Shown: positions 1 through 64,000 of the stretch, piece by piece
How the letters are laid out: every line of letters begins with the position of its first letter
Position numbering within the stretch: the first letter of the stretch is position 1
Assembly: GCA_028280575.1 (NCBI GenBank)
Contig: JANQLN010000010.1
Location: 18,933 to 82,932 of the forward strand
Origin: Clostridia bacterium
GTDB taxonomy: Bacteria; Bacillota; Clostridia; Acetivibrionales; STF1-152
Reading direction: 5' to 3'
Length of the DNA: 64,000 nt
Notes under the pieces: model-generated
Told to the model about the DNA's origin: nothing
The model's database searches: none
Seen by the model: only the letters and a program-made list of their open reading frames with translations
Position numbers and translations under genes: made by a program

Positions 1-743
1 TTTATATCCTTATAGCTTTTGTAGTCAAACCTTTGTCCGTCTATACCCGGCTTTATGTTCTTTATTTCACTGAAATCAGCCATATAAAGCCTTGCCTGTC
101 TCTGCCTGCATACTTTTTTTATAGTATTCTCAGCCAGATGTCCCTGGGGGTATAAAAGGACTCTTCCCTCTTGTTTAATTATACCGGCTTTTTCCCACGC
201 GATCCTGTCAAGCGTATCACCCAATATACGGGTATGGTCCATACTTATGGAGGTAATAACAGATAACAGCGATTTTTCGATAACATTTGTCGAATCAAGC
301 CTGCCGCCCAGACCAACCTCAAGCACTACCATATTACACTGTTCTTCATAAAAATACTTAAGCGCAATGGCAGTAATGATTTCAAATTCAGTGGGGTGCT
401 CCTCACCATTTCTGAGAATTTTATTTATTGATTTTTTAACTTCACAGGTCAAAGAGCCCAGCTTTTCTCCGGGTATATTTTTCCCGTTTATCCTGATCCG
501 TTCTTCAAACTTTTCAAGATACGGCGAAGTAAATATCCCAACCCTATAGCCTTCCTCCATAAGTATACTGCTTATGTAAGCTGCCGTTGAACCCTTACCA
601 TTGGTTCCGGCAATGTGAACAAAATCCAACTGCTTATGAGGGTCATCTAAAAGGTGCATCAGCCTTCTTATGTTTGAAAGCCCCAGTTTTTTTCCAAACT
701 TTCTTGTTCCGTGTATATAATCAATCGCTTCTTTTCTGTCCAT
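1..743 (-). CDS. folC: Folylpolyglutamate synthase / dihydrofolate synthase (Mur-ligase family); N-terminal ~247 codons only, C-terminus beyond window edge
   Basis: My own minus-strand translation from ATG at 743 gives MDRKEAIDYIHGTRKFGKKLGLSNIRRLMHLLDDPHKQLDFVHIAGTNGKGSTAAYISSILMEEGYRVGIFTSPYLEKFEERI... It has the Mur-ligase P-loop GTNGKGS and a FolC-like N-terminus. It is absent from the ORF track because it runs off the window. It starts 1 nt after the secA stop. Confidence 0.85.
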   Translation of the reverse strand, partial: MDRKEAIDYIHGTRKFGKKLGLSNIRRLMHLLDDPHKQLDFVHIAGTNGKGSTAAYISSILMEEGYRVGIFTSPYLEKFEERIRINGKNIPGEKLGSLTCEVKKSINKILRNGEEHPTEFEIITAIALKYFYEEQCNMVVLEVGLGGRLDSTNVIEKSLLSVITSISMDHTRILGDTLDRIAWEKAGIIKQEGRVLLYPQGHLAENTIKKVCRQRQARLYMADFSEIKNIKPGIDGQRFDYKSYKDI

Positions 744-744
744 C

Positions 745-3480
745 TTATTCATTTAATCCACAGCATTTTTTATACTTTTTACCGCTTCCGCACGGACAGG
801 GTGCATTTCTGCCTACTTTAATACCTTTAACAACTGTTTTTTTAACTCTTGCGTCACCATGAACCGCATTTACAGGCTCCGCAACTTTTTCTCTCTTAGG
901 AACATGCCTGCTGTCAATCCTGGATTTCAAAATAATTTTTACAGCCCCTTCACGAATGTTTTTAATCATATCTTCAAACATTTCAAATCCTTCAAATTTA
1001 TACTCTATAACAGGGTCTCTCTGGCCATAAGCCCTCATTCCTATACCATACCGGAGCTGGTCCATTGAATCTATATGGTCCATCCACTTTTCATCGACCA
1101 TCCTTAAAAGTACTACCCTCTCCAGTTCCCGCATGGCTTCCGGACTAAATTCCTTTTCCCTGTGCTCATATATCCCGGCAGCAATACGGCTGAAATCTTC
1201 CTTCAATTTATCCTTTGTAAGCCCTTCCATTTGTTCCTTTGTATATTCGAGTTCACCTTCGGGAAGAAAAATATTCTGGGCATAGCCGGTCATACCTTCC
1301 CAATCCCAGAAATCAGGGTGTGCTTCTTCTCCGGCAAACATATCTGCAATATTACCGGCAGTTTCAGTTATCATATTAATATAATGGTCACGAAGGTTTT
1401 CTCCATCCAGCACTTTCCTTCTTTGTGCATATATAACTTCCCTTTGTTTATTCATAACGTCATCATATTGCAGAACACGCTTCCTTATATCAAAGTTCTT
1501 GCTTTCAACCTTCCTCTGGGCATTTTCTATTGCATTTGAAAGCATTCTATGCTCAATTGGCTGGTCCTCTTCAAGTCCTAGTGCATTAACAACAGCAAGC
1601 ATTCTTTCACTGCTGAAAAGGCGCATTAAATCATCCTCCAGAGAAATATAAAATCTTGATGAGCCCGGATCTCCCTGCCTTCCCGAACGACCTCTCAACT
1701 GGTTGTCAATACGCCTTGATTCATGCCTTTCCGTACCTATAATATGCAGTCCTCCCACATCAACAACTGTCTTCCATTCATCCTGTATTTCTTCTTTGAA
1801 TTTTTCCTGGAGCTGTCTGAAAATTTTCCTGGCAGTAATGACTTCCTCATTTTCAGTGTCGTTGAAACCTGTTGCTTCAATTATTATTTCATTTGAATAA
1901 CCTTTTTTCCTCATTTCCTGCTTGGCAAGGAATTCTGCATTACCTCCAAGCATTATATCCGTTCCGCGGCCTGCCATATTTGTTGCTATGGTAACCGCAC
2001 CGACTTTACCTGCCTGGGCAATAATTTCAGCTTCTTTTTCATGGTATTTTGCATTAAGCACATTGTGTTTTATGCCTTTTTTCTTAAGCAGTGCACTTAG
2101 AAGTTCCGATCTTTCAATTGATATTGTACCTATTAGAACAGGCTGTCCCCTTTTATGACAATCTTCTATTTCATTTATTACAGACCTGAATTTCCCAACC
2201 TCATTCTTATATACAACATCAGGATTATCCTGCCTGATCATTGGCTTGTTTGTTGGAACAACTACAACATCAAGACTGTAAATTGTCCTGAATTCTTCTT
2301 CCTCAGTAAGCGCTGTTCCGGTCATACCCGCAAGCTTTGTATACATCCTGAAATAATTCTGGAAAGTTATTGTGGCAAGTGTTTTGCTTTCTCGCTCAAC
2401 CTTTACACCTTCCTTGGCCTCAATAGCCTGGTGAAGTCCGTCACTATATCTTCTCCCGTACATCATCCTTCCGGTAAACTCATCAACAATAATTACTTCG
2501 CCGTCCTTAACCACATAATCCTTATCCCTTTTCATCAGGCCATGCGCTTTAAGTGACTGATTGACGTGGTGGGAAATTGTCAAATTGTCTGGATCTGAAA
2601 GATTTTCTATATTAAAATATCTCTCGGCCTTCTCCACGCCCCCTGCTGTGAGAGTGGCAGTATTAGCCTTTTCATCCACAATATAATCCACATTTTCCTC
2701 TTCACTGTGTACTTTGTCGTCAACTTCGGCATAAACCTTTTTCTTCAATGCCCTTGTAAATGCATTGGCCTGTCCGTAAAGCTCCGTTGATTTATCTCCG
2801 GCACCCGATATTATAAGAGGTGTCCTTGCCTCATCAATAAGGATACTGTCAACCTCGTCAACTATTGCATAATTGAGATCTCTCTGAACCATTTCATGCT
2901 TGTAAATAACCATATTGTCCCTGAGGTAATCAAATCCATATTCATTATTTGTTCCATAGGTTATGTCACATGCATATGCCTTCCTTCTTTCTTCATTCTT
3001 CATGCCGTGGACTATAACCCCCACTGAAAGTCCAAGAAAATTGTAAATCTTGCCCATAAGCTCACCCTGGTATGATGCCAGGTAGTCGTTAACGGTTACA
3101 AGATGTGCACCTTTTCCCTCAAGGGCATTAAGGTATAGCGGAAGGGTTGCGGAAAGAGTTTTTCCCTCACCTGTTTTCATTTCTGCAATACGTCCCTGGT
3201 GGAGTACAATACCACCAATCAACTGCACCTTAAAAGCCCTTTGGCCCAGTACCCTTTTTCCTGCTTCTCTCACTACGGCAAAGGCTTCCGGCAAAATATC
3301 ATCAAGAGTTTCTCCTTCCGACAGCCTCTTTTTAAACTCCTCTGTCTTTGCCTTTAACTGCAAATCCGAAAATTTTTCATATTCAGTCTCCAGATTTTCT
3401 ATTTCTTCAACAACAGGTTCAAGTCTTTTTAGCTCCTTGTCACTGTAGTTACCAAATATTTTTTCTATAAATTTCCTCAT
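745..3480 (-). CDS. secA: Preprotein translocase ATPase SecA
   Basis: 911-aa ORF with SecA hallmarks: MKTGEGKTL Walker [30 protein letters not shown], and the C-terminal zinc motif [25 protein letters not shown] lies upstream of the ATG at 3480. Confidence 0.98.
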
Positions 3481-3515
3481 ATTAATATCCTCTTTTCATA
3501 TATATTTCTGTAAGG

Positions 3516-3581
3516 AACAATGGCTTAACGATGGTTAAACAATTGTTCAACCATTGTTTAACTATTGCTCAGCTATTGTTA
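3516..3581. repeat. Six tandem 11-bp units, degenerate copies of the palindrome AACAATTGTT
   Basis: Read directly on the + strand: AACAATGGCTT AACGATGGTTA AACAATTGTTC AACCATTGTTT AACTATTGCTC AGCTATTGTTA. The array spans the last codons and stop of the 3569..4114 gene and most of the 88-nt gap before secA. It contains a perfect 10-bp inverted repeat, GTTAAACAAT (3534..3543) / ATTGTTTAAC (3553..3562). Confidence 0.85.
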
Positions 3582-4114
3582 CCCTGCCTTAATCCTTTAC
3601 CTTTTATTATTTCAATAATAACAACGCACAATCCTATAACGATTACAATATCTCCTATGCTTACTATTTTATTAAAAAAACCAAGGAACCCAGGAGGATA
3701 TATATAATCTCCCAAAAATCCAAGGAGTGTATTTTCATCCGCAGCTATATGCCTTGCACCAATTATCATTCCCGGTTTATAGGCGCTGTTAAGAAAAACG
3801 GGCATTTTACCGTTATTCGGCAGCATAACAAGGGTATTTGACAAAAACCCGAGCCAAATTATTATTATACCTTTGAATTTTCTATTGTGCCATACTCCCA
3901 GGGAAATTAATAAAAATGTAACAATCAGTATTATAAGTGAGTAATCATTAAAAGCAGCTCTGTTTTTAGCAAGCACCGCAAATATCGATTGAATTACAAA
4001 GGCCATTAATATTATCACGGGCTTTCTTATCTCAAAACCTAATAAATTTTTGATTTTTCCACCTGTAATCAACCCAACTAAAATTCCTGCGGCAATTCCA
4101 ATCAAATAAAGCAT
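3569..4114 (-). CDS. Small polytopic membrane protein of unknown function (possibly DUF5317-like)
   Basis: 181-aa ORF made almost entirely of hydrophobic helices (MLYLIGIAAGILVGLITGG..., IIILMAFVIQSIFAVLA...). The start abuts the yerC stop and AGAGGG lies upstream. The family name is from memory only. Confidence 0.7.
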   Translation of the reverse strand: MLYLIGIAAGILVGLITGGKIKNLLGFEIRKPVIILMAFVIQSIFAVLAKNRAAFNDYSLIILIVTFLLISLGVWHNRKFKGIIIIWLGFLSNTLVMLPNNGKMPVFLNSAYKPGMIIGARHIAADENTLLGFLGDYIYPPGFLGFFNKIVSIGDIVIVIGLCVVIIEIIKGKGLRQGNNS

Positions 4115-4417
4115 TTATTTACCCTCTTTTTGTTTCTCAAGCCGTTCCAGCATGACTCTGTAACCGTCAGCACCATAATTTAAACACCTGTTAACCCTGC
4201 TTATTGTAGCCGTACTTGCTCCTGTCTTCTCACTTATTTCACCGTATTTTTCCTTATTTTTTAGCATCATTGCTACTTTAAGCCTTTGCGCCATTGCTTT
4301 TATTTCTGAAACAGTACAAATATCTTCAAAAAAATTATAACACTCTTCAATGTTGTCAAGCAACAGTACGGCTTTAAAAAGCAGGTCCACATGATGATCC
4401 TTTATTTTTTCATTCAT
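4115..4417 (-). CDS. yerC: YerC/YecD-family TrpR-like DNA-binding protein
   Basis: 100 aa. The sequence DLLFKAVLLL...EECYNFFEDICTVSEIKAMAQRLKVAMML...YGEISEKTGASTATISRVNRCLNYG is the typical YerC/YecD pattern. RBS GAGAGGAG lies upstream. Confidence 0.85.
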   Translation of the reverse strand: MNEKIKDHHVDLLFKAVLLLDNIEECYNFFEDICTVSEIKAMAQRLKVAMMLKNKEKYGEISEKTGASTATISRVNRCLNYGADGYRVMLERLEKQKEGK

Positions 4418-4470
4418 GTCCGGCAGCAGCTCCTCTCAAGGCTTTTTAACAATCATCCTTTTATAGGGCT

Positions 4471-4499
4471 ATTTTAATTTAAATCCTTTCCAAAGTCAA
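4471..4499 (-). promoter_or_regulatory. Putative sigma-A promoter of yerC operon
   Basis: The minus strand reads TTGACT (4499..4494), a 17-nt spacer, then TAAAAT (4476..4471), about 55 nt upstream of the yerC ATG. Consensus match only. Confidence 0.5.
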
Positions 4500-4515
4500 A
4501 ATATTTCTATTGCAG

Positions 4516-4681
4516 GCATTTTGCTTATGTTGTGATTTTTTAAACGGAGAATACTAAATTCAGCAGCATAAACAACAAGTATATATAACATATAAGTATT
4601 TTCACTGCCTGAAACTAAACTGCTTTATGCACATGTTCACTCAAAAGGAGTCCTATTTAAAAAAAACATAAGCAAAATGCT
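4516..4681. repeat. Perfect 16-bp inverted repeat pair flanking a ~134-bp AT-rich segment
   Basis: GCATTTTGCTTATGTT at 4516..4531 and its exact reverse complement AACATAAGCAAAATGC at 4666..4681. An inner partial inverted repeat, GCATAAA/TTTATGC, lies around 4567 and 4625. The element is intergenic, between the glycosyltransferase gene and the yerC promoter. Confidence 0.8.
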
Positions 4682-4698
4682 CGTTAAAGGACTCCTTA
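4640..4698 (-). terminator. Candidate terminator hairpin downstream of the glycosyltransferase gene
   Basis: AAGGAGTCCT (4646..4655) pairs with AGGACTCCTT (4689..4698). On the minus strand the 10-bp stem is followed by TTTTGAG. The loop is long (33 nt) and contains the right copy of the 16-bp inverted repeat, so the call is only moderate. Confidence 0.45.
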
Positions 4699-4717
4699 TA
4701 TAAATTACCTTTTACAG

Positions 4718-5887
4718 TCATTCTTCTTCAGCTATATCGGCTGCAATATCTACACCCTCTATGAATCCGCCCTTTTTAAGCTCATATCTTACTCCTCTCC
4801 ATGTAACATTCTGCTTTTTAAAGGCACAAACCAGAAAAAAGGTCCCGAACAAATCAAATATCAATGGGATAGTAAAATCTATGGGCTTTATTTTATTTAA
4901 TGTAACCACTCTTTGCATAAGACCATAAATTACTCTTAAGCAGATATAAAAAAACGACAGGTAAATAAGCCTTTCGTCCGCAGCAAGCATCGCCCAGATA
5001 AAAAGTCCCCAGTACCAGAAAAGCATAATTACAAATGCGGGAAGCTCAATGGCAATATGAGCTTTAACACCTGTGGCAATCCTTTTTGCATAGTTTATGG
5101 ACTTCTCTTTTTTAAGCTTTCCTACATGACACTCAACAAATGGACCTAATACTATTTTATAGCCCATTTTAAACAATTTGTTTCCCAGGTGTAAATCTTC
5201 CAGCAGTGAATTGCCATATGATTCCAGTCCGCCGACTTCAATAATAAGCTGCTTTCTCATTCCAAATGCAGCACCGGTCATTCCCAAATCCAGACCAAGC
5301 TTTGTAAAAAAAGCCCATATAAAATCAGTTTCACTATTTTGGACAAATGTAAAAAACCTTGTCCAAAAATTGCTTCCTCCAATATTAATCTGGCCGCAAG
5401 TAGTAACTCCAACTTTTCTATCCTTTAAAGGCCTTATCATTTTTACTACAAAATCAGATTTTACTCTAGTATCGCTATCTCCAAATAAAAGCATTTCATA
5501 TTTAGCTTTTTTTATCCCGTTAACCATATTGGAGCTTTTTCCATTTAAGCCATCCATCACAGGATTTACTATGATTTCAACATCTTTTTGGGGATATTTG
5601 TCAATCATCTTTTTTATAACCTTTATAGCAGGGTCTTTTCCGTCTTGAAAACTAAAGATATGCTGAATATCTCCACTATACTCCTGGTTAATCCAGCTCT
5701 CTACATTCTTTTCATATTCGTAATCCAGGTCCTTTACAGGATGTATTATGGTTACAGGACAATCAATATCTTCTTTACTTGTGCTTAAGAGTTTATTTGA
5801 CCACAACAGGTGCAGCTTTACAAATAAAAGCTGGGAGGTCCAAAGCAAAAAGAACATTACCCCTATCAAAATAAATATATAAAACAT
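4718..5887 (-). CDS. Membrane glycosyltransferase, GT2 superfamily (ceramide-glucosyltransferase/HpnI-like, GT21-like)
   Basis: 389 aa with an N-terminal TM helix, a cytoplasmic GT-A region carrying a DSD (DxD-type) motif (LLFGDSDTRV), C-terminal TM helices, and a WRGVRY motif near the end. RBS AAAGGGGA. Confidence 0.75.
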   Translation of the reverse strand: MFYIFILIGVMFFLLWTSQLLFVKLHLLWSNKLLSTSKEDIDCPVTIIHPVKDLDYEYEKNVESWINQEYSGDIQHIFSFQDGKDPAIKVIKKMIDKYPQKDVEIIVNPVMDGLNGKSSNMVNGIKKAKYEMLLFGDSDTRVKSDFVVKMIRPLKDRKVGVTTCGQINIGGSNFWTRFFTFVQNSETDFIWAFFTKLGLDLGMTGAAFGMRKQLIIEVGGLESYGNSLLEDLHLGNKLFKMGYKIVLGPFVECHVGKLKKEKSINYAKRIATGVKAHIAIELPAFVIMLFWYWGLFIWAMLAADERLIYLSFFYICLRVIYGLMQRVVTLNKIKPIDFTIPLIFDLFGTFFLVCAFKKQNVTWRGVRYELKKGGFIEGVDIAADIAEEE

Positions 5888-5922
5888 AAATTATCCCCTT
5901 TATGTATGCTGTTTCTATTTAT

Positions 5923-5951
5923 ATTATATATCCTTGTACAGATTTATACAA
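5923..5951 (-). promoter_or_regulatory. Putative sigma-A promoter of the glycosyltransferase gene
   Basis: The minus strand reads TTGTAT (5951..5946), a 17-nt spacer, then TATAAT (5928..5923). Consensus match only. Confidence 0.45.
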
Positions 5952-6007
5952 CTTACAATGAATAATTCTAAAAAAAATTACAGAGTTACATGCAAAAATC
6001 CAATTAA

Positions 6008-7366
6008 TTAATTCCTCAAGCTCCCAAGCGGTGCCGGAATTCTCCCTCCCCTATCAATAAACCTGCTGCTGGACGCACTATTTATCTTCATAACCGGTGA
6101 CGAACCGAGCAGTCCTCCGAATTCAACATAATCACCTTCTTTTTTTCCAGGAGCCGGTATGATTCTAACTGCAGTAGTCTTATTGTTTACGACACCAATG
6201 GCCGCTTCATCTGCAATTATTGCAGAAATGGTTTGTGCACTGGTATTTCCGGGAACTACAATCATATCCAGCCCAACCGAACACACACAAGTCATTGCTT
6301 CCAGTTTGTCCAATGTTAAAAAACCATTATTGACGGCATAAATCATACCTTCGTCCTCACTGACCGGAATAAATGAGCCGCTTAAACCGCCTACATGGGA
6401 TGATGCCATTGTGCCCCCCTTCTTGACAGCATCATTAAGTACTGCCAGTGCAGCCGTTGTACCATGTGTACCGCATACTTCAAGGCCCATCTCCTCAAGT
6501 ATCCTGGCAACACTGTCTCCAACCGCCGGGGTCGGAGCAAGGGATAAATCTACAATGCCAAAAGGTACGTTTAACCTCCTGGAAGCTTCCAGTGCAACTA
6601 ACTGCCCCATTCTTGTTATTTTAAAAGCCGTTTTCTTGATAGTCTCCGCAACAGTTCCCAAATCTGCACCTTTTACCTTTTGAAGAGCAGACTTTACGGC
6701 TCCCGGTCCGCTTACACCTACATTAATCACTGTTTCAGGTTCTCCGATACCATGGTATGCCCCTGCCATAAAAGGATTATCTTCGGGCGCATTGGCAAAA
6801 ACAACAAGCTTTGCACAAGCTATTCCATTCTGATTTTCCGTAAGCTTCGCACATTTTTTAATGACAGTCCCCATCTCTTTTACCGCATCCATATTTATGC
6901 CGGCCTTTGTAGTCCCAATATTTATGGAGGAACATACTCTGCCGGTGGTGCTTAATGCCTCCGGTACGGAATTTATTAATGCTCTGTCCCCTTTTGTAAA
7001 TCCTTTATGTACAAGGGCGGAAAATCCACCTATAAAATTCACTCCAACCACGGAAGCAGCCTTATCCATCGTTTGGGCAAACAATGTGTAATTGTCAGTA
7101 TTGCCACACTCGGCAATGATGGAAATTGGAGTTACGGAAATTCTTTTATTTATTATAGGTATTCCATACTCCTTCTGAATAGCTTCACCTGTTTTAACAA
7201 GCTTCTCAGCTTTATTAACAATTTTTTCATATATTTTCCTGCAAGCCTTGTCCGTATCAGGGTCACAGCAATCCCTGAGTGAAATACCCATGGTTATGGT
7301 TCTTATATCCAGATTTTCCTCCTGGATCATTCTAATGGTTTCAACAACCTCAAATGGTGTAATCAT
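6008..7366 (-). CDS. UPF0210 / PFL-like DUF711 family protein
   Basis: 452 aa. The N-terminus [30 protein letters not shown] is typical of the UPF0210 family, and the gene sits in the conserved pairing with the upstream ACT (UPF0237) gene. Confidence 0.85.
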
Positions 7367-7474
7367 ATAAAATCCTCCGCTCTAAAAGCAGAAAACAGAT
7401 TGTCCGAAATATGATTTTGCTTCGTACACCTTAATATCTGTTCTCTAACCTGAAGCTTGACTGCTTTCTATTTT

Positions 7475-7744
7475 CTAAATCCTATGCATTGAATTGAAAA
7501 TATCCTCATGCTGAAGTGTAACCTTCATAGCAATTTCTTCACCCTTTTTTTCCAGCTTCTTTGATAAAACTTCAAAGCTTTCCTTGTTCTTGGAAATATC
7601 AGTCAGCATGACCATAGTAAAAATATCCTGCATAATAGTTTGATTAATATCCAGGATATTTACATTAGATTCTGCCAGTATACTGCTTATGGCTGCAATT
7701 ATACCAATCCTGTCCTTTCCGATGACTGTCAAAACCGCTCTCAT
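7475..7744 (-). CDS. ACT domain protein (UPF0237 family)
   Basis: The track ORF runs 7475..7807. I place the start at the internal ATG at 7744 (MRAVLTVIGKDRIGIIAAISSILAESNVNILDINQTIM...) because CGGAGG lies 6 nt upstream. That gives the usual ~89-aa ACT protein. Confidence 0.85.
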   Translation of the reverse strand: MRAVLTVIGKDRIGIIAAISSILAESNVNILDINQTIMQDIFTMVMLTDISKNKESFEVLSKKLEKKGEEIAMKVTLQHEDIFNSMHRI

Positions 7745-7796
7745 AATAAACCTCCGTTTTACCATAACAAAATGTACCTTTATAAGCATCATCTTT

Positions 7797-7822
7797 AAAA
7801 AGGGCATTTTGAATGCCCTTTT
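7797..7822 (-). terminator. Intrinsic terminator after dapL (palindromic, could act in both directions)
   Basis: AAAAGGGCATT ttg AATGCCCTTTT forms a GC-cored 11-bp stem flanked by A-run and T-run. On the minus strand it is followed by TTTTTAAAG. Confidence 0.75.
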
Positions 7823-7897
7823 CCAAATATAACCATTTTAGTTTTACATGTTACAGACCACTAGTGGTCAGTTCTTTGGCTCTATGTTCTCAGCTTT

Positions 7898-9133
7898 TTA
7901 TTCAAGATTTAACTTTGTCCTGAATCTTTCTACGGCTTCCTCAGTATTTTCCCTGTTACCAAAAGCGGTAAGCCTGAAATATCCCTGCCCGCTTGGACCA
8001 AAACCTACACCCGGTGTCCCGACAAGGTGCGCTTCACCAAGCAGCTTATCAAAAAATTCCCATGAATCAAGGCCGTTAGGTGTTTTAAGCCATATATAAG
8101 GCGCGTTGACTCCTCCAAAAACTTTAATTCCGATATTTTCCAGACCCTGTCGTATAATTTTTGCATTGGTCATATAATAATCAATTATTTCATTTATCTG
8201 CTTTTGCCCCTGGTCTGAAAATACGGCCTCTGCAGCTCTTTGTATAACATATGCAACACCATTGAACTTTGTACTGTGTCTCCTGTTCCAGAGATTGTTA
8301 AGCGGATGGGCTTCCCCTTCAATTGTATAAGCCATTACGTCTTTGGGTATCACAGTGTATGCACACCTGGTACCGGTGAAGGCTGCGTTTTTTGAGAAGC
8401 TTCTGAATTCTATTGCAACTTTCCTTGCCCCTTCAATTTCATATATGCTGTGAGGTATGCCGTCTTCACGTATATATGCTTCATAAGCCGCATCGTACAG
8501 GATAACCGATTTTTCTTCTATTGCATAATCAACCCATTTTTTAAGCTGCTCCCTGCTAAGGGTCATGCCTGTAGGATTATTGGGATAGCAAAAATATATC
8601 ATATCCGCCCTTTCGGAAGGAAGTTCCGGTACAAAATTGTTTTCAGCGTTACAGGAAAGGTAAATAATGTTTTCGTATCTGCCGTCCTTATTTACACCAG
8701 TCCTTCCGGCCATTACATTTGTGTCAATATAAACCGGATATACAGGATCTGTCACCGCAACCCTGTTGTCTGTTCCAAATATTTCCTGAATGTTCCCGGT
8801 ATCACATTTGGAACCGTCACTTATGAATATTTCATCAGCACTTATATTTAATCCTTTTGATTTATATTCAAATTCCACTATTTTGTCTCTTAAAAAATCA
8901 TATCCCTGTTCCGGTCCATATCCCCTGAATGACTCAGCCTTTGCCATTTCATCGACTGCTTTGTGCATAGCGCCTACAGTAGCATCCGCAAGAGGCCTGG
9001 TTACATCACCAATACCCAATTTTATAATATTTGCTTCAGGCTTGCTGTTTTTAAATTTCTCTACTCTTCTTGCAATTTCTGCAAACAGGTAATTACCCTT
9101 AAGCTTTAAGTAATTTTCATTAATTTTTACCAT
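7898..9133 (-). CDS. dapL: LL-diaminopimelate aminotransferase
   Basis: 411 aa. It has the DapL-type N-terminus [24 protein letters not shown]...[12 protein letters not shown] and the PLP-lysine motif [12 protein letters not shown]. It sits directly downstream of dapF. Confidence 0.9.
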
Positions 9134-9166
9134 CTATGTATATTCTCCTTTCAAATTGTCAGCTGC

Positions 9167-10000
9167 CTATATATCAATTTCCCCTGTAAATACTTTAACG
9201 GCAGGTCCAGTCATATATACCCTGTTATTATCCTTTTTCCATTCAATAATCAGGTCACCGCCCAGGAGCTTTACCATCGCCTTCCTTTCACACTTACCGT
9301 TCAGGACAGATGCTACAAGAGCCGCACATGCACCTGTACCACAAGCCATGGTTTCACCTGTTCCACGTTCCCAGACGCGCATTTGCAGGGTTTTTTCATC
9401 AATAACCTTTACAAATTCTGCATTTATCCTTCTGGGAAACAGCCTGTGGGTTTCAATTTTAGGCCCTACGGTTTCCAGCGGAAAATTATCAACTTCATCC
9501 ACATAAGCAACCGCATGGGGATTGCCCATTGATACGCCTGTTACCAGGTATTCTGTTCCTTCAATCTCCAAAGGCTGGGACACAAATCTGTCCATACTGC
9601 TGTTTATAGGAATATTCGACGGCTCAAGCACCGGTTCTCCCATATCAACCTCTACCTGCGAAACCATATCCCCTTTAACAGCCAGCTTTAATTCCTTGAT
9701 ACCGGCCAGGGTATCAATTCTTATAACCTGCCCATCAGTCATTTTTTCGTCATAAACGTATTTTCCAACACATCTGATTGCATTTCCGCACATTTCAGAT
9801 TCCGAACCGTCCGGATTGAACATTCTCATCTTAAAATCGGCTTTATCAGAAGGTAAAATCAAAACCAGTCCGTCGGAGCCAATGCCAAAATGTCTGTCGC
9901 TGACCTTTTTGGAAACCTCAGAAGGATTCTCTACTTTTTCTAAATAGCAATTTACATATATATAATCATTGCCAATACCGTGCATCTTGGTAAATTTCAA
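9167..10000 (-). CDS. dapF: Diaminopimelate epimerase
   Basis: Has the DapF pattern (M/L)[15 protein letters not shown] and both catalytic Cys contexts ([17 protein letters not shown]). The track start at 10006 is a TTG only 2 nt after GGGAGG. The next in-frame TTG at 10000 has 8-nt spacing and gives the canonical MKFTKMHG N-terminus. Confidence 0.9.
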
Positions 10001-10070
10001 AAACAAAACCTCCCTGCCTCAGCTTTTTTCCATTATATTATAACATACCACATCAATGCTGCAAATAACG

Positions 10071-10103
10071 AAAAAAAAGGCCGGGAAGTTTCTACCCTCA
10101 GCC
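10071..10103 (-). terminator. Intrinsic terminator after gdh
   Basis: The minus strand reads GGCTGAGGG tagaaactt CCCGGCC followed by TTTTTTTT (the A-run at 10071..10078 on +). The stem is imperfect but GC-rich. Confidence 0.7.
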
Positions 10104-10170
10104 GTTTAATACTAATTTATTTTATTTAATGTAAAAACACGATTAAATGGAAAATTTAAATATTTGCAGT

Positions 10171-11433
10171 TCAAGGGAAAACCCCGCGTAATTTTTTGGC
10201 ATTTACAATTCTTTCAAGTGCAACCATATATGCTCCTGTCCTCATATTAGTGCTGCTTTTTTCACAGCAGTCCCAGACCTCATTGAATGCCCTGATCATG
10301 ATTTTTTCTAATGTCCTGTTTACTTCATCCTCATCCCAGGTAAGAGATTGTATATTCTGTACCCATTCAAAATATGATACTACAACACCTCCTGCATTGG
10401 CGAGTATGTCAGGGACTATCGTTTTTTCATTTTTAAGCAGTATTTTATCAGCATTGGAAGTAGTTGGCCCATTTGCACCTTCAACAATTATTTTTGCCTT
10501 GACGTCCGCTGCAATTTCTGATGTTATCTGATTTTCCAATGCTGCCGGTATCAGCACATCCACCCGGCAAGTCAAAAGCTCGGTATTGGATATATGTGAA
10601 ACACCCCGGGCCTCATACTCGGCAAGAGTCTTTTGTTCGTTGTTTGAAATATATTCAGTTATTTCATTAATATCCAACCCGCTTTCACAAAACAAAGCCC
10701 CGGAAACATCACTTACGGCAATTATTTTACACCCTTCTCTATATAAAAGCCGGGCAGCGGTCCCTCCCACCTTGCCCATACCCTGTATAGCTACAGTTGT
10801 ACCTATTACAGGCATCCCAAGCCTATGCAGTATTTCCCTGGTCATAAACATTACTCCACGGCCGGTTGCTTCTCTTCTTCCCAATGACCCGCCTATTTCA
10901 ATAGGCTTTCCAGTAACCACTCCGCTTACGGTATACCCCTTGAACATACTGTAGGTGTCCATTATCCAGCCCATTATTTCAGCATCGGTACCAACATCAG
11001 GCGCCGGTATGTCTCTTTCCGGTCCTATCAAAGGAAGTATCATCGCCGTATATCTTCTGGTAAGGTTCTTAAGCTCATTTTTTGACAATTTTTTCGAATT
11101 AACTTTAACCGCACCCTTTCCGCCGCCATAAGGTATATTGACCAAAGCGCTTTTAAATGACATCCATACGGCAAGAGCCTTCACTTCATCCATGTCAACA
11201 TCCTGATGATATCTTATTCCGCCCTTGCAGGGACCCCTGGAACTTGAGTGCTGAACCCTGTAGCCTTCAAATACTTGAATAGAGCCGTCATCCATCTCCA
11301 CGGGAATTGAAACTTTCAATTCCCTTTCAGGATACTTGACCACTTCATAATCCTTTTTACTGAAGGACATCTTCTTTGCTGCCTCTTCAATAATTTCCAC
11401 TACTTCCTTGTAGGGATTGTATTCTTTAGCCAT
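10171..11433 (-). CDS. gdh: Glutamate dehydrogenase (Glu/Leu/Phe/Val dehydrogenase family)
   Basis: 420 aa with the active-site region CKGGIRYH...IPYGGGKGAV and a Rossmann motif AIQGMGKVGG. RBS AAGGAGG. The start is only 13 nt after the stop of the upstream NagA-like gene. Confidence 0.93.
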   Translation of the reverse strand: MAKEYNPYKEVVEIIEEAAKKMSFSKKDYEVVKYPERELKVSIPVEMDDGSIQVFEGYRVQHSSSRGPCKGGIRYHQDVDMDEVKALAVWMSFKSALVNIPYGGGKGAVKVNSKKLSKNELKNLTRRYTAMILPLIGPERDIPAPDVGTDAEIMGWIMDTYSMFKGYTVSGVVTGKPIEIGGSLGRREATGRGVMFMTREILHRLGMPVIGTTVAIQGMGKVGGTAARLLYREGCKIIAVSDVSGALFCESGLDINEITEYISNNEQKTLAEYEARGVSHISNTELLTCRVDVLIPAALENQITSEIAADVKAKIIVEGANGPTTSNADKILLKNEKTIVPDILANAGGVVVSYFEWVQNIQSLTWDEDEVNRTLEKIMIRAFNEVWDCCEKSSTNMRTGAYMVALERIVNAKKLRGVFP

Positions 11434-11446
11434 ACGGCATACCTCC

Positions 11447-12625
11447 TTAACACCTGAATTTTATTTGTCCGTTTACAACTGCCATCTTTATGTTAATATT
11501 TTTATCAAACAATACAATATCTGCATCCTTGCCCACTTCAATACTGCCTTTATTTTCGAGCTTCATTATTTTAGCAGGTGTTGAAGTAATCATTTTCACA
11601 ACGTCCATTAAAGAAATCCCCGCTTTACGGACCATTGTCCTTACAAGCCTGTCGGCAGTTGCTACGCTTCCTGCAAATGCCGACCTGTCCGGAAGCTTGG
11701 CTACTCCATCCTCAACTATTGCTTCCTGTCCGTCGTCAAGGCTTCCAATCCTTGTTTTGCCTTCCGGCATTCCTGCCGCTCTTATGGAATCAGTAACAAG
11801 TGCTATTTTATCGGCGCTCTTTATCTTATATATGAGTTTTAACAAGCTTGCCGGAAGATGCGCCCCATCAGCAATGATTTCCACTGTCATATCATCAATA
11901 AGATATGCACTTTCAACGACACCGGCATATCTGTATGCATTTATCCTTCTGACTGATGACATGCCCGAATAAAGGTGAGTGACATGAGTATAATTATTTT
12001 CGTATCCGTCAAGTACCTGTTCATATATTGCATTGGAATGGGCAATAGATACAACTATTCCTTTAGATGAAACATATTTGCCAAATTCCATTCCACCCGG
12101 AAGCTCAGGCGCCGCACTCCATCTTATTATATCATCGGACCAGTTTAAGATATCGCTGTATTCGTCATAATCCGGATTCCTGATATACCTGGGATCCTGC
12201 GCTCCCCTTTGTTCCATGGAAAAATAAGGTCCTTCAAGGTGAAGTCCGAGCAGGCTGGCTCCATTTGTATTTAATTTTTTTGCTTTTTTGAAAACTTCAA
12301 ATGTTTTTTTCAGCTCTTTATTCGTACTTGTCAAGGTAGTAGGCACCATTGAAGTCGTACCGTGCTTGATATGCATATTTGCGGCGCCAAGATAGGCCTC
12401 CGCGGTACCGTCCATGAAATCATGACCACCCCCGCCGTGGGTATGGATATCAATAAAACCCGGAGACAAATACATATTTTCCGCATTGATTGGATAATAA
12501 TCCTCTGCCGCTATATCTCCTTTTCCTATGCTTGCAATTTTACCATTGTCAACCAGCACATAGCCGTCATTTATAATCCTGTAAGGGGTTAATACCGCTG
12601 CATTATAAAACTTCAATCTCTCCAT
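11447..12625 (-). CDS. N-acetyl-hexosamine(-6-phosphate) deacetylase, NagA-family amidohydrolase
   Basis: NagA-type motifs are present: GFIDIHTHGGGGHDF, LHLEGPYF, SIAHSNA, HLYSGMS, LVTDSIRAAG. The track start GTG at 12634 abuts the SD, so I use the ATG at 12625 (MERLKFYN...), with GGAG 8 nt upstream. Confidence 0.8.
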   Translation of the reverse strand: MERLKFYNAAVLTPYRIINDGYVLVDNGKIASIGKGDIAAEDYYPINAENMYLSPGFIDIHTHGGGGHDFMDGTAEAYLGAANMHIKHGTTSMVPTTLTSTNKELKKTFEVFKKAKKLNTNGASLLGLHLEGPYFSMEQRGAQDPRYIRNPDYDEYSDILNWSDDIIRWSAAPELPGGMEFGKYVSSKGIVVSIAHSNAIYEQVLDGYENNYTHVTHLYSGMSSVRRINAYRYAGVVESAYLIDDMTVEIIADGAHLPASLLKLIYKIKSADKIALVTDSIRAAGMPEGKTRIGSLDDGQEAIVEDGVAKLPDRSAFAGSVATADRLVRTMVRKAGISLMDVVKMITSTPAKIMKLENKGSIEVGKDADIVLFDKNINIKMAVVNGQIKFRC

Positions 12626-12666
12626 GTTCCACACTCCAATCGGTTAACAGGGTGCAAATACTAATA

Positions 12667-14070
12667 TCAATTGCTTTCAGCCGCTTCTTCTATGGCCTCT
12701 CCCAGTACTTCCAGTCCTTCCAGCAAAGCATCTTCGGTAATAACCAGCGGAGGGCACACTTTTATTGTTGCACCAGAACCTACAGGTGCAAAAAGCATAA
12801 CTCCTTTTTCTATACATTTTTTGACTATCTCATGTGCAAGATCAGTGTCAATATCCTTTGTCCCATTCTTTACAAATACCAATCCCCACACAAGTCCTCT
12901 GCCCTGCAGGCTTCCAATTATATCCGGATACTTTTTCTTTAACCGGCCAAAATATTCTTTGCATACGCCACCCAGTTTACAGGAATTCTCTATAAGCTTG
13001 TTTTCAAATATGTATTTTATATTAGCCAGAGCTGCGGCGGCACATACCGGATTCCCCGTATGTGTGCTTGTCATTTGGTTGGGTCCGTACAAATTCATAA
13101 CGTCCGGGCGGCCAATAACAGCCGATATAGGTAGTGAGCTGCTTATACCCTTTCCGCAGCAAACCAGGTCGGGCACTATACCATAATGCTGGAATGAAAA
13201 CAGTTTTCCCGATCTGCCAAAACCGGCTTGTACCTCGTCAAAAACAAGCAGTATGTCATATTGGTTACAAAATTCCCTCAGTATCCGGGCATACCCTGGA
13301 GGCATCATCTGAACCCAACCTCCCTGGAAGGTTTCAGGCATAATCCCTGCAATCTCACCAGGTTTAATATTTTGCTCATTAAGATGATCTAAAAACATGT
13401 TAAAACACTTTTCATCGGAATAATTTTCAAGCTGTTCGTCAGCCCATGAATATTTAAAAGCATTGGGAAACGGAACCTGCTGCATATCAGGGTCTAAGTT
13501 TACTATCCATTCCTTGGCTTTTTCCGAACCGCCGGCCATTTGTGCTCCCATTGTCCTTCCATGAAAATCATCTTCAAAAGTGATGATTTTTATTTTTTTG
13601 CTTCCGCCGGCTTTTTTACCATATGTCCTGCATAATTTAATAGCACATTCGACAGATTCCGCTCCTGTTGTGAGCAGAAAAACTTTTTTAAGGGGTTCGG
13701 GGCATATCTCTGACAGCTTTTTTACCAGTTCTGCCCTTATTTCACTGGGAAAACAGTAGTTGTGCAGCAACCCCCTGCTGACCTGGTTGATTATTGCTTT
13801 GCTTATAGCTTTATTTCCATGACCTGCATTGGCAACCAGCACTCCTGAACTGAAATCTATCCATTTATTTCCATGTTTGTCGGATACATTAAAGTCTTTG
13901 CCTTTGTTCCATACAACAAGAGGCTGACCGGACATTGATAAAGGCTCGTACTCTCTTAACTGTTTCACTGTCTCAAGGGATTCAAGTACAGGTATCTCTG
14001 TTTTAATCTCCCTGTTTTTTGTCTTAACCTTTTCAACCTTCCTTGATACCAAATCAAAACTTTTTGCCAT
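12667..14070 (-). CDS. Class-III (omega/GABA-type) PLP-dependent aminotransferase
   Basis: 467 aa with the pattern TGAESVECAIKL...FHGRT...LLVFDEVQAGFGRSGKLFSFQHYGIVPDLVCCGKGISSSLP, which is the class-III fold with its Schiff-base Lys. RBS GGGAGG. Confidence 0.85.
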   Translation of the reverse strand: MAKSFDLVSRKVEKVKTKNREIKTEIPVLESLETVKQLREYEPLSMSGQPLVVWNKGKDFNVSDKHGNKWIDFSSGVLVANAGHGNKAISKAIINQVSRGLLHNYCFPSEIRAELVKKLSEICPEPLKKVFLLTTGAESVECAIKLCRTYGKKAGGSKKIKIITFEDDFHGRTMGAQMAGGSEKAKEWIVNLDPDMQQVPFPNAFKYSWADEQLENYSDEKCFNMFLDHLNEQNIKPGEIAGIMPETFQGGWVQMMPPGYARILREFCNQYDILLVFDEVQAGFGRSGKLFSFQHYGIVPDLVCCGKGISSSLPISAVIGRPDVMNLYGPNQMTSTHTGNPVCAAAALANIKYIFENKLIENSCKLGGVCKEYFGRLKKKYPDIIGSLQGRGLVWGLVFVKNGTKDIDTDLAHEIVKKCIEKGVMLFAPVGSGATIKVCPPLVITEDALLEGLEVLGEAIEEAAESN

Positions 14071-14244
14071 TCAAAAAACCTCCCATCATTACAAAAATTG
14101 TCAAACAGTATCTTTTAATCAAGCCTTACGATAGCCTATAAAGAGCATTTGCTCATGCTGCATTTTTTAACATTACAGTACAAATTGCTTATAAAATCAA
14201 GGCAGGCACGACAAGATGTTACATTAACTGTGAAAGCCGGCATT

Positions 14245-15453
14245 TTATTCAAAGCCTATATTCATATCTTCATCAAATACCACAAACCTGCCGCCGCTGT
14301 CAGCACTCATTCTTACCGCATTATTTACTGCAACCCCTATAAGGGCCTGTTTAGGCAGTCCTCTTGTTTCTTCCATTTGTGCTATTATCTTTTTCCTTGT
14401 TTGAAGGGCTTCATTTTCATTCATGTGAGACGTAAGCTCTATAATACGCTTTATGTCATTTATCCCCTGCACTATACTGTCATAACCATATCCTACATTA
14501 TCAGCTTCGCCGGGGAAATCCCAACTGTCATACTGTTTGAAGAAATTAGGATTATAATCCTCATATCCATTCTGGTCCGATACAAAATGAGTATTTCTGT
14601 CCTTGTGGTCGGCCCAATACTCTCCCATTGTGCCCAGCAGCATCATTCCCTGGTTGGTCATCGTACTGTTTTTTTCATTATTGACCCATGAGGTTTGAAT
14701 AAAAAATACGGAGCCGTCCTCCCACTCTATGGTAGCTTGAACAGCATCATATGCATCCTTGCCCCTTGCAGGCAAAAACTTCTTTTGCCCAAACGCTACA
14801 AGTCTTTTGGGTTTAAGGCCCGTAATAAAGTAGTAAACGTCTGCATAATGCACTCCAATATATTCAAATGGCGAGCTCTTTTCACACCAGTCCTTGAATA
14901 CATTTAATGCCATATATTTGGGTTCTTCAATCCACGCGTGCCCATGAAGCATTTCGCCCAGATGGCCTTTCCTGTATTTGTACCTGGCAGCTCTAACAGA
15001 CCTGTCATGCCTTTTGTGATAATCTGTCAGCACATAGATGCCTTTTTCATCAGCCGCCCTGATAATTCCACGTGCTTCTTCCACCTTAAGACAGAGCGGT
15101 TTTTCCACCACCACGTGCCTGCCGGCTTCTATTGCAGCCTTTATTACCGGTGTGTGCAGATGATCAGGCGTAGCAACTATTACCAGTCCATTTTCAGGCA
15201 GGTCCTTTATGGCTTCCTTGAACATTTCAGGATATTTTTTATCGGGTTTATACTTTTCCGGGTCCGGATATCCTTTAAAAGCAGGAAACATGCTCTGAAG
15301 TTCACTTATTATGCTTCCGGTCAGTGAGCTTATGGAAATATTGCCCACTCTACCGTACTTTTGCTCCTGGAATACCGTAGGCAAAACCACTTCACGGCTA
15401 ATCATTCCTCCGCCTACAACCAGTACATCCGTTTTTTTATCAAACTTACCCAT
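14245..15453 (-). CDS. Gfo/Idh/MocA-family NAD(P)-dependent oxidoreductase
   Basis: 402 aa with the N-terminal Rossmann motif VLVVGGGMISREV and the family EKP motif (HVVVEKPLCL), plus a C-terminal alpha/beta dimerisation region. RBS GGAGG. Confidence 0.8.
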   Translation of the reverse strand: MGKFDKKTDVLVVGGGMISREVVLPTVFQEQKYGRVGNISISSLTGSIISELQSMFPAFKGYPDPEKYKPDKKYPEMFKEAIKDLPENGLVIVATPDHLHTPVIKAAIEAGRHVVVEKPLCLKVEEARGIIRAADEKGIYVLTDYHKRHDRSVRAARYKYRKGHLGEMLHGHAWIEEPKYMALNVFKDWCEKSSPFEYIGVHYADVYYFITGLKPKRLVAFGQKKFLPARGKDAYDAVQATIEWEDGSVFFIQTSWVNNEKNSTMTNQGMMLLGTMGEYWADHKDRNTHFVSDQNGYEDYNPNFFKQYDSWDFPGEADNVGYGYDSIVQGINDIKRIIELTSHMNENEALQTRKKIIAQMEETRGLPKQALIGVAVNNAVRMSADSGGRFVVFDEDMNIGFE

Positions 15454-15595
15454 TTAACCGCCTCCATTCATCAATATTTATATGAAACAACTTTAAATCC
15501 TGTATTACGGCCTTTGAAGCACACAAAGTTTTTAGTCGGATTTCAAAGGTCATGATGCTTGGAATTATGAAGTTGCATCTGCTTTCAGAGCTCCT

Positions 15596-15615
15596 TACAG
15601 CAATCGATTGCTGTA
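15596..15615. promoter_or_regulatory. Perfect 20-bp palindromic LacI-family operator (O1)
   Basis: TACAGCAATCGATTGCTGTA is a perfect palindrome centred on CG and fits the LacI/CcpA-type pattern nGnAAnCGnTTnCn. It lies between the lacI-family gene stop (15645) and the oxidoreductase start (15453). Confidence 0.75.
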
Positions 15616-15644
15616 GTGATGCAAAGTATTAACTATACCGGCAC

Positions 15645-16694
15645 TCAAATCCTCAAATTGCGTACCGAATTCCTTATGACAAGTGATGGCTCCAGGCTTA
15701 TTGAGATGTCTTCACGCCTGGTTTCGTTCATACTGTCTATAAGTATCCTGCTTGCCAGCCTCCCTGTTTCTATGGAAGGCTGGTTTATAGTGGTCAAAGG
15801 AGGATTAATCATGGAGGATAGCTCCAGGTTGTCAAATCCTACAACCGATATATCTTCAGGTACCTTAAGCCCAAGATTTATAATACGCTGGACTATCCCA
15901 AAAGCTGTCATGTCGTTAACTGCAAAAACAGCCGTAGGACATTTTTCCAGCCTTAACAGCCTGTCAACCATACATTTGCCGTTTTCAAACTCATAGGTAG
16001 TGTTTTCAAATTCCTTTTCAATATCGGATATCATTAAATACTCATCCGTAAAAGCAATATTATTGCGGTAAAGTCCAAGCTTATAGCCTTCAAAAGCTTT
16101 AGACCTTGACTTTTTTGTAAAGGGGGAAGAAATAAATGCAATGTCTCTATGGCCCATTTCTACCAGATAATCAATAGCCATCATTCCGCCTTTCACATAG
16201 TCAAAGCCTATTTTGTTGCACTTTAAATCTCCCGAATCATTATCCAGAACAACCAGCTTCACACCGGATTGCTGTATCTCCTCCAAAAAAACATAGTCTT
16301 CATTAACAGAAGAAAGTATAATTCCTCCTATCTGTTTTTGGCACAATGACTGTATGTATTTTCTTTCGGTTTCAAAATCCCTGAAAGAGTTGCACAGCAG
16401 TATATTATATCCCCTTTTTCTGGCTTCCTGCTCAATTCCCAATACCAACTGGGGGAAAAAAGGATTTGATATATTCGGGACTATAACCCCAATATCCCTG
16501 CTCTCATTCTTTTTCAGCATCCTGCCGATAATATTGGGAGAATAATTAAGCTCTTTTGCTGCCTCCAGTATTTTATTGCGCAGCTCATCTTTAACCGGAT
16601 ACCCGCTATTGCTAAGCACCCGTGAAACTGTTGCGGCGGAAGTCCCTACTTCCTTTGCTATATCATAAATTGTAGTTTTTTTCTTCTTTTCCAT
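15645..16694 (-). CDS. LacI-family transcriptional regulator
   Basis: 349 aa with the N-terminal HTH TIYDIAKEVGTSAATVSRVLSN followed by a periplasmic-binding-protein-like sugar-binding core. Confidence 0.92.
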   Translation of the reverse strand: MEKKKKTTIYDIAKEVGTSAATVSRVLSNSGYPVKDELRNKILEAAKELNYSPNIIGRMLKKNESRDIGVIVPNISNPFFPQLVLGIEQEARKRGYNILLCNSFRDFETERKYIQSLCQKQIGGIILSSVNEDYVFLEEIQQSGVKLVVLDNDSGDLKCNKIGFDYVKGGMMAIDYLVEMGHRDIAFISSPFTKKSRSKAFEGYKLGLYRNNIAFTDEYLMISDIEKEFENTTYEFENGKCMVDRLLRLEKCPTAVFAVNDMTAFGIVQRIINLGLKVPEDISVVGFDNLELSSMINPPLTTINQPSIETGRLASRILIDSMNETRREDISISLEPSLVIRNSVRNLRI

Positions 16695-16716
16695 AATAGC
16701 ATATGTCCTTAATATT

Positions 16717-16736
16717 TATAGCAATCGATTTCTATT
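16717..16736. promoter_or_regulatory. Second LacI-family operator (O2), overlapping the regulator's own -10
   Basis: TATAGCAATCGATTTCTATT shares the core AGCAATCGATT with O1, and I count 16 of 20 positions identical to O1. It overlaps the -10 hexamer of the promoter below. Confidence 0.6.
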
Positions 16737-16762
16737 ATACAACATACTTTATATTAATTCAA
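16734..16762 (-). promoter_or_regulatory. Putative sigma-A promoter of the LacI-family gene
   Basis: The minus strand reads TTGAAT (16762..16757), a 17-nt spacer, then TATAAT (16739..16734), about 40 nt upstream of the ATG at 16694. Confidence 0.6.
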
Positions 16763-16848
16763 GTACATTTTTTAAAAAGCTTACCCTTAAATTACAAATG
16801 AGAACAATAGAACTCGAAAAAATCTGCGCACTGAGGAGGTGTCTTAAG

Positions 16849-16992
16849 TCATTTATTGCCAACACCTGCAGGGGTGCTGCGGTATTCCATTGCAACATCC
16901 TTAATTTTATGGCTCCTGACCCGTTGAGTCAGCCAAAATCCGTTCCCTGCAGGATCCTCTATATCTGCAAGCTTAAATCTCCAATTCCTGAA
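16849..16992 (-). pseudogene. Possible remnant of a VOC/glyoxalase-family gene (C-terminal fragment, no start, upstream stop)
   Basis: My minus-strand translation gives FRNWRFKLADIEDPAGNGFWLTQRVRSHKIKDVAMEYRSTPAGVGNK*. The block ...KLADIEDPAGNGFWLTQ resembles the terminal DPdGN-x-hydrophobic strand of VOC proteins. The frame is closed by TGA just upstream and there is no start or RBS. Confidence 0.3.
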
Positions 16993-17055
16993 TCAAAACT
17001 TTTTCTCAATGCATTTCCCTCCTCATTGATCCTACTGCCTGTTCAATCTGCCTGG

Positions 17056-18525
17056 CTATCTGCTATCAAGGGTATGAGGCACTACATCACAGGTTTCCAT
17101 ATAGAATCTCAAAAGTCGTTCTCTCATCTCAATTAATACATCCTTTAGCGCCGGGTCCTCAATTTTGTTATGCAACTCCATAGGATCTTTTTTCAAATCG
17201 TAAAGTTCATCGGTTTCGTATAATCGCATCACATACTTATATTCTTTCGTACGCACCATTGTCGCCTTTGTGTGTTCAGGCCCTTCGCTGGTCTGCAAGC
17301 TCATACGCGGCCAATAAATCATTTCCGGGCTTCTGCTGCCCTTTGATTCTTTCTCCATACAGTGTTTTTCTTCTTGCAGCCTGCCTCCTTCGGCAAAAAC
17401 AGCATCCCTGTGTTCATCTTTTTCCCCCTTCACAATGGGCAAAACCGATCGTCCAAAATGTGTATGCTTCGGTTCAATCGAAGCCAAAGCTTCAACCGTA
17501 GCGGGAAAATCAATCAGCTCAATCAATGCATCGTTGATATGGGGTTTTACACCTACATCGCCGGGAGGCTTTACAATAAACGGTACATTTATCAAACAAT
17601 CCTCAAAAGTATTCTGTGTCTTTTCTACAAGCCCGTAATCCCCGGTAAAATCCCCATGATCACTTAATACAAAAATGGCCGTATCGTCATATAGCCCTTC
17701 TTCTTTCAGCGCATCGACCAAAAGCCCAAACTGGTAATCAATTCTCGAACACATGCCGTAATAGACCGCTCTCAATTCAGTCCACTTGTTCTCCGTCCAT
17801 GTACAGAGGTTTTGTCTTCCGTAAAGACCTCTAACCATACTGGGCTTCATATCCCAATTTTCAGGAGTAGGAATCCTGTCGGGCACTTTATCCCTTTCTA
17901 TTTGACTATACCAAGGATCTTCAACGGCGTAGTGAGGATGGGGATAAGTAAGGGACAAAAACATGCAGAAAGGCTTATCCTTTGACCCGGTATGGATAAA
18001 ATCAACGGCCTTTCTTATGATATTCCAGTCAGACCCGCCTTCAGGACCATCCCATTCATTTTCTATTTTACCTTTAAAAAATGAATAGTAATTCTCTCCG
18101 CCCATCTCCCCCCGCCAAGATTGTTCAACCTTTACATTGGTCGGCTGAAAATTTGACTGCTTCGGTATTCTGACATCACAATACAAATCCATTTTATCTT
18201 TATCTGCGACCAAATCGTTCTTACCCGCCCACCAAACGTAATAGCCTAATTCCTTCAGGCTCCTTAACAATACCGGCTCTCCTGCACGCATCAAGTGATG
18301 CATGATCCGGTGTCCTCTAACATGGGGATACCAGCCGCTCATAAAGCTGCAGCGGCTGGGTGTGCACACGGGATTCTGGCAAAATGCATTCCGAAACGAT
18401 ACACCATCTTCCTCACATATTTTATCCAAATTCGGTGTAACCGCTGCCGGGTTTCCTAAATGACCCAAGCTATCCGCCCTGAATTGATCCGGATTAAATA
18501 TGACAATATTAGGTTTTTTTTTCAT
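17056..18525 (-). CDS. Sulfatase (formylglycine-dependent, Cys-type), no signal peptide
   Basis: 489 aa. It has the N-terminal metal-site segment PNIVIFNPDQFRAD and the sulfatase signature CTPSRCSFMSG (C-x-P-x-R). There is no hydrophobic leader, so it is predicted cytoplasmic. Confidence 0.88.
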   Translation of the reverse strand: MKKKPNIVIFNPDQFRADSLGHLGNPAAVTPNLDKICEEDGVSFRNAFCQNPVCTPSRCSFMSGWYPHVRGHRIMHHLMRAGEPVLLRSLKELGYYVWWAGKNDLVADKDKMDLYCDVRIPKQSNFQPTNVKVEQSWRGEMGGENYYSFFKGKIENEWDGPEGGSDWNIIRKAVDFIHTGSKDKPFCMFLSLTYPHPHYAVEDPWYSQIERDKVPDRIPTPENWDMKPSMVRGLYGRQNLCTWTENKWTELRAVYYGMCSRIDYQFGLLVDALKEEGLYDDTAIFVLSDHGDFTGDYGLVEKTQNTFEDCLINVPFIVKPPGDVGVKPHINDALIELIDFPATVEALASIEPKHTHFGRSVLPIVKGEKDEHRDAVFAEGGRLQEEKHCMEKESKGSRSPEMIYWPRMSLQTSEGPEHTKATMVRTKEYKYVMRLYETDELYDLKKDPMELHNKIEDPALKDVLIEMRERLLRFYMETCDVVPHTLDSR

Positions 18526-18775
18526 TCTACAATCATCCTTTAATCATAATAATTTTGTACTTATCTATTGCAGACGATACACCGTAACTTTTCAATCCTT
18601 AAACAGGAATGTTTCAAAAAACATTTCGTCTAGTACCTTGAGTCAATGATATCATAAATTCTATTTCTTTGAAACTGCTTTTGATCGAAGCAATTTGCAT
18701 CTTAATCAGTTTCAATTAAGGAGCATACTAATGATACGGAAACAAAAATATTCCAGCATGAAAAAAACCAATCGG

Positions 18776-20344
18776 TCAGTTTAATTTTCTCCATTCCTGG
18801 TTAACCTGCTCTGTTATTTTATCTCCGCCGTTTTTCAGCCATCTTTTCTGCATGTCGTCTAGCGCTTCCAGAGGCAGCTGCCCTACAATAACTTTTATGG
18901 TCGTTTCTTCCACCAATTTCAACAACTCTGCATATTCACCCATTGTGGGCACCATACCGTAAAATTCGTTTAGAGCTGTATATTTTTCGGTCATAGAAAT
19001 CGCTTCAAGTATTTCGCTTTCCACCCACCTTCTGTCCGTTACGCTGATAATTCTTGCAGTCCCTTTCACTGATTGAATCTGACCGTCATACAGTAAATTA
19101 ATCCTATTATTTTCTTGATCATAGGTATAATCTTCCCCCTCAAATCCGAATTGAACCAAAATTGCTCCTTCTTCAGACATCAGATAGTCCAAAAGCATTA
19201 TCACCACCTCGGGCTCCGGTGCTTTAGAGGATATTAAAGCGGATCCGCCGCCGCCGGGCTGTCTTCTTTCAAAACCCCTATGCCCTTTCGGCCCTTTAGG
19301 CGGCATAATCATTTTAAGTTCTGCATCTGGGAATGAAGAAACAAGGGATTGGTTCACAGCATTCTTTTTTGAAACATACCACATATGATGTCCCGATGTT
19401 CCGATGATCCCCCTTGAATATTTTTCTTTGTGATCCTTACCTTTTGTAATGATAAATTCAGGGTCGATTACTCCCTCCTTATACCAGTCGCTAAGCAGTT
19501 CTAAAGCCTGCCTATACTCTCCGGCCATATGGGTAGCTACAACTTGGTCCCCTCTTTTGACCCACCCGTAGGTACCGTGTTTATGAACAGGCAAGCCAAA
19601 GGCTCCCATAATATGACCGAAATTCCAGTCAATTCTGTCTCCCAATCCGTAAGTATTATTCTCGCCGTCACCGTCAGGGTCATCAAAGGTCATGGCTCTA
19701 ATTAAGTCATGGTATTGATCCAAGTCGAAATCTTCACTCATCGCTTTTTCGGCAAAGCCCAGTTTTTCCACCCAGTCCCATCTGGCCAGCACTCCATTTA
19801 CATCGCCGCCGTTGCCGGGCTCAGGTCTTCGCCCTTTTGGTATCGCATATATTTCCCCTTCGGATTTAACATATTTCCAAGCCTCAGGCAAAACCATTTT
19901 TTTTATGTTGGGACCGTATTGGTCAATCAAATCTCCTAACGGTATAATAGCGTCTTGTTCTTTCCAGAACTCAAAATTTTCTTTCTTAAAAATATCCGGC
20001 GGAGTCCCTGCCGCCATGTACAGGTTCAACTTGGTATCATAGTCTCCGACAGGTACGAACTCAACCTCAAACTCTATTCCCGAACGTTTCATGACTTCTC
20101 TTGGAATCGGCATCTCGTTATAGGGCATCGCAGGTTGTTCAAAAGCCTGGGGCATCAAAACCGTAATGGGCCTTGTCTGCTTGATTTTTTTTTCTTCTGT
20201 GCCGATGTCTTGCTGTTCCTTCTTATCCTCTTCGGCTCCAATCGGTCCCCGTTGGTCTGCTTCCCTTTGTCCGCACGCTGTCAACACCAATGCATATACC
20301 AATACAAACACCAAACCTAATGCTATAATACTTGATTTCCTCAT
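18776..20344 (-). CDS. Extracellular solute-binding lipoprotein of a CUT1/Lpl-type carbohydrate ABC importer
   Basis: 522 aa with a signal peptide and lipobox (LVLTAC), then a Glu/Lys-rich linker and a large family-1 SBP body. RBS GGAGGAGG. It follows two permease genes. Confidence 0.88.
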   Translation of the reverse strand: MRKSSIIALGLVFVLVYALVLTACGQREADQRGPIGAEEDKKEQQDIGTEEKKIKQTRPITVLMPQAFEQPAMPYNEMPIPREVMKRSGIEFEVEFVPVGDYDTKLNLYMAAGTPPDIFKKENFEFWKEQDAIIPLGDLIDQYGPNIKKMVLPEAWKYVKSEGEIYAIPKGRRPEPGNGGDVNGVLARWDWVEKLGFAEKAMSEDFDLDQYHDLIRAMTFDDPDGDGENNTYGLGDRIDWNFGHIMGAFGLPVHKHGTYGWVKRGDQVVATHMAGEYRQALELLSDWYKEGVIDPEFIITKGKDHKEKYSRGIIGTSGHHMWYVSKKNAVNQSLVSSFPDAELKMIMPPKGPKGHRGFERRQPGGGGSALISSKAPEPEVVIMLLDYLMSEEGAILVQFGFEGEDYTYDQENNRINLLYDGQIQSVKGTARIISVTDRRWVESEILEAISMTEKYTALNEFYGMVPTMGEYAELLKLVEETTIKVIVGQLPLEALDDMQKRWLKNGGDKITEQVNQEWRKLN

Positions 20345-20414
20345 TATTAACCTCCTCCATTTCTAAAGACATCTTAAAACACTAATCCAACTCAGGGTTT
20401 ATAGATATCACGCT

Positions 20415-21290
20415 TTACCCTTTTAAAGATCCCACCATCACCCCTTTCACAAAATACTTTTGAATAAACGGATAGACAAACAGAATCGGTACGGTTACAA
20501 CAATGATGGTTGTGGCTTTAACTGCTTCCGGCACATCTAGAGTATCCTCTTCCGCTCCGGCTAAAAATTCGGTAACTTGAGAAAGCATTACAATCTCTCT
20601 TAATAATAATTGTAAGACAATTTTACCGCGTTCCTGAATATAGATAAGGCAGAGAAAGAAATCATTCCAATACATGACTGCATACCATAAAGAAATGGTA
20701 GCTATCACGGGCAGGGACAAAGGAAATACGATCTGGAAAAATATCCTATATGTCCCCGCCCCATCTATGGTTGCAGCTTCTTCCAAGTCATCTGGCATAT
20801 TTTGAAAAAAGTTTCTGGTAATGATAAGATTAAAAGGCATAATAATTGTCGGCAGTATAAGCGCCAACCTGGAATTAATTAACCCAAGGTTCTTAACCAC
20901 AAGATAAGTGGGAATGATGCCTCCGCTAAACAACATTGTAAAAACAACCATCAGTGTAAATACGGTTTTACCCGGTAAAAACTTTTTAGATAAAGAATAG
21001 GCCATTATTGCTGTTAAAAACACACTTGATATTGTTCCTAAAACGGTCACCAATATTGAATTCTTAAAAGCATTCCATATGGAAATAGAACTCAATACCC
21101 TTTCATAGGCTGCTGTCGAAAAACCGTTGGGAGTGAGAAAGAAACCTCCTTTCAATGCTCCCTCGGGGCTGCTTAACGACAGGTTAATCAAATACACAAA
21201 AGGATACAACATGGTTATGGCCAATAAAATCATAAAAATAACGTTTCCTGAATCAAAAATTCTCTCTCCCCAGCTTTTTTTGTTTATCAT
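20415..21290 (-). CDS. Carbohydrate ABC transporter permease (LplC/MalG-like)
   Basis: Six TM segments and the EAA loop DDLEEAATIDGAGTYRIFFQIVFP. I use the ATG at 21290 (MINKKSWGERIF...) with GGAGGAAG upstream rather than the track start at 21338, which would overlap the upstream gene. Confidence 0.9.
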   Translation of the reverse strand: MINKKSWGERIFDSGNVIFMILLAITMLYPFVYLINLSLSSPEGALKGGFFLTPNGFSTAAYERVLSSISIWNAFKNSILVTVLGTISSVFLTAIMAYSLSKKFLPGKTVFTLMVVFTMLFSGGIIPTYLVVKNLGLINSRLALILPTIIMPFNLIITRNFFQNMPDDLEEAATIDGAGTYRIFFQIVFPLSLPVIATISLWYAVMYWNDFFLCLIYIQERGKIVLQLLLREIVMLSQVTEFLAGAEEDTLDVPEAVKATTIIVVTVPILFVYPFIQKYFVKGVMVGSLKG

Positions 21291-21303
21291 AAATGCTTCC
21301 TCC

Positions 21304-22272
21304 TTACCAAATACCCGATTGACCAAACCATTTGGCAATTTTATTTGTCACAATGACCATTATAAGTCCCACAACGCCCTTAAAGAGTCCCACCGCAGTG
21401 GCAAAACTATACTGGGATTGTGTCAGTCCGACCCTATATACGAAAGTGCCGAAGACATCGGCAATATCATACACCGCTGGATTGTATAAAACCAATATCT
21501 GTTGAAAACCTACGTCCAAAATACGGCCTACTCTCAAGATCAACAGCACGACTATCACGCTTCCTATGGAGGGCAGAGTAATATGCAAAGCTTGCTGCCA
21601 GCGGTTGGCGCCGTCCACAATTGCTGATTCATATATCTCAGGATTTATACTTGTTATTGCAGATAAATATACAATTGTACCCCAGCCGCTATTTTTCCAA
21701 ATTTCCGTGATAACCAGAACGGAACGGAACCATCTGCGATCTGCCAGGAAAAAGACCGGTTTTCCTCCAAACAGCTCAATTAAATAATTTACTACACCGG
21801 TACTGGGAGATAATATGACATAAGCAATACTGCCTACGATAACCCATGAAATAAAATGGGGAAGATATACGATGGTCTGTATTGTTCGTTTAAACACCAG
21901 CTTTCTCAATTCATTCAGTAAAAGCGCTAAAATAATAGGGGCAGGAAAACCAAAAATCAACTTGTACAAACTAATGATCAACGTATTGCGAAATACATTC
22001 CAGAACTCGGGCGAATCGAACAATCTTACAAAGTGTTTGATCCCAACCCACTCACTGCCATGTATACCTCTAAAAGGGCTAAAATCCTTAAAGGCAATTG
22101 AAATTCCATACATGGGAGCATATTTGAACACTATAAAATAGATGAGTCCCGGAAGCAACAATACATAAAAGGCTCTATACTTCCAAACAAGTTTCATCAT
22201 ATGATCCATAGAGGATACAAACTTTTCAACATAACCATATTTTGTCTCTATACCAGCCTTTTCTAAAGACAC
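21304..22272 (-). CDS. Carbohydrate ABC transporter permease (LplB/MalF-like)
   Basis: 322 aa, polytopic, with the EAA-like loop EIYESAIVDGANRWQQALHITLP. The GTG start at 22272 is preceded by AGAGAGGTG. Confidence 0.88.
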   Translation of the reverse strand: MSLEKAGIETKYGYVEKFVSSMDHMMKLVWKYRAFYVLLLPGLIYFIVFKYAPMYGISIAFKDFSPFRGIHGSEWVGIKHFVRLFDSPEFWNVFRNTLIISLYKLIFGFPAPIILALLLNELRKLVFKRTIQTIVYLPHFISWVIVGSIAYVILSPSTGVVNYLIELFGGKPVFFLADRRWFRSVLVITEIWKNSGWGTIVYLSAITSINPEIYESAIVDGANRWQQALHITLPSIGSVIVVLLILRVGRILDVGFQQILVLYNPAVYDIADVFGTFVYRVGLTQSQYSFATAVGLFKGVVGLIMVIVTNKIAKWFGQSGIW

Positions 22273-22296
22273 CGCTTACACCTCTCTTTGATTTAG

Positions 22297-22327
22297 CCGT
22301 TGAACCCGACGCCGCCGGGTTCAACGG
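22297..22327 (-). other. Intercistronic GC-rich stem-loop between the GH2-like gene and the transporter genes
   Basis: CCGTTGAACCCG (22297..22308) and CGGGTTCAACGG (22316..22327) form a perfect 12-bp stem with a 7-nt loop. On the transcribed (minus) strand no U-tract follows, so it is not a canonical terminator. Confidence 0.6.
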
Positions 22328-22356
22328 TTTGTTTACGAACAGCTTAATACATCAAT

Positions 22357-25300
22357 TCAGGGCTGCGGTCCGGTATCCTCGGTTAACATATACCGCAGCA
22401 GCTGATCAAACATATAGGCGCTTTCCGGTCTGTCCAGATTATAATACAGACTGGAAACCATAAGCGTTCCTTGCCCTTTTTGCGCTTCAAACAAATAGGA
22501 TAAGGGGCGATTTCCCTTCTTTTCAGCTACAGCGCCATCCTCACTGCCCTCTATAGTCCGCCAGTAATCAATAACCCGTATAATAGGCGTTACGTTATAA
22601 GTATCCCATTTGGCGGCGTCCAGATAGACAGCCGTACAGCCCTCCGGTTTGTCACTGGTATGAACATTGTGTATCAAATCAACCAGACCGAAATCCATAT
22701 AACCCTCATGGGGAATATTTTTCATAGCAGGATGGGTGCCGTCAATCACTTCACCCCAAGTTACTCTCTCCGCATAAAATCCGCTGGTTGTCATATAGGT
22801 AGCCCATTTCCTGGGCACTCTGCGTGGATTTTGTGCAAATCCCCAATCCTTCTCCTTTTCTTCGTATACGCCTCTTGCAAATATGAACGCTTTACCTCCG
22901 TTATTGATATGCTTATCCAGAACCTCAGATTGATGATCCGTAATAAAAATATCCGCCGCCGATGGCGGGTTCGTCGTTACAAAAGGATATTTGCTTTTGA
23001 TCTGCCCTGACAGACCGATATCCTTAATATCCACGACTATCTTTTTATCAGTATGACTCATATACGTATCCGGATAAACCCAGTACAGCCATTCATTATC
23101 TATATTTACCGATGTACTCGTGAACTGCCCCACTAATTTGTATCGTTTTCCCACCATAACTTCCGGCAATACCAAACTGACCTTTGCCAGCTCTGTCAAG
23201 TCTCCGTTTTTCAGGGAAATATTCTCTGCAGCCCCTCTACTGATTACCTCACCGGTATCCTCCTCTTTAAACGACCATTCAAGCCGTCCTCCGCTGATAT
23301 CCTGTAATCCCGTATGATGTATATGGATGCTTTCGTTAAAGGCTCCTTTACTGAAAAACTGCCTTTCTTGGTACTTCGAAACCGGAAGCAGCACTGTTTC
23401 ACCATTGGATTTTAAAAATTCCTCCGCCGTCGTATTGGTTGGGGCATAGAAATCATCCAATACCCCCATCCTAAGTAATCCGGTATCCTGTGCAAGCCAC
23501 ATGATATAACCATCCATAGTTTCATAGGCTGTCCTGTACCACTCTATACCATATTTTCTGGTCATTTTCTGAAGCTCTCCGGATTTTTCCGCAAATATCG
23601 GCAGCAAATCGGTTAACCCGCTCTTTGCCGCAGATGCTTTCGTATAGTTTATCTGCCAGGGTGTCAGCGGAGAGTTCCAATATTTCTCTTCCAGCCTAAT
23701 ATCCGGATATGCCGACCAATGACCATATTCGTGCCTGAAACAAGGAATATTCTTAACGTCACTATTATGGGTAATCACATCGCACCATTTCCTTACGGCC
23801 GGGCTGTCCGGTCCCCCGGAAGACGACATAACAAATCTTGTGTCGTCAAAAGCCTTAGCCGTATCATAGGCATATTTCATGATGGGATGCACATTAGTGC
23901 CTGTCTGTTCATTACCCATAGACGTAACCATTTTGGAAGGACTATTCAAATCCCGGCGGATGATATGATCCCACATATCCCTTCTAACTATTTCGCTATA
24001 GGGATTTTTCTTGTAATAGGTGCCAATAATCCCGGCTTCTTGTTGTATGAACAAACCCAGTTCGTCGGCCACATCAAGAAATTCCGGCGCCGGAATGCTG
24101 CTGTGGAGCCTGATATAATTAAAACCATAATTTTTCAGCTGCTGAAGATTGCTTCTAATCACATTCCTGTCAGTCTCGGGGGACAAACTGTTTGGGTAAA
24201 CGTTTAAAAAGCCCGTGCCCCTAACATAAAAGAGTTCATTGTTAACGTATAGTTTACCGTGCGATGTGCTTAATTTTCGCATGCCAAAATAGTCTCTCAA
24301 CCCATCCTTTCCCCCTTGGCTTTCAATCAAAATTTCTGCCTCGTATAACTTGGGATGCTCCGGGTGCCACAGCTCCGCACCGGACATATCCACCTCAAAT
24401 GCCACCTCAGCTACCGAACTCGCAGGAACAAAAGCGTTAGCATCCGCACTCTTAAAATCTCTCCCGTTGTCTTTAATCTTTGCCTGGAGCCTGATCTCTC
24501 TGTCCGCAGTATCAAGGTTTTCTACCCACACTTTGACGGCTGCTTTTTGATTGTCAATATCAGGTTTCATGAAAAAGCGCTGTATCCTGACTTTAACTGT
24601 CTGCTCCACTTCCACGCTTCTGAACAGACCGGAAAAGAAATTCATCCTGTTATAACCGCTGCCCATTATCCTTGCAAAAAAATCTTCATCAATCTTAACA
24701 ACCAGTGTATTTTTCTGACCTATCCGGGCAATATCGGTTATATCATATGCAAAAGGCACAAAAGCACCCTTATGATAACCGACATATTGACCATTAAGCC
24801 ATATTTTTGCTGCCGGCAGCACTCCTCCGAACTTTATAAATATAGGATGGTCGACCTTCCAGTCGGCCGGGATGTCAAAGGCTTTCTTATACCACGAAGG
24901 CGGGTAAGCTGCCGCCTTGATTTTCTTGAACCTCAGACTAGCTGCCGGTATATGGGATAAATCATCTCTATAACCGGCTGCCATAAGGTTGCCGGGAACA
25001 GCAATCTTTTCGGAAAATGCAGTAGTTCCCTCATACCATTTTTCTTGTTCGCCTTGGTCCCAAGGGTCGTCTTTAAATTCAAAAATGCCGTCAAGTTTGA
25101 GGTTTTTTCTGACGTCGTGCACCGGTAGTTCCGGATTAACAATTGCAGGCATATACTTAGGGTAATTGCTGGGGTCCCACTCCCAAGCGATTTCATTTAT
25201 TCTTTTCTCCCCTAATGCATAGTTATAAATAGACAACTCGTCAATACTGCCCAGCCATGCACTTCTATCAAGGCTGTTCCCCACTGTAAACGCTCCTGAA

Positions 25301-26496
25301 AAAGCTGTCGGGACTGCTGTACTCTCTCCTGCCAATTCACCGTCAATATACATCCCTATTTTTCGACCGTCATATCTTAGTACAACATGATGCCACATCT
25401 TGTCCGTAACCGCCGTATTTGATTTTAAAGCTGCTTCCCCCACCAAATCACTCACAATATATCCGCCGGCATCCCTATAAAACCAGTCCAATCCCTTTTG
25501 GCTGAGAATACTGCCTTCCCTATTGTCTTCCGGATATATCCATGTTGCGATTGTAAAGCCTTTGCTGTCCGGGCCAAACACATCGGGCAGTGAAATATAA
25601 TCATCTTGTCCGTCAAAACGGAAGCAGCCGTTTTTAATACCTGCTTTTTGCCATGAAGCACCATGGACTGTCCCGTGATGGCCCTGATTACTTGAATCCG
25701 CGATCTTTCCCAGAGTATCTTGATCTACACTCATTTCCCAATATCCTGCCAGTTGTCCTGTTTGAATGATTTCATACTCCAGCCCTGAATTTTTAACGAT
25801 ATTTCCAATCTCTTCCGGACTCAATACCCCATTGTATATACGTACATCATCGATATACCCGGACCATTTGTTCCCTTTGTCCGGCGTTCTGGTACCTACA
25901 TACATTATATTTCCCCAGGTCCTCTTAGATGCTCCGGCCAGAGACGCCTCATCGTCAAGCACACCATTGACATACAGCTTCAATTTTTTAGCCTTACCAT
26001 CATTTACCACCGCTATATGATACCATTTACGATCTTCCATTTTATAATCTGTTGACTTCACTTCTGCTTTGTTATAGATGGGAACCTTTATATTTCCCTC
26101 AGCAGCTTTTACAATCCATCCTGCAGCCGTACCGGCGTTTCCGCTGCCCATTATATTCCTGAATGCCGTCGCATTGATGGGCTTGACCCAAAGCATATAC
26201 GTAAAATCATCCGATAACTCCGTTTCAGGATTGAGCGGCAACTGAACATAACCATTATTAAACCCATAACATTGCCCGCCAACTCCGTCGTCGTTTATAA
26301 CCGTTACACCGGCATCAGATACAATCCCATTCCGCCCGTTGCCGCTTGAATCTCCGGCGCTGCCGTTAAATTTCCAGTGCCCCAGCAACGCTGTTTGTGC
26401 TGAAACAGGCTGTTTTACGGCCGGTAATAGAGACAGCACAAACACAAGCATCAACATAGCCGATAAGCCTTTTTTCATTATTTCCCTTAAATACAT
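22357..26496 (-). CDS. Secreted multidomain glycoside hydrolase: signal peptide, two LamG/concanavalin-like lectin domains, GH2-like catalytic module
   Basis: The start is moved to the ATG at 26496 (MYLREIMKKGLSAMLMLVFVLSLLPAVKQPVSAQ), which has GGAGGGG 5 nt upstream. Two repeats of the LamG_3-type pattern are present (...SGNGRNG...WVKP...LKLYVNGVLD...IDDVRIYN and ...SNQGHHG...TWIYP...IGMYIDGELA...IDELSIYN). A GH2 sugar-binding-like segment follows (WYKKAFDIPADW...IKFGGVLPAAKIWLNGQYVGYHKGAFVPFAYDITD). The TIM-barrel segment (NYIRLHSSIPAPEFLDVADELGLFIQQE) has a candidate acid/base in SMGNEQ and a candidate nucleophile in RHEYGHW. Confidence 0.8.
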   Translation of the reverse strand: MYLREIMKKGLSAMLMLVFVLSLLPAVKQPVSAQTALLGHWKFNGSAGDSSGNGRNGIVSDAGVTVINDDGVGGQCYGFNNGYVQLPLNPETELSDDFTYMLWVKPINATAFRNIMGSGNAGTAAGWIVKAAEGNIKVPIYNKAEVKSTDYKMEDRKWYHIAVVNDGKAKKLKLYVNGVLDDEASLAGASKRTWGNIMYVGTRTPDKGNKWSGYIDDVRIYNGVLSPEEIGNIVKNSGLEYEIIQTGQLAGYWEMSVDQDTLGKIADSSNQGHHGTVHGASWQKAGIKNGCFRFDGQDDYISLPDVFGPDSKGFTIATWIYPEDNREGSILSQKGLDWFYRDAGGYIVSDLVGEAALKSNTAVTDKMWHHVVLRYDGRKIGMYIDGELAGESTAVPTAFSGAFTVGNSLDRSAWLGSIDELSIYNYALGEKRINEIAWEWDPSNYPKYMPAIVNPELPVHDVRKNLKLDGIFEFKDDPWDQGEQEKWYEGTTAFSEKIAVPGNLMAAGYRDDLSHIPAASLRFKKIKAAAYPPSWYKKAFDIPADWKVDHPIFIKFGGVLPAAKIWLNGQYVGYHKGAFVPFAYDITDIARIGQKNTLVVKIDEDFFARIMGSGYNRMNFFSGLFRSVEVEQTVKVRIQRFFMKPDIDNQKAAVKVWVENLDTADREIRLQAKIKDNGRDFKSADANAFVPASSVAEVAFEVDMSGAELWHPEHPKLYEAEILIESQGGKDGLRDYFGMRKLSTSHGKLYVNNELFYVRGTGFLNVYPNSLSPETDRNVIRSNLQQLKNYGFNYIRLHSSIPAPEFLDVADELGLFIQQEAGIIGTYYKKNPYSEIVRRDMWDHIIRRDLNSPSKMVTSMGNEQTGTNVHPIMKYAYDTAKAFDDTRFVMSSSGGPDSPAVRKWCDVITHNSDVKNIPCFRHEYGHWSAYPDIRLEEKYWNSPLTPWQINYTKASAAKSGLTDLLPIFAEKSGELQKMTRKYGIEWYRTAYETMDGYIMWLAQDTGLLRMGVLDDFYAPTNTTAEEFLKSNGETVLLPVSKYQERQFFSKGAFNESIHIHHTGLQDISGGRLEWSFKEEDTGEVISRGAAENISLKNGDLTELAKVSLVLPEVMVGKRYKLVGQFTSTSVNIDNEWLYWVYPDTYMSHTDKKIVVDIKDIGLSGQIKSKYPFVTTNPPSAADIFITDHQSEVLDKHINNGGKAFIFARGVYEEKEKDWGFAQNPRRVPRKWATYMTTSGFYAERVTWGEVIDGTHPAMKNIPHEGYMDFGLVDLIHNVHTSDKPEGCTAVYLDAAKWDTYNVTPIIRVIDYWRTIEGSEDGAVAEKKGNRPLSYLFEAQKGQGTLMVSSLYYNLDRPESAYMFDQLLRYMLTEDTGPQP

Positions 26497-26517
26497 TTTT
26501 ACCCCTCCATCTTGACA

Positions 26518-26557
26518 GATTTTTTGTTCTAATCCTATAGCTTTAGAACAAAAAATC
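26518..26557. promoter_or_regulatory. Perfect 15-bp-arm inverted repeat in the 5' UTR of the GH2-like gene
   Basis: GATTTTTTGTTCTAA (26518..26532), a 10-nt spacer, then TTAGAACAAAAAATC (26543..26557), an exact reverse complement. It lies 22-61 nt upstream of the start codon at 26496 and downstream of the predicted promoter. Confidence 0.8.
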
Positions 26558-26645
26558 TCGGAACATAAACATTTCTTTGCTGCAATAATATTTGATAATT
26601 TCATATTAATATGTATGTCATTTTTTTAAAAGCCAAAATTTTTGT

Positions 26646-26674
26646 ATTATATGTTTAAAAAATTATACTTTCAA
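26646..26674 (-). promoter_or_regulatory. Putative sigma-A promoter of the GH2-like/ABC operon
   Basis: The minus strand reads TTGAAA (26674..26669), a 17-nt spacer, then TATAAT (26651..26646). This implies a 5' UTR of about 140 nt. Confidence 0.55.
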
Positions 26675-26783
26675 TGTATAGTTTTTGTGGTTAATGTACA
26701 AAAATTATGCTTTCGCTCGTCCTATGTGTCTCCTTCTGTGCATTTCCGACACGAATATAGTAAGTGCCAATAATTGCTGCAGG

Positions 26784-26808
26784 CAAAAAAAAAGAGGAAA
26801 GCTCCTCT
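26784..26808 (-). terminator. Intrinsic terminator after the membrane AraC regulator gene
   Basis: The minus strand reads AGAGGA gctt TCCTCT followed by T9 (the A-run at 26784..26792 on +). The stem overlaps the TAG stop at 26807..26809. Confidence 0.7.
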
Positions 26809-29131
26809 ATTTTTGACTGCATTCCCGATATTGTCCCGGTGTTATTCCTTCAAACATCTTAAAATATCGAATGAAACCATGTTCGTTATTATATCCTACC
26901 TTTTCGGAAATTTCCCGTATCGATAAATTCGAATCCGTCAGCATTGTTTTACTCTGTTCGATTCTAATGCGGTTAATATATTTGACAAGAGTAGTCCCTT
27001 CACAGTCTTTAAACATTCTGCTGACATAGGTCCGGCTCAAATCCACTTTAGCGGCAACCATATCCAGCGCAATATCTTGGCTGTAATTACTCTGAATATA
27101 TGCTTTGATTATTTCAATATATTTGTTTTTATGACAATTGTGCTTGTTATCTAAATACCCTATAATCTTTTTACAGATATCCAATACCCATGCTTTGATA
27201 TCATCAATGGTTTCATTCTTAGCAAACCTGGTATATATATTGGTTTTACTCCCTAATACTTCCTGCATGGTCCCGCCGTATTCCAAAACAATATTTACCG
27301 CCGAGCTCAACATTCTTTTAAATATCTGCAAAACACATTCTACAGATAAACCAGGTTTTTTCTTGATTTCCAATACCAGTTCTTCAATCAGTTTTTCCAA
27401 AAGTTCATACTCTCTGCTTTCCAGCAGGTTGATAAATATTTTTTCTTTTTTAACCGGATAATAATACAGCACTTCCGTATCCATTTTTCTAATATCCTGT
27501 ATATGAATAACGGTATTGTTGCCAACGAGCAACCGATACTTTAAAGCCCTCAGGGCTCCCAGATATGAGGTTGAAACATCCATAAGATCATGACATATAT
27601 TCCCTATCCCTATTGAAACACTCATGTCAAAATTCTCAAGCACCTGCTGCTTAAACTGCTGTGCAAGTGAGACAATATCGTTTTTGTGCATGTTCACCTT
27701 CATATTGCATAAGGCTGCAATATTTTGCTCCGTATCTATCACCGTAACTAAATTCATTTTATCGGCCAATATTTTTTCTTCCATTTGCCTAATTCTATTC
27801 AAAAATACTTGTCTTTTCCCTTTATCCAGCATGACATTCCCAAATTTATCATTACAGTCCATATCCATAACCATTACAAAAATGCCACTGCCTGTCAAGG
27901 TTATTTCCAGTTCATGTATCTGTTCCATTAAATAGACTCTTGAATCTATCCTGTTTCTCAGTAAATCATTGATGATTTTCTCTTCAATAAGAGTCTTGTT
28001 TTTGTTGTAAAATCCTTTTAATTTTTCCTCGCTGACAGTCACATCATCAAAGAGAGCTGTCAAATACTTGAATTCATCTAAAATTTTCTTCTTGCCGGCA
28101 AATATGCTGGCATTTGAATCCGCTTTATTGACTTTCGTTAAAAACTTTTCAATGGGATTATAGATTTTTCGGGATACGGGATAACTGATAATAATGGCTG
28201 CAATGCTCATCATTGCAATGATAATGACCGTACTGTCCCGGATATTATTTAATACTTTAAGTTCTTCTTTCAGATCGGTTACAGCTAAATATATCCGTCC
28301 ATTGGGTGAAGACCGGATAAAGGAAACAATATTTTTATTTTTTTCTCCGTCAAAAAAATATCCCTCTTTATCCTGTGCCACCTTTTGCATGAAATGCAAG
28401 GGCATATGCTGGTCTGTTACCGGTTGATTTGAAGAGATAATTGATCCGTTTTCATACAGCATGTAGAGCTGCGTTTGCCCATTCAACACAATTTCACTTA
28501 AGCTTTCCCACAATCTCTTTTCATCTAAAACAAAAATGATATATCCCTTGCTCTTTTTTCCAAGCAGAGGTACTTTTTGCAAATACACGATGTTTCCGCC
28601 CGTACTTTCCACAAAAATAGGCTCTTTAAAACTTGTCCGTGTTAACTTTTCACCAATTTCACCTGCATGCATCTTTTGCATCCAATGATAGTCAATCACT
28701 TTTTTATCCTTTTCAAAACCGTTTTTGACAGAAAATACACCACGATTGTTAAAGCTGTAAATATAAATATCTTTTATGGCATCTTCATTATAAACAATCC
28801 AGCTCATTTCTTCACTTAATTTGTATAAAGAATAAAAAATTTCGCTGTTCTCATTGATAAAACTCAAAGTGCTTTGGTTTTTCAATAAATTGATTGCCGT
28901 ATTTTCTACATTCTTAAAAGTCTGCTCATAGGTTTTATTAATCTGTCGCAGTACTTGTATATTATGCTTTGTGATTTCATGTTCAATGCTTTTGCCGGAT
29001 AAATTATAGGAAATATATCCAAGCAAAGTCATGAGTGCAATGATAATTAGAACAAAGGATACATAAAGTTTTACAAAAGTTTTGCCAAACGGGAAATTAA
29101 ACCGCAATATAACCACCCCAAAGAATAACAT
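26807..29131 (-). CDS. Membrane-anchored one-component AraC-family regulator (TM, extracytoplasmic sensor domain, TM, cytoplasmic linker, AraC HTH)
   Basis: 774 aa. Two hydrophobic helices (VSFVLIIIALMTLLGYISY and TVIIIAMMSIAAIIISYPV) bracket a domain of about 270 aa. The C-terminus is a classic AraC double HTH (...LDMVAAKVDLSRTYVSRMFKD...LSIREISEKVGYNNEHGFIRYFKMFEGITPGQYR). There is no receiver, HisKA or HATPase motif. The ATG at 29131 lacks an SD. The TTG at 29107 has GGGGTGG 5 nt upstream and may be the true start. Confidence 0.85.
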   Translation of the reverse strand: MLFFGVVILRFNFPFGKTFVKLYVSFVLIIIALMTLLGYISYNLSGKSIEHEITKHNIQVLRQINKTYEQTFKNVENTAINLLKNQSTLSFINENSEIFYSLYKLSEEMSWIVYNEDAIKDIYIYSFNNRGVFSVKNGFEKDKKVIDYHWMQKMHAGEIGEKLTRTSFKEPIFVESTGGNIVYLQKVPLLGKKSKGYIIFVLDEKRLWESLSEIVLNGQTQLYMLYENGSIISSNQPVTDQHMPLHFMQKVAQDKEGYFFDGEKNKNIVSFIRSSPNGRIYLAVTDLKEELKVLNNIRDSTVIIIAMMSIAAIIISYPVSRKIYNPIEKFLTKVNKADSNASIFAGKKKILDEFKYLTALFDDVTVSEEKLKGFYNKNKTLIEEKIINDLLRNRIDSRVYLMEQIHELEITLTGSGIFVMVMDMDCNDKFGNVMLDKGKRQVFLNRIRQMEEKILADKMNLVTVIDTEQNIAALCNMKVNMHKNDIVSLAQQFKQQVLENFDMSVSIGIGNICHDLMDVSTSYLGALRALKYRLLVGNNTVIHIQDIRKMDTEVLYYYPVKKEKIFINLLESREYELLEKLIEELVLEIKKKPGLSVECVLQIFKRMLSSAVNIVLEYGGTMQEVLGSKTNIYTRFAKNETIDDIKAWVLDICKKIIGYLDNKHNCHKNKYIEIIKAYIQSNYSQDIALDMVAAKVDLSRTYVSRMFKDCEGTTLVKYINRIRIEQSKTMLTDSNLSIREISEKVGYNNEHGFIRYFKMFEGITPGQYRECSQK

Positions 29132-29169
29132 AGATATGCAATAACCGATATTTTACTTTTCACTACTAA

Positions 29170-29199
29170 AGTTTACCACATTAGATAATTTTCTGTCAA
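29170..29199 (-). promoter_or_regulatory. Putative promoter of the membrane AraC regulator gene
   Basis: The minus strand reads TTGACA (29199..29194), an 18-nt spacer ending in TGG (the TG sits 2 nt upstream of the hexamer, not the canonical TGn), then TAAACT (29175..29170). Confidence 0.4.
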
Positions 29200-29269
29200 C
29201 TTAAACCTGTTTTGAGTTTCCCCATTTTTTAAAATAGGTATATATTTATGAGTACAATGAACCATCGGT

Positions 29270-29310
29270 AAAAAAAACAGCAGGGTTCATTGCTAAGATA
29301 GCCCTGCTGT
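29270..29310 (-). terminator. Intrinsic terminator after the 515-aa sulfatase gene
   Basis: ACAGCAGGG (29277..29285) pairs with CCCTGCTGT (29302..29310). On the minus strand the 9-bp GC-rich stem is followed by TTTTTTTT. Confidence 0.75.
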
Positions 29311-29323
29311 TTTTCATTTCCTA

Positions 29324-30871
29324 TTACCGCCCAAATCTTCCTTTGCGGCCGTAAAATGCAAAATGCATCTGTGGTGTGCCGTTTATAAGATTGCCGTCGC
29401 ATTCCTTGATCAGTTTCTGCCTTAGTTCATCTACCTTTTCCGGATACTTTTCCGCTACGTTTTTTTCCTCACGATAGTCTTCCCGGATATTAAAAAGCTG
29501 GTATTCCACCATCTCCTGCATATCGTCAAGGAACGCACCAAGACGCTCATATCGGTATTGCTCCATATCGATTACAGCCCTTATCTTCCAGCCGTCTCTG
29601 GTGACAAGCGCAGGTCCCATGTAGCTGGCATATACAACATATTCGTGAGCTTGAAGATTATGCCAGGCACCGGTCAAAAGAGGTGCAAAGGAAATACCGT
29701 CCTTGTTCTCAGGTATTTCTATCTCCAGCAGTTCTGCTAAGGTAGGCATAAGGTCATAATTAGCAACCATGTGGTCGGTTATCCTGCCCGGCTTTATTAT
29801 GCCCGGCCAGCGCATGATATATGGAATCCTCACTCCGCCTTCCCAACTGGTGAATTTCAGCCCTGCCATCCCGTCATTACCGTCAAACACATCTCCACAG
29901 GTATTGGAATAAAATTTGGTATTAATGTTATCTATTTTCTCTCCGCTGCTCGTCATTTCACGCAGGACTCTGCCTTCCTGTCGGTATTGCAGTGCGTGTC
30001 CATTGTCTGAGCTAAAAATGACCAGAGTATTTTCACTTAGGTTGAGCCTTTCAAGCTCGTCCAGGATCAGTCCCACCGTTTTATCCAGCCTCAATATCAT
30101 GGAGGCAAATTCCTTTTCAAGATCGTTGAGAACAGGATTATCTGCAACACCCGGATGGATCTCAGGGAAAAATATGGAGCCATGGGGAAGCTGTGACGGA
30201 TGATATAAGAAAAAGGGTTTGTCCCTATGTTCCCTTATGAATTCAATGATTTTTTCATCGAACAAATCCTGTGAGTATACCTTTCTGCCTGTCATGTCAA
30301 TTTGCTCGCCCTGTTCAAAGGCACTGCGTTTGGCTCCGCAGTTCACAAAGGTATTTCCTTCAATCTCAAATTTTTTTCCGTTTTTAAACAAAAAGGTGGG
30401 ATAATAGCCATGACATCTCAAATGATCATAATAACCATAATGGTAGTCCCAGCCATGGCGTTCTACTTCGTCTCCAGTGGTTGCAAAACCCCACTCAAGC
30501 TTGCCGATCTGTCCGGTTACATAGCCGGCTTTTTGAGCAATCTGAGGGAGAAAAACATCCTCGGATCCGTCCTGTATGCCTGTATTATGGATTAATTCAT
30601 ACACTTCTTCCATTGTCAGGGCTCCTTTATCAATTTCCTTATAAATACCAGCTTTTGTAAAAGTCCATCTTCCTGCATGTGCATCATGCAGCCCGCACAG
30701 TACACTGGCTCTTGCCGGTGCACAGAAGGCACATCCGTATGCTTGGTTGAACATTATCCCTTCCCCGGATAAACGATCAATATTCGGAGTCTGAAAATGT
30801 TTTTGCCCGTAGCAGCTAAGCATTCCTCTTCCAAGATCATCGGCATAGATATATATAATATTTGGTTTCAT
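29324..30871 (-). CDS. Sulfatase (formylglycine-dependent, Cys-type, arylsulfatase A-like), no signal peptide
   Basis: 515 aa with the segment PNIIYIYADDLGRG and the signature CAPARASVLCG (C-x-P-x-R). There is no hydrophobic leader. RBS AAGGAGG. Confidence 0.88.
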   Translation of the reverse strand: MKPNIIYIYADDLGRGMLSCYGQKHFQTPNIDRLSGEGIMFNQAYGCAFCAPARASVLCGLHDAHAGRWTFTKAGIYKEIDKGALTMEEVYELIHNTGIQDGSEDVFLPQIAQKAGYVTGQIGKLEWGFATTGDEVERHGWDYHYGYYDHLRCHGYYPTFLFKNGKKFEIEGNTFVNCGAKRSAFEQGEQIDMTGRKVYSQDLFDEKIIEFIREHRDKPFFLYHPSQLPHGSIFFPEIHPGVADNPVLNDLEKEFASMILRLDKTVGLILDELERLNLSENTLVIFSSDNGHALQYRQEGRVLREMTSSGEKIDNINTKFYSNTCGDVFDGNDGMAGLKFTSWEGGVRIPYIMRWPGIIKPGRITDHMVANYDLMPTLAELLEIEIPENKDGISFAPLLTGAWHNLQAHEYVVYASYMGPALVTRDGWKIRAVIDMEQYRYERLGAFLDDMQEMVEYQLFNIREDYREEKNVAEKYPEKVDELRQKLIKECDGNLINGTPQMHFAFYGRKGRFGR

Positions 30872-31190
30872 ATTTATAACCTCCTTTTCCGGAATACAAA
30901 CGGAACTTTTGTGTCAGGAGCGTTTATATTCTCAACGCAGTAGTGCGAAAAAATATGCGATAAGATGACCATCAATTTTATGTGTTACATACCACTAGTA
31001 TAAACTATGAAAGTAATATCGCCAAGTCCTAACTTCTCCAATTCATTCCATATCCTTCACAAATTGTTGTCAAGACTCCAGCAAAAAAACTTTCAAAGCT
31101 GAGTTTTAAACCAATTAGCTAGGAAATCAGGATGACACCCAGCTGTTGATTTAATACATTTAAAATAAAATTTTTCGCTGTAGTATAATA

Positions 31191-31937
31191 TTATTTAAGA
31201 ATAATAATTTTCTTAAGGGGTGCATAAACCAAAAGTGCAATAATCATGCCTGTTGTAAACTGTAATATATTAAACGGTATATTAACTACAGGGACCACAT
31301 AGCTTCCGTAAATCACATATTCAGCGATATAGTAACCTATTGCCATCCACAGGCCTGCAGCAATAATACCCATAATAAATGTCAAATTTATATTATGTCC
31401 TTTCCTGTACATATAAGCACCCAGTCCGGCCGCAATTACAACAACCAGTAATGTTGATACCAGCAAAACCGTCTGTACGTAATTGTTAAGGCTTATAAGC
31501 TCCGGTACGCTGTTTACCGTCTCAATTTCATCTACCAGTTGAGGCGATATGGTATCTACAGCTTTATTTAATAAAGATTTTGCAGTAATTACAAATACCG
31601 TCCAAATTGCTATTACTGATGAGGAAAAATATATTTTGCTTTTTTTCTTTTTAAGAGAAAATGCTATTCCCACCAATACGGCCATCAATACTTTTATTAT
31701 AAGCGTAAACGGTGCCCACTGCATATATCCTCCCATTATATCTGCAAGCATGGAACCCAGGCCGGCCGCTGCGGCACCATACTTCCATCCAAGCAGAATT
31801 GCCGACAGGAAAACCATACAGTCTCCCAGGTGAACATACCCCCCGCTCACAATGGGCATTGGTAATTTAAGCGATGTGGCAGCTGTGACCAATGCTACCA
31901 TAATACCTGTATATGCCACCCTTCTTACATTCACCAT
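31191..31937 (-). CDS. ECF-transporter substrate-specific (S) component-like membrane protein, substrate unknown
   Basis: 248 aa and all-helical, with an N-terminal pattern typical of ECF S components (RRVAYTGIMVALVTAATSL...GGYVHLGDCMVFLSAILLGWKYGAAAAGLGSMLADIMGG). An extra hydrophobic insert of about 70 aa sits mid-protein. There are no ECF A/T genes in the window. RBS GGGGAGGGAG. Confidence 0.65.
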   Translation of the reverse strand: MVNVRRVAYTGIMVALVTAATSLKLPMPIVSGGYVHLGDCMVFLSAILLGWKYGAAAAGLGSMLADIMGGYMQWAPFTLIIKVLMAVLVGIAFSLKKKKSKIYFSSSVIAIWTVFVITAKSLLNKAVDTISPQLVDEIETVNSVPELISLNNYVQTVLLVSTLLVVVIAAGLGAYMYRKGHNINLTFIMGIIAAGLWMAIGYYIAEYVIYGSYVVPVVNIPFNILQFTTGMIIALLVYAPLKKIIILK

Positions 31938-32042
31938 ATTTTCTCCCTCCCCTATATTGATTTTGTTTCTATTATATTGTACTATAACATTAAACTGTAC
32001 ATTAAAAAAGTGTCAGTTTTATAAATTTATAAGGGGTCAGTT

Positions 32043-33401
32043 ATGCTGGAATTAATATTGAACTTCAAAAGTAGTAAAGTGAAGCCTAAATATGTAAGGC
32101 TTTACAAATATATAAGGGATGAAATTGAATCAAAAAGAATAGGGCCTAATGAAAAAATCCCTTCAATCAGGCTGGTTGCAAAGCAGCTTGGCATAAGCAG
32201 GACAACGGTGGAAAATGCATACTACCAGTTAACACTTGAGGGCTATATTTACAGCCGCAGCAAAAGTGGTTATTATGCTTGTGACATAGGAACAATACCG
32301 TCAAACAAAAATATGGATATAAAAACGGTAAATGAGGATTTTCAGGTATTTGATAAAAACACCGGAGAATATTTGGATGAGGGCTGTTTTAGCTTTGCTG
32401 CATGGAAAAAAAGCTACAACAGGGTGTTATTATACCAGAGCAAAAAACTTATTCAGCACGGCAGCCCCCAGGGTGAAATTGAGCTGAGACAGGAATTGTC
32501 AAAATATGTATACAGATCCCGGGGAGTAAAATGCACCTTTGACCAGATAATTATAGGTGCGGGAGTACAAGTATTATTAGGCATATTGTGTACCCTGCTT
32601 AAAACGCTGAACATATCCGGAATAGCTTTTGAAGACCCTGGCTTTACCGATGTCTGGCATGTATTTGAAGATTACGGCTTCAATCTCTTGCCTGTAAGTG
32701 TATCTGAAAGAGGGTTAAACGTAAAGGAGCTGGCAGAAAGCAGTGCTCAAATATGCTACGTAAGCCCGTCTCATCAATTCCCCACCGGTACTATAATGCC
32801 TGTGGGAAACAGGCTGGACCTTCTTAAATGGTCAAAAGACAATAATTCATATATAATTGAGGACGATTATGACAGTGAGCTAAGGTATTCGGGTAATCCT
32901 ATACCAAGTCTGCAAAGCCTTGACATGTATGGCAGAGTCGTATATCTTGGTTCATTTTCAACAGTATTTTTACCATCTGTCAGGATCAGTTATATGATAC
33001 TGCCCGGCATTTTGCTCAAGCAATATAAAAAATTTGGCATAAGATATAATCAGACCTCCTCAAAAATCGAACAATTGACATTGGCAAGCTATATTAATGA
33101 AGGTGAATTTGAAAGACATTTAAGGCGTATCCGCAAAAAATTTGCAGTCAAGTATGCCCTGTTGAAAAATTCAATTGAAAAACTGTGCGCACAAAGGATC
33201 AAAATACTTCCTTCAGATTCAGGTACAAATATGATTATGCTGTTAAAAGATACAAAAAATGTGTCTGCCGCAGCCAAAAGCATGTGCTCCAAAGGTCTTA
33301 CAGTTAAACATATAAGCGACAGCATGCTGCTTTTGAAATTTACAACTATTCCGGAAAAAAAAATTGCTGCAGCCGCTCAAATCATAAACGGTTGTATTTA
33401 A
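32043..33401 (+). CDS. MocR/GabR-subfamily GntR regulator (wHTH + fold-type-I aminotransferase-like domain) lacking the PLP lysine
   Basis: 452 aa with the GntR HTH KIPSIRLVAKQLGISRTTVENAYYQL and an AAT-like domain (IEDDYDSELRY...). The motif expected to read SFSK-x-L-x-P-x-x-R-I-S/G-Y reads GSFSTVFLPSVRISY, with Thr307 (codon ACA at 32961..32963) where the Schiff-base Lys sits in GabR as I recall it. Confidence 0.85.
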   Translation: MLELILNFKSSKVKPKYVRLYKYIRDEIESKRIGPNEKIPSIRLVAKQLGISRTTVENAYYQLTLEGYIYSRSKSGYYACDIGTIPSNKNMDIKTVNEDFQVFDKNTGEYLDEGCFSFAAWKKSYNRVLLYQSKKLIQHGSPQGEIELRQELSKYVYRSRGVKCTFDQIIIGAGVQVLLGILCTLLKTLNISGIAFEDPGFTDVWHVFEDYGFNLLPVSVSERGLNVKELAESSAQICYVSPSHQFPTGTIMPVGNRLDLLKWSKDNNSYIIEDDYDSELRYSGNPIPSLQSLDMYGRVVYLGSFSTVFLPSVRISYMILPGILLKQYKKFGIRYNQTSSKIEQLTLASYINEGEFERHLRRIRKKFAVKYALLKNSIEKLCAQRIKILPSDSGTNMIMLLKDTKNVSAAAKSMCSKGLTVKHISDSMLLLKFTTIPEKKIAAAAQIINGCI

Positions 33402-33423
33402 TTATTATATTTATCCTTTTAAC

Positions 33424-34092
33424 TTAACAATTCATGGGTGCCATACCCGTAAAAAGCGGCAGCCTGCCTGCTATTGCCAGCTTTAAACGTCTTTCCACTT
33501 CAAACCAGTTAACAATATTCCACCAGTTTTCCACATATTCCTTCCTTTTGTATAAATAATTCAAATAATATGCGTGTTCCCACACATCAACTACAAGAAT
33601 GGGAATTACACCCCATTGGGTAAGATCCTGGTGTTTTTCAGCCGTAAGTATTTCCAGCCGGTTCCACATAGGCTGCCAGACCATTAGTGCCCACCCGCTT
33701 GCCATTACTTTTGCTGCAGCCTGTGTAAACTGATCTTTGAAGGCTTCAAAGCTTCCGAAATAACTATTAATATATTGCATAGTCAAAGGACCGGGTTGTC
33801 CTCCGGTTCCTAAAGGAGACATAATTGTCCAGTATATACTGTGAAGAATGTCGCCCGAACCATTGTATGCAAGCTCTCTTTCAAGCTGCTGTATATTTTC
33901 AAAATCATTTTGCCTGCGGGCCTTTACAAGGGACAGTTCCGTTTTGTTAAGAGCATCAACATAATTTTTATGAAGTACATCATGGTGCACCCGTAAAGAC
34001 AGACTTCCTATTACAGGCTCCAGAGCACTATAAGGATACGGAAGGGGCGGCAGCCTGTGGGCCCCTGCCGGAACCATTTGCTTATATGCCAT
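33424..34092 (-). CDS. Fe/Mn superoxide dismutase
   Basis: 222 aa with LPPLPYPYSALEP, HHDVLHKNYV and DVWEHAYYLNY (metal ligands), plus a C-terminal tail of about 20 aa. RBS AAAGGTGA. Confidence 0.9.
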   Translation of the reverse strand: MAYKQMVPAGAHRLPPLPYPYSALEPVIGSLSLRVHHDVLHKNYVDALNKTELSLVKARRQNDFENIQQLERELAYNGSGDILHSIYWTIMSPLGTGGQPGPLTMQYINSYFGSFEAFKDQFTQAAAKVMASGWALMVWQPMWNRLEILTAEKHQDLTQWGVIPILVVDVWEHAYYLNYLYKRKEYVENWWNIVNWFEVERRLKLAIAGRLPLFTGMAPMNC

Positions 34093-34165
34093 AATATCAC
34101 CTTTTGCTACTGACGTATATATTACAACATATTAAACTATCTTTACTTTTGATACTCCGTTACCG

Positions 34166-34495
34166 TTATTCGACAAATTTTATTTTTACACCGTCACACA
34201 GCTTTCTTAACGATTTATCCCCATCCGCATATTCAGTTAAAATAAGGGTATAATTCTCAAACAGCAGGCCTTCCCAATAATGCATTACTTCCTTTTTGTC
34301 GGCTTTTACCTTCTTAACGAATTTTTTTAATTCCTTTAACTTGCTTACCTTATTAATTGCTCCTGCAAGCAGGCTTTTATAAAATCCCATATCCCCTCCC
34401 GGAAGATATACGGAACCTTCATCAATCTCTCTCAAAAGCTCATCATAATTTTTTACAGCTAAAACGTATTGATTTTCAGTATTATTTTTACCCAT
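34166..34495 (-). CDS. Hypothetical soluble protein (109 aa)
   Basis: I use the ATG at 34495 (MGKNNTENQYVLAVKNYDELL...), which has AGAGGAG upstream. The longer track ORF (to 34561) adds an implausible hydrophobic/Cys N-terminus. I recognise no family. Confidence 0.55.
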   Translation of the reverse strand: MGKNNTENQYVLAVKNYDELLREIDEGSVYLPGGDMGFYKSLLAGAINKVSKLKELKKFVKKVKADKKEVMHYWEGLLFENYTLILTEYADGDKSLRKLCDGVKIKFVE

Positions 34496-34681
34496 TACAC
34501 AGTCTCCTCTACATGTAAGTTGAATTAAATTTATAATATAATACCACAAAAAAATGAACAATTTGTTAACTTTAAAGCATACAGCAGCATACCCGCTGTA
34601 AAAGAGATGTTTAAAGACTTTGTTACTGCGGATTGTTAGTTATACGTTTTTTTAAAACAGGGAAACTCAAAAAAAATGCTA

Positions 34682-34710
34682 TTGATTTTTGTACTTTTAC
34701 ATGTTATAGT
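34682..34710 (+). promoter_or_regulatory. Putative sigma-A promoter of the purK-purE-permease operon
   Basis: TTGATT (34682..34687), a 17-nt spacer, then TATAGT (34705..34710). It lies about 205 nt upstream of purK. Confidence 0.55.
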
Positions 34711-34716
34711 AGCTGT

Positions 34717-34802
34717 GTAAGTATCGAGTGTTAATTGATTTGACAAATCAGGATGTATAGAGTTGGAAGACCGGGCGGAAGGTTAAAAACCAGGCGCAGT
34801 GT
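34717..34802 (+). promoter_or_regulatory. Structured 5' leader (candidate riboswitch aptamer or attenuator sensor), class not recognised
   Basis: It lies between the predicted promoter and a strong terminator, with no upstream + strand gene to terminate. Small hairpins: TGATT-tgaca-AATCA (34737..34751), and GCG-gaa-GGTT-aaa-AACC-agg-CGC (34775..34797). The G-rich block GACCGGGCGGAAGG is at 34769..34782. Confidence 0.5.
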
Positions 34803-34859
34803 AATCCAATATCCCGTTGGCTTATAAAAAGCCGGCGGGATATTGGATTTTTTTATTTT
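34803..34859 (+). terminator. Leader (attenuator) terminator upstream of purK
   Basis: AATCCAATATCCCGTTGGC (34803..34821) pairs with GCCGGCGGGATATTGGATT (34831..34849), giving 19 bp including 2 G-U pairs and a 9-nt loop. It is followed by TTTTTATTTT. It sits 55 nt before the purK start. Confidence 0.8.
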
Positions 34860-34914
34860 GAATGATTATTGTGTTTAGGAAAAACGGCGAAGTTTCAAAG
34901 GGGAAAAAAGAGCA

Positions 34915-36090
34915 GTGAAAATGACAGGGGAAAAATATAAAGTATTGCAGCCTCCTGCAAGAATTGGAATTATAGGGGGGGGACAGCTTGGCAAGATGAT
35001 AACGGTTGAAGCCAAACGAATGGGCTATCATGTAACAGTACTTGACCCCACCCCGTCCTCTCCTGCCGCACAGGTCGCCGACAAGCAGATAACCGCTTCA
35101 TTTATGGACAAAAGTGCAACTAAAAAGCTTGCCGGGGCTTGTGATGTCATAACCTATGAATTCGAGCATATTGATGCAGATATTTTAATTGAGCTGGAGA
35201 AGGAAGGATACAATATACTTCCATCAGGCAAATCCTTAAAAACCATACAGGATAAATATGTCCAGAAAACCATGCTTAAAAAGGCGGGGATTTTGGTACC
35301 GGATTATATCCTTGTAAAGGATATGCAGGATATGTCAAAGTGTATTGATACCCTAGGCTTGCCATTTATACTAAAGACCCGCTGGGGAGGATATGACGGA
35401 AAAGGTAATTGTGTTGTAAAATCCGAAGAGCAGATGGATAAGGTGATGGAAAAATTTGCAGGACATAGCTTGATGGCAGAGAGATTTATTAAATTTGAAC
35501 GTGAGCTGTCCATTATTGCTGCACGGAATTTAAAAAATGATTATGCCTTTTATCCTGTAGTTGAAAATATACATGAAAACAGCATACTTCGCTTAAACAG
35601 GGCACCGTCAGACATAAATAGCCCAGTTGAAAAAAAGGTGCGAAAGATTGCGGAAAAGGTAATAGAAATTCTTGACGACTATGGTGTATTCTGTATAGAA
35701 ATGTTCCTTACTCCAAATGAAGAGGTTTATGTTAATGAAATAGCCCCCCGGCCGCATAATTCAGGGCATTATACAATTGAAGGCTGTGCCGCTTCACAAT
35801 TTGAGCAGCTGGTAAGGGTGATTACGGGAATGCCTTTAGGTTCTACAGAGCTTCGCAGCCCTTGTGTTATGGTTAATATACTCGGAAATGATACCGTTGA
35901 AGGGGAACATAGATTTGAGGGGATTGAAAATGTTATTGGTGAAGATGGTATATATCTTCATTTGTACGGTAAGAAAAACACAAAGAAATTGAAAAAAATC
36001 GGACATATAACTGCTTTAGATAAATCCATTAAAGCTGCTGAGGAAAAAGCGCTGAGATCATTAAAAAATATTGTAATTAAACCATTGTAA
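34915..36090 (+). CDS. purK: N5-carboxyaminoimidazole ribonucleotide synthase
   Basis: 391 aa with an ATP-grasp pattern: RIGIIGGGQLGKM...ITYEFEHID...LPFILKTRWGGYDGKGN...FERELSIIAAR...NEIAPRPHNSGH. The track start is a GTG at 34915. An ATG at 34921 is also possible. Confidence 0.93.
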   Translation: MKMTGEKYKVLQPPARIGIIGGGQLGKMITVEAKRMGYHVTVLDPTPSSPAAQVADKQITASFMDKSATKKLAGACDVITYEFEHIDADILIELEKEGYNILPSGKSLKTIQDKYVQKTMLKKAGILVPDYILVKDMQDMSKCIDTLGLPFILKTRWGGYDGKGNCVVKSEEQMDKVMEKFAGHSLMAERFIKFERELSIIAARNLKNDYAFYPVVENIHENSILRLNRAPSDINSPVEKKVRKIAEKVIEILDDYGVFCIEMFLTPNEEVYVNEIAPRPHNSGHYTIEGCAASQFEQLVRVITGMPLGSTELRSPCVMVNILGNDTVEGEHRFEGIENVIGEDGIYLHLYGKKNTKKLKKIGHITALDKSIKAAEEKALRSLKNIVIKPL

Positions 36091-36102
36091 GGAGATGAGG
36101 AT

Positions 36103-36537
36103 ATGCCCGAATTAAAGGTGGGAATAATTATGGGAAGCGATTCGGACCTGCATGTGATGAACAAGGTTGCCGGGATACTTAAAGAACTGGGTATTGAATT
36201 TGAAATGAATATAGTATCGGCCCACAGGACACCTGAGAATATGTACAATTATGCCAAGACAGCAGAGCAAAGGGGTATCGCTGTCATAATAGCAGGAGCC
36301 GGAGGCTCTGCCCATCTTCCCGGAATGGTTGCATCTTTGACATGCATTCCGGTTATAGGCGTACCCATCAAATCAAAAAGTTTAGACGGGATGGATTCCC
36401 TTCTTTCAATAGTGCAAATGCCTGCCGGCGTTCCTGTGGCAACAGTTCCAGTCGACGGAGGTGCTGTAGCCGGCAGGCTTGCTGCCAGGATGCTTGGAGT
36501 AGGCGATATGAAAATAAGGCAAAAACTGGCTACATAA
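36103..36537 (+). CDS. purE: N5-CAIR mutase (class I PurE)
   Basis: 144 aa with [14 protein letters not shown]...VSAHRTPE...[17 protein letters not shown]...PVIGVP. It is paired with purK, which implies class I. Confidence 0.93.
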
Positions 36538-36592
36538 AGGATAAAAATTGTAACGCGCAGCAAACTAAGTTTAATATGAAGGAGGTACATGC

Positions 36593-37975
36593 TTGAGTAA
36601 AAGTAATCCACGCCAGGAACTGTTAAATAAAGACTTACTTTCATATAATCCAAGACAATGGCGGATTAATATGCCTTTTAAGGACTACAATCTGAGACTT
36701 GAAGACATTGTTCCTGCACTATCGGGCACCATAGGCAAAATTTCCCTGGTTGCTGCATTTGTTATGGCGTGGTCTTCAGGTTTTAATATAACAGATCCTT
36801 CATTCGTAACTGAAAATGTAAGGCTTGAAATTGTTTTTGCCAGCATCGTCACAATATTATTCTGTGCTGTTCTGAATCCGTATGCAGGCCCCCCCGGAAC
36901 TCTTGCCCCCTTAATTCCGTTAGTTCCGGTGATGGTATCGTCAGGAGTGCATCCATTGCCTTTAAGCATTCTTATTGGATTTATAGGACTTATAATATCT
37001 TCCTTTAAATACTTTACTAAAGTGGTAAAAATTAATGGTACGGGAACAAAAGGAGGAATTATTCTTTTATTTGGTTTTCTCGGAATAAGCAGTTCTTTCG
37101 AAAACTTAAGAAATTGGACTGACAATAGTGAAAAATCCGGGCTGTTTATTCTGCTTTTATTAGTGGGCCTTGTTTTGTATATTTTACTCAATAAATTCAA
37201 AGCAAGGTGGATGATAATACCCGCATGCGCTGTAGCTTCCATAGCTATAGCTTCATTCTTCAGCTTATACCCCACATTAGAAACCGGCATAGGCCTCCCA
37301 ATAATAAACCCTAATGTTTGGTGGAATGAAAAATGGGGTATAGGCTGGGGATTAAATATTCAAAATTTTATTAAAGCATTTCCCTTTGCACTGCTTGCAG
37401 TTGTTATGTGGCCGATAGATGCACTGGCGATTAAGACAATACAGGAAGCAAACTATCCTGAGAAAGCTAAAAAAGCCATTTTTTATATGAATCCTACATA
37501 TATTATCGTATCTATAAGGAACATTGTAGGTGCATTGCTTGGCGGTGCTCAAATATCGGCAATATGGAGAAGCTTTATGATTCCTCTGGGGATAGTGAAA
37601 AGACCTATAGCAGCAAGTGCTTTAATATTAGGGTTACTTGGAATATGCTTCGGCATTTCCGGATTTTTAATAGATATTGCGGTTTTTCCTCCTTTATTAT
37701 GGCTGGTTTTGATATTTGGTGTATATATACCCCTTATAGAAGTCGGATTAAACACCATAAAAAGTGTTGCATCGGCTCAAATAGCCGCAATCTGCATCAT
37801 TACAGGTATTGCGGTAAATCCGGTACTGGGATGGATTGCTTCTGTCTTTGTTGAAAACTTTAAAATAATCAAGGATTCCGACAGTGATATAAATCAATCC
37901 ACAAAGGACCGTTATATAACGGTAGGCTTGATAACCATAACTATCGTCACGTTTTTATCAACATATACTTTGTAG
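36593..37975 (+). CDS. Polytopic membrane protein, probable transporter of unknown family and substrate
   Basis: 460 aa with about 11-12 hydrophobic segments. The TTG start at 36593 has GGAGG 7 nt upstream. It lies 55 nt after purE with no intervening terminator. I recognise no diagnostic family motif. Confidence 0.7.
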   Translation: MSKSNPRQELLNKDLLSYNPRQWRINMPFKDYNLRLEDIVPALSGTIGKISLVAAFVMAWSSGFNITDPSFVTENVRLEIVFASIVTILFCAVLNPYAGPPGTLAPLIPLVPVMVSSGVHPLPLSILIGFIGLIISSFKYFTKVVKINGTGTKGGIILLFGFLGISSSFENLRNWTDNSEKSGLFILLLLVGLVLYILLNKFKARWMIIPACAVASIAIASFFSLYPTLETGIGLPIINPNVWWNEKWGIGWGLNIQNFIKAFPFALLAVVMWPIDALAIKTIQEANYPEKAKKAIFYMNPTYIIVSIRNIVGALLGGAQISAIWRSFMIPLGIVKRPIAASALILGLLGICFGISGFLIDIAVFPPLLWLVLIFGVYIPLIEVGLNTIKSVASAQIAAICIITGIAVNPVLGWIASVFVENFKIIKDSDSDINQSTKDRYITVGLITITIVTFLSTYTL

Positions 37976-38010
37976 AGCAAGCTATGCAATATGTTGTGAA
38001 TAATTTACAA

Positions 38011-38106
38011 TTAGAGGGAGTAACGGTCTGTCTTTATGGCAGGAATAAAGTCGTCATTACGGCATAAAAGCCCGGCTTTATTGCATTAATGTTCGTGAGA
38101 CTCTAC
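38011..38106 (+). promoter_or_regulatory. yybP-ykoY (Mn2+) riboswitch aptamer
   Basis: The sequence is TTAGAGGGAGTAACGGTCTGTCTTTATGGCAGGAATAAAGTCGTCATTACGGCATAAAAGCCCGGCTTTATTGCATTAATGTTCGTGAGACTCTAC. It contains the conserved blocks I associate with this family (GGGAGUA, AAAGUCGUCA, CCGGCUUU-UUG, AGAC) in the right order. The 5' AGAG and 3' CUCU close P1. It lies directly upstream of a P-type ATPase, a known genomic context for this class. Confidence 0.8.
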
Positions 38107-38145
38107 ACTTAAACTGCTTTTGGTTTGGGTGTAGAGTATTTTTAT
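38101..38145 (+). terminator. Riboswitch expression-platform terminator
   Basis: CTCTACACTTAAAC (38101..38114) pairs with GTTTGGGTGTAGAG (38123..38136), giving 14 bp including 2 G-U pairs and an 8-nt loop, then TATTTTTAT. The 5' arm shares CUCU with the 3' strand of aptamer P1, so the two structures are mutually exclusive (ON-switch logic). Confidence 0.75.
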
Positions 38146-38191
38146 GCAGGTGCTTAAAAAAAATCTATTTGGAACGGTGGAGCTTTAAAAG

Positions 38192-40813
38192 ATGAATAGT
38201 ATATACAACAAAACAGAAGAAGAAATAATGGACAAGGTACAGGCAGGTTTTGACGGCCTGACAGAAGAAGAGGCAGATATAAGGAGACTGCGGGACGGAT
38301 ATAATGAACTTAAGGAAATAAAGAAAAAAAGTATAGTTAAAGTGTTTTTAAGCCAGTTTACCGACTTTCTCATAATAATTCTCTTATGTGCCGCAACTAT
38401 TTCGTTGTTCTTGAAAGATATTAAAAGTGCATTAGTAATAGTTTCCGTTACGGTTTTGAACGCAGTTCTTGGAGCAGTCCAGCATGTAAAAGCAGAGAAA
38501 TCTCTGGAAAGCTTAAGGTCGCTTTCTTCACCTACGGCACGTGTCCTGAGAAATGGAAACAAGATAGAAATACCGTCAAGAGAAGTAGTTGTGGGAGATA
38601 TTTTGTTTTTAGAAGCAGGAGACTATATTAGTGCGGATGGAAGAATTATCGAGAACTTTAGCTTTCAAACCAATGAAAGCTCATTAACCGGGGAATCGGT
38701 AAGTGTAGTTAAGAGCGCAGACAAAATTGCAAAAAGTAATGTGGCAATTAACGATAGGAATAATATGGTGTTTACCGGAACCCTGGGCACGTACGGACGT
38801 GCCGTAGTTGTAGTAACCAGTATTGGAATGGACACTGAGCTGGGAAAAATTGCATCCCTGCTGGAAGCAGCCAAGGTAAAAAAGACACCCCTCCAGGTTA
38901 CTCTCGATAAATTTGGTAAAAAGCTTGCTGCTGCCATAGCGGCTCTTTGCGCACTGATATTCTTACTCAATGTTGTAAGAGGATATGATATGATAGAATC
39001 TTTCATGTTTGCAGTTGCGCTGGCTGTTGCAGCTATACCGGAAGCTTTAAGCTCCATTGTGACTATAGTGCTTGCAATTGGCACCCAGAAAATGGCAAAA
39101 GAAAACGCCATTGTAAGGAAGCTCCAGGCAGTTGAAAGCCTGGGGAGTGTTTCTGTTATATGTTCGGACAAGACCGGTACCCTAACCCAGAACAAAATGG
39201 TAGTTGAAAAGATATATTTAGACTCAATGCTGATTGATATAGAAAACCTGGAAATGAAGGATACGCTCCAAAGAAAAATATTGGAAATGAGTCTATTGTG
39301 TAATGACGCCGTAACAACGGAGGCACAAGCTATTGGTGATCCTACGGAGTTAGCGCTGGTTCATATGGGGGAATATCACAAAGTAGATGAAGATGATATC
39401 CGGAAAATGCACCCTCGCCTTTCAGAAGTGCCTTTTGATTCTGAAAGAAAAATGATGAGTACTCTGAATAATATTAATGGTGAATTTGTTATGATTACCA
39501 AGGGAGCAGTTGATGTTATAATAAAAAGAGTCAGCAGGATAGCCACAAAAGACGGAGTAAAGCCGATTCTTAAAAATGATTTAAAGGATATTGAATATAC
39601 CAACAGGGAATTGTCTAAAGAGGGATTAAGAGTTTTAGCCTTTTGCTATAAAATATTGCCCGGTAATAAAGTATTGAGTATTGAAGATGAATCCGACCTT
39701 GTATTTATAGGGCTGGGCGCTATGGTTGACCCTCCGAGGAAAGAGTCTAAACAGGCGGTGGAAGATTGCATAAATGCAGGGATCAAGCCGGTCATGATTA
39801 CAGGTGACCACAAAATAACTGCCGCAGCAATAGCAAAGCATATTAAAATAGTCAGGGATGATAGTGAAGTAATTGAAGGGTGTGAGCTGGAGAGGCTTAC
39901 GGACGAACAACTCAAAAAGAGGGTAGGAAGGATTTCCGTATATGCCCGGGTTTCTCCTGAACACAAAATAAGGATTGTAAAGGCATGGCAGGACCTGGGT
40001 AATGTTGTAGCGATGACGGGTGACGGGGTAAATGATGCACCGGCACTTAAACAAGCAGATATTGGAATTGCAATGGGCAAGGTAGGCACTGAAGTTGCAA
40101 AGGATGCCTCCTCCATGATATTGACCGATGATAATTTTGCAACTATTGTTAAAGCAATCTCTAACGGAAGGAGTATTTATACAAATATAAAGAATGCAAT
40201 AAAATTTCTTCTATCCGGTAATACTGCCGGCATACTTACAGTCTTGTATACATCACTTGTACACCTTCCGCTGCCCTTTACGGCAGTGCATCTTCTGTTT
40301 ATTAACCTGTTGACAGACTCATTGCCTGCTATCGCTTTAGGATTGGAGCCCCATAGCAAGGATGTGATGAGGGAAAAACCCAGGGATATAAAGAAGCCGA
40401 TGCTTACAAAATCTTTTATATTCAACATTCTGACAGAAGGTTCAATCATTGCGGCAAGTACCATCACTGCTTTCTATTATGGTATGAATAAGGGTGGGGC
40501 CGGGCTTGGAAGTACCATGGCATTTTCAGTACTTGCACTTGCCAGGCTGATACATGGATTTAACTGCCGTTCCAGGCTTCCGATATACAAGATCGGGGTG
40601 TTTTCAAACAGGTACCAATGGCTGGCACTGACTGCAGGCAGTATTTTACTTGCTCTTGTTCTTGCCGTAAGGCCTTTGCAGAAAATTTTTGACGTTGAAC
40701 ATATGGTAATTAATGAACTGGAAGTTATAATAGCCCTGGCCTGTTGTCCGTTATTAATAATACAAATGATCAAGATAATTGCTTTCAGAATTAAAAACTC
40801 TGCAAGGTCATAA
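38192..40813 (+). CDS. P2-type cation-transporting P-type ATPase (Ca2+/Mn2+ exporter type)
   Basis: 873 aa with CSDKTGTLTQN (phospho-Asp), KGAVDV, MITGDHKITA and MTGDGVNDAPALKQADIGIAMG. TM4 reads AIPEALSSIV (canonical PEGLP). TM6 reads NLLTDSLPAIALG. RBS GGTGGAG. Confidence 0.92.
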   Translation: MNSIYNKTEEEIMDKVQAGFDGLTEEEADIRRLRDGYNELKEIKKKSIVKVFLSQFTDFLIIILLCAATISLFLKDIKSALVIVSVTVLNAVLGAVQHVKAEKSLESLRSLSSPTARVLRNGNKIEIPSREVVVGDILFLEAGDYISADGRIIENFSFQTNESSLTGESVSVVKSADKIAKSNVAINDRNNMVFTGTLGTYGRAVVVVTSIGMDTELGKIASLLEAAKVKKTPLQVTLDKFGKKLAAAIAALCALIFLLNVVRGYDMIESFMFAVALAVAAIPEALSSIVTIVLAIGTQKMAKENAIVRKLQAVESLGSVSVICSDKTGTLTQNKMVVEKIYLDSMLIDIENLEMKDTLQRKILEMSLLCNDAVTTEAQAIGDPTELALVHMGEYHKVDEDDIRKMHPRLSEVPFDSERKMMSTLNNINGEFVMITKGAVDVIIKRVSRIATKDGVKPILKNDLKDIEYTNRELSKEGLRVLAFCYKILPGNKVLSIEDESDLVFIGLGAMVDPPRKESKQAVEDCINAGIKPVMITGDHKITAAAIAKHIKIVRDDSEVIEGCELERLTDEQLKKRVGRISVYARVSPEHKIRIVKAWQDLGNVVAMTGDGVNDAPALKQADIGIAMGKVGTEVAKDASSMILTDDNFATIVKAISNGRSIYTNIKNAIKFLLSGNTAGILTVLYTSLVHLPLPFTAVHLLFINLLTDSLPAIALGLEPHSKDVMREKPRDIKKPMLTKSFIFNILTEGSIIAASTITAFYYGMNKGGAGLGSTMAFSVLALARLIHGFNCRSRLPIYKIGVFSNRYQWLALTAGSILLALVLAVRPLQKIFDVEHMVINELEVIIALACCPLLIIQMIKIIAFRIKNSARS

Positions 40814-40828
40814 ATAAAAAGCTCGACT

Positions 40829-42637
40829 TTATTTAATGATGGGGAGAATCAGTTCAACGTTCGTGCCTACTCCATAAGTACTGTAAAGCCTGACGCCGTA
40901 TTTTTCACCAAAGGATATACGAATACGTTCGTTGACGTTTACAAGAGCAATGCTCCCCTTATCCCTTTGCTCGTCATTATCAAAGGTATATTTGATTTTG
41001 CTGGAAAGACTGCAGTTGATTCTCTCCAATTGATCACACTTGATTCCCACACCATTGTCTTCAATGTTGATAACCATTCTCTTATCTGTTGTGCAAATAT
41101 TTATATTGATAGTACCTTCACCGGGCTTGCTTTCAAGCCCATGAATTACAGCATTTTCCACCAAAGGCTGTATTAGTAGCTTTAGCAGCTTAAAGTCCAT
41201 TATTTTTGGATCATTATCAATAATATCAATTACCAGTTTAAACCTATTGCCAAAACGAAATTCCTGGATCATCATATAATTTTCAACATTTTTAAGCTCC
41301 TCTTTTAAAGTTACAAAATTGTCCGCATTGCTTATGCTGTAACGGAAAACGGAAGATAATATCTTAGCCATATTAGCGCTTTTAACTGCCCCCTCACACA
41401 AAGCCTGCCCTCTTATAGAATCAATTGTATTATAGAGGAAATGCGGGTTGATCTGGGTTTGGAGAGCGTTGAGCTCAGCACGTTTTTTTAGTATTTTAGT
41501 GTAGTATTCATTGTTTATCAGATTCCTTATGGTCAAAGCTATATTGTTCAAGTCAGAGGCTAAAGGATAAAATCGTTTATTCTGGCTAATGCCTATGTTG
41601 AAATCAAAGTCACCTGAAACCATACTGTGTATAGCTTTATCAATTTTAGTAACAGGGGAATATATACTGAAAACAAATAACAATAGAATTACCAGAGTTA
41701 TTAAAATGAGTGCGATGGTTAAATTAAAGAAATTTTTAAATAAATAGCTAAAGTGCATGTCTATATATTGACTTTTAAAAATACCCATCAAAACAAAATC
41801 GTATTTATCTGAGGCACAATGAAAAACATAGTTGGAAGCAGAAGTTATTTTGCCTTGGCCTTTGACTGGAAAATAATTGCCATTGCTGTTTTGGTACTGC
41901 TTGAAAAATTGAATTGTATCAATATAAATTTCCGGTTTATTATTCTTATAATAAAGTACTTGGCCTCTGCCATTAAACAATATCGGATTCCCATTATTAA
42001 TTATGGAGTTTGCATATATTATCCTGCTGAGGAAGGATATATCCAATTCCAGTACAATTATAAAGTACCGGTCCAAATATCTATACACTCTGGATAATTG
42101 TAAGCAAGTAGAATTTTTATATTTTAACGTGCCCAAATATACTTTATCCCGAATCCCGTTTTCAAAGTCCTTCCCCAACTGTGAATTAACCGGATACTCA
42201 GGAGCAGAATAATTGTCATTGATGCAATGTTTTGCTATCGGCATACCATCTGGTCCATACACAGAAATTGCATATAAGTTATTATTATACTTCAAAACAT
42301 TTTTAATCTCACGGATAATCGATGAGTTATCATTAAGCGGAAATTGTGAAGAGTAATAAGAGCGAAAATCCATAGCCAGCGCGTCCGAAATTTTTATAAG
42401 TGAATCAAATAAAAAATCAAATGTAGAGACTGTATCTTTCAGCGAGCCGCTAACAGATGCAATATTGGTATCAACCTGGTAATCCGTGGCATTCTTGTGA
42501 ATGGTGTAGCCATAATAGTAAATACTTAAAACAAGAATACTCAGTATTAGAACAATGGTTAATATCAAACTAACCTTAATACCAAAAAATCTTTTGAATT
42601 GAGTTAAAAATTTTATCTTTTCTACACTATTTCTCAT
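40829..42637 (-). CDS. Sensor histidine kinase, YesM/LytS-like (TM, extracytoplasmic domain, TM, HAMP, His_kinase, HATPase)
   Basis: 602 aa with two TM helices, a HAMP-like segment (PVTKIDKAIHSMVSGDFDF), the phospho-His box QINPHFLYNTIDSI, and the HATPase motifs LVENAVIHG and IEDNGVGI. The start overlaps the response-regulator stop by 4 nt. Confidence 0.92.
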   Translation of the reverse strand: MRNSVEKIKFLTQFKRFFGIKVSLILTIVLILSILVLSIYYYGYTIHKNATDYQVDTNIASVSGSLKDTVSTFDFLFDSLIKISDALAMDFRSYYSSQFPLNDNSSIIREIKNVLKYNNNLYAISVYGPDGMPIAKHCINDNYSAPEYPVNSQLGKDFENGIRDKVYLGTLKYKNSTCLQLSRVYRYLDRYFIIVLELDISFLSRIIYANSIINNGNPILFNGRGQVLYYKNNKPEIYIDTIQFFKQYQNSNGNYFPVKGQGKITSASNYVFHCASDKYDFVLMGIFKSQYIDMHFSYLFKNFFNLTIALILITLVILLLFVFSIYSPVTKIDKAIHSMVSGDFDFNIGISQNKRFYPLASDLNNIALTIRNLINNEYYTKILKKRAELNALQTQINPHFLYNTIDSIRGQALCEGAVKSANMAKILSSVFRYSISNADNFVTLKEELKNVENYMMIQEFRFGNRFKLVIDIIDNDPKIMDFKLLKLLIQPLVENAVIHGLESKPGEGTININICTTDKRMVINIEDNGVGIKCDQLERINCSLSSKIKYTFDNDEQRDKGSIALVNVNERIRISFGEKYGVRLYSTYGVGTNVELILPIIK

Positions 42638-44250
42638 ATTCCATTCTTAGATTTCAGATGCACCTTTCTATAATGTCCGGGATTCAAACCTATATATTTT
42701 TTAAAAAGCTTGCTGAAGTATTTTACATCCTTATATCCAACCATTTCAGCTACATTGTATATCCTGTAGCGTATATCCATAAGCAAATTTTTAGCAACTT
42801 CCATACGATAGTTTGCCAGGTAATCTGTAAAATTTGTGCCGGTATTTTTTTTGAATAATACACTGAAATAAGTGGGATTTAAAAATACATGATCTGCAAT
42901 ATCCGTCAGCTTGATATTTTTTGAGTAATTCTTGCTGATATACATTTTAGCTATTGCTATTACGCCCGGATTGTTAATATTCATTTCATCGCAGTATTTC
43001 TCTAATATATCACATATGAAATCGGATACATGTACTATCATTTGATTCAGTGATTTACAGTTATCAATTTCAAAATAGATTTGTTCTTTTGGCATAAAAT
43101 TCTTTTCTACTGAATAACCCATTCTGCCCATGCTTTTATAGAAAAGCTCGACAATCTGATATAAAAGCTTAAATAATATACAAGGATTTGAATTATTATC
43201 TGCAAACTGTTCAACGGTGTTTCTAATCCAACTACAAATTTCATCTGATTTGAATGCTTCAACCAATGCAATGAACTCCCGTTCCTTTTCAACTGTAATT
43301 AACTCAAATGTATAAGTACCATAAAAATAAAGCTTTGATATGTCTAAAACACGGTCGGTTCCTATAAAAATTCTGCATTTTAAGGAATCAAGCGCACTAT
43401 TATATGATCTGTAAAGTGAGTATATATTTGTTTCTTTGCTCCCAATACCTACGGTGACGTGAATGGGCAGCTTGTATTTGGCAGTTAGTATTCTGGTAAG
43501 TGCATCTTTAACGCCTTTGTCAACATGCTCTTTATTAACTGTAGGGTAATTAAGTATACAAACCAGGCTGTCGTTTTGAATTATGGAGAAAAAACTAAAG
43601 CAGCTTACTTTTATTGCATCTGAAATTATTGAAGCATAATAGTCAAAATCCGAAGACTTTATATTAATATTATCACTCTCAAATTTATATATAACTACGT
43701 CAAAAATACCTACCTCAAAAGCCATGCTATACTTTTCATTAATCTCAGTTATGGTCATATCGCTGTCAGCAGTATGTGTCAATAAGCTGAGAATAAAAGA
43801 TTCCTGAAGCTGTGCTAAATTGCTTAATGCTTCACAGCGCAAACTTTCAAGCTTATTGCAAGTTTGCATTTTACTATCAATGGAAAATTTTATTTTTTTG
43901 AGAGCATCATAAAGCTCATTTTCATCAATGGGTTTAAGTAAATAACCTTCTACACCAAGTTTCAACGCAGTTTGTGCATATTTGAAATAGTCATATCCGC
44001 TGATTATAATAAAATGGGTATTCAAAGCAGCAAGACGCACACGTTCTATAAGAGAAATGCCGTCTATAATAGGCATTTTTATATCAACGATTACTATATC
44101 CGGGTTTAAAGAGGTAATCATTTGATAAGTCTGATACCCGTCTTTTGCCGTACCAGCTACTTTCATATCAAGCTTTTCCCATGGAACAGATTTTTTAATT
44201 AATTCACAAATCCAGATTTCATCATCGGCAATCAATACCTTAATCATCAT
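42634..44250 (-). CDS. Response regulator with AraC-type output (YesN-like)
   Basis: 538 aa with the receiver domain MMIKVLIADDE...PDIVIVDIKMP...IIISGY, a long middle region, and a C-terminal AraC double HTH (LTDIADHVFLNPTYFSVLFKK...YNVAEMVGYKDVKYFSKLFKKYIGLNPGHYR). Confidence 0.92.
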   Translation of the reverse strand: MMIKVLIADDEIWICELIKKSVPWEKLDMKVAGTAKDGYQTYQMITSLNPDIVIVDIKMPIIDGISLIERVRLAALNTHFIIISGYDYFKYAQTALKLGVEGYLLKPIDENELYDALKKIKFSIDSKMQTCNKLESLRCEALSNLAQLQESFILSLLTHTADSDMTITEINEKYSMAFEVGIFDVVIYKFESDNINIKSSDFDYYASIISDAIKVSCFSFFSIIQNDSLVCILNYPTVNKEHVDKGVKDALTRILTAKYKLPIHVTVGIGSKETNIYSLYRSYNSALDSLKCRIFIGTDRVLDISKLYFYGTYTFELITVEKEREFIALVEAFKSDEICSWIRNTVEQFADNNSNPCILFKLLYQIVELFYKSMGRMGYSVEKNFMPKEQIYFEIDNCKSLNQMIVHVSDFICDILEKYCDEMNINNPGVIAIAKMYISKNYSKNIKLTDIADHVFLNPTYFSVLFKKNTGTNFTDYLANYRMEVAKNLLMDIRYRIYNVAEMVGYKDVKYFSKLFKKYIGLNPGHYRKVHLKSKNGI

Positions 44251-44273
44251 AGCATCCCCATAACTGACATTTA

Positions 44274-45005
44274 TTAATTTACAATTATTTTAAGTAATTT
44301 TTCAATTGAATAATCACTTCTTGCAACAGTCCTAATTGTTTTTCCATCTCTAATAATTGTAGTTCTGTCTGTAAAATCGATAATGTTATCAATTCTGTTG
44401 GTAATATAAATTACGGATACTGCCTTATATTTCAAATGCCTGATCATTCTTTTAAAAATAACTATCTCAGTGTCGCTGAATAACGGCATCAAGTCATCGA
44501 ATATAATCAGCTTAGCATTTGAAATGTATGCACTGATAACTGAAACCATACACTTTTCAATGTGAGAAAGCTCATTCACCTGTCTGCTTGGCTCTATTAT
44601 ATTGACTCCTAGAATATCAAAACACTGTCTTGTCAAATCATATATTTCACCTTTTTTATACCTCCATCCAAACCTCAATTTGGAATTGACAAATATATTC
44701 TCAATAACATTGAGATTAGGGAAAAGGCTAAAGTTTTCATAAATGCAAAATATGCCCTTTTGTTTTGCCTCTAAAGGAGTAAGATTATTTACTTCTTCAT
44801 CTTCATAGTATATTTTGCCGCTGCTCTTTTTTTTCAAGCCTGACAGAAGTTTCAACAAAGTTATGCGACCTGCTCCAAATTCACCGAGAATACCTAGTAT
44901 TTCACCTTTATAGACATTAAGATTAATATCGCTTAAAACTTTGCGGCCATATTGTTTGTTTGTTACATGATCCAGCCTGATTATTTCAACCATGTTATCA
45001 CACAT
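44274..45005 (-). CDS. Half-size ABC nucleotide-binding-domain paralog with degenerate catalytic motifs (predicted non-catalytic)
   Basis: 243 aa and colinear with NBD1 of the neighbouring CUT2 ATPase (45260..46813), but the motifs differ. Walker A is GEFGAGRIT (neighbour GENGAGKTT). The Q-loop is CIYEN (IVHQE). The signature is LSHIEKC (LSTAQKQ). Walker B is LIIFDDLM (VLILDEPT). The H-loop is ITNRI (ISHKL). It is the first gene of the operon with the YesN/YesM pair, 23 nt upstream of the RR start. The start is uncertain (ATG at 45005 or 44993, weak SD). Confidence 0.8.
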   Translation of the reverse strand: MCDNMVEIIRLDHVTNKQYGRKVLSDINLNVYKGEILGILGEFGAGRITLLKLLSGLKKKSSGKIYYEDEEVNNLTPLEAKQKGIFCIYENFSLFPNLNVIENIFVNSKLRFGWRYKKGEIYDLTRQCFDILGVNIIEPSRQVNELSHIEKCMVSVISAYISNAKLIIFDDLMPLFSDTEIVIFKRMIRHLKYKAVSVIYITNRIDNIIDFTDRTTIIRDGKTIRTVARSDYSIEKLLKIIVN

Positions 45006-45126
45006 CCATAAAGCACTTTTTTGGAACTGTAGACAAGTTATATAATTATTATACCTTTAAAAAGATATCTTGTAAATACGAAAATAAAACCCAAAGAATA
45101 TTACACCTTATATAAAAATCATCTAC

Positions 45127-45155
45127 TTGTTGAAGTAATTTGAGGGTATTATAAT
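45127..45155 (+). promoter_or_regulatory. Putative sigma-A promoter of the CUT2 ABC operon
   Basis: TTGTTG (45127..45132), a 17-nt spacer, then TATAAT (45150..45155), about 105 nt upstream of the ATG at 45260. Confidence 0.5.
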
Positions 45156-45259
45156 AAAAAAACAAAGGCAAAACAAGTAAGGCCTTTCATCTTTACAAGT
45201 ATAAAATAAATAAATCTAGCAGTAAAAATATATACTAAAGAAAATTTGGAAGTGATTAC

Positions 45260-46813
45260 ATGGTTGCAGGGAAAAAGGTTGAAACGGCAGACGGCAATAT
45301 AGTGGAAATGTATAGTATTCACAAGAGATTTGGCGGTGTTGTTGCATTAAACGGCGTATCTTTCAAACTGGCAAAGAGTGAAGTACATGGTCTTATTGGT
45401 GAAAACGGTGCCGGAAAAACTACCTTGATGAAGATACTCTCCGGTGCTACTGAGCAGGATAGCGGTAATATATCTATAAATGGCAAAATTGTAAAAAATC
45501 CTAATCCATACTATTTGAGAACCCTAGGGGTACAGATAGTCCATCAGGAATTATCTTTACTTCCTCATATGACAGTTGCTGAAAATATGTTTTTGGGAAA
45601 GGAATTGAGAACAAAAAGCGGCTTGATCGATAAGGAAAGAATGTATATAGAGAGTAAGCATGTGCTTGATGAAATTGAGGTAAGCATTTCCCCCAACACT
45701 ATGGTTGAAATATTAAGTACAGCACAAAAGCAATTGGTTGAAATTGCAAAAAGCATGATTGGAGACCTTAAAGTTCTAATACTTGACGAGCCCACTTCAT
45801 CTCTTACAGATAAAGAAATATTTCATTTAAAAAAGATATTGGATATGTTTAAAATAAAAGGCGTATCAGTAGTTCTTATCTCCCATAAGCTCAATGAAGT
45901 AAAAGACATGTGCGATAAGGTAACTGTTATGCGGGATGGAAAAGTTGTGCATACTTGCTGCATTGACGCAATTGATATTCAGGATATGGTCAACTACATG
46001 GTAGGCCGTAATGTTAATGATACATATGTTCCCCCGGTTTTAGACGAATGCAGCAAAAAAATAGTTTTTGAGCTCAAAGGCATTAATAGTTATGTGTTCG
46101 GCGAAGTTGAGCTTAAAGACATTAATATCAATGTACGGGCAGGAGAAATTGTCGGTATGTTTGGTTTGATAGGTTCCGGACGGACAGAAATAATAAAGAC
46201 TATTTATGGTTTGCGCAGAAAACAAAGCGGTACCGTTATTATTGATGGAGTCAAAGTCAAAAAATTACTGCCGTCTAAAATAATCGAACAAGGTGTAAGC
46301 TGGGTACCGGAGGACAGGCGTAAAGATGGTCTTTGCCTTGAAATGTCAATAAAGAATAATATAGGACTGGCAGTATTTGGAGAAATATCTAAATGTGGCT
46401 TTGTAAATATGGCTAAACATAAAGGTATAGTAAATGATTATATGAATAGGCTGGCTATTAAAGCTCCCAACAGTAAAATGAATGTAGGAAGCCTAAGTGG
46501 CGGCAATCAGCAAAAGGTTGTATTGGCAAAGTGGCTGGCTGTCAGGCCTAAAGTATTGATCCTTGATGAACCAACAAGAGGCATAGATGTAGGTTCAAAA
46601 GCTGAGATCCACTCTCTCATAAGAAAGCTGAGGGATGAAGGCATGGCTATACTGGTTATATCTTCTGAATTACCTGAACTTTTTGTATTGTCAGACAGGG
46701 TAATAGTAATGAAGGATGGTGTGATAACGGGCAGGGTCATGAGGGACGGCACAGGCATGTTAACTGAGGAAAATATTATGCGTATTGCTACAATAGGAGT
46801 GAACAAAGTATGA
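45260..46813 (+). CDS. CUT2-family sugar ABC transporter ATPase (fused double NBD, RbsA/MglA/XylG-like)
   Basis: 517 aa. NBD1 has GENGAGKTT, LSTAQKQ, ILDEPT and SHKL. NBD2 has GLIGSGRTE, LSGGNQQK, ILDEPTRGIDVG and SSELPE. Confidence 0.93.
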   Translation: MVAGKKVETADGNIVEMYSIHKRFGGVVALNGVSFKLAKSEVHGLIGENGAGKTTLMKILSGATEQDSGNISINGKIVKNPNPYYLRTLGVQIVHQELSLLPHMTVAENMFLGKELRTKSGLIDKERMYIESKHVLDEIEVSISPNTMVEILSTAQKQLVEIAKSMIGDLKVLILDEPTSSLTDKEIFHLKKILDMFKIKGVSVVLISHKLNEVKDMCDKVTVMRDGKVVHTCCIDAIDIQDMVNYMVGRNVNDTYVPPVLDECSKKIVFELKGINSYVFGEVELKDININVRAGEIVGMFGLIGSGRTEIIKTIYGLRRKQSGTVIIDGVKVKKLLPSKIIEQGVSWVPEDRRKDGLCLEMSIKNNIGLAVFGEISKCGFVNMAKHKGIVNDYMNRLAIKAPNSKMNVGSLSGGNQQKVVLAKWLAVRPKVLILDEPTRGIDVGSKAEIHSLIRKLRDEGMAILVISSELPELFVLSDRVIVMKDGVITGRVMRDGTGMLTEENIMRIATIGVNKV

Positions 46814-47811
46814 GTAAAGCTAAAAAAGACAAATTAAGTAAGGCATTCACAATTGAAACCGCTGATAAAGAAAAAGCACACTTCTCTTTAAGTAAACATC
46901 TGCTTAATTTCGGAATATTATATCTGCTGCTGTTATTATGCTTAATTACTTCACTTTTAACAGACAAATTTTTAACAACAACCAATATCATTAATATTAT
47001 CAGGCAGGGAAGCACAGTCATAATACTTTCACTTGGCATGGGAATTGTCATAATTACCGGTGGTATTGACCTTTCCGTTGGTGCATTATCTGCACTCTCG
47101 GCAATAATTGTATCCGGTGCATTAGCAAACTGGAAATTCAGCATCCCTTTAGCAATAGGTTGTTCACTGCTGGTTGGCTTACTGTTTGGACTCTTTAATG
47201 GGATAATCGTTGCAAGATTCAGGATATCGCCAATGATTGTTACCCTCGCCAGCTTAAACGCTGCCAGAGGTATCGCATTATTGTATAACGACGGAGCTCA
47301 AATTGTCGGCCTGCCTGACGCATTTACGCAAATAGGAAGAGGTTATATAGCCTTTATACCTGTTCCGGTTATTATCATGCTGGTACTCGTAGCAATAGTA
47401 TATTTTGTAATGACCTATACCGTATTCGGAAAATATCTTTATGCTATAGGCGGCAATGAAGAAGTCGCAAGACTTGCAGGAATAAGTGTCAAAAAAATAA
47501 AAGCTGCTGCTTATTCCATATGCGGCATAGGTGCTGCTTTAGTAGGCGTCATATATGCAGCAAGGTTAAATATGGGTGATCCGACTATGGGCAGTGGTTT
47601 GGAACTTGATGCTATTTCGTCTGCCGTTCTTGGCGGTATCAATCTATACGGCGGCCAGGGCAAAATTTTAGGAGCAGTTATCGGTGCTTTGCTTATATCT
47701 GTTCTGAGTAATTCACTCAACCTTATAGGAATCAGCTCGTTCTGGCAATTGGTTGTTAAAGCAGCAGTGCTTGTGGGAGCAGCTTTAATTTATACCAGGA
47801 AAAACGTCTGA
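46810..47811 (+). CDS. CUT2-family sugar ABC transporter permease (RbsC-like)
   Basis: 333 aa and polytopic, with typical RbsC-family segments (ITGGIDLSVGA, TLASLNAARGIALLY, LYAIGGNEEVARLAGI). The ATG overlaps the ATPase stop (ATGA). Confidence 0.92.
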   Translation: MSKAKKDKLSKAFTIETADKEKAHFSLSKHLLNFGILYLLLLLCLITSLLTDKFLTTTNIINIIRQGSTVIILSLGMGIVIITGGIDLSVGALSALSAIIVSGALANWKFSIPLAIGCSLLVGLLFGLFNGIIVARFRISPMIVTLASLNAARGIALLYNDGAQIVGLPDAFTQIGRGYIAFIPVPVIIMLVLVAIVYFVMTYTVFGKYLYAIGGNEEVARLAGISVKKIKAAAYSICGIGAALVGVIYAARLNMGDPTMGSGLELDAISSAVLGGINLYGGQGKILGAVIGALLISVLSNSLNLIGISSFWQLVVKAAVLVGAALIYTRKNV

Positions 47812-47860
47812 TTTTAAATAATTTAACAAATACCAAATCTTAAAAGAGGAGAGAATTAAC

Positions 47861-49903
47861 ATGAAATACGACAGGAAAAAAGTATTTGATGTAATTGGCA
47901 AGACAAATGTCCACGTTGATTTTCATACACCGCCATATCAAAGAGAGGTTGGAAAGGATTTCAACGGTGACAGGTTCGGCAAAATGTTAAAGAGTGCGAA
48001 CATTGACAGTATCAGCTTTTTTGGAAAAGACTATCATGGCATGTCATTCTATAATACAAAGTATGGCACAAAGCACCCTAACATGGAAAATGACATGCTA
48101 AAGGAAGCTATTGAAGGATGTCACAAGCACGAGGTCAAGGTGATTGTATATTACGCTTTAGGTCTGGACGCTGAGATTGTCAAACAGCATCCTGAATGGA
48201 CACAAGTGGATATGGAGGGTATAAAGCACGGCAGCTGTGAAAATAACAATGTTGGCTGGGTATGCTTTAACAGCCCTTATACCGAAGAAATATTTATACC
48301 GCAGATAACGGAAGTTATGGAGAGCTACAATATAGACGGATTCTTTTTCGACGAACTGTTCTATTATGAGAAAGCATGTGTATGCCCTTTCTGCAAGTCC
48401 AACATGAAGAAGCTTGGATTAGATTACACCAATGCTGAAGACGTTACCTTTTATAGGGCCAAATCCTGTGATATATTTGCAGAACGTATAACTAAAATCG
48501 TTAATGATTATAATGAAGACCTTGTTGTTCTCTATAACCCTACAACAAATATAGTTGGTATAATGGATAATCTGGTACCACATGAAAACGTGATTAACGT
48601 TGGTGGACACGAAACCGGTTGGGGATATATCAATATGCCTATGGAAGCCAGGCATGTAAGAAACTATGATCTTCCCATACTTGGAATGACCGGTATATTC
48701 CATAGGAGATGGGGGGATTTCGGAACAGTCAAGCACGAAGCGCAGTTGAGATATGAGCTGGCGGAAATGCTTTCTCATCATTTTGTTGTCAGTATAGGGG
48801 ACCACATGAGACCACGGGGGGTTTTGGAGCAGGCTAAATATGATGTTATAGGAGAAGCATTCAAATATGCAAAAAGTTTAAATCTGCCTGTTGAAGCAAA
48901 GCCGGCAAAAGATATTGCTATCGTAACTCCGGGAGTATATGATTCTGCCATGTATATAGAAGGCAGGAGTGATTCACACACCTTTGAATGGCCTATTGCT
49001 GACGGGCTTTCCGGCTCTGCCAAAATTCTATTAGACACTCATCAGCAGTTTGACATAATAACAGAACGGCAAGCACTAGATGTCATAAATGAGTTCAACC
49101 TTCTAATAATTCCTGAAGCCGGAGCACTTCAATCCCAAACAGCAGAAGCAATTAAGAAATTTGTTGCTGAGGGCGGCTCACTGCTTGTAACAGGTAATTC
49201 CTCTTTTGATAAAGGAGAATTTTCACTGGGTGAAGTTCTTGGAATAAGATATCTTAGCGAAGGTCCTTATGACAAAAGCTCAAGTGTATATCTAAGACTT
49301 AATGATTACAATGAGGGATTGGCTGATGGGATTGACTTTAAAGCATACAGTGGCTATATCCAGGTAATAGTCCGGGATAATGCAGAGGTAAAAGCCGGAA
49401 TAGTCGGACCAAGTGCAGGCGGCAGGCATTATGCTTCTTTATACAAAGGCGGTCCTGCAGAAAGATTGCTTGAGTCTCCCGGCATTGTATACAACAGGTA
49501 CGGTAAGGGTCAGGCAGTATATATTGCGTGTGATTTATTTACAGCTTATTATGAGTATGCCTACTATGGACATAAGCGCCTGTTAAATAACATTATCACC
49601 AGCTTACAGGAAAAGAGGCTTTTAGACTGTGATGGTTCTGCAAATGTCAGAGTCAATGCCATGATTGCAAATGAAGGTATGTTTGTACATATTGTAAACT
49701 ATTATCCTGAGGATGGAGGCTCAACTATTCCCAGGATAAATTGTTGGCCGCCGGCAATAGATGTAACCCTAAAGGTGTTTGAACCTAAAGCAACTGAAGT
49801 CACAGCCGTAACTAACGCAAAATATAAAGCGTTATTTAAAGATGGCTATGTTGAAGTCAAGCTTTATGGAATCAGCCTTTATGAAGTACTTATAATTAAA
49901 TAA
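47861..49903 (+). CDS. Cytoplasmic GHL6-like putative glycoside hydrolase with beta-galactosidase-trimerisation-like C-terminal region
   Basis: 680 aa with no signal peptide. The N-terminal pattern HVDFHTPP...FGKMLKSANIDSISFFGKDYHGMSFYNTKYGTKHPNM..DMLKEAIEGCHKHEVKVIVYYALGLD...HPEW matches my memory of the hypothetical glycosyl hydrolase 6 family. A class-I glutamine-amidotransferase-like/trimerisation-type region follows. The family assignment is unverified. Confidence 0.55.
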   Translation: MKYDRKKVFDVIGKTNVHVDFHTPPYQREVGKDFNGDRFGKMLKSANIDSISFFGKDYHGMSFYNTKYGTKHPNMENDMLKEAIEGCHKHEVKVIVYYALGLDAEIVKQHPEWTQVDMEGIKHGSCENNNVGWVCFNSPYTEEIFIPQITEVMESYNIDGFFFDELFYYEKACVCPFCKSNMKKLGLDYTNAEDVTFYRAKSCDIFAERITKIVNDYNEDLVVLYNPTTNIVGIMDNLVPHENVINVGGHETGWGYINMPMEARHVRNYDLPILGMTGIFHRRWGDFGTVKHEAQLRYELAEMLSHHFVVSIGDHMRPRGVLEQAKYDVIGEAFKYAKSLNLPVEAKPAKDIAIVTPGVYDSAMYIEGRSDSHTFEWPIADGLSGSAKILLDTHQQFDIITERQALDVINEFNLLIIPEAGALQSQTAEAIKKFVAEGGSLLVTGNSSFDKGEFSLGEVLGIRYLSEGPYDKSSSVYLRLNDYNEGLADGIDFKAYSGYIQVIVRDNAEVKAGIVGPSAGGRHYASLYKGGPAERLLESPGIVYNRYGKGQAVYIACDLFTAYYEYAYYGHKRLLNNIITSLQEKRLLDCDGSANVRVNAMIANEGMFVHIVNYYPEDGGSTIPRINCWPPAIDVTLKVFEPKATEVTAVTNAKYKALFKDGYVEVKLYGISLYEVLIIK

Positions 49904-49935
49904 GCAGTAACTAATTAAATTGTGGGGTGAACATA

Positions 49936-51012
49936 ATGAAAAAAAATGTTAAAAAACTTAGTGTCACAGTAATGGCTATGGCTGTATTATTGGTATTTCT
50001 ACTTAGCGCTTGCACAAATACATCAAAAGGTTCTTCTGAGACTCAAGATTCAAAGCCTTCTAAACAGTCCTCAGAATCTGCCGAACCGGATACTTCAACC
50101 GATCCTGTTAAGCCCGTAGTTGGTTTTTCCAACTATGCCTCAATCCCCTACTTCCTTGACATGGAAGCATCTGCTAAGATGGAAACAGTTACAAACGGCG
50201 GAGATTTCTATGCTTTAAGGTGTGAAGGCGATGCCGCTAAGCAGCTTGCTCAGATGGAAGACTTAATTGCAAAAGGTGTAAATGTCCTATTAGCAGAAGT
50301 TGCTGACCCTGGCAGTGCAGAAAAATATTTTGCTGATTTGAAAAAGAAAGGTATAACCATTGTATGTCTTGACCTTAATACTCCAGGTTCTGATTATTGG
50401 ATAGCGTCTGATGACTTTGAAATTGGCAGGATATGTGCAGAAGAAGCTGTTAATTACCTTAAAGAAAAGAATGGCTCTCCAAAAGGTAAAATTGTAATGC
50501 TGGCACATAAAACTGCCACAAACATGCAGAACAGGTGCAGCGGTTTCAGAGAATACTTGAGCCAATTTCCGGATATTAATATCATTGATGAAAGATTTCC
50601 GGCCAAGTTTGATGTCCCAACAATGATGACTCTTACCGAAGATATTCTGCAGCTTTATCAAAAAGGCGATATTGATATGATCTTCGCTTCCAACCAGACT
50701 CAGCTTGAAGGCGCTAATGCTGCTGTAATGTCTGCAAAAAGAGATGATATTATATTGGTCGGTGTTGACGATTCTCCAACAATCAGAGAAGCACTGTTGG
50801 ACCCAAACTCACCAACCCGCTGTACGGTTGTACAGGACCCGATAACCATGGGTAAACAAGCTGCTAAGGTCGGTATGGAAATACTCAAAGGCAACAGGCC
50901 TGCAGAAACTACATACAGGCCTCCGTTAATCCTCGTAACAAAAGAGACGGTTAAAGATTATATTGCTGAAACCGAGGCAACATATAAAGAGCTTGAACCA
51001 TACTATAAATAA
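49936..51012 (+). CDS. CUT2-type (RbsB-like, PBP type I) sugar-binding lipoprotein
   Basis: I use the ATG at 49936 (MKKNVKKLSVTVMAMAVLLVFLLSAC...) with GGGGTGA 5 nt upstream. It has the lipobox LSAC, a Ser/Thr/Pro/Glu-rich linker of about 35 aa, and then a periplasmic-binding-protein fold I body. Confidence 0.9.
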   Translation: MKKNVKKLSVTVMAMAVLLVFLLSACTNTSKGSSETQDSKPSKQSSESAEPDTSTDPVKPVVGFSNYASIPYFLDMEASAKMETVTNGGDFYALRCEGDAAKQLAQMEDLIAKGVNVLLAEVADPGSAEKYFADLKKKGITIVCLDLNTPGSDYWIASDDFEIGRICAEEAVNYLKEKNGSPKGKIVMLAHKTATNMQNRCSGFREYLSQFPDINIIDERFPAKFDVPTMMTLTEDILQLYQKGDIDMIFASNQTQLEGANAAVMSAKRDDIILVGVDDSPTIREALLDPNSPTRCTVVQDPITMGKQAAKVGMEILKGNRPAETTYRPPLILVTKETVKDYIAETEATYKELEPYYK

Positions 51013-51082
51013 ACAATTTGTAACTTTATTAATTTTACTAAAATGCTATGCTAAATTTAGTATGCTCCATTAAAAAGCATAC

Positions 51083-51113
51083 AAGGGTGGCAAGGCGGCT
51101 GCCACCTTTTATA
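51083..51113 (+). terminator. Intrinsic terminator after the CUT2 operon
   Basis: AAGGGTGGCA (51083..51092) pairs with TGCCACCTTT (51100..51109) across a 7-nt loop. The sequence continues TTTTATAACATTTTTT. Confidence 0.75.
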
Positions 51114-51198
51114 ACATTTTTTATAAATACTAAAAGTATGTCCTGGATAAAGCAAGACAAAGTTATATTATAAAATAAATCATTGGAGGTTAAATATT

Positions 51199-51699
51199 AT
51201 GAGCTACCCGAAAACTTTTTCCCATATAGGATTGTCTGTCCCCAATTTGGAGACAGCAGTAAAGTTTTATACAGAGGTAATGGGATGGTATCTTATTATG
51301 GAGCCAACTCTTATTGAAAAAGATGATTCTGATATAGGAGTCATGTGTAATGATGTATTTGGTAATAGCTGGACTAAGTTTAAGATTGCGCATATGTCTA
51401 CTAGCGACAAGATTGGTATTGAGTTATTTGAATTTCCTAACAATGAACCTGTAGAAAAGGATTTCAAATACTGGAAAACAGGTCTCTTCCATTTTTGTGT
51501 TCAAGATCCGGATATTGAGGGACTGGTTGAGAAAATTGTGCAGCATGGCGGAAAGCAAAGAATGCCGGTCAGGTATTACTATAAAGGTGAAAAACCTTAC
51601 AGAATGTGTTATGTGGAAGATCCGTTCGGGATTATATTTGAGGTATACAGCCACAGTTACGAGCTGACTTATTCATCTGGTGCATACACGAGGGAATAA
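51199..51699 (+). CDS. VOC (glyoxalase/bleomycin-resistance/dioxygenase) family protein
   Basis: 166 aa with the N-terminal strand FSHIGLSVPNLETAVKFYTEVMGW and the C-terminal YVEDPFGIIFEVYS, both typical of VOC modules. RBS GGAGG. Confidence 0.8.
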   Translation: MSYPKTFSHIGLSVPNLETAVKFYTEVMGWYLIMEPTLIEKDDSDIGVMCNDVFGNSWTKFKIAHMSTSDKIGIELFEFPNNEPVEKDFKYWKTGLFHFCVQDPDIEGLVEKIVQHGGKQRMPVRYYYKGEKPYRMCYVEDPFGIIFEVYSHSYELTYSSGAYTRE

Positions 51700-51751
51700 G
51701 ATTGCTTTTATCCCAAGCATTAAAACTATAATTGTAAAAAAGGTGGTAATA

Positions 51752-52429
51752 ATGGCAAAGCTAATTAAAGAACATGCAAAAGTAAACCAACAGATTATAG
51801 ACAAATTTCTAGCTATGAAGGATGTGTACAGCCTGTCAGCTATTGTGAGCGACGCACAGGAAAGAGACAATGTTATGAGGCATAACATCATTCAAAGGAC
51901 GGTAAATAAAAGAATAATAGGGCCTGCATTAACAGTTAAGCTCACATGTGGCGATATAGTAGATTGCCTTGAAATTTTTGAGATTACAAAACCGGGAGAT
52001 ATTGTGGTAATAGATGCCTTTTCTGAATCTGAAACCTCCATATGGGGCGGTCTCATGTCCGGTCTTGGTAAAGCAGCCGGTATTATAGGTGCTGTAATAG
52101 ACGGAAGCGCAAGGGACACAGACGAAGCAAAAATGCTGGACTTTCCTATATACTCGGCATACGTTAGTCCCAGAGCGTCCCATACTGCTTATTCCGGCAG
52201 AAATGAGCCTATCAAAATCAATGTACCTGTTGTTTGCGGAGGTGTTATTGTAAGGCCCGGAGATTTAATTGTTGCCGATGAAATAGGTATAACCGTAGCT
52301 CCTTTTGAGGATTTGGAAAATATTTATATAAAATCAAAGGAGCAGGCGGAAAAAGAGGAAGCAACAAGGGCAGAGATATTAAAAGGGGCAACTGTGCAGG
52401 AGCTTTTAAATAAGTTTGGCAGAATATAG
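51752..52429 (+). CDS. RraA-like / 4-hydroxy-4-methyl-2-oxoglutarate aldolase-family protein
   Basis: I use the ATG at 51752 (MAKLIKEHAKV...) with AAGGTGG upstream. The pattern GPALTVKL...PGDIVVIDAF...SIWGGLMS...GAVIDGSARD...PGDLIVADEIGI fits the RraA/HMG-aldolase fold. Confidence 0.75.
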   Translation: MAKLIKEHAKVNQQIIDKFLAMKDVYSLSAIVSDAQERDNVMRHNIIQRTVNKRIIGPALTVKLTCGDIVDCLEIFEITKPGDIVVIDAFSESETSIWGGLMSGLGKAAGIIGAVIDGSARDTDEAKMLDFPIYSAYVSPRASHTAYSGRNEPIKINVPVVCGGVIVRPGDLIVADEIGITVAPFEDLENIYIKSKEQAEKEEATRAEILKGATVQELLNKFGRI

Positions 52430-52458
52430 TTCACAAAAGCCCAAAGGAGTGCTTAGCT

Positions 52459-53094
52459 ATGAAAATATATGATTTGTCATTACCCATTTCAAAGGACTCT
52501 CCGGTTTTTCCGGGAACACCAAAGATGGATTATACTCTTTCACATACTATCAAAAAAAATAGCTTTAACCTAGGTGTTGCAAGCATAAACACTCATGCTG
52601 GAACTCATACCGATGCACCCTTACACTTTTTAGACGGGGCGCCATCCTTGTCGGACGTGGAAATCAGTAAATATATCGGCAAAGCCTTTGTTATAGATTG
52701 TTTAAATAAAAAAGCATTTGACCCAATCTGCGTTGAAGATTTATTGCCATACAAAGATAAAATCGGAGAGCTTAAACGTGTGATTATAAAAACAGGATGG
52801 TCTAAATATTATAATGAAGATAAATTTTTCACCGACTATCCCTTTATCACGGTTAAACTTGCAAAGTGGCTTGCAGACAAGGACATTGTAATGCTTGGTG
52901 TCGAAGCGCCTTCATTAAATCCCTCAGATTATATAGAGGTACATAAAATATTATTAAGCAGCGGCGCAGCAGTAGTGGAAGGGCTTGCCAACCTGGAATC
53001 TTTTGCGGGCAGTGAGATTTTCTTTGTGGGGGTGCCTATTGCTTTCAAAGGCGCGGACGGATTCCCTATAAGGGCTGTAGCAATAGAATTCTAG
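52459..53094 (+). CDS. Cyclase-family protein (kynurenine-formamidase-like metal hydrolase fold)
   Basis: 211 aa with the family motif HAGTHTDAPLHF and typical length. Confidence 0.8.
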   Translation: MKIYDLSLPISKDSPVFPGTPKMDYTLSHTIKKNSFNLGVASINTHAGTHTDAPLHFLDGAPSLSDVEISKYIGKAFVIDCLNKKAFDPICVEDLLPYKDKIGELKRVIIKTGWSKYYNEDKFFTDYPFITVKLAKWLADKDIVMLGVEAPSLNPSDYIEVHKILLSSGAAVVEGLANLESFAGSEIFFVGVPIAFKGADGFPIRAVAIEF

Positions 53095-53196
53095 TAAATA
53101 TAACAATTTCATTTTAAACATAAAGATAAGATTTTCTAAAGCTTTGAGTCTTGATAATTGTTATTTTTCACAATCTATTAAGGAAGTATGAATTTT

Positions 53197-54186
53197 ATGC
53201 CAATATTTAAAGTTTATATAAGCGATTATGATTATCCGGATAATTTAATAGAGAAATCCGTTTTAGAGCCAATTGGCGCCGAGGTGATCGGACTAAAATG
53301 TAAAACAGGGGAAGGGCTTGGAGACCTTGCAGGAGACGCTGATGCAATAATTCAACAATATGCAAAAATAACGCGTCCTACAATAGAAAAGCTGGTAAAG
53401 TGCAAGGTAATTGCCAGGTATGGAATAGGTGTTGACATTCTCGACATCAAAGCCTGCTATGATCATGGAATAAAAGTAACAAACGTTCCTGACTACTGTA
53501 TAGACGAAGTAGCCGACCATGCTATTACTCTTTCATTTATGCTGATAAGAAGCATACCAAGATATAATCAAAAAATTCACGAGGGCAGCTATAGATGGCA
53601 AGATTGGACTGCACCTATACAGCGTTTCAGGGGAGGAATATATGGCTTGGTGGGCTTTGGAAGAATTGCCCAAAATCTCACGCGAAAACTTATCGCTTTT
53701 GGATTTAAAGTAATTGCATATGATCCATATATATCAGAGAGTTATATGAGTTCTTTCAGTGTTAAAAAGGTATCATTGGATATACTGCTTAAAACCAGCA
53801 ACATTGTGAACATTTTAACACCGTATACAAAAGAGACCCACCATATAATTAATGGTAAATCCTTAAAACTAATGAAACAGGATGCCTATCTAGTAGGAGT
53901 ATCCAGGGGAAAATGTATTGATAACAAAGCACTGTATAATGCTTTGAAAAGCGGTCAAATCTCAGGAGCAGCACTGGATGACCCGGAAGAGGAGCCCATG
54001 AAAACGGATAATTGGAGTCCTAAGCATAACAAGCTGTTTACTTTAGACAACTGCTTTTTTACACCGCATACTGCGTATGTCAGCAAACAATCTTTAGAAG
54101 AATGCAGGTTTGCTGCGTCAAATAATGTTAAAGCAGTTTTGTTGGGCAAGGAGCCCCCTAATTTGGTTAAACTAAAAAATAGTTGA
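53197..54186 (+). CDS. D-isomer-specific 2-hydroxyacid dehydrogenase (CtBP-like), NAD-binding
   Basis: Has the Rossmann motif GLVGFGRIAQNL and a catalytic R/E/H context (GVSRGKCID, DDPEEEP, FTPHTAY). The track start at 53188 sits 1 nt after AAGGAAG, so I prefer the ATG at 53197. Confidence 0.82.
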   Translation: MPIFKVYISDYDYPDNLIEKSVLEPIGAEVIGLKCKTGEGLGDLAGDADAIIQQYAKITRPTIEKLVKCKVIARYGIGVDILDIKACYDHGIKVTNVPDYCIDEVADHAITLSFMLIRSIPRYNQKIHEGSYRWQDWTAPIQRFRGGIYGLVGFGRIAQNLTRKLIAFGFKVIAYDPYISESYMSSFSVKKVSLDILLKTSNIVNILTPYTKETHHIINGKSLKLMKQDAYLVGVSRGKCIDNKALYNALKSGQISGAALDDPEEEPMKTDNWSPKHNKLFTLDNCFFTPHTAYVSKQSLEECRFAASNNVKAVLLGKEPPNLVKLKNS

Positions 54187-54328
54187 GTCTATCTATTCAT
54201 ACTCTCAAATTCAGCATCTCCATTTAAAAAAACTGGCATAAACAATTTGCTTCTATTTTTCAAAAAAAGTTTAAAAGTAAAAACAATTGGAGTATAATTT
54301 AAGGAAAAGGGAGTTTAAAGGAGTTTTT

Positions 54329-56215
54329 ATGGCATTTTTGCCTACAACAAAAAAGGAAATGGATGAACGCAAATGGGATGCACTTGATTTCCTTTTTATA
54401 AATGGAGACGCATATATTGATCATCCCAGCTTTGGCCATGCCGTCATAACCAGACTGCTGGAAAATGAAGGGTTTCGTGTTGGAATAATATCGCAGCCCG
54501 ACTGGAAAAGTATTAATGATTTTGTAGTAATGGGACGTCCAAAGTATGCAGTTTTGATTTCTTCAGGGGTTATTGACTCCATGGTCAACCATTACACCGT
54601 AAATAAGAAGAAAAGGAACAAAGATGTATATACTCCCGGCGGGAAAAGCGGAAAACGTCCGGACAGGGCAGTTACTGTCTATTCTAACCGTGTCAGGGAA
54701 GCATTTAAGGGAATAACCGTAATAATAGGAGGTATTGAAGCAAGCCTGAGAAGATTTGCCCACTATGATTACTGGGAAAACAGGATAAGACGCTCTATAC
54801 TGGCAGATTCAGGAGCCGACCTTCTAATATACGGCATGGGAGAAAAACCTCTCCTGGACATGTGCCGTCTGATTAAACAAGGTGCACCCATTGAAAGCTT
54901 AAAGCACTTAAAAGGTACTGCATATGCATCGTCCACAATACCCGAAAACACAAAAGGCAGCCAGATAATAATGCCTTCACACAAACAGGTATCAAAAGAC
55001 AAAAAAAGCTATGCCAAAGCATTTAAAATACAATATGAAAATCAGGCAATGGAATGCAAAAATATGCTTGTACAATCCAACGGAAGCATATATGTAGTTC
55101 AAAATCCTCAGGCTGAGCCTTTGACAACATCAGAAATGGACAGAATATATGCCCTGCCTTTTGAGAGAAATTACCACCCAAAATATATAAAAACCGGTGG
55201 AGTGCCGGCGCTAAAAGAAGTCAAATTCAGCATAACAAGTCACAGGGGATGTCCCGGAGCTTGTGCCTTCTGTGCCCTTACATTCCACCAGGGCAGAATC
55301 ACACAGAAAAGAAGCCAGGAATCCATACTTGCAGAAGCGCAAAAGCTTGCAAAGCTCCAGGACTTCAAGGGCTATATCCACGACATTGGCGGACCTACCG
55401 CAAATTTCAGAAATGTCTCATGTGCAGTAAATAAAGACAAAAACAGCTGCGGCAAAAGGTATTGCCTTCACCCTGATGCCTGCGGCAGCCTTATAGTCGA
55501 CCATAGTGAATATTTAGAGCTTCTCAGGAAGGTAAGAGCACTCCCCGGAATCAAAAAGGTATTTATACGTTCAGGAATAAGATATGATTATATTATGCTG
55601 GATAAAAATGACGAATTTTTTAATGAATTGTGTGAATATCATATCAGCGGACAGCTAAAAGTTGCTCCTGAACATGTTGCAGACAGGGTATTAAAAATGA
55701 TGAACAAGCCTTCCAAAAAAATTTATGACCGTTTTGTAAAAAAATTTTATGAAATAAACCAAAGATTGGGTAAAGAGCAGTACCTTGTTCCCTATCTAAT
55801 ATCCAGCCATCCGGGAAGTGACCTAAAAGCGGCCGTTGAAATGGCAGAATATTTAAGGGATATACATCATACTCCTGAGCAGGTACAGGATTTTTACCCT
55901 ACTCCCGGTACATTGTCAACATGCATGTTTTATACAGGTCTCGACCCGTTAACAATGAGGGGGGTCCATGTTCCAAAAAACCGTGAGGAAAAGGCTATGC
56001 AAAGAGCACTTTTACAGTATAGAAAGAGGGAAAACCGCAAACTGGTCATAAAAGCACTGAAAAAGGCCGGAAGGGAAGACCTCATAGGCTTTGGCAGCAA
56101 ATGTCTTGTAAAATCCCAGGGAAGCAATCCAAAACGTCAAAGCATAAAAAAAAGCGTGGGGAGAATCAAAAATGGAAATAAAAGGAATGCACGAAATAGA
56201 CCTGATAGGCAGTGA
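54329..56215 (+). CDS. ygiQ: YgiQ-family (UPF0313) radical SAM protein
   Basis: The N-terminus [36 protein letters not shown] is typical of YgiQ. The radical SAM cluster motif is CPGACAFC, and there is a basic C-terminal tail. The ATG at 54329 has AAAGGAG upstream. The track TTG at 54287 is less likely. Confidence 0.88.
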
Positions 56216-57014
56216 TACTTTTTATAATGTCTTGTTCAACAGTACATATGATTTTGAATATCCTGCGCACTGGCATTGTGCAATTGAGGTTGTATATGTA
56301 AAAAAGGGATGCTGGAGGATTGATGCTGGTTCAAGAGCCTATGCCTTAGGAGAAAAGGACATAATTATCATACCTCCGGGGACAATTCATTCCTTTCCCC
56401 TCCAAAAACAGGACGGATTAAGGCTTTTTCTCCATTTTGACTTGATAAAGCTTAACATGGTTAAATCCTGTTTAAAAACCATGGCTCCCCACTCCACACA
56501 GGTAATAATACCTGATAACAAAATTCATAAATCTTTAGAAAAGATAATAGAAAACATTTTTGATGAACTCACCCAAAAAAATGAATTCTATGAGCTGGCA
56601 ATACAGTCAAAACTTCTTGACTTCCTGGTGGTTCTTTCACGAACTGCCTGCAATGCCAAAAATCAAAATTCTCCCTTTGAGAGAAAAGGTTCTCTTAATA
56701 AAATAAACAAGGCTATTGAATATATCCAAATAAATTTCAAAAATAAAATCTCTCTTGAAGATACGGCAAAATGGACCGGATTCAGTAAGTACCATCTTTC
56801 TAAAATGTTTAAGGAAACTACGGGCAGCACATTTCATACATTTTTATCAGATTACAGGGTAAATAAAGCTATAAGTGCCATTAGCAGTTCAAACATTACC
56901 ATAACACAGGCCGCACTGGACTCAGGCTTCAACAGCATAACCACATTCAACAGGGTATTCAAAAAGCTTAAAGGCTGCTCTCCAAAGGAATTTATGATAA
57001 AAAAGGGAATATAG
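56172..57014 (+). CDS. AraC-family transcriptional regulator (cupin-like N-domain + HTH)
   Basis: 280 aa with a cupin-type N-terminus ([11 protein letters not shown]...PPGTIHSF) and a C-terminal AraC HTH ([21 protein letters not shown]...[22 protein letters not shown]). It overlaps the ygiQ 3' end by 44 nt. Confidence 0.88.
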
Positions 57015-57111
57015 CTGATATTTCATCCCCGTTTATATAAAATCATTTATTTGTGCATGCTAAAATAATCTGTTAAAATGATATTAACTAGATTCTTAGA
57101 GGTGCTGTAGA

Positions 57112-58455
57112 ATGCCGTTTAAGGATAAAATTAAAGAACTGTTTAAAATAAAGATGAGTAAAGGGAAGATTTTATATGCTTTTTTGATGCTCTTATGCAG
57201 TTGTGTATTTTTATTTTCTGCATATAAAATCGTAGACAAACTATACGGATACTATAATGATAATAAGCAATATGAAGAAATTAGAGCACAGCTTACTTCT
57301 TCGGATAAAGAAGACAGGTTTGAAAAAGCTTTCAAAAATATAGACGTGCTTCCCCGGCAAACCGCACCTAAAACTCTTACAATAGACCCACTCCAGGAGG
57401 AAGCCGCCTTTATTGCATCTCCTCCTGCTCTTCCCTATAGGCTTATTATGGGTAATCCAAATGAGCTTGACTTAAACGGAATACTACACGACTATACCAA
57501 TCTTGTATCTATAAACAGCGATATGGTCGGGTGGATTAATATGCCGGGTTACAATAAAAAAATTGATTATCCCGTAATGCGGACAGACGATAATTTTTTC
57601 TATCTTGATAAGGATTTTTATAAAAATTACTCCTATGCAGGCTCAATTTACATGGACACGAGGAATAATCCGAAAGCCCCGGACAGGCATCTGATAATAT
57701 ACGGACACGCAATGAACGACAATTCAATGCTGGGCAACCTTAAGGACTTCCCTGACAAACCGGAAGAACACACGAAAAATACTAAAATCTATGTTGACCT
57801 TTTAAATACCAGGCTGGAATACGAGGTATTTTCAATATATTATGAAAATGCAAATATAAACTACCGTCAAACCTCCTTTTCCAAAGATGAGGAGTATATG
57901 GGCTTTTTAAACAGGATACAGAATAAATCTGTCCATGACTACAAAATAACACTGACACCAAATGACAAAATATTAACGCTTTCCACCTGCAACAATACTC
58001 TTGGCCGTGATATACGCTCGGTAATCCATGCCAGACTGGTAAAACAGATAACTTATGACAAAGATGCTGCAGGCGGGGAAGGCAAAATTATTAAAAAAGA
58101 AGCTAAAAAAGCAGTGCTTGCAAATGTATACTTGCTGGAGCTGTCAATAAGTTATATTTCAGATGATGAAGAAGTAAAACCTTTACTTAATCCTTCATTC
58201 AATACGGTTTTTAAAACATTTACAAGCATGGTACCCAATAATGTTGAAACAATATCCTTGAATTTGGAAACTGCGGACCCTGAAGCCGTAACGGAAATAA
58301 CGTTGAATGATCAAAAAGCAGACCCGTCTTCACTGGAATTATTGGAAGGGGAAAACACAGTTAACATAAAGGTTTATTCCAGGGATTGGCTATATGCCCG
58401 TACTTATACATTGACTGTGGAAAGGGAAAAAACTGTTCAACCCACCGAAGGATAA
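57112..58455 (+). CDS. srtB: Class B sortase with N-terminal membrane anchor and C-terminal cadherin-like beta-sandwich extension
   Basis: 447 aa with the TM anchor ILYAFLMLLCSCVFLFSAY and a SrtB core (MVGWINMPG..IDYPVM, IIYGHAMNDNSMLG, LTLSTCNN, IHARL), which supplies the catalytic H/C/R. About 125 extra C-terminal residues (LELSISYIS...ITLNDQKADPSSLELLEGENTVNIKVYSRDWLYARTYTLTVER) follow the cadherin-like beta-sandwich pattern. Confidence 0.85.
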   Translation: MPFKDKIKELFKIKMSKGKILYAFLMLLCSCVFLFSAYKIVDKLYGYYNDNKQYEEIRAQLTSSDKEDRFEKAFKNIDVLPRQTAPKTLTIDPLQEEAAFIASPPALPYRLIMGNPNELDLNGILHDYTNLVSINSDMVGWINMPGYNKKIDYPVMRTDDNFFYLDKDFYKNYSYAGSIYMDTRNNPKAPDRHLIIYGHAMNDNSMLGNLKDFPDKPEEHTKNTKIYVDLLNTRLEYEVFSIYYENANINYRQTSFSKDEEYMGFLNRIQNKSVHDYKITLTPNDKILTLSTCNNTLGRDIRSVIHARLVKQITYDKDAAGGEGKIIKKEAKKAVLANVYLLELSISYISDDEEVKPLLNPSFNTVFKTFTSMVPNNVETISLNLETADPEAVTEITLNDQKADPSSLELLEGENTVNIKVYSRDWLYARTYTLTVEREKTVQPTEG

Positions 58456-58490
58456 TATGCTGAATGACTTTGGAGCCCATCTTTTATAGG

Positions 58491-58545
58491 AAAAAATAAA
58501 AAAGCCGGAGAGACTGTTGTATTGACAACAGCCATCACCTCTGAC
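58491..58545 (-). terminator. Candidate terminator for the convergent minus-strand ABC operon
   Basis: The core stem is CTGTTGT (58514..58520) / ACAACAG (58525..58531), with partial outer pairing (AGAG/CUCU). On the minus strand it is followed, after CCGGC, by TTTTTTATTTTTT. It lies about 125 nt beyond the SBP stop, so the assignment is tentative. Confidence 0.4.
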
Positions 58546-58669
58546 TTTGTAGTTCTAAAAAACGTATTTTTAGCTCTATACTTTTTTTCTATGATTTGTT
58601 CATATCCTGTGTTTTCTTAGAAAAAAGACATGGCTTCTTCACTTTTTTTATTCACGGCGGATATTTTCC

Positions 58670-60307
58670 TTATTCTTTCGGAGGCTTTATCCCCAGTTCC
58701 TTTGCCTTTTCGTTTACCTCGGCAAGGGCCTGGTTACCGCCTTTTTCCTCAAGAGCCTTTTCTACAAAAGCATAAAATATTTCATGGATATCAACATCTT
58801 CCATAATCGCCTTTGCACGCATTTCATTGAACAGCTCGTCAAGGAATAAGGCATTCTTGGCAGGTGTGGACATGTATTTGATCCTCGGATCAAATTGACT
58901 CAAATAGGGTTGGTTCTGTCGAATAACCTTTTTTTCCAAGTCCACACATTCCCGAGGCATGGAGGATTCATACCATCTTCCGTCCACATCCCATGTAGCC
59001 AGGGTTTTGATAGCTGCCGTTGGATATAATAGGCTTAATTGCTGGGGCAATCCGGTTGTATCATCGATCGGAAGCAGACTTACATATTTCTCTCCTTCTT
59101 TTTTGAAGTGTTCCCCTTCGATCCCAAAGCGGCCTAATTCAAGCCCTTCTTCCGAGAGAAGATAATCAAACAGCTCCAGCATTCTATCCATTTTGCCGTC
59201 GTCCACTTGAGCACCAAATAAGGTCCCGGACCAATGGTTGTAATTGTTCCCTATAACAGGGTCTCCATAGGGACCCGCCGGAAGGGGAAGCACATCGATG
59301 ACCTTCATACCGCCCAGTTCCGGGTACATCGATTGCATCTTGTCAACGATCTGTTCCTTGAAATGATAAGCCTCTCCCTGCATTGCTATAGCCCCGGCTT
59401 TGCTTGAAATGAATTTATCTACCATAGCCTCTCCACTTGCCGTAAAAATGTCTTGATCCAGTATCTTCTCCTTGTAAAGCTTCCTCAAATATTCCAAGGC
59501 TTCCGGAATTCTCTTGGATATATGGGCCGGAATCCATTGTCCGTCCTCATATACCCACTCCTCCAAATCCCGCTGGAATGCCGAATATACCATGATTTCA
59601 ATACCCCAGGAAGTAATGCCGAAGGTGTCGTCCTGACCATTTAAATCAGGATCATTATAGGTGAAGGCCTTTAACAAGTCATAGAGGCTCTCCAGGTCCC
59701 CGGGATACTCGGTCACTCCAACATTCTCCATCCAGTCCTTCCTGACCCACATTGCCGTTGATTTCATTCTGTTTTCGGGTCTCCAAGCCGTTCTGGGAAT
59801 AAAGTAGTGCTTTCCGTCCAACTGGAAAAAGTCGTAGTCCTTCATGATATACGCAAGGCTCGGATACTTCTCATAATCCTCAGGTAGAGCCCTAAGGACC
59901 CCCTCCTTCACCCATTTGTGGAATGTGGCGCGTGTGTCGGTCTGACTATAGCCAGGATGGGCAAACATATCCGGAAGCTCTCCCGTGGCTGCTCCAACAT
60001 TCAGCTTCTCAATGTAATCCCCCCAGCTTAAATTTACAGGAACAATTGTAATATTAAATTTCTCATGCAATATCTCGGCAATTGCATCTTCACCGGCTTC
60101 CTCTCTCCAATCCCATAAACCGATTTTAATTTCATAGTGCTCAGAATCATCCTCCCGGAGAGTTTCATCGTTGTTTTCCCCGCTGCTCTTGCCATTCTCC
60201 TTATCATTCAAATTTGTATTATCCTTTCGAGGACTACAGCCTTTCCCCACAAGCATAAAACTGCTTACCAGCAAAAAACATATTACCAAGTTAATCCATT
60301 TTTTCAT
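58670..60307 (-). CDS. Extracellular solute-binding (lipo)protein of a second Lpl-type CUT1 ABC importer
   Basis: 545 aa with a signal peptide ending in the lipobox-like VGKGC, then an Asn/Asp/Glu-rich linker and a large family-1 SBP body. It has the same architecture as 18776..20344. Confidence 0.88.
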   Translation of the reverse strand: MKKWINLVICFLLVSSFMLVGKGCSPRKDNTNLNDKENGKSSGENNDETLREDDSEHYEIKIGLWDWREEAGEDAIAEILHEKFNITIVPVNLSWGDYIEKLNVGAATGELPDMFAHPGYSQTDTRATFHKWVKEGVLRALPEDYEKYPSLAYIMKDYDFFQLDGKHYFIPRTAWRPENRMKSTAMWVRKDWMENVGVTEYPGDLESLYDLLKAFTYNDPDLNGQDDTFGITSWGIEIMVYSAFQRDLEEWVYEDGQWIPAHISKRIPEALEYLRKLYKEKILDQDIFTASGEAMVDKFISSKAGAIAMQGEAYHFKEQIVDKMQSMYPELGGMKVIDVLPLPAGPYGDPVIGNNYNHWSGTLFGAQVDDGKMDRMLELFDYLLSEEGLELGRFGIEGEHFKKEGEKYVSLLPIDDTTGLPQQLSLLYPTAAIKTLATWDVDGRWYESSMPRECVDLEKKVIRQNQPYLSQFDPRIKYMSTPAKNALFLDELFNEMRAKAIMEDVDIHEIFYAFVEKALEEKGGNQALAEVNEKAKELGIKPPKE

Positions 60308-60403
60308 AATGCATTATTCTCCCCTCTTTATTCAATAATAGCTCTCCACTTCCAGCCATATATTTCTATCTTCCCTCCTTTATCTATATTGATTAAAATC
60401 CAA

Positions 60404-61288
60404 CTACCCCTTCACGGATCCTGAGGTAACTCCTTGTACAAAGTATTTCTGCAGGAAGGGATACACCATCACAATCGGTACAACCGTCACAACCGCTACC
60501 GCCATCTTCACCGCTATACTGCGTACATGGGAGCCCGTCATTTTCCTGTAATTAGCCGCCATATCTCCGGCTGCGAAATTATAGATAATATCTCGCAGCA
60601 GCTTCTGCATGGGAATCTTATCCGGATCATTGATAAAGAGCATGGCAAAAAACCATTCGTTCCACCTCTCCACCCCATAAAAGAGCAAAAACGTTGCAAT
60701 CATGGCTTTCGAAATCGGCAAAATAATTTTAACCAATACGACGATATCGTTGGCACCGTCAATTTTAGCCGCCTCTCTTAGGCTATTGGAAGTAGCGCCG
60801 AAATAGTTCTTGACAATAATGAGATACCAGCCATTGATGCCCAAGGGTATGATCAATGCTGCCAGTGTATCGGTCAGCCCCAAATTTTTAATATTCATGT
60901 ACATGGGGATAAGACCACCGGTAAAGAAAAATGGTATCAACACAAAAGTAATAAAGCCCTTTCTCCCGGGTAAATTTTTAATGGAAAGGGCATACCCCAT
61001 CGATATGGTCAACAGCATATTATAACATGCCCCTAAGATGGTGATGAAGACACTAATTTTTAAGGAATTTATAATCTGGCTTGTGGAAAAGATAAATCGG
61101 TACGCGCCAAGGTCCAGTTTCGAAGGAAACAATACCAGGCTGTTCTCTACATAGACCTTATGGTCTACGATTGATATCATCAATACATTCCAGAATGGAA
61201 ATATCATAATCAAGGTGACCAGTACAAAAAATGCTATATTCAGCATATCAAAAACCGCCATCTTTTTCATTCCCGACTTTCCGATCAT
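60404..61288 (-). CDS. Carbohydrate ABC transporter permease (LplC-like)
   Basis: 294 aa with six TM segments and the EAA loop NSLREAAKIDGANDIVVLVKIILP. RBS AAGGGAGGA. Confidence 0.9.
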   Translation of the reverse strand: MIGKSGMKKMAVFDMLNIAFFVLVTLIMIFPFWNVLMISIVDHKVYVENSLVLFPSKLDLGAYRFIFSTSQIINSLKISVFITILGACYNMLLTISMGYALSIKNLPGRKGFITFVLIPFFFTGGLIPMYMNIKNLGLTDTLAALIIPLGINGWYLIIVKNYFGATSNSLREAAKIDGANDIVVLVKIILPISKAMIATFLLFYGVERWNEWFFAMLFINDPDKIPMQKLLRDIIYNFAAGDMAANYRKMTGSHVRSIAVKMAVAVVTVVPIVMVYPFLQKYFVQGVTSGSVKG

Positions 61289-61320
61289 ATTTATGAAATC
61301 CTCCCTTGTAACCCTGTTGG

Positions 61321-62328
61321 TTAATAGATGCCGGTTCCGCTAATCCTCCTGGAAACATTGTCAACAATGAGCAGAAGGATAAGGTTGATTCCCGACTTGA
61401 ACAAACCTACGGCAGTCGTCCTTCCGAATAAAGCCTTGCCGATGCCTTCCCGGTATACGTATGTATCAATAATATCCCCTACATCATATACCAGTTCATT
61501 ATATAAATTAAAAATCTGGTTGAATCCACCGTTCATCATATTTCCTATCGAAAGAATAAAGATGGTCAGAGCAATGACCTGAATTCCAGGCAGGGTGACA
61601 TGGATCATCCGTTGAAATCTATTTGCACCGCTTACTAAAGCTGCTTCATATAATTCAGGATTTATATTGGATATTGCCGCTAAATAAAGAATAGTAGAGT
61701 ATCCGGCCATCTTCCATATGTTTGAGGTGTATACCAGGGGTCTGAAAAACCAGGATGAAACCAGGAAGTTGACTTTTTCAAACCCCAAATTATGAAGAAT
61801 AATATTGATCACACCCGTATCCAGGGAAAAAATATTCAATAAAAGCGAATAGATGATAATCCAGGAAATAAAGTATGGAAAGTACATGCAGGACTGGACA
61901 AACCGCTTGAATCCTTTCAACGGCAATTCATTTAATAGGATGGCTATAAGAATAGGAGCAGGGAACTCAAAAACAAGTCTCCCCAGCTGTATCTGTAATG
62001 TATTTATAACAACATCCCAGAATTTGCTGTCCGAAAAAATATCCTCAAAGTGTTGAAATCCTACCCAGGGACTTCCTCCAATGCCTTTGTTGAACATAAA
62101 ATCCTTAAAGGCCAGGGTAATGCCATACATGGGCATATAGTTGAAAATAAAATAAAAGGCCAGTCCCGGAAGCAACAACAGATAAATATATTTATTTCCT
62201 GAAATCCGCCTTTGAAGCTCCTTATAACTACACTTATCCTGTCGCATGAGTCCATTTATCAAGGACACGGCCCTCCCACCCTTCGTTTTCCAAGCTATTT
62301 CCCATTGTGTCTTGTAAAACAGCTTCAT
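61321..62328 (-). CDS. Carbohydrate ABC transporter permease (LplB-like); true start probably downstream of the track start
   Basis: Polytopic with the EAA-like loop ELYEAALVSGANRFQRMIHVTLP. The ATG at 62328 has no SD and lies about 10 nt from the predicted transcription start. GGGTGGGAGGG at about 62272..62282 favours GTG 62268, TTG 62262 or ATG 62247. Confidence 0.85.
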   Translation of the reverse strand: MKLFYKTQWEIAWKTKGGRAVSLINGLMRQDKCSYKELQRRISGNKYIYLLLLPGLAFYFIFNYMPMYGITLAFKDFMFNKGIGGSPWVGFQHFEDIFSDSKFWDVVINTLQIQLGRLVFEFPAPILIAILLNELPLKGFKRFVQSCMYFPYFISWIIIYSLLLNIFSLDTGVINIILHNLGFEKVNFLVSSWFFRPLVYTSNIWKMAGYSTILYLAAISNINPELYEAALVSGANRFQRMIHVTLPGIQVIALTIFILSIGNMMNGGFNQIFNLYNELVYDVGDIIDTYVYREGIGKALFGRTTAVGLFKSGINLILLLIVDNVSRRISGTGIY

Positions 62329-62344
62329 TTGCTATAATAATTCC

Positions 62345-62374
62345 ATTATAGAACGAAGAGCCGCCAACCGGCAA
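62345..62374 (-). promoter_or_regulatory. Putative sigma-A promoter of the second Lpl-type ABC operon
   Basis: The minus strand reads TTGCCG (62374..62369), an 18-nt spacer, then TATAAT (62350..62345), in the 94-nt gap after the kinase gene. Confidence 0.4.
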
Positions 62375-62422
62375 TATATTATATTCAGATATATTTACAT
62401 TATCTTCGGAAATAGCTTGCCC

Positions 62423-64000
62423 CTATGCCGGAAGACAAATTTCAACTGTAGTTCCCACATTCTGGCTGCTGGTAATACAAATTATACTGCTTTCTCCAAA
62501 CATCAAACGCAATCTTCTGGCAATATTTAAAAGGCCTATGCTCCTTCTGTCTTCCATGGGATTTGGGCCAGATTTTTTCTTCATCAAATCATTGAATCGT
62601 CTCACATCGGACTCCTCCATCCCCTTTCCATTATCTTTTATCCTGATAATGATACGTCCTGCTTCATCCTTATATCCACGTACCTCTACAACTCCTTTTT
62701 GCTTTCTGTTCTCCAATCCATGATATACGGCATTCTCCACAATAGGCTGCAGCACCATTTTGATGATGTTTTCCTTCATCAAGCCTTCATCAATCGATAT
62801 ACCCAGCTTAAATCTCCCGTCGTAGCGTATGGCTATGATATCGAAATAATTCTTAACACATTCCATTTCATCCCTTATGGTAACAATATTATTTCCCTTG
62901 ATAGAATAGCGGAAAATTCTGGCCATGGCCGTTGAAATTTTCACAATCTCCGGTATTCCATGCTCCAGGGCAATACTCCTCATGCATTCCAACGTGTTAT
63001 ACAAAAAATGGGGATTGATCTGGCTTTGTAGTGTTGACAATTCGGCCTTGGTCTTTGCAAGCTCGGCCTGCAGGATTTTGTCTCGGTCCCTGAGAGTTCT
63101 TTGGGTGATAATCTCAATTCTCTCCAGCATTCTATTGATATTCCTGGCAAGTTTCCCAATCTCATTGTTGCTTTGTCTCTTCAGCCGGTATTTTGTATCA
63201 TTTTGGCCCAATTTATCCACTTCCCGGATCAAATTCGAAATAGGGGAAAAGATGCTGCCAATCAAAATCACCCCCAAAGCACATAAAATCAAGATAGAGA
63301 CACCGGCAATTAAGATACCCAGGTTTCTGATGGGGAGCATATCCCTGATCAGGATATCATGGGGAATCAGACAGATGATGTTCCAGCCAACCTTTTCGAT
63401 CGAAACGCTTTTCAGCCAGTATTCATGATTATTGTACAAAATTTTATCCTTTTCCCTGATCCGGCTTTTAGTCAATTCGGAAATAGCATTGAGGTGATTC
63501 ATCATAGCCCTGTCACCCGATATCACATATCCGTCTTTATCTATAATAAGAAGCAGGCTGTCCTCTGGAAGGATATTTTTATCGGCTAGATTCAAAGCAC
63601 TAACATTACACAGGATGATAATCTCCCCCAGCCTGGTCTTATAGGAATCATCGGGCTGAACCGATATGATGGGCATGATATAGGCATAATAAGATTTTCC
63701 TTTAAACTCATCTCGATAGGTGGTGGTATAAAACGCTCCTTGATAGACCTGCCGCCCTAAATCATAGTCTGTAATGATATCTTTGTATATCCTATAATAC
63801 TCGGTATCGGAACTGGATAAAAGCACTTCTCCCCCCAAACCTGTTATCTTTACGCCCGTAACATTGCTATTGGCAGAAGCAATGCTGATAAGTTTCTCTA
63901 CAATAAATGGCCTTAATTGAATCTGTGTAATTGAATTCTTTTCCAAGAGGTACTTTTGTACAATTTGGCTGTAAGATGTTTTGGTAGCTATGTTCTCAAT
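62423..64000 (-). CDS. Sensor histidine kinase, YesM-like; N-terminus beyond the window edge
   Basis: It has a HAMP-like segment, the phospho-His box QINPHFLYNTLECM, and the HATPase motifs IVENAVYHG and IKDNGKGM. The track start at 63946 is a TTG. The frame stays open to position 64000 (upstream residues ...IENIATKTSYSQIVQKYL), and the usual first TM helix is missing, so the gene is truncated by the window. Confidence 0.9.
   Translation of the reverse strand: MENIATKTSYSQIVQKYLLEKNSITQIQLRPFIVEKLISIASANSNVTGVKITGLGGEVLLSSSDTEYYRIYKDIITDYDLGRQVYQGAFYTTTYRDEFKGKSYYAYIMPIISVQPDDSYKTRLGEIIILCNVSALNLADKNILPEDSLLLIIDKDGYVISGDRAMMNHLNAISELTKSRIREKDKILYNNHEYWLKSVSIEKVGWNIICLIPHDILIRDMLPIRNLGILIAGVSILILCALGVILIGSIFSPISNLIREVDKLGQNDTKYRLKRQSNNEIGKLARNINRMLERIEIITQRTLRDRDKILQAELAKTKAELSTLQSQINPHFLYNTLECMRSIALEHGIPEIVKISTAMARIFRYSIKGNNIVTIRDEMECVKNYFDIIAIRYDGRFKLGISIDEGLMKENIIKMVLQPIVENAVYHGLENRKQKGVVEVRGYKDEAGRIIIRIKDNGKGMEESDVRRFNDLMKKKSGPNPMEDRRSIGLLNIARRLRLMFGESSIICITSSQNVGTTVEICLPA

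Follow-up and report, generated by a model that had tools for sequence, protein, structure and literature searches.

A LacI-controlled operon of Clostridia joining a class-III aminotransferase, a Gfo/Idh/MocA oxidoreductase, NagA, and glutamate dehydrogenase: a candidate transdeamination module

Results

Gene content and regulatory architecture

The stretch of Clostridia bacterium DNA analyzed here (64,000 nucleotides, hereafter the window) carries a minus-strand block in which a lacI-family gene, an operator, an oxidoreductase gene (GFO), an aminotransferase gene (AT3), nagA, and gdh follow one another, with all five genes where the original prediction placed them. The lacI gene (15645..16694) encodes a LacI/GalR-family repressor of 349 aa that combines the LacI HTH (PF00356) with Peripla_BP_1/3/4 and scores under every NCBIfam equivalog cutoff; its orthologues, at 45-64% identity, precede GFO in related loci. 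GFO (14245..15453, 402 aa) is a Gfo/Idh/MocA oxidoreductase (PF01408 and PF22725) and AT3 (12667..14070, 467 aa) is a class-III (fold-type I) PLP aminotransferase (PF00202, 284 bits). The nagA gene (11447..12634) belongs to the N-acetylglucosamine-6-phosphate deacetylase family (TIGR00221, 281.5 bits; cutoff, 225.65) and likely starts at the ATG at 12625, where the database protein P0121 begins, giving 392 aa. The last gene, gdh (10171..11433), encodes a glutamate dehydrogenase (GDH) of 420 aa with ELFV_dehydrog_N and ELFV_dehydrog domains and the GPCKGG and GGVVVSY motifs. Its ATG lies 13 nt past the nagA stop, as first described, and is preceded by an AGGAGG ribosome-binding site. The intergenic gaps across AT3, nagA, and gdh are 13-41 nt, and that between GFO and AT3 is 174 nt; the housekeeping genes dapF and dapL come directly downstream of gdh. 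NagB (PF01182), kinase, and PTS genes were not found among the larger annotated ORFs of the window, in agreement with the reported absence of NagB and a kinase from the locus.

A sigma-70-type promoter (16734..16762, minus strand; TTGAAT, 17-nt spacer, TATAAT; 10/12 matches in the scan) is located upstream of lacI. Two operators were identified: O1 (15597..15614), which lies between lacI and GFO and is a perfect palindrome of 18 bp, ACAGCAATCGATTGCTGT, and O2 (16718..16735), ATAGAAATCGATTGCTAT on the coding strand, with 3 mismatches to the O1 palindrome; 0.01 such matches per window are expected by chance. O2 lies directly past the promoter, adjoining and partly covering its -10 hexamer ahead of lacI, and autoregulation is therefore implied. 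The motif TAG(C/T/A)AATCGATT(G/A)CTA recurs immediately ahead of GFO in seven related loci (L001, L002, L005, L007, L008, L010, and L081) and also precedes lacI in two, L010 and L012, in line with the predicted LacI-controlled architecture. An intrinsic terminator recognized by sequence and fold (10071..10103, minus strand; hairpin GGCUGAGGG...CCCGGCC, then U8) follows gdh. It is the only convincing one, as originally proposed: terminator-like matches within the operon stay in the range of chance (12 seen versus 8.8 +/- 2.7 expected). No Rfam elements were found in 9800-17200. The operator, promoter, tight spacing, gene identities, and conserved associations support a lacI-gfo-at3-nagA-gdh operon.

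Conservation of the block

The gene-neighborhood check proposed with the original prediction revealed recurrence of the block: the order lacI-GFO-AT3-nagA-gdh is complete in four Bacillota loci (L001, L002, L010, and L091), and a fifth locus with this order, L092, is cut off inside nagA. In these loci, an AEC-family permease gene and a gene for a small cupin (~110 aa) stand between GFO and AT3, and the window has neither. In the 174-nt spacer at this position (14071..14244, minus strand), no remnant of the permease or cupin was detectable and RNA structure gave no significant signal (z-score +1.15). By this comparison, the window operon is apparently a reduced version that has lost its dedicated AEC permease and cupin, so that the statement that the operon lacks a transporter is true of the window but does not extend to its relatives. 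The adjacent sulfatase/ABC/GH2 locus, from which it had been suggested that the substrate might come, has no operator in the window copy and no synteny with the operon in other genomes; that suggestion is not upheld.

A distinct aminotransferase subfamily paired with an oxidoreductase

Alignment of AT3 with PDB structures and 170 orthologues places the catalytic lysine at K307, an arginine within an FHGRT motif at R172, and a lysine, K437, where arginine is usual. Lysine in place of the canonical class-III arginine and glycine in place of the switch glutamate occur in 170/170 members, and the FHGRT arginine is invariant; we take the latter to be the counterpart of GabT R141, the residue that holds Glu/2-oxoglutarate by its distal carboxylate. 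Automatic annotations label AT3 a 4-aminobutyrate aminotransferase, and its best NCBIfam matches are acetylornithine/GABA-type families, with every equivalog cutoff missed by a wide margin. In the PDB alignments, the solved structures to which AT3 comes closest belong to a broad-specificity amino-acid racemase, an Ala/Ser racemase, and an Ile 2-epimerase. Judged by these alignments, AT3 is a distinct, uncharacterized class-III subfamily in which an invariant lysine replaces the usual arginine. The lack of the canonical arginine for the alpha-carboxylate of Glu/2-oxoglutarate and the kinship with racemases count against 2-oxoglutarate transamination.

GFO begins with DVLVVGGGMI and contains an EKP motif; orthologues in Clostridia are 75-84% identical, and the same subfamily is present in Planctomycetota and Chloroflexota. 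The AlphaFold model of GFO (pLDDT 84.6) comes nearest in fold to 1,5-anhydrofructose reductase and to dehydrogenases of inositol, scyllo-inositol/L-glucose, and levoglucosan. Across the 170 related loci surveyed, GFO was counted as linked when located within 4 kb of AT3, which is the case in 111; the pair spans Clostridia, Planctomycetota, Verrucomicrobiota, Omnitrophota, and Chloroflexota, and a reciprocal search from a GFO homologue in an Anaerolineae genome recovered the same pairing. These gene neighborhoods support a functional tie between AT3 and GFO. Most of the AT3-GFO loci have no GDH or deacylase nearby; by gene content, the conserved core is GFO-AT3, with nagA-gdh as accessories of one Bacillota clade.

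Other neighbors of AT3 orthologues include, in some loci, UxuA, D-mannonate oxidoreductase (over the NCBIfam cutoff), KDG kinase, and KDPG aldolase, along with a UxaA/GarD-type (altronate-type) dehydratase, an IolO-like keto-gluconate epimerase, LarA racemase-family genes (adjoining AT3 in L085 and L093), a beta-glucuronidase-like GH2, an AEC carboxylate-type permease, and regulators of the GntR-FCD, IclR, and LacI types. This company points to amino sugar acids rather than GlcN-6-P as the likely substrates. The contexts, which are of sugar type and unlike those of GABA or ornithine pathways, agree with the preference for a sugar-type substrate, and a GlcN-6-P-type substrate is disfavored.

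Deacylases and glutamate dehydrogenase

NagA matches PDB NagA structures at 1e-50 and retains the anion-binding arginine. Homologues with 66-68% identity and the same active-site motif adjoin nagB in other genomes (L174-L177), so the earlier assignment to the NagA family stands, but the enzyme is the ordinary NagA of its clade rather than a special variant. An ordinary GlcNAc-6-P deacetylase type is hard to reconcile with the surroundings of AT3, which are kinase-free, permease-linked, and of sugar-acid character. The deacylases adjoining AT3 are non-homologous, namely NagA in 5 of the 170 loci and M20 ArgE/DapE-type enzymes in 14; L019 has the order M20-AT3-GFO, with a GFO 63% identical to that of the window.

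GDH orthologues (71-77% identity) adjoin nagA or AT3 in L001, L002, L010, L091, and L081. An ELFV dehydrogenase lies within 6 kb of AT3, the distance used for counting, in 22 of 170 loci and in at least five gene orders: nagA-gdh after AT3; AT3 and gdh with a 4-nt overlap, by ORF coordinates, in L081, which has no NagA there; gdh-AT3 in Firestonebacteria; AT3-GFO-gdh in planctomycete-type loci; and LarA-gdh-GntR-ABC-AT3 in L085. All nine AT3-linked dehydrogenases checked possess the glutamate-type motifs GPxKGG and VSY. Repeated recruitment of GDH beside AT3 in independent gene orders is supported by these arrangements. The nagA-gdh spacers in L010 and L002 are 135-260 nt long, and in L010 a promoter-like site (10/12) is present in the 152-nt spacer ahead of gdh; gdh may therefore be only loosely attached. 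The notion that GDH is hard-wired into the LacI regulon accordingly agrees with the co-directional block in the window and the recurrent adjacency but is weakened by the separate promoter-like site in L010.

Discussion

We tentatively favor, with somewhat less than even confidence, the view that the locus is a single LacI-repressed, autoregulated unit. Its enzymes would together constitute a transdeamination module with balanced cofactors, acting on an N-acetylated compound of amino sugar type; an anionic hexosamine or an amino sugar acid is the most likely candidate. The order of the enzymes, the cosubstrate, the direction, and the substrate are what we infer. A deacetylase, NagA here and an M20 ArgE/DapE-type enzyme in other phyla, would free the amine, which AT3 would move onto 2-oxoglutarate, yielding a keto or aldehydo sugar. 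GDH would then remake 2-oxoglutarate, releasing NH4+ and NAD(P)H, and GFO would spend this reducing power on a sugar-skeleton carbonyl. Overall, R-NHAc would become R-OH + acetate + NH4+, with no net change in redox state. A simple amine is most likely not the compound handled. Of the closed deacetylation, transamination, recycling, and redox module initially envisaged, the AT3-GFO pairing and the recurrence of GDH and deacylases speak in favor, and the accessory status of nagA-gdh and the ordinary nature of NagA speak against.

Aminotransferase-dehydrogenase partnerships are known elsewhere. In the Bacillus subtilis roc regulon, the class-III ornithine aminotransferase RocD is co-regulated with the GDH RocG, and ectoine degradation by DoeB/DoeD/DoeC runs in series from a deacetylase through a class-III aminotransferase to a dehydrogenase; in contrast to the operon, these systems act on amino acids or ectoine and are not known to include a GFO enzyme or a sugar-type regulator. 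No published description of an operon like the present one was found. The claim that no pathway like it has been described is qualified by the taurine-to-isethionate clusters, where a transaminase, an amino-acid dehydrogenase, and a reductase are already known to be combined (PMC6386719). Of these clusters, which include ald-tpa-sarD of Bilophila wadsworthia and Toa with IsfD/TauF in Chromohalobacter, Klebsiella, and Bifidobacterium (PMC6386719, PMC6616044), ald-tpa-sarD appears to embody, by analogy, the closest known logic (PMC6386719). As the operon would, they couple an aminotransferase (amine to carbonyl), an amino-acid dehydrogenase (return of the acceptor, NH4+ out), and an NAD(P)H reductase (carbonyl to alcohol). 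They differ in acting on a C2 sulfonate, in using an iron alcohol dehydrogenase or SDR rather than GFO as the reductase, and in lacking a deacetylase and LacI-type sugar regulation; in Bilophila, moreover, the acceptor is pyruvate, with Ala dehydrogenase instead of GDH.

The oxidative chitin pathway for GlcNAc1A resembles our proposal in that deacetylation by OngB precedes deamination of the amino sugar acid by OngC, leading to KDG and toward KDG/KDPG, but it is described with a D-aminoacylase-like deacetylase in aerobic marine Proteobacteria (PMC9537276, PMC12017989). The UxuA, KDG kinase, and KDPG aldolase genes of some AT3 loci provide a link to this route. To our knowledge, it has no GDH or GFO step. 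The azasugar cluster gabT1-yktc1-gutB1 resembles the proposed module in coupling a class-III aminotransferase, acting at C2 of an open-chain keto-sugar, to a dehydrogenase, but it is biosynthetic, contains a phosphatase, and occurs in other taxa, and its description does not mention Gfo-family enzymes (PMC8382821). NagA/NagB catabolism has the NagA family in common with the operon, with orthologues of the window NagA paired with NagB in related genomes, but the operon locus has AT3, GFO, and GDH in place of NagB.

That last contrast invites the bypass of NagB put forward in the original prediction, in which NagA would yield GlcN-6-P, AT3 a 2-keto-hexose-6-P, and GFO Fru-6-P, Glc-6-P, or Man-6-P, with GDH recycling 2-oxoglutarate. 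A canonical NagA above the TIGR00221 cutoff with its anion-binding arginine, nagB adjacency in L174-L177, and the absence of NagB where AT3, GFO, and gdh stand, both in the window and at the AT3-linked loci, would all suit it; we nevertheless consider it unlikely, given that no sugar kinase or PTS gene is in the operon at any of the 170 AT3 loci, where sugar-acid enzymes occur instead, alongside ABC systems or an AEC permease, that most AT3-GFO pairs have no NagA, and that spending three enzymes on the one-step NagB reaction offers no obvious benefit. Rather unlikely, though deserving somewhat more credence, is a dedicated unit confined to GFO-AT3, with nagA and gdh as downstream housekeeping genes reached by read-through and GDH merely profiting from proximity. 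The unspecialized NagA, the long spacers and promoter-like site before gdh in L010, the dapF and dapL genes next in the window, and a TetR-GFO-DHOdh-2-Hacid_dh cluster that flanks nagBA in L176 and adjoins nagA-gdh in L010 are consistent with such a layout. Against it stand GDH-AT3 adjacency in at least five unrelated arrangements across at least three phyla, including the 4-nt overlap in NagA-free L081, the non-homologous M20 deacylase filling the equivalent place in other phyla, and gaps of 13 nt and ~40 nt in the window and ~25-30 nt in L091, which argue for co-transcription.

The chemistry could also run in reverse as "hydrogen-borrowing" amination: GDH would fix NH4+ into glutamate, with which AT3 would aminate the ketone that GFO forms by oxidizing a sugar or cyclitol hydroxyl. 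The product would be an aminocyclitol or amino sugar, destined for the envelope or exported by an AEC carrier. We regard this direction as improbable. GFO-aminotransferase pairs are classical in amino-sugar biosynthesis (NtdC/NtdA, WbpB/WbpE, and GnnA/GnnB). The AT3-M20-GFO sets of Omnitrophota-type loci lie among housekeeping genes such as trmD, which could be a sign of biosynthesis, AEC carriers are capable of export, and in azasugar clusters fructose-6-P receives its amino group from a class-III aminotransferase (PMC8382821). The contexts of AT3 are, however, catabolic (LacI/GntR/IclR regulators, uptake ABC systems, NagA, UxuA/UxuB, KDG kinase, and aldolase), and glycosyltransferase or nucleotide-sugar genes are not linked to it. 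The three-gene azasugar cluster, besides its phosphatase and different taxa, has another dehydrogenase, reportedly a Zn-dependent alcohol dehydrogenase. It is very unlikely that AT3, instead of transaminating, works on an amino sugar acid as a PLP racemase, epimerase, or lyase: the racemase and epimerase structures nearest to it, the arginine-to-lysine and glutamate-to-glycine replacements in 170/170, and the LarA neighbors in L085 and L093 would agree with such an activity, but it gives the repeated GDH adjacency no rationale, the recurrent NAD(P) oxidoreductase partner suits a carbonyl product, and the invariant FHGRT arginine is typical of 2-oxoglutarate-dependent class-III enzymes. Least credible to us is a non-sugar amine (GABA, ornithine, beta-alanine, a diamine, or a taurine-like compound) with GFO as an aldehyde reductase, as the automatic annotation, the acetylornithine/GABA-type matches, and the ArgE/DapE-like M20 partner might suggest; those matches fall far short of all equivalog cutoffs, the regulators, transporters, and neighboring enzymes are of carbohydrate or sugar-acid type, and the GFO fold is that of sugar and cyclitol dehydrogenases.

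Under the transdeamination reading that we favor, the operon looks like an undescribed, redox-balanced route for deaminating an amino sugar or an amino sugar acid.

Organization and regulation of the operon

Five genes on the minus strand of the window, together spanning 10171-16694, encode a LacI-family regulator (15645-16694), a Gfo/Idh/MocA oxidoreductase of 402 aa (hereafter GFO; 14245-15453), a class-III aminotransferase of 467 aa (AT3; 12667-14070), the deacetylase NagA (11447-12634), and a glutamate dehydrogenase of the ELFV family (GDH; 10171-11433). The regulator joins an N-terminal LacI helix-turn-helix (PF00356, 1e-15) to a periplasmic-binding-protein-like effector domain (Peripla_BP_1 and Peripla_BP_3), GFO matches PF01408 and PF22725, AT3 matches PF00202 with 283.7 bits, and NagA reaches 281.5 bits against the TIGR00221 cutoff of 225.65. 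A promoter (TTGAAT-17-TATAAT, 16762-16734) is located upstream of lacI and directly followed by the candidate operator O2 (ATAGAAATCGATTGCTAT, 16718-16735), and a second candidate operator, the perfect palindrome O1 (ACAGCAATCGATTGCTGT, 15597-15614), lies between lacI and GFO. These predicted LacI operators are palindromic with a central CG and close to the promoter, and the palindrome occurs at only two sites in 64 kb, with 0.01 expected by chance.

The gdh ATG, preceded by an AGGAGG site, is found 13 nt past the nagA stop, AT3 and nagA are separated by 32-41 nt, and the 174-nt spacer between GFO and AT3 is unstructured as judged by RNA folding. The terminator, a hairpin followed by U8 (10071-10103), comes after gdh, and terminator-like matches within the operon are at chance level. 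A search of the operon for riboswitches or leader RNAs yielded no Rfam matches and no significant structure in the spacers. Together, these sequence features are best read as those of an operon, lacI-gfo-at3-nagA-gdh, that regulates itself. The observation in the original prediction was correct in every detail, as the five minus-strand genes, the operator between lacI and GFO, the nagA-gdh gap and the terminator were all found.

Genomic surroundings

Upstream of the operon lies a sulfatase gene (17056-18525), part of a PUL-like locus (17056-30871, minus strand) that encodes two S1 sulfatases (SGSH_C), a CUT1 ABC transporter whose binding protein has 522 aa, a GH2 protein of 1415 aa with Laminin_G_3/Laminin_G_2 (LamG-type) domains, and a Cache/AraC regulator. 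The suggestion that this locus supplies the substrate of the operon is unsupported: the operator is not present there, and the locus does not adjoin the operon in relatives, so a link between the two was rejected. In the related locus L081, a GH2 is encoded beside AT3 and gdh, but it shares only 25% identity with that of the window, and the PDB matches of the window GH2 and sulfatase are unspecific. Downstream of the operon are the housekeeping genes dapF and dapL.

Elsewhere in the window, a second sugar-type cluster (45260-54186, plus strand) encodes a ribose-type ABC transporter (ATPase, permease and binding protein) together with a GHL6/GH42M-like hydrolase of 680 aa, an RraA-like aldolase, a D-2-hydroxyacid dehydrogenase, and a PF04199 'cyclase', a family that we take to comprise formamidase-like amidohydrolases; a similar GHL6/Alpha_L_fucos protein is encoded near nagA-nagB in L174. 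A MocR-type regulator gene (GntR helix-turn-helix and aminotransferase class I/II; 32043-33401, plus strand) adjoins a gene for an ECF-type riboflavin transporter S component (PF07155).

Conservation of the AT3 neighborhood

A scan for AT3 homologues in species-representative genomes and metagenomes, with six loci fetched separately, yielded 170 loci (including duplicates between the two collections, e.g., L019 and L101) encoding AT3 orthologues at 51-78% identity. These originate from Clostridia, Planctomycetota, Verrucomicrobiota, Omnitrophota, Firestonebacteria, Elusimicrobia, Aerophobetes, and others. Neighbors were counted using tblastn and clustering of all genes around AT3. GFO is encoded within 4 kb of AT3 in 111 of the 170 loci, a lower bound because many contigs end near AT3, and belongs to the window-type subfamily in 89 of these 111. 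An AEC-family permease (29/170), a cupin of ~110 aa (24/170), an M20 ArgE/DapE-family deacylase (14/170), and NagA (5/170) are also encoded beside AT3, and an ELFV dehydrogenase within 6 kb of it (22/170). In a reverse search from the GFO side, a class-III aminotransferase was the gene next to the GFO homologue of an Anaerolineae genome. In the Anaerolineae locus L178, the GFO-AT3 pair is followed, some 1.2 kb downstream, by genes of the aminoglycoside-3-N-acetyltransferase (PF02522) and Amidohydro_2 families (12996-14740).

The complete order lacI-GFO-AEC-cupin-AT3-nagA-gdh was found in L001, L002, L010, and L091, and is cut off in L092; identity to the window proteins in these loci is 82-84% for GFO, 75-78% for AT3, 62-67% for NagA, and 74-77% for GDH. 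Conservation of the block in other genomes, proposed as a check of the original prediction, is thus borne out by four loci, with the AEC and cupin genes added. The operator motif immediately precedes GFO in L001, L002, L005, L007, L008, L010, and L081, and is located 5' of lacI in L010 and L012. In the closest relatives, the AEC-family (Mem_trans) permease and the cupin are encoded between GFO and AT3 (L010, 8380-9915). A tblastn search of the window for remnants of either gene found none, only the 174-nt spacer at 14071-14244, so the operon in the window lacks a transporter of its own. Identification of the cupin as KdgF is unsupported, its matches being weak and generic, one of them a cupin-type glucose-6-phosphate isomerase. 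The longer spacers around nagA and gdh in L010 (11401-11662 and 14268-14523) and L002 (6054-6233) contain GC-rich palindromic REP-like elements, such as GGGGCGACCACTGGCCGCCC and GGGCGACCAGTGGTCGCCCC, that are not present in the compact operon of the window.

AT3 and GFO

All 170 AT3 orthologues retain the catalytic K307, D278 and Q281 (DEVQ motif), and R172, the Arg of FHGRT. The Arg of the C-terminal xxRxxPPL motif, which in class-III enzymes binds the alpha-carboxylate of Glu/2-oxoglutarate or Ala/pyruvate, is replaced by Lys (K437) in 170/170 orthologues, compared with Arg in the four closest solved structures, and Gly replaces the Glu/Asp of EPxQG(E/D)xG in the alignment of the 170. A PDB search recovered the closest structures at 1e-65 to 1e-54, among them an archaeal broad-specificity amino-acid racemase, an Ala/Ser racemase, E. 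coli putrescine aminotransferase, and 7vno, deposited as a hypothetical 4-aminobutyrate aminotransferase. AT3 stays below the NCBIfam cutoffs of all equivalogs for aminotransferases of GABA, acetylornithine, ornithine, or putrescine; its best score is 319 bits, where 552 would be required, and for GABA aminotransferase it scores 236 against 507. With these missed cutoffs and the K437 and Gly substitutions, AT3 defines a distinct, uncharacterized class-III subfamily.

GFO comprises an N-terminal Rossmann domain, with the EKP motif in the form VVVEKPL, and a C-terminal alpha/beta domain. The closest folds to its AlphaFold model (pLDDT 84.6) are those of inositol, scyllo-inositol/L-glucose and levoglucosan dehydrogenases, 1,5-anhydrofructose reductase, and RgNanOx (TM 0.6-0.7, 14-20% identity), which identifies GFO as a predicted sugar or cyclitol oxidoreductase of unassigned specificity. 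Against the IolG myo-inositol 2-dehydrogenase model (TIGR04380), GFO scores 78.5 bits and does not reach the cutoff of 355. The automatic JGI name 'D-galacturonate reductase', carried by many GFO orthologues, is treated as a lead only.

Glutamate dehydrogenase as a recurrent partner

The window GDH has the ELFV domains and the GPxKGG and GGVxVSY motifs, whose Lys and Ser, respectively, are presumably the residues that select glutamate; it scores 498 bits, below the equivalog cutoff of 620. ELFV dehydrogenases adjoin AT3 in at least five distinct arrangements: after nagA in the clade of the window; in a 4-nt overlap with the AT3 stop (by ORF coordinates) in L081, where the order is GFO-AT3-GDH-GH2 and NagA is missing; directly upstream of AT3 (cupin-GDH-AT3-AEC) in a dozen or so loci of Firestonebacteria; behind AT3-GFO in L123, L146, and L150, which are planctomycete-type; and as LarA-GDH-GntR-ABC-AT3 in L085. 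All nine AT3-linked dehydrogenases examined contain GPxKGG and GGVxxSY, which we take to be a glutamate-type signature. Genomes carry only one or two copies of such a gene, and we infer that chance would produce far fewer of these pairings; the recurrence supports a role of GDH in recycling the amino acceptor. The claim that GDH is hard-wired into the operon is weakened by the 135-152-nt nagA-gdh spacers in L010 and L002, the former with a promoter-like site matching at 10/12 positions.

NagA and other deacylases

The window NagA retains the metal-binding HxH motif (HTHGGGGHD) and, within AYRYAG and after a 4-aa insert (VRRI), the Arg aligned with E. coli R227, which we take to be the residue binding the 6-phosphate. 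Homologues at 65-70% identity are abundant in Clostridia, and nagB adjoins such a homologue (66-68% identity) in three of four contexts examined (L174/175, L176, and L177); the nagA homologue of Caldicoprobacter faecalis stands alone. The segment VRRINAYR(Y/F)AG is common to AT3-linked and nagB-linked NagA, including the nagB-linked P0142 and every other homologue compared, and neither group is closer to the window protein than the other. With the HxH motif and Arg also retained, the window protein is therefore the ordinary NagA of its clade; a specialized paralogue was rejected, and the 'NagA-like' enzyme originally envisaged does not stand. In the window and the AT3-linked loci (the loci, rather than whole genomes), nagB was not found. 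The presence of NagB beside NagA elsewhere, and of AT3, GFO, and GDH beside NagA here, is a pattern that fits the idea that the operon may replace NagB.

In Planctomycetota and Omnitrophota, the unrelated M20 deacylase adjoins AT3 and GFO, for instance in the order M20-AT3-GFO in L019, with a GFO 63% identical to that of the window, which provides independent support for a functional need of a deacylase. In the Omnitrophota-type loci L020, L052, L054, L063, L064, L072, and L076, the order is AT3-M20 deacylase-GFO, GFO is of a 356-aa iolG-like type, and the cluster is bordered on one side by a CoaC-like flavoprotein gene and on the other by a row of three small conserved genes, beginning with a putative trmD read by eye. 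This unusual, housekeeping-like setting might point to a biosynthetic function there.

A separate cluster, TetR-GFO(355 aa)-dihydroorotate/dihydropyrimidine-dehydrogenase-like-2-Hacid_dh, flanks nagB-nagA-PIG-L in L176 (230-11609), a locus that additionally encodes an FGGY kinase and LarA, and directly follows nagA-gdh in L010 (14524-21361); it may be another uncharacterized amino-sugar-related pathway.

Candidate substrates

No AT3 locus has a sugar kinase or PTS within the operon. Sugar-acid genes are found at AT3 loci of lower identity (60-72%). L086/87 encode IclR, mannonate dehydratase, D-mannonate oxidoreductase (414 bits against a cutoff of 281), a ribose-type ABC transporter, Amidohydro_2, AT3, KDPG aldolase, and a PfkB-family kinase, by context a probable KDG kinase; L088 encodes GntR, an ABC transporter, Amidohydro_2, UxuA, and the same SDR as in L086/87. 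Other combinations are LacI, a D-mannonate-oxidoreductase-type SDR, GFO, cupin, and AT3 in L090; GntR-FCD, a UxaA/GarD-type dehydratase, a binding protein, Amidohydro_2, and AT3 in L095; and an IolO-like 5-keto-L-gluconate epimerase, amidase, ABC transporter, Amidohydro_2, and AT3 in L082-84. A LarA-family 2-hydroxyacid racemase adjoins AT3 in L085 and L093, and a beta-glucuronidase-like GH2 in L081. Permeases of the AEC family transport mainly carboxylates.

Taken as a set, such neighborhoods favor amino sugar acids as substrates, either hexosaminuronates or 2-amino-aldonates, whose deaminated products would enter the fructuronate/mannonate/KDG route. That reading is in some tension with NagA as a canonical GlcNAc-6-P deacetylase. 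The candidates considered were 2-amino-aldonates, hexosaminuronates, GlcN-6-P, 5-amino-hexonate lactams, and inosamines; no one gap-free pathway covering every cluster type could be drawn up, and confidence in any specific substrate is low.

Relation to known systems and implications

In the transdeamination route proposed for the operon, the amine would be deacetylated and transferred by AT3 to 2-oxoglutarate, GDH would recycle the acceptor, and GFO would act on the carbonyl. GDH is reportedly co-regulated with a class-III aminotransferase in the B. subtilis roc regulon. The taurine cluster ald-tpa-sarD encodes together an aminotransferase, an acceptor-regenerating amino-acid dehydrogenase, and an NAD(P)H reductase (PMC6386719), and Toa-IsfD/TauF is a second taurine example of the same logic (PMC6616044). 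The operon shares with ald-tpa-sarD the three functions of aminotransferase, amino-acid dehydrogenase, and carbonyl reductase in one cluster, which here would be co-regulated, judging by gene content and spacing, and presumably co-transcribed. An azasugar three-gene cluster was rejected as the identity of the operon, given its different composition and taxa.

Since the taurine clusters and the roc regulon are known, the principle is not new. Full-text literature searches on amino-sugar transaminases, the glucosamine transaminase/glucosone route, glucosaminate aminotransferase, and hexosaminuronate and inosamine catabolism yielded no description of the gene combination. The sugar-type use of transdeamination, the Lys-for-Arg AT3 subfamily, and the phylum-spanning AT3-GFO pair appear undescribed in the literature searched. 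We regard transdeamination as a possible mechanism for the operon that falls a little short of probable. A broader and more doubtful proposal is that the AT3-GFO pair, with GDH and deacylase add-ons, might constitute an undescribed pathway spanning many phyla, a phosphorylation-free, redox-neutral transamination of amino sugars or amino sugar acids to hydroxy sugars and ammonium, as an alternative to NagB-type or lyase-type deamination. The enzyme responsible would be the new class-III aminotransferase subfamily whose mark is the Lys that replaces the canonical Arg. The substrates of the pathway would be hexosaminuronates, 2-amino-aldonates, or free hexosamines from cell-wall or polysaccharide necromass.

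Amino sugars are a major organic nitrogen pool in sediments, soils, and the gut, and to our knowledge few routes for their deamination are known, namely NagB or AgaS acting on phospho-sugars and PLP lyases acting on glucosaminate. If the proposal is true, a transaminase-based, cofactor-balanced route, with candidates spread across Clostridia, Planctomycetota, Verrucomicrobiota, Omnitrophota, Firestonebacteria, and Chloroflexota, would supply a step that models of carbon and nitrogen cycling now lack. It would also provide a natural amine-to-alcohol (or alcohol-to-amine) enzyme cascade useful for biocatalysis, and assign a function to a large family now mis-annotated as 'GABA aminotransferase' or 'predicted dehydrogenase'.

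Follow-up and report, generated by a model that had tools for sequence, protein, structure and literature searches.

The seven intact genes at 17056-30871 of the window (the whole stretch of 64,000 nucleotides that was analysed), all on the minus strand, raise the question of how a Gram-positive bacterium might handle a sulfated glycan, and which glycan that would be. Judging from the sequence, we lean towards a locus for a sulfated galactose-containing glycan, which is trimmed outside the cell before its pieces are taken up and desulfated inside, and the substrate is probably a sulfated beta-galactoside-containing glycan of algal or host origin. The overall design is already known, and the locus is a fresh example of such a system. 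The gene content given by a sequence-only reading of this DNA was right, with all seven open reading frames at the span it gave and their domains identified by Pfam. Artefacts of gene fusion or frameshift were rejected because the length of every open reading frame in the locus equals that of its ortholog. The conserved unit comprises the regulator, the GH2 glycosidase, the two permeases, the binding protein and sulfatase A, and these six core genes are syntenic with the related loci L001 and L093 (85-93% amino-acid identity, dN/dS 0.09-0.21). Enzyme, transporter and regulator are co-located on one strand and the arrangement is kept in a relative, which is what defines a Gram-positive polysaccharide-utilisation locus (gpPUL). 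The closest related loci come from MAG.222 (GCA_022360955.1) and from contigs of Tara and other metagenomes; a literature search with the accession numbers of the closest MAG and of the samples returned nothing, and habitat was read from sample names alone. The host is most likely an uncultured, Clostridium-like gut member of the Bacillota with a locus of this type.

The regulator (26807..29131, minus strand) is a membrane one-component protein of 774 aa, in which an extracellular dCache domain between two transmembrane segments is followed by a GGDEF_2-like domain and an AraC helix-turn-helix (Pfam dCache_1, GGDEF_2, HTH_18). Its gene is flanked by those of sulfatase B and the GH2 and was absent from the title of the sequence-only reading. 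Its ortholog in L093 occupies the same position with 87% identity and dN/dS 0.17, and the terminator-like hairpin and T9 run at its stop codon (26793..26808, minus strand) are conserved in sequence in L093. The predicted sigma-70-type promoter of the operon for the GH2, permeases and binding protein, TTGAAA-17-TATAAT (26646..26674, minus strand, 11/12 matches), is the top-scoring site of the region, and its -10 element is conserved in L093. Between this promoter and the GH2 ribosome-binding site lies a 42-nt palindrome or leader hairpin (inverted repeat I1, 26517..26558, minus strand, 21-nt arms, 90% complementary), which is present in both the MFE and centroid folds and, as we read the alignment, is kept in L093 with both arms changed; its role may be that of an operator or of a stem in the mRNA. 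An Rfam search of the window found no riboswitch and no other RNA family. We predict that glycan or oligosaccharide outside the cell is sensed by the Cache/AraC regulator, which then switches on the promoter at 26674-26646.

The tandem-LamG GH2 glycosidase (22357..26496, minus strand) has 1379 aa and a signal peptide, and Pfam recognises in it two Laminin_G_3 domains and the GH2 N, sandwich and TIM domains. Its true start is M37, backed by a GGAGGGG ribosome-binding site and an identical 1379-aa database protein, and the leader MYLREIMKKGLSAMLMLVFVLSLLPAVKQPVSA precedes a Q. The N-terminal, Ig-like and TIM-barrel domains and both catalytic glutamates are present, and the model superposes on GH2 structures. 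The predicted acid/base is E863 (SMGNE) and the predicted nucleophile E923 (RHEYG); both glutamates are invariant in the clade, and the NE and HE motifs vary little or not at all. The AF2 model (pLDDT 81) has as its closest fold 8u01, a P. plebeius GH2 without published function (TM 0.74-0.76), and the top family models, exo-beta-1,4-galactosidase BT4151 (219 bits against a cutoff of 1500) and GalA, give weak family-level hints. The clade is rare, with one identical copy, relatives at 87% and 44% and about 10 full-length proteins at <=30% among 5.8 billion proteins. Relatives at 26-30% sit in mixed contexts (GH141-like and Apiosidase-domain proteins, transketolase-like, ECF sigma/FecR genes), and these were dropped as a substrate clue, being heterogeneous and uninformative. 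The LamG modules would bind the glycan in a lectin-like manner and the retaining exo-glycosidase would strip terminal, probably beta-galactosyl-type residues. The logic of outside trimming, ABC import and cytoplasmic desulfation fits. GH2 is an exo-acting glycosidase family, however, and the locus has no endo-acting enzyme, so that the extracellular release of oligosaccharides proposed earlier is not established; no cytoplasmic glycosidase remains in the locus either.

The importer is of the CUT1 (Lpl/MsmEFG) type and consists of two BPD_transp_1 permeases and an SBP_bac_1 lipoprotein. The LplB-like permease (21304..22272, minus strand, 322 aa, PF00528, dN/dS 0.10) is 91% identical to that of L001 and 58% identical to that of the Paenibacillus locus L092 over the 93 residues available, and the LplC-like permease (20415..21290, minus strand, 291 aa from MINKK, PF00528, dN/dS 0.11) has an ortholog also of 291 aa and 48% identity to L092. 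The solute-binding protein (18776..20344, minus strand, 522 aa, SBP_bac_1) has a lipobox LTAC in a lipoprotein leader that reads ...LVLTAC ahead of GQ, and among solved structures AlgQ1/2 and Smon0123 come nearest to it, with about 90 bits (Smon0123, remote, with about 88); both bind anionic oligosaccharides. The binding protein and the two permeases would import anionic sulfated mono- or oligosaccharides. As the sequence-only reading had observed, the window encodes no MsmX/MsmK-type ATPase, the sole ABC ATPases being CUT2-type (a tandem ATPase at 45260-46813 and a CUT2-like half ATPase of 243 aa at 44274-45005), and no anSME, since the sole radical-SAM protein of the 64 kb is YgiQ (TIGR03904, 847 bits) and no radical-SAM plus SPASM protein matches TIGR03942. 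That reading had held these absences to be noteworthy, but they are the usual state: of 81 sulfatase A loci, 4 have an anSME-like gene no more than 10 kb away, and of about 160 related loci none has an MsmX-like ATPase, judged by Walker-A motif and length. Another Lpl-type system of the window is also without an ATPase. MsmX is a shared ATPase in B. subtilis, and the absence fits an ATPase encoded elsewhere; we presume that such a shared MsmX-type protein energises the importer.

The downstream edge of the locus bears on both the last step and the substrate. Synteny with L001 stops at 16956, and the edge is a decayed stub (16957..17087, minus strand), found by tblastn and blastn against L001 and by translation: what is left of a GalA-like GH2 beta-galactosidase gene is its initial ~43 codons, with three in-frame stops. 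The intact gene of L001 encodes 967 aa (689 bits against NCBIfam GalA) and is also found in L006, and in both loci it overlaps the sulfatase A stop codon. In such relatives a cytoplasmic beta-galactosidase, encoded right after sulfatase A and lost here, would cleave the desulfated sugar. Because synteny ends at the stub, the flanking LacI-GFO-aminotransferase-NagA operon falls outside the locus; it has its own promoter and no counterpart in related loci, and we rejected it as a part. This amino-sugar operon had been taken as a hint to the substrate, and its nagA is real (4.4 kb downstream), but it starts beyond the synteny break where the GalA-like GH2 was lost and is therefore not substrate evidence.

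Both sulfatases carry the S1 sulfatase domain PF00884, which has the alkaline-phosphatase fold, well over the gathering score. The export calls made earlier were borne out, with leaders on the GH2 and the binding protein and none on the sulfatases, and the C-x-P-x-R signatures (CTPSR, CAPAR) proved invariant across homologs of each sulfatase. Both sulfatase reading frames open at the first start codon past a stop, so an N-terminal extension is impossible. Members of both families are found among sugar transporters or glycosidases in other loci.

Sulfatase B (29324..30871, minus strand, 515 aa, PF00884 E=3e-47, ADDLG metal motif) is a predicted cytoplasmic Cys-type S1 sulfatase whose domain starts at residue 3, and its motif C50-A-P-A-R54 and metal-binding residues D11-D12 and D289-N290 are all invariant in the alignment. 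It had been counted as one of the two sulfatases of the locus; however, it forms its own transcription unit, is absent from the ortholog locus L093 and lies outside the conserved core, to which adjacency in this genome alone links it, as an accessory. Its best solved relatives are 7ana, which we take to be BT1622 (200 bits), and BT1636 (7an1/7oqd, an S1_20 3S-Gal sulfatase, 188 bits). The S1_20 structures lead the next PDB group by 55 bits, but a clear same-subfamily match scores 380-495 bits, and S1_20 membership is not established because the score is roughly half of that. The B. thetaiotaomicron S1_20 enzymes BT1636 and BT1622 (3S-Gal/3S-GalNAc) have the C/S-A-P-x-R and DDxG motifs in common with sulfatase B, but BT1636 is extracellular and both are exported, whereas sulfatase B is leaderless. 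In metagenomes the neighbours of this family are GH29, GH95, GH2 and SusC genes. An ortholog with 72% identity lies in the sulfatase/GH2/ABC/anSME cluster L092 of Paenibacillus sp. URB8-2, together with two sulfatase-A-like genes (44%), the permeases (48-58%), a binding protein (33%) and a large GH2. That cluster differs from the present locus in that its GH2 is 25% identical to ours without a LamG match, and it has in addition a CBM9-like protein, a 613-aa protein, a bona fide local anSME (TIGR03942, 408 bits against a cutoff of 349) and an S1_11-like sulfatase with 495 bits to the GlcNAc-6-sulfatase 5g2v.

These relationships allow a different target, namely host sulfated LacNAc-type glycans (mucin O-glycans, keratan-sulfate-like chains) instead of algal galactans, which we regard as possible but doubtful. 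The S1_20 3S-Gal/GalNAc sulfatases nearest to sulfatase B among characterised enzymes are mucin-active, GH29 and GH95 fucosidases and GH2 occur alongside its family, and the strong 5g2v match in the Paenibacillus comparator and the nearby nagA point the same way. Against this, sialidase, hexosaminidase, fucosidase and endo-O-glycanase are all missing from the locus, the synteny break separates it from the nagA unit, and the nearest GH2 fold relative comes from P. plebeius. Moreover, one GH2 paralog adjoins a LamG-tagged protein with arabinofuranosidase C-terminal domains (ASD1_dom, Alpha-L-AF_C), and KDG-kinase and KDPG-aldolase genes, of a kind common in algal and uronate catabolism, accompany a paralogous sulfatase A locus of MAG.222.

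Sulfatase A (17056..18525, minus strand, 489 aa, PF00884 E=5e-36) is likewise a predicted cytoplasmic Cys-type S1 sulfatase; its domain begins at residue 5, which leaves no room for a signal peptide. The motif C54-T-P-S-R58 and the metal-binding residues D13-Q14 and D289-H290 are all invariant in the family alignment, dN/dS against the ortholog is 0.09, and members of the family from Bacillota, Chloroflexota, Armatimonadota and Planctomycetota share 58-66% identity. The nearest solved sulfatases (4upi, 6pt4, 4upl, 6hr5 and 6hhm) reach only 106-128 bits, and sulfatase A, like sulfatase B, cannot be assigned to a characterised subfamily. Clustering of the neighbours of 81 sulfatase A loci gave transporters and regulators only, with no consistently associated glycosidase, and pointed to no substrate. 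Both sulfatase-like proteins might be general aryl- or alkyl-sulfate hydrolases or promiscuous PMH-type scavengers of sulfur and phosphorus, next to a sugar operon by accident, as the promiscuous arylsulfatase/PMH-clade structures 4upi, 4upl and 4uph among the top matches, the D-Q motif that the Mn-dependent arylsulfatase EfAS also has, and the wide spread of the family in soil bacteria with no fixed glycosidase partner would suggest. We consider this improbable, since CUT1 sugar permeases adjoin sulfatase A family genes in about 27-32 of 81-85 loci, the overlap with the beta-galactosidase gene in close relatives may reflect translational coupling, the relatives of sulfatase B are carbohydrate sulfatases, and the curated models for choline-sulfatase, arylsulfatase and PehA all score far under their cutoffs. 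True PMHs (2w8s, 2vqr, 4upk) score 77-90 bits against sulfatase A, below the sulfatases by a small margin. Placement in a non-sulfatase clade had been named earlier as grounds for abandoning the sulfatase reading, and by PDB scores neither protein is nearest to the phosphonate monoester hydrolases. It is equally hard to credit that the locus is a decaying remnant whose original substrate no longer supports growth after deletion of the cytoplasmic beta-galactosidase, as the three-stop stub and the break at 16956 might indicate, because all six core genes are full length and under purifying selection, the promoter and leader are conserved in L093, and glycosidases elsewhere in the genome could replace the lost gene.

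The reading that we prefer is still trimming outside, import, and desulfation inside, in which sulfatase A, and probably sulfatase B, would first have its formylglycine made by an anSME encoded elsewhere and would then desulfate the imported sugar in the cytoplasm. Known systems resemble it in part. In the glycosaminoglycan cluster of Streptobacillus moniliformis, which contains Smon0123, an ABC importer, the predicted cytoplasmic sulfatase Smon0126 and UGL, Smon0123 imports sulfated chondroitin disaccharides, unmodified, for that sulfatase (PMC5430744). The likeness lies in the three steps of extracellular depolymerisation, ABC import of sulfated disaccharides and desulfation by a predicted cytoplasmic sulfatase, while the difference is that S. 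moniliformis uses a lyase and a GH88 for uronate-containing glycosaminoglycans with its own ATPase Smon0120, and the present locus has a GH2 and neither lyase nor GH88. Firmicutes gpPULs (Lachnospiraceae, Paenibacillus, Epulopiscium) act on red-algal galactans, for example the agarose and porphyran loci of Faecalicatena, with enzymes closely related to others from Epulopiscium and Paenibacillus (bioRxiv 10.1101/2020.06.09.142968). The nearest relatives of the present locus also come from Paenibacillus and marine-expedition metagenomes; however, those gpPULs are centred on endo-acting GH50, GH86, GH16 and GH117, and here there is one secreted GH2 and no endo-enzyme. Sulfatase-containing Gram-positive seaweed-glycan loci have already been described, and the earlier view that sulfatase-centred loci are much less studied in Clostridia was in that respect overstated. 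The Kyphosus and ruminant carrageenan literature served as background, and no locus matching this one is described there.

Breakdown mechanisms for sulfated glycans are known mostly from Bacteroidota, with periplasmic or cell-surface sulfatases, and this understanding is unchallenged by the locus. Further, we tentatively suggest, as a speculation with the odds against it, that the tandem-LamG GH2 founds a sparse new subfamily, whose secreted members would free sulfated sugars from sulfated galactans of algae or hosts, and that sulfatase A represents a large, uncharacterised cross-phylum family of cytoplasmic carbohydrate sulfatases (Paenibacillus, Chloroflexota, Armatimonadota, marine gut Clostridia; ~60% identity between phyla), jointly a widespread 'sulfated sugar in, sulfate off inside' route outside Bacteroidota. 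The present locus and its Paenibacillus counterpart offer intact gene sets with which to test import followed by cytoplasmic desulfation as a Gram-positive alternative. They bring together two sulfatase families, both abundant, and a GH2 clade that is rare, none with a characterised member; once these have been characterised, thousands of genes from soil, sludge and animal-gut genomes that now read 'sulfatase-like hydrolase' would be better annotated.

The locus at window positions 17056-30871 contained seven ORFs, every one on the minus strand, and probably represents a Gram-positive PUL-type locus for a sulfated and likely beta-galactoside-containing glycan or fragments of one. In transcription order, these were sulfatase B (29324-30871, 515 aa), a regulator (26807-29131, 774 aa), a LamG-LamG-GH2 protein (22357-26496, ORF extending to 26604, 1379 aa), an LplB-like permease (21304-22272, 322 aa), an LplC-like permease (20415-21290, ORF extending to 21338, 291 aa), a binding protein (18776-20344, 522 aa) and, last, sulfatase A (17056-18525, 489 aa). 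All seven assignments were backed by Pfam and NCBIfam, which agreed with the sequence-only reading of a LamG-GH2 enzyme, an Lpl-type importer and two Cys-type sulfatases. The regulator, missing from the title of that finding, had two stretches that, on visual inspection of the sequence, would span the membrane, one on either side of a dCache domain, followed by a GGDEF_2-like region and an AraC HTH (Pfam). Gene content, export signals, catalytic residues, synteny and purifying selection are established for this locus.

The regulator, LamG-GH2, permeases, binding protein and sulfatase A were found in unchanged order on a metagenome contig (L001/L093) at 85-93% amino-acid identity, and dN/dS between the window and this ortholog copy was 0.09-0.21 across all six core genes, which argues that they are kept by selection. 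On the same contig and in a locus of MAG.222 (L006), sulfatase A was followed by a 967-aa GalA-like GH2 (scoring 689 bits with NCBIfam GalA), the start of which overlapped the sulfatase stop codon. The window held a pseudogene stub of this GalA-like GH2 beta-galactosidase at 16957-17087 (minus strand), with the first ~43 codons and three in-frame stops; nucleotide homology to L001 stopped at 16956, and the stub marks a putative deletion or rearrangement breakpoint. Past sulfatase A lay a unit of LacI, GFO oxidoreductase, class-III aminotransferase and NagA genes with its own predicted promoter, which had no counterpart in any related locus compared. This flanking amino-sugar operon had been taken as a hint of a hexosamine-containing substrate; NagA was a true one (TIGR00221, 281 bits; cutoff 226), but it lay past the synteny end at 16956, and since its adjacency would be a product of rearrangement, it says nothing on the substrate.

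The GH2 start was placed at M37 of the ORF, where a GGAGGGG ribosome-binding site precedes the ATG, and an identical database protein is also 1379 aa long. Export of this enzyme and of the binding protein, as proposed from the sequence, was upheld by a predicted and typical type I signal peptide (MYLREIMKKGLSAMLMLVFVLSLLPAVKQPVSA|Q) on the former and the lipobox LTAC on the latter. Among 5.8 billion clustered proteins, the catalytic part had one identical copy and single relatives at 87% and 44% identity, while the further full-length relatives (~10) all showed <=30% identity. The acid/base E863 and the nucleophile E923 (1379-aa numbering) were invariant. The AlphaFold model (pLDDT 81, pTM 0.85) matched 8u01, an uncharacterised GH2 of Phocaeicola plebeius, along its full length (TM 0.74-0.76, E=8e-59), a fit far exceeding that to LacZ-type enzymes, and the best family matches by sequence were the exo-beta-1,4-galactosidase BT4151 and GalA. 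Exo action is all but universal in GH2, so the secreted enzyme probably removes terminal residues from the polymer instead of breaking it into oligosaccharides; no endo-acting enzyme was present among the seven ORFs. Thus, of the extracellular cleavage suggested earlier, the export signal supports the location, but the release of oligosaccharides is weakened by the exo mode and the lack of an endo-acting partner. The only mid-distance LamG-GH2 relative, the 44% paralog of MAG.222 (L086), lay beside a 1149-aa LamG-tagged protein with arabinofuranosidase C-terminal domains (ASD1_dom, Alpha-L-AF_C), in a locus which also holds a two-component system and an ABC importer of its own and has no sulfatase.

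Sulfatase A carried the motif C54-T-P-S-R58 and sulfatase B the motif C50-A-P-A-R54, both at the expected PF00884 position, and both C-x-P-x-R motifs and the metal-binding positions were invariant in the homolog alignments. That both enzymes are leaderless was also confirmed: their domains start at residue 5 (A) and residue 3 (B) and each ORF begins at the first start codon past a stop, which, on these predicted frames, makes a signal peptide impossible in either. The sulfatase A family (>550 loci in the genome collection) showed 58-66% identity over Paenibacillus, Cohnella, Metabacillus, Chloroflexota, Armatimonadota, Planctomycetota and others, and its neighbours were chiefly CUT1 permeases, binding proteins and YesM/YesN-type or long AraC regulators. 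No solved sulfatase matched sulfatase A at >128 bits, and phosphonate monoester hydrolases scored lower than sulfatases did (77-90 bits), a modest margin that speaks against the phosphonate-monoesterase clade, the competing assignment raised by the sequence-only reading. The best solved matches of sulfatase B were BT1636 (7an1/7oqd, S1_20 3S-Gal sulfatase) and 7ana, at ~200 bits, short of subfamily placement; its family neighbours in metagenomes were GH29 (7 loci), GH95 (6), GH2 (6) and SusC-like (6) genes, which mark it as a predicted carbohydrate sulfatase acting on glycans rich in fucose or galactose. A sulfatase A paralog (87% identical) was also observed in MAG.222 (GCA_022360955.1; L003/L004/L007) beside a 482-aa sulfatase with best PDB matches 7oz8 and 9koq (~230 bits), together with a 748-aa AraC regulator, an Lpl-type ABC system, IclR, KDPG aldolase and two PfkB kinases; a tie of this paralogous locus to KDG/KDGal-type catabolism is suggested.

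Judged from its neighbourhoods, sulfatase B is an accessory gene in this genome, since it was not found in the ortholog locus L093 and a 91%-identical ortholog elsewhere adjoined a copper ATPase and a CsoR-like gene. Despite this position, evidence that it may be functionally part of the locus came from Paenibacillus sp. URB8-2 (L092), where the same families occur together in a distant genus: a 72%-identical ortholog lay inside a multi-gene cluster with permeases 48-58% identical to those of the window and a related binding protein (33%). The cluster also encoded a GH2 of 1400 aa, two relatives of sulfatase A at 44% identity, a further sulfatase strongly matching the GlcNAc-6-sulfatase 5g2v (495 bits), a CBM9-like protein and one unknown protein. 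The Paenibacillus cluster encodes a true anSME locally (TIGR03942, 408 bits; cutoff 349), whereas the window locus has none within 64 kb.

The earlier statement that both a maturase and a CUT1 ATPase are missing from the window was correct. When all larger ORFs of the 64-kb window were annotated, we found no anSME, the sole radical-SAM protein being YgiQ (TIGR03904, 847 bits), and no MsmX-type ATPase, the only ABC ATPases being of CUT2 type. An anSME-like gene was located <=10 kb away in 4 of the 81 loci with a sulfatase A homolog, and a crude test (Walker-A motif and length) revealed an MsmX-like ATPase in 0 of ~160 related loci, ~30 of which have CUT1 permeases; because of these counts, the absence of a local maturase and ATPase is an ordinary arrangement. 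That a single anSME serves many sulfatases and a single MsmX many importers is textbook knowledge. A second Lpl-type ABC system (58670-63946), with a 545-aa binding protein, two permeases and a YesM-like histidine kinase, had no ATPase gene either (58670-62328). Positions 40829-51012 held a YesM/YesN-type two-component system and a CUT2 operon that encodes, besides a tandem ATPase and a permease, a putative glycosidase of 680 aa (GHL6/GH42M-like) and a binding protein of the Peripla_BP_4 type; a lone 243-aa CUT2-like half ATPase was on the opposite strand (44274-45005).

Judging by consensus matches and intergenic gaps, sulfatase B and the regulator each seem to be transcribed on their own. 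The top promoter-like site, TTGAAA-17-TATAAT (26674-26646, a consensus match), was upstream of GH2, and a hairpin with a T9 run was at the regulator stop codon (26808-26793); the GH2, permease and binding protein genes were closely packed, and a 250-bp gap preceded sulfatase A. Between the predicted promoter and the RBS, the GH2 leader contained a 42-nt near-perfect palindrome (26517-26558), kept in the 88%-identical ortholog region with both arms altered (alignment read by eye), a candidate operator or mRNA stem-loop; for the 151-nt leader, the fold z-score was only -1.7. In L001, a 74%-identical copy (5515-5604) of window 26621-26712, the GH2 promoter region, sat in the 389-bp gap from GH2 to the first permease, a gap of 84 bp in the window, which suggests a duplicated internal promoter in this relative. 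GC skew over 1-64000 followed gene orientation, being negative over 1-32 kb (minus-strand genes) and positive from ~32 kb, with the cumulative minimum at ~31-33 kb, and the window had no replication genes that could mark this turn as an origin-type switch. A 447-aa protein with a sortase domain and a C-terminal cadherin-like beta-sandwich domain was encoded at 57112-58455.

We propose that the Cache/AraC regulator would sense, that exo-trimming would occur outside the cell, and that sulfated sugars would be imported with the power of a shared ATPase and desulfated in the cytoplasm by sulfatases matured by an anSME encoded elsewhere; in relatives a beta-galactosidase step would follow desulfation, a step lost from this copy. 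The nearest solved relatives of the binding protein were the alginate-binding AlgQ1/2 and Smon0123 (~88-90 bits), which lends weak support to an anionic ligand. Smon0123 binds sulfated chondroitin disaccharides and hands them to an ABC importer, and the receiving sulfatase is predicted to be cytoplasmic (PMC5430744); there, too, sulfated sugars would be taken up by an ABC importer before they are desulfated. By analogy, it is a direct precedent for the proposed three steps of cleavage, import and intracellular desulfation, of which the release of oligosaccharides is weakened by the exo-type GH2. As substrate class, a sulfated galactan or arabinogalactan from algae would fit, and so would mucin or keratan-type glycans from a host. 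For red-algal galactans, Firmicutes loci have been described whose enzymes have relatives in Epulopiscium and Paenibacillus (bioRxiv 10.1101/2020.06.09.142968). Because such loci, import followed by desulfation, and shared anSME and MsmX are all already described, the locus is a new example of a known design, and of greater interest within it are the LamG-GH2, which belongs to a rare clade, and two abundant sulfatase families without a characterised member.

Follow-up and report, generated by a model that had tools for sequence, protein, structure and literature searches.

A MocR-type transcription regulator in a Clostridia bacterium carries a threonine where its characterized relatives have the lysine that holds pyridoxal phosphate (PLP), and we consider it fairly probable that this PdxR-like protein senses a phosphorylated B6 vitamer non-covalently, acting as activator of a B6-type importer gene and repressor of its own. 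The gene lies in a 64,000-nucleotide stretch of DNA (here called the window), divergently from a gene for an ECF S-component. The substitution is deeply conserved, the rest of the PLP pocket is kept, and the gene pair recurs around an operator with a single occurrence in this genome. A conserved lysine-less group beside an importer gene means that the vitamin is probably sensed without a chemical bond.

Threonine at the Schiff-base position of a PdxR-type regulator

The regulator gene (32043..33401, plus strand) encodes 452 amino acids, the S-component gene runs the other way (31191..31937, minus strand; 248 amino acids), and 105 bp (31938..32042) separate them, as an earlier note on this DNA had stated. 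The open reading frame, Pfam, NCBIfam, structure matches and the AF2 model all went into its identification. Two features of MocR proteins, a GntR-type winged helix-turn-helix (wHTH) domain and a linker-joined aminotransferase-like domain of fold type I, are both present: the wHTH domain spans residues 17 to 78 or thereabouts (PF00392, 47.6 bits, residues 17 to 78), a disordered linker covers residues 83 to 106, and the aminotransferase-like domain fills approximately residues 106 to 452 (Aminotran_1_2, PF00155, 63.3 bits). The AF2 model has a mean pLDDT of 84.9, with the linker below 50 and a confident C-terminal domain, and its top Foldseek matches are GabR and PdxR (E values of 1e-40 to 1e-29).

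The NCBIfam equivalog model for PdxR (NF052282) scored 437.2 bits against a cutoff of 320. The GabR model gave 353 bits against a cutoff of 600, and the MocR, PtsJ, YczR and EhuR models also stayed below their own cutoffs. Among solved structures, the best sequence match was Bacillus clausii PdxR (7pq9; phmmer, E = 1e-81), and Bacillus subtilis GabR (4n0b) was matched at E = 1.4e-71. Judged from these comparisons, the regulator is related to PdxR at ortholog level.

The remaining MocR feature, a Schiff-base lysine to hold PLP, is missing from the regulator and from its whole clade. Codon 307 is ACA (32961..32963, plus strand), which reproduces the coordinates and codon reported before, and the phmmer alignments place T307 opposite the Schiff-base lysine of both PdxR 7pq9 (segment ylgaFSKslipsvRISYMvLP) and GabR 4n0b (ymgtFSKsllpglRISYMvLP), with no gaps nearby. 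These lysines are K309 in B. clausii PdxR and K312 in B. subtilis GabR (PMC10450172). The register that the earlier note had drawn by eye is thus correct, and with it stands the consequence that an internal aldimine is impossible at the canonical position.

The lysine-less form is the mark of a large clade

A survey of homologs for the same substitution, which the earlier note had suggested, found it widespread. In the 120 best homologs, the Schiff-base column holds 78 Thr, 7 Ser, 1 Ala and 34 Lys, and on a tree the regulator falls within a clade of 132 tips with no lysine at all (87 Thr, 37 Ser, 6 Ala, 1 Met and 1 Gly), although support for the node joining all lysine-less members is weak (0.53). 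All four threonine codons (ACA, ACC, ACG and ACT) are used by the T-type genes of ten loci. These data bear on the simplest alternative, that the threonine reflects a sequencing error, a recent inactivating mutation or a misalignment by eye. A single base change would indeed turn AAA into ACA, but the gap-free alignment to two solved structures, the homolog counts, the tree and the codon variety together refute this explanation, to which we give practically no weight.

MocR hits number roughly 20,000; of the 150 family representatives closest to the regulator, about 38% lack the lysine, and the variants that recur in the family have T, S, A, M, G, R, Q or N at this position. The lysine-to-threonine change is the mark of a large clade and is not peculiar to the gene in the window. 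A search of 40 related genomes turned up a single close ortholog (55% identity), which indicates a patchy distribution.

To our knowledge, every characterized MocR protein (GabR, PdxR, TauR, EnuR and PtsJ) has been described as acting through PLP held by an active-site lysine. A family-wide classification likewise states that the Schiff-base lysine is conserved in all MocR clusters (PMC6677901). Our literature search found no published description of a lysine-less MocR or PdxR protein, a passing mention elsewhere being possible. BioL and PhpR are odd MocR proteins, but for other reasons.

The rest of the PLP pocket is retained

The motif EDDYDSE, which the earlier note had found to be kept, occupies residues 273 to 279 (32859..32879, plus strand) and includes D274 and Y276. 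D274 is the counterpart of the aspartate at the pyridine nitrogen (D276 in PdxR and D279 in GabR), and Y276 corresponds to Y281 of GabR. In B. clausii PdxR the residues opposite D274, S306 and R314 are D276, S308 and R316, so that the PLP contacts other than the lysine are present. Within the threonine group (n = 93; mean pairwise identity, 43%), T307, D274 and S306 are invariant (93 of 93 each), Y276 is found in 90 of 93 members, and column 314 holds 83 arginines and 10 lysines. The residues for the phosphate (S306 and R314), the pyridine nitrogen (D274) and the ring (Y276 and F246) are conserved equally in lysine-containing relatives, which argues for a ligand shaped like pyridoxal phosphate. 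The pattern of conservation indicates that a large clade has held the threonine under purifying selection and has also preserved its target gene, its operator and the remainder of the pocket.

Loss of the lysine is a classic sign of a dead PLP fold, and lysine-less variants recur across the family, so the aminotransferase-like domain might serve as a ligand-free dimerization scaffold in a regulator that is constitutive or otherwise controlled. We find this improbable: a scaffold would not hold D274, S306, Y276 and R/K314 near-invariant at an overall identity of 43%, nor would it fix threonine in every member through synonymous turnover. Much less probable still is that PLP is bound covalently through another lysine shifted into the pocket. 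Pseudoenzymes in general do include cases in which a catalytic residue has migrated (PMC10211241), but no sensor-domain column is rich in lysine in the threonine group and poor in it in the near Lys-type orthologs, and a compensating lysine specific to the threonine clade was therefore not found in these columns. The only lysine-rich columns (123, 341, 365 and 370) are equally lysine in both sets, and the sole strongly covarying column is 238 (Cys in the threonine group versus Val in the Lys-type orthologs). With the pocket intact apart from a conserved threonine in place of lysine, reversible, non-covalent binding of a vitamer is the most likely mode.

The divergent gene encodes a long-form S-component

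The neighbor of the regulator gene matches PF07155 (ECF-ribofla_trS) at 114.6 bits, against a gathering cutoff of 26.7, and resembles HmpT/PdxU. It is a long form: alignment with short forms and the AF2 secondary structure delimit an insertion of about 85 amino acids (residues ~97 to 185; 31383..31649, minus strand), made of two extra long helices (98 to 129 and 144 to 178) with an acidic connecting loop. The AF2 model (pLDDT, 90.2) has chain S of 4hzu as its best fold match (TM-score, 0.84 by target; root mean square deviation, 2.2 Å), and the same chain is the best sequence match in the PDB (29.6 bits), at the level of distant homology. The fold matches ranked 1 to 11 are all ECF S-components (4hzu chain S, BioY, RibU, ThiT and FolT), none with an E value below 0.001. 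We take 4hzu chain S to be HmpT/PdxU2 of Lactobacillus brevis. PdxU2/HmpT is listed among the B6 transporters with a verified substrate (PMC9997740).

An energizing module is present elsewhere in the genome, as adjacent ecfA, ecfA and ecfT genes (contig C69, 8019-10521) with 48 to 54% identity to the proteins of another locus, L027 (tblastn). A short-form S-component that is 36% identical to the one in the window is encoded in a pdxK operon (locus L055) facing a Lys-type relative of the regulator. Where a long-form S-component occurs with no MocR gene beside it (Bathyarchaeia and Caloranaerobacter), the surrounding genes did not hint at what is transported. The regulator and the distant homology suggest that the S-component in the window is a B6 vitamer importer similar to PdxU/PdxU2.

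Lysine and threonine alternate within one gene pair

A divergent gene for a long-form PF07155 S-component was found in all ten Thr-type loci examined, the one in the window included. The same is true of all four of the nearest Lys-type orthologs, among them one from the Peptococcaceae, and these carry the operator boxes of the Thr-type loci as well. Lysine and threonine therefore alternate within one and the same regulator-transporter pair. The earlier note had proposed a survey for co-occurrence of the substitution with S-component genes; the two go together in every Thr-type locus examined, but the nearest Lys-type orthologs have the neighbor too. Over a broader set of 80 loci, the S-component gene is divergent in 20 of 30 non-Lys loci (with one more at a contig end), in 1 of 46 Lys loci and in none of 4 Arg loci. 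We dropped this contrast as proof that lysine loss tracks the transporter, because most Lys loci in the set belong to distant paralog groups, whose neighbors include PdxK, PNPOx, GNAT, YqcI, DHDPS and GlnRS.

A repeat operator lies between the two genes

The shared intergenic region contains three boxes. Box 1 (AACTGTAC, 31993..32000, plus strand) carries the half-site in inverted orientation (reverse complement, GTACAGTT), whereas Box 2 (GTGTCAGTT, 32010..32018, plus strand; core GTCAGTT at 32012..32018) and Box 3 (GGGTCAGTT, 32034..32042, plus strand; core at 32036..32042) are direct copies. Box 3 lies 24 bp from Box 2, touches the ATG of the regulator gene and overlaps its likely ribosome-binding site. 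The position of Box 1 is constant across Thr-type intergenic regions. Of 28 related intergenic regions, 21 have direct repeats with a 24-bp period, compared with 0.42 in shuffles, and no other period between 18 and 30 bp occurred in more than 5. The composite pattern occurs once in the window (0.02 expected), and the operator has no second copy in the 4.35-Mb genome (score of 32.9; next best, 17.2). Direct and inverted repeats beside a divergent gene, the arrangement typical of PdxR, are thus present, the divergent gene being in this case a presumed B6 gene. Together with the synteny in 10 of 10 Thr-type loci, this conserved and genome-unique operator supports the proposal of the earlier note that the regulator controls the S-component gene.

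The same note had offered two TGTAC-containing half-repeats as binding sites. Both strings are in the sequence, and ACTGTACAT (31994..32002) is contained in what we call Box 1. We rejected ATTGTACTA (31976..31984) as an operator box: it overlaps a conserved -10 element, and TGTAC is missing there in other Thr-type loci, where the conserved element is a -10-like TATAGT or TATATT on the minus strand. The main operator elements, the GTCAGTT copies at 32012 and 32036, were absent from that note.

A putative promoter of the S-component gene is marked by the extended -10-like element TGTTATAGT (31981..31989, minus strand), which takes the form TGnTATAGT or TGnTATATT at a fixed spacing to Box 1 in most Thr-type loci. 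Counted from this promoter, whose transcription start is predicted near 31974, Box 1 would lie at about -19 to -26, with the centers of Boxes 2 and 3 at about -41 and -65. A consensus scan, which needs a -35 element, did not call a canonical sigma-70 promoter in front of the gene; a promoter that depends on an activator would fit this outcome, which proves nothing. No riboswitch was found in the 105-bp region.

Vitamin B6 metabolism of the host genomes

In the host genome, which is 99% complete, we found no PdxS, PdxJ or recognizable kinase of the ThiD/PdxK family. A full-length kinase is lacking in six of the seven genomes with the long-form pair, the host among them, and was present in all four tested genomes with a short-form pair. 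The absence of a host kinase to phosphorylate an imported unphosphorylated vitamer counts against our main reading. The long-form S-component might instead import a phosphorylated vitamer (PLP, PMP or PNP), the pool of which the lysine-less sensor would read reversibly. We regard this version as unlikely; if it were true, the pair would be a complete B6 supply module for anaerobes without de novo synthesis or pyridoxal kinase.

The missing kinases can also be read as a sign that the pocket binds a ligand other than B6, that the S-component imports a non-B6 substrate and that the PdxR label is an artefact of homology. PF07155 includes riboflavin and HMP-type S-components as well, and the genes opposite some Ser-type relatives are aroD-ecfAAT or NhaC, not B6 genes. 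Against this stand the conservation of S306, R314, D274, Y276 and F246 as in lysine-containing relatives, the existence of Lys-type orthologs with the same neighbor and operator, and the occurrence of pdxK opposite related members, including a lysine-less one that faces a PdxK-like kinase. We judge a non-B6 ligand to be rather unlikely.

Such regulators bear the pipeline name "pyridoxine biosynthesis transcription factor PdxR" (e.g., the Vallitalea okinawensis member). The label is an annotation issue, given that pdxS is absent in five of the six tested Thr-type genomes, the host included, and that the probable target is an importer.

A model and its relation to known systems

We propose that regulator and S-component form a self-contained vitamin module of two genes. 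Binding of a phosphorylated B6 vitamer (PLP, or PMP or PNP) to the regulator would be reversible and non-covalent. If the protein behaves like B. clausii PdxR, its ligand-free dimer would occupy Boxes 2 and 3, the direct repeats, and activate the importer gene from a promoter with an extended -10 element and no -35 element; it would at the same time block the regulator's own gene, because Box 3 abuts the start codon. Once it has bound its ligand, the dimer would relocate to Boxes 1 and 2, which form the inverted pair within the promoter spacer, and activation would end. To import a B6 vitamer, the S-component would associate with the shared EcfA-EcfA'-EcfT module.

The model borrows from B. 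clausii PdxR, for which a ligand-dependent switch on an operator of two direct repeats plus an inverted one has been described (structures 7pq9, 7zla, 7zn5, 7zpa and 7zth; PMC10450172). The two proteins have in common the two-domain architecture, which the predicted fold matches, the Asp, Ser and Arg contacts to PLP, the gene orientation divergent from the target, and the two direct and one inverted repeats. They differ in that Lys309 of B. clausii PdxR carries the PLP Schiff base, where the window protein has threonine, and in the target, which is pdxST there and an ECF S-component gene here, in a genome without pdxS.

Streptococcus pyogenes offers a parallel in gene content: its MocR-type PdxR is divergent from genes of B6 salvage and uptake that include a PF07155 S-component, and at low B6 it activates pdxKU and represses its own gene (PMC11619246). 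More generally, pdxU belongs to known PdxR regulons (PMC5320631). In the window, by contrast, the target is the S-component gene alone, without pdxK, and the S-component is the long form with its insertion of about 85 amino acids.

With B. subtilis GabR (4n0b, 4mgr and 5t4j), the regulator shares the fold and the pocket motifs EDDYDSE and FS-x-...-RISYM. GabR, however, needs PLP on K312 and forms an external aldimine with GABA, whereas the window protein lacks the canonical lysine for transaldimination. The S-component, in turn, shares Pfam family PF07155 with L. brevis HmpT/PdxU2, its top PDB match in sequence and in fold, but the structural alignment has 16% identity and the window protein adds two long helices (~98 to 178).

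Nature thus provides matched lysine and threonine orthologs with the same neighbor, a test of the role of the covalent bond in vitamin sensing, to which the bond might contribute affinity, kinetics or vitamer selectivity. Cultured hosts of the threonine form, such as Thermoclostridium stercorarium DSM 8532, put experiments within reach.

A PdxR-type regulator with threonine at the Schiff-base position

The regulator gene (32043..33401, plus strand; an ORF of 452 aa) and a divergent membrane protein gene flank a 105-bp intergenic region (31938..32042). Pfam assigns the regulator an N-terminal GntR wHTH (PF00392, residues 17 to 78) and an aminotransferase-like domain (PF00155). Its score of 437 bits against the NCBIfam PdxR equivalog exceeds the cutoff of 320, whereas its scores against the GabR, MocR, PtsJ, YczR, and EhuR models all stay below theirs. 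Among solved structures, B. clausii PdxR is the closest relative (7pq9; E = 1e-81) and B. subtilis GabR the second closest; GabR and PdxR are also the best fold matches of the AF2 model (pLDDT of 84.9; disordered linker at residues 83 to 106).

The Schiff-base lysine is K309 in PdxR and K312 in GabR (PMC10450172), and Lys312 has been stated to be conserved across all MocR clusters (PMC6677901). The earlier note had read a threonine at this position next to a retained EDDYDSE motif. Both readings were borne out: in HMMER alignments that are gap-free around the motif, T307 (codon ACA, 32961..32963) falls on the FSK lysine of 7pq9 and 4n0b, and EDDYDSE occupies residues 273 to 279. The other PdxR pocket residues include Ser308, Arg316, and Asp276 (PMC10450172), whose counterparts S306, R314, and D274 are all present. 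Whereas B. clausii PdxR has K309, the window regulator thus has T307 in a PLP pocket that is otherwise retained.

Threonine marks a clade without the lysine

Of the 120 best homologs, 34 have K in column 307, and the others have T (78), S (7), or A (1). Of the best 150 representatives at 50% identity, 93 have K, and the others have T (19), S (18), R (11), Q (4), G (2), N (2), or A (1). A FastTree phylogeny of 329 sequences, computed without column 307, puts the window protein in a 132-tip clade in which no member has the lysine (87 T, 37 S, 6 A, 1 M, and 1 G). One node deeper, this clade is joined by a well-supported group of 24 Lys proteins and by 4 further Thr proteins. With a support value of only 0.53 at the 132-tip node, the data fit either one loss with reversal or a few parallel losses. 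A few more T and S tips outside the clade point to recurrent lysine loss. Loss also recurs in other MocR lineages, since a separate, mostly Lachnospiraceae-like group has arginine at this position (FSR; L052, L057, L084, and L062). Its Lys-containing sisters share the upstream layout, with a codirectional ORF of ~555 aa that in L051 is a Glu/Gln-tRNA synthetase (GlnRS type).

Within the Thr group (n = 93; mean pairwise identity of 43%, minimum of 31%), T307, D274, and S306 are invariant (93/93 each), Y276 is found in 90/93, and R314 is R in 83 and K in 10. All four threonine codons (ACA, ACC, ACG, and ACT) occur across ten Thr-type genes. When sensor domain columns were compared between the Thr group and the near Lys type, none was enriched in Lys in the Thr group alone; the sole other strongly discriminating column was 238, which is Cys in Thr-type and Val in near Lys-type proteins. 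Threonine 307 is therefore a clade marker and not an accident, in a pocket under selection in which the threonine itself is selected.

Some Ser-type lysine-less MocRs of ~730 to 746 aa (L042:5977-8166, L047:5968-8205, and P0147) have a third, C-terminal domain, a class IV aminotransferase (PF01063; 145 to 157 bits). At the two loci examined, L042 and L047, these are still divergent from a PF07155 S-component.

The regulator is coupled to a long-form S-component

The divergent gene (31191..31937, minus strand) encodes an ECF S-component of 248 aa (PF07155; 114.6 bits). Aligned with short forms and HmpT-like proteins, this long form has an insertion of about 85 residues (about 97 to 185), which in the AF2 model (pLDDT of 90.2) adds two long helices (98 to 129 and 144 to 178) with an acidic loop between them. 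The best solved match in both sequence and fold is 4hzu chain S (TM of 0.84 by target, rmsd of 2.2 Å), which we take to be HmpT, with RibU, ThiT, and BioY ranking behind. HmpT has since been reported to transport pyridoxamine and is now called PdxU2. PdxU and PdxU2/HmpT (PF07155) are among the few B6 transporters (PMC9997740). An ecfA-ecfA-ecfT module lies on a different contig of the genome.

A divergent PF07155 S-component was present at all ten Thr-type loci examined (the window, L013, L014, L018, L025, L093, and L101 to L104), in hosts including Vallitalea okinawensis and Thermoclostridium stercorarium DSM 8532, with lengths of about 250 to 275 aa except in L018 (168 aa). A divergent long form also accompanies 4/4 of the closest Lys-type orthologs, which come from two Peptococcaceae-type MAGs, L107, and Proteiniclasticum ruminis L015, so Lys and Thr alternate within one conserved regulator-transporter pair. 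An excess of S-components beside non-Lys regulators in an 80-locus sample reflects paralogy and was discarded as an association. In the literature searched, we found no description of a lysine-less PdxR or MocR clade. The group is best described as PdxR-type regulators that lack the Schiff-base lysine and are paired with a long-form PdxU/HmpT-like importer.

Short-form S-components accompany the regulator at 16/26 loci of the Ser/Ala/Met subclade (Anaerovoracaceae, Mogibacterium, and relatives); other neighbors are a PdxK-like kinase (one locus), NhaC (one), and an aroD-ecf operon (three). In the last, a type I 3-dehydroquinase heads a four-gene opposite-strand operon divergent from the Ser-type MocR (L016:4098-4898, L022:4955-5761, and L027:2396-5824), followed in L027, where all four genes are annotated, by ecfA, ecfA, and ecfT, an odd combination of a shikimate pathway enzyme with an ECF energizing module. 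In two Ser-type loci (L032:2153-3454 and L036:7415-8737), the MocR gene precedes a SurE (5'-nucleotidase/phosphatase)-isochorismatase fusion. Upstream of the window S-component lie a sulfatase gene (29324-30871, minus strand; PF00884, 161.8 bits) and a gene for a 774-aa membrane-anchored protein with a C terminus resembling an AraC-type HTH (26807-29131, minus strand); both appear unrelated to the B6 pair.

A conserved operator in the intergenic region

Read toward the regulator gene, the intergenic regions of Thr-type loci have three boxes in common: an inverted half-site, AACTG(T/A)(A/C)C (Box 1, 31993..32000 in the window), and two direct half-sites, AAGTG(T/A)CAGTT (Box 2, core at 32012..32018) and GGG(T/A)CAGTT (Box 3, core at 32036..32042, abutting the ATG). 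The box set is also present at near Lys-type orthologs. A half-site pair exactly 24 bp apart occurs in 21/28 S-component-linked loci of the Thr, Ser, and Lys types, compared with at most 5/28 for each of the other periods between 18 and 30 (shuffles, mean of 0.42 and maximum of 3). The window has a single copy of the composite pattern, against an expectation of 0.02. A whole-genome PWM scan found the paired site only here (score of 32.9 versus 17.2 for the next), and the regulon therefore appears limited to this gene pair. No Rfam family matched the intergenic region.

The earlier note had proposed two TGTAC half-sites and noncovalent sensing, an interpretation that holds in part and is extended here. 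Its half-site at 31994, ACTGTACAT, is the conserved Box 1, while ATTGTACTA at 31976 is not conserved as a half-site and overlaps a minus-strand element, TGTTATAGT (31981..31989), found as TGnTATAGT or TGnTATATT in most relatives. This looks like the extended -10 of the S-component gene, for which we found no -35 hexamer and a consensus scan calls no promoter.

Proposed mechanism and B6 supply

With TGTTATAGT as the -10, the S-component transcript would start near 31974, placing Box 1 at -19 to -26 and the centers of Boxes 2 and 3 near -41 and -65, which would be the geometry of an activator-dependent promoter. The published PdxR model matches this predicted geometry: apo PdxR occupies the direct repeats and acts as an activator, and PLP-bound PdxR favors the inverted pair and no longer activates (PMC10450172). 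PdxR of S. pyogenes activates pdxKU and represses itself (PMC11619246), and we propose the same scheme for the window regulator. Box 3 overlaps the ribosome-binding region of the regulator's own gene, which fits autorepression. PdxR regulons that include pdxU were already known (PMC5320631). Retention of the contacts to the phosphate, the pyridine N, and the ring makes a phosphorylated B6 vitamer the most likely ligand; lacking the lysine, the regulator is predicted to bind it noncovalently, and Thr or Ser may hydrogen bond to its C4' substituent. PLP, PMP, and PNP are all candidates. We lean toward this mechanism as a whole, with some reserve.

The gene content of the host sits less well with this mechanism. 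Its 99%-complete genome, in which the window spans C51:18933-82932, has no PdxS (PF01680), PdxJ (PF03740), or ThiD/PdxK-type kinase (PF08543); two weak kinase matches proved to be YjeF (contig C8) and a PfkB sugar kinase (C67). Across six Thr-type genomes, this one included, PdxS was found in 1/6, PdxJ in 0/6, and a full-length kinase in 1/6. No full-length kinase was found in the genome of Lys-type L015, and one was present in 4/4 tested genomes with a Ser-type regulator and a short S-component. Kinase-less genomes either have an unknown B6 kinase or take up a phosphorylated vitamer through the long-form S-component, the latter being improbable in our estimation. Given the incompleteness and mutual relatedness of the MAGs, the pattern is only a lead. 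The host genome also encodes a second MocR regulator (C81:37335-38597; locus L002, 1390-2787), 33% identical to the window regulator, which keeps the lysine (GTFSKILCPAFRIGY) and is divergent from a gene for a 10-TM-like membrane protein of 301 aa that resembles the EamA/DMT type.
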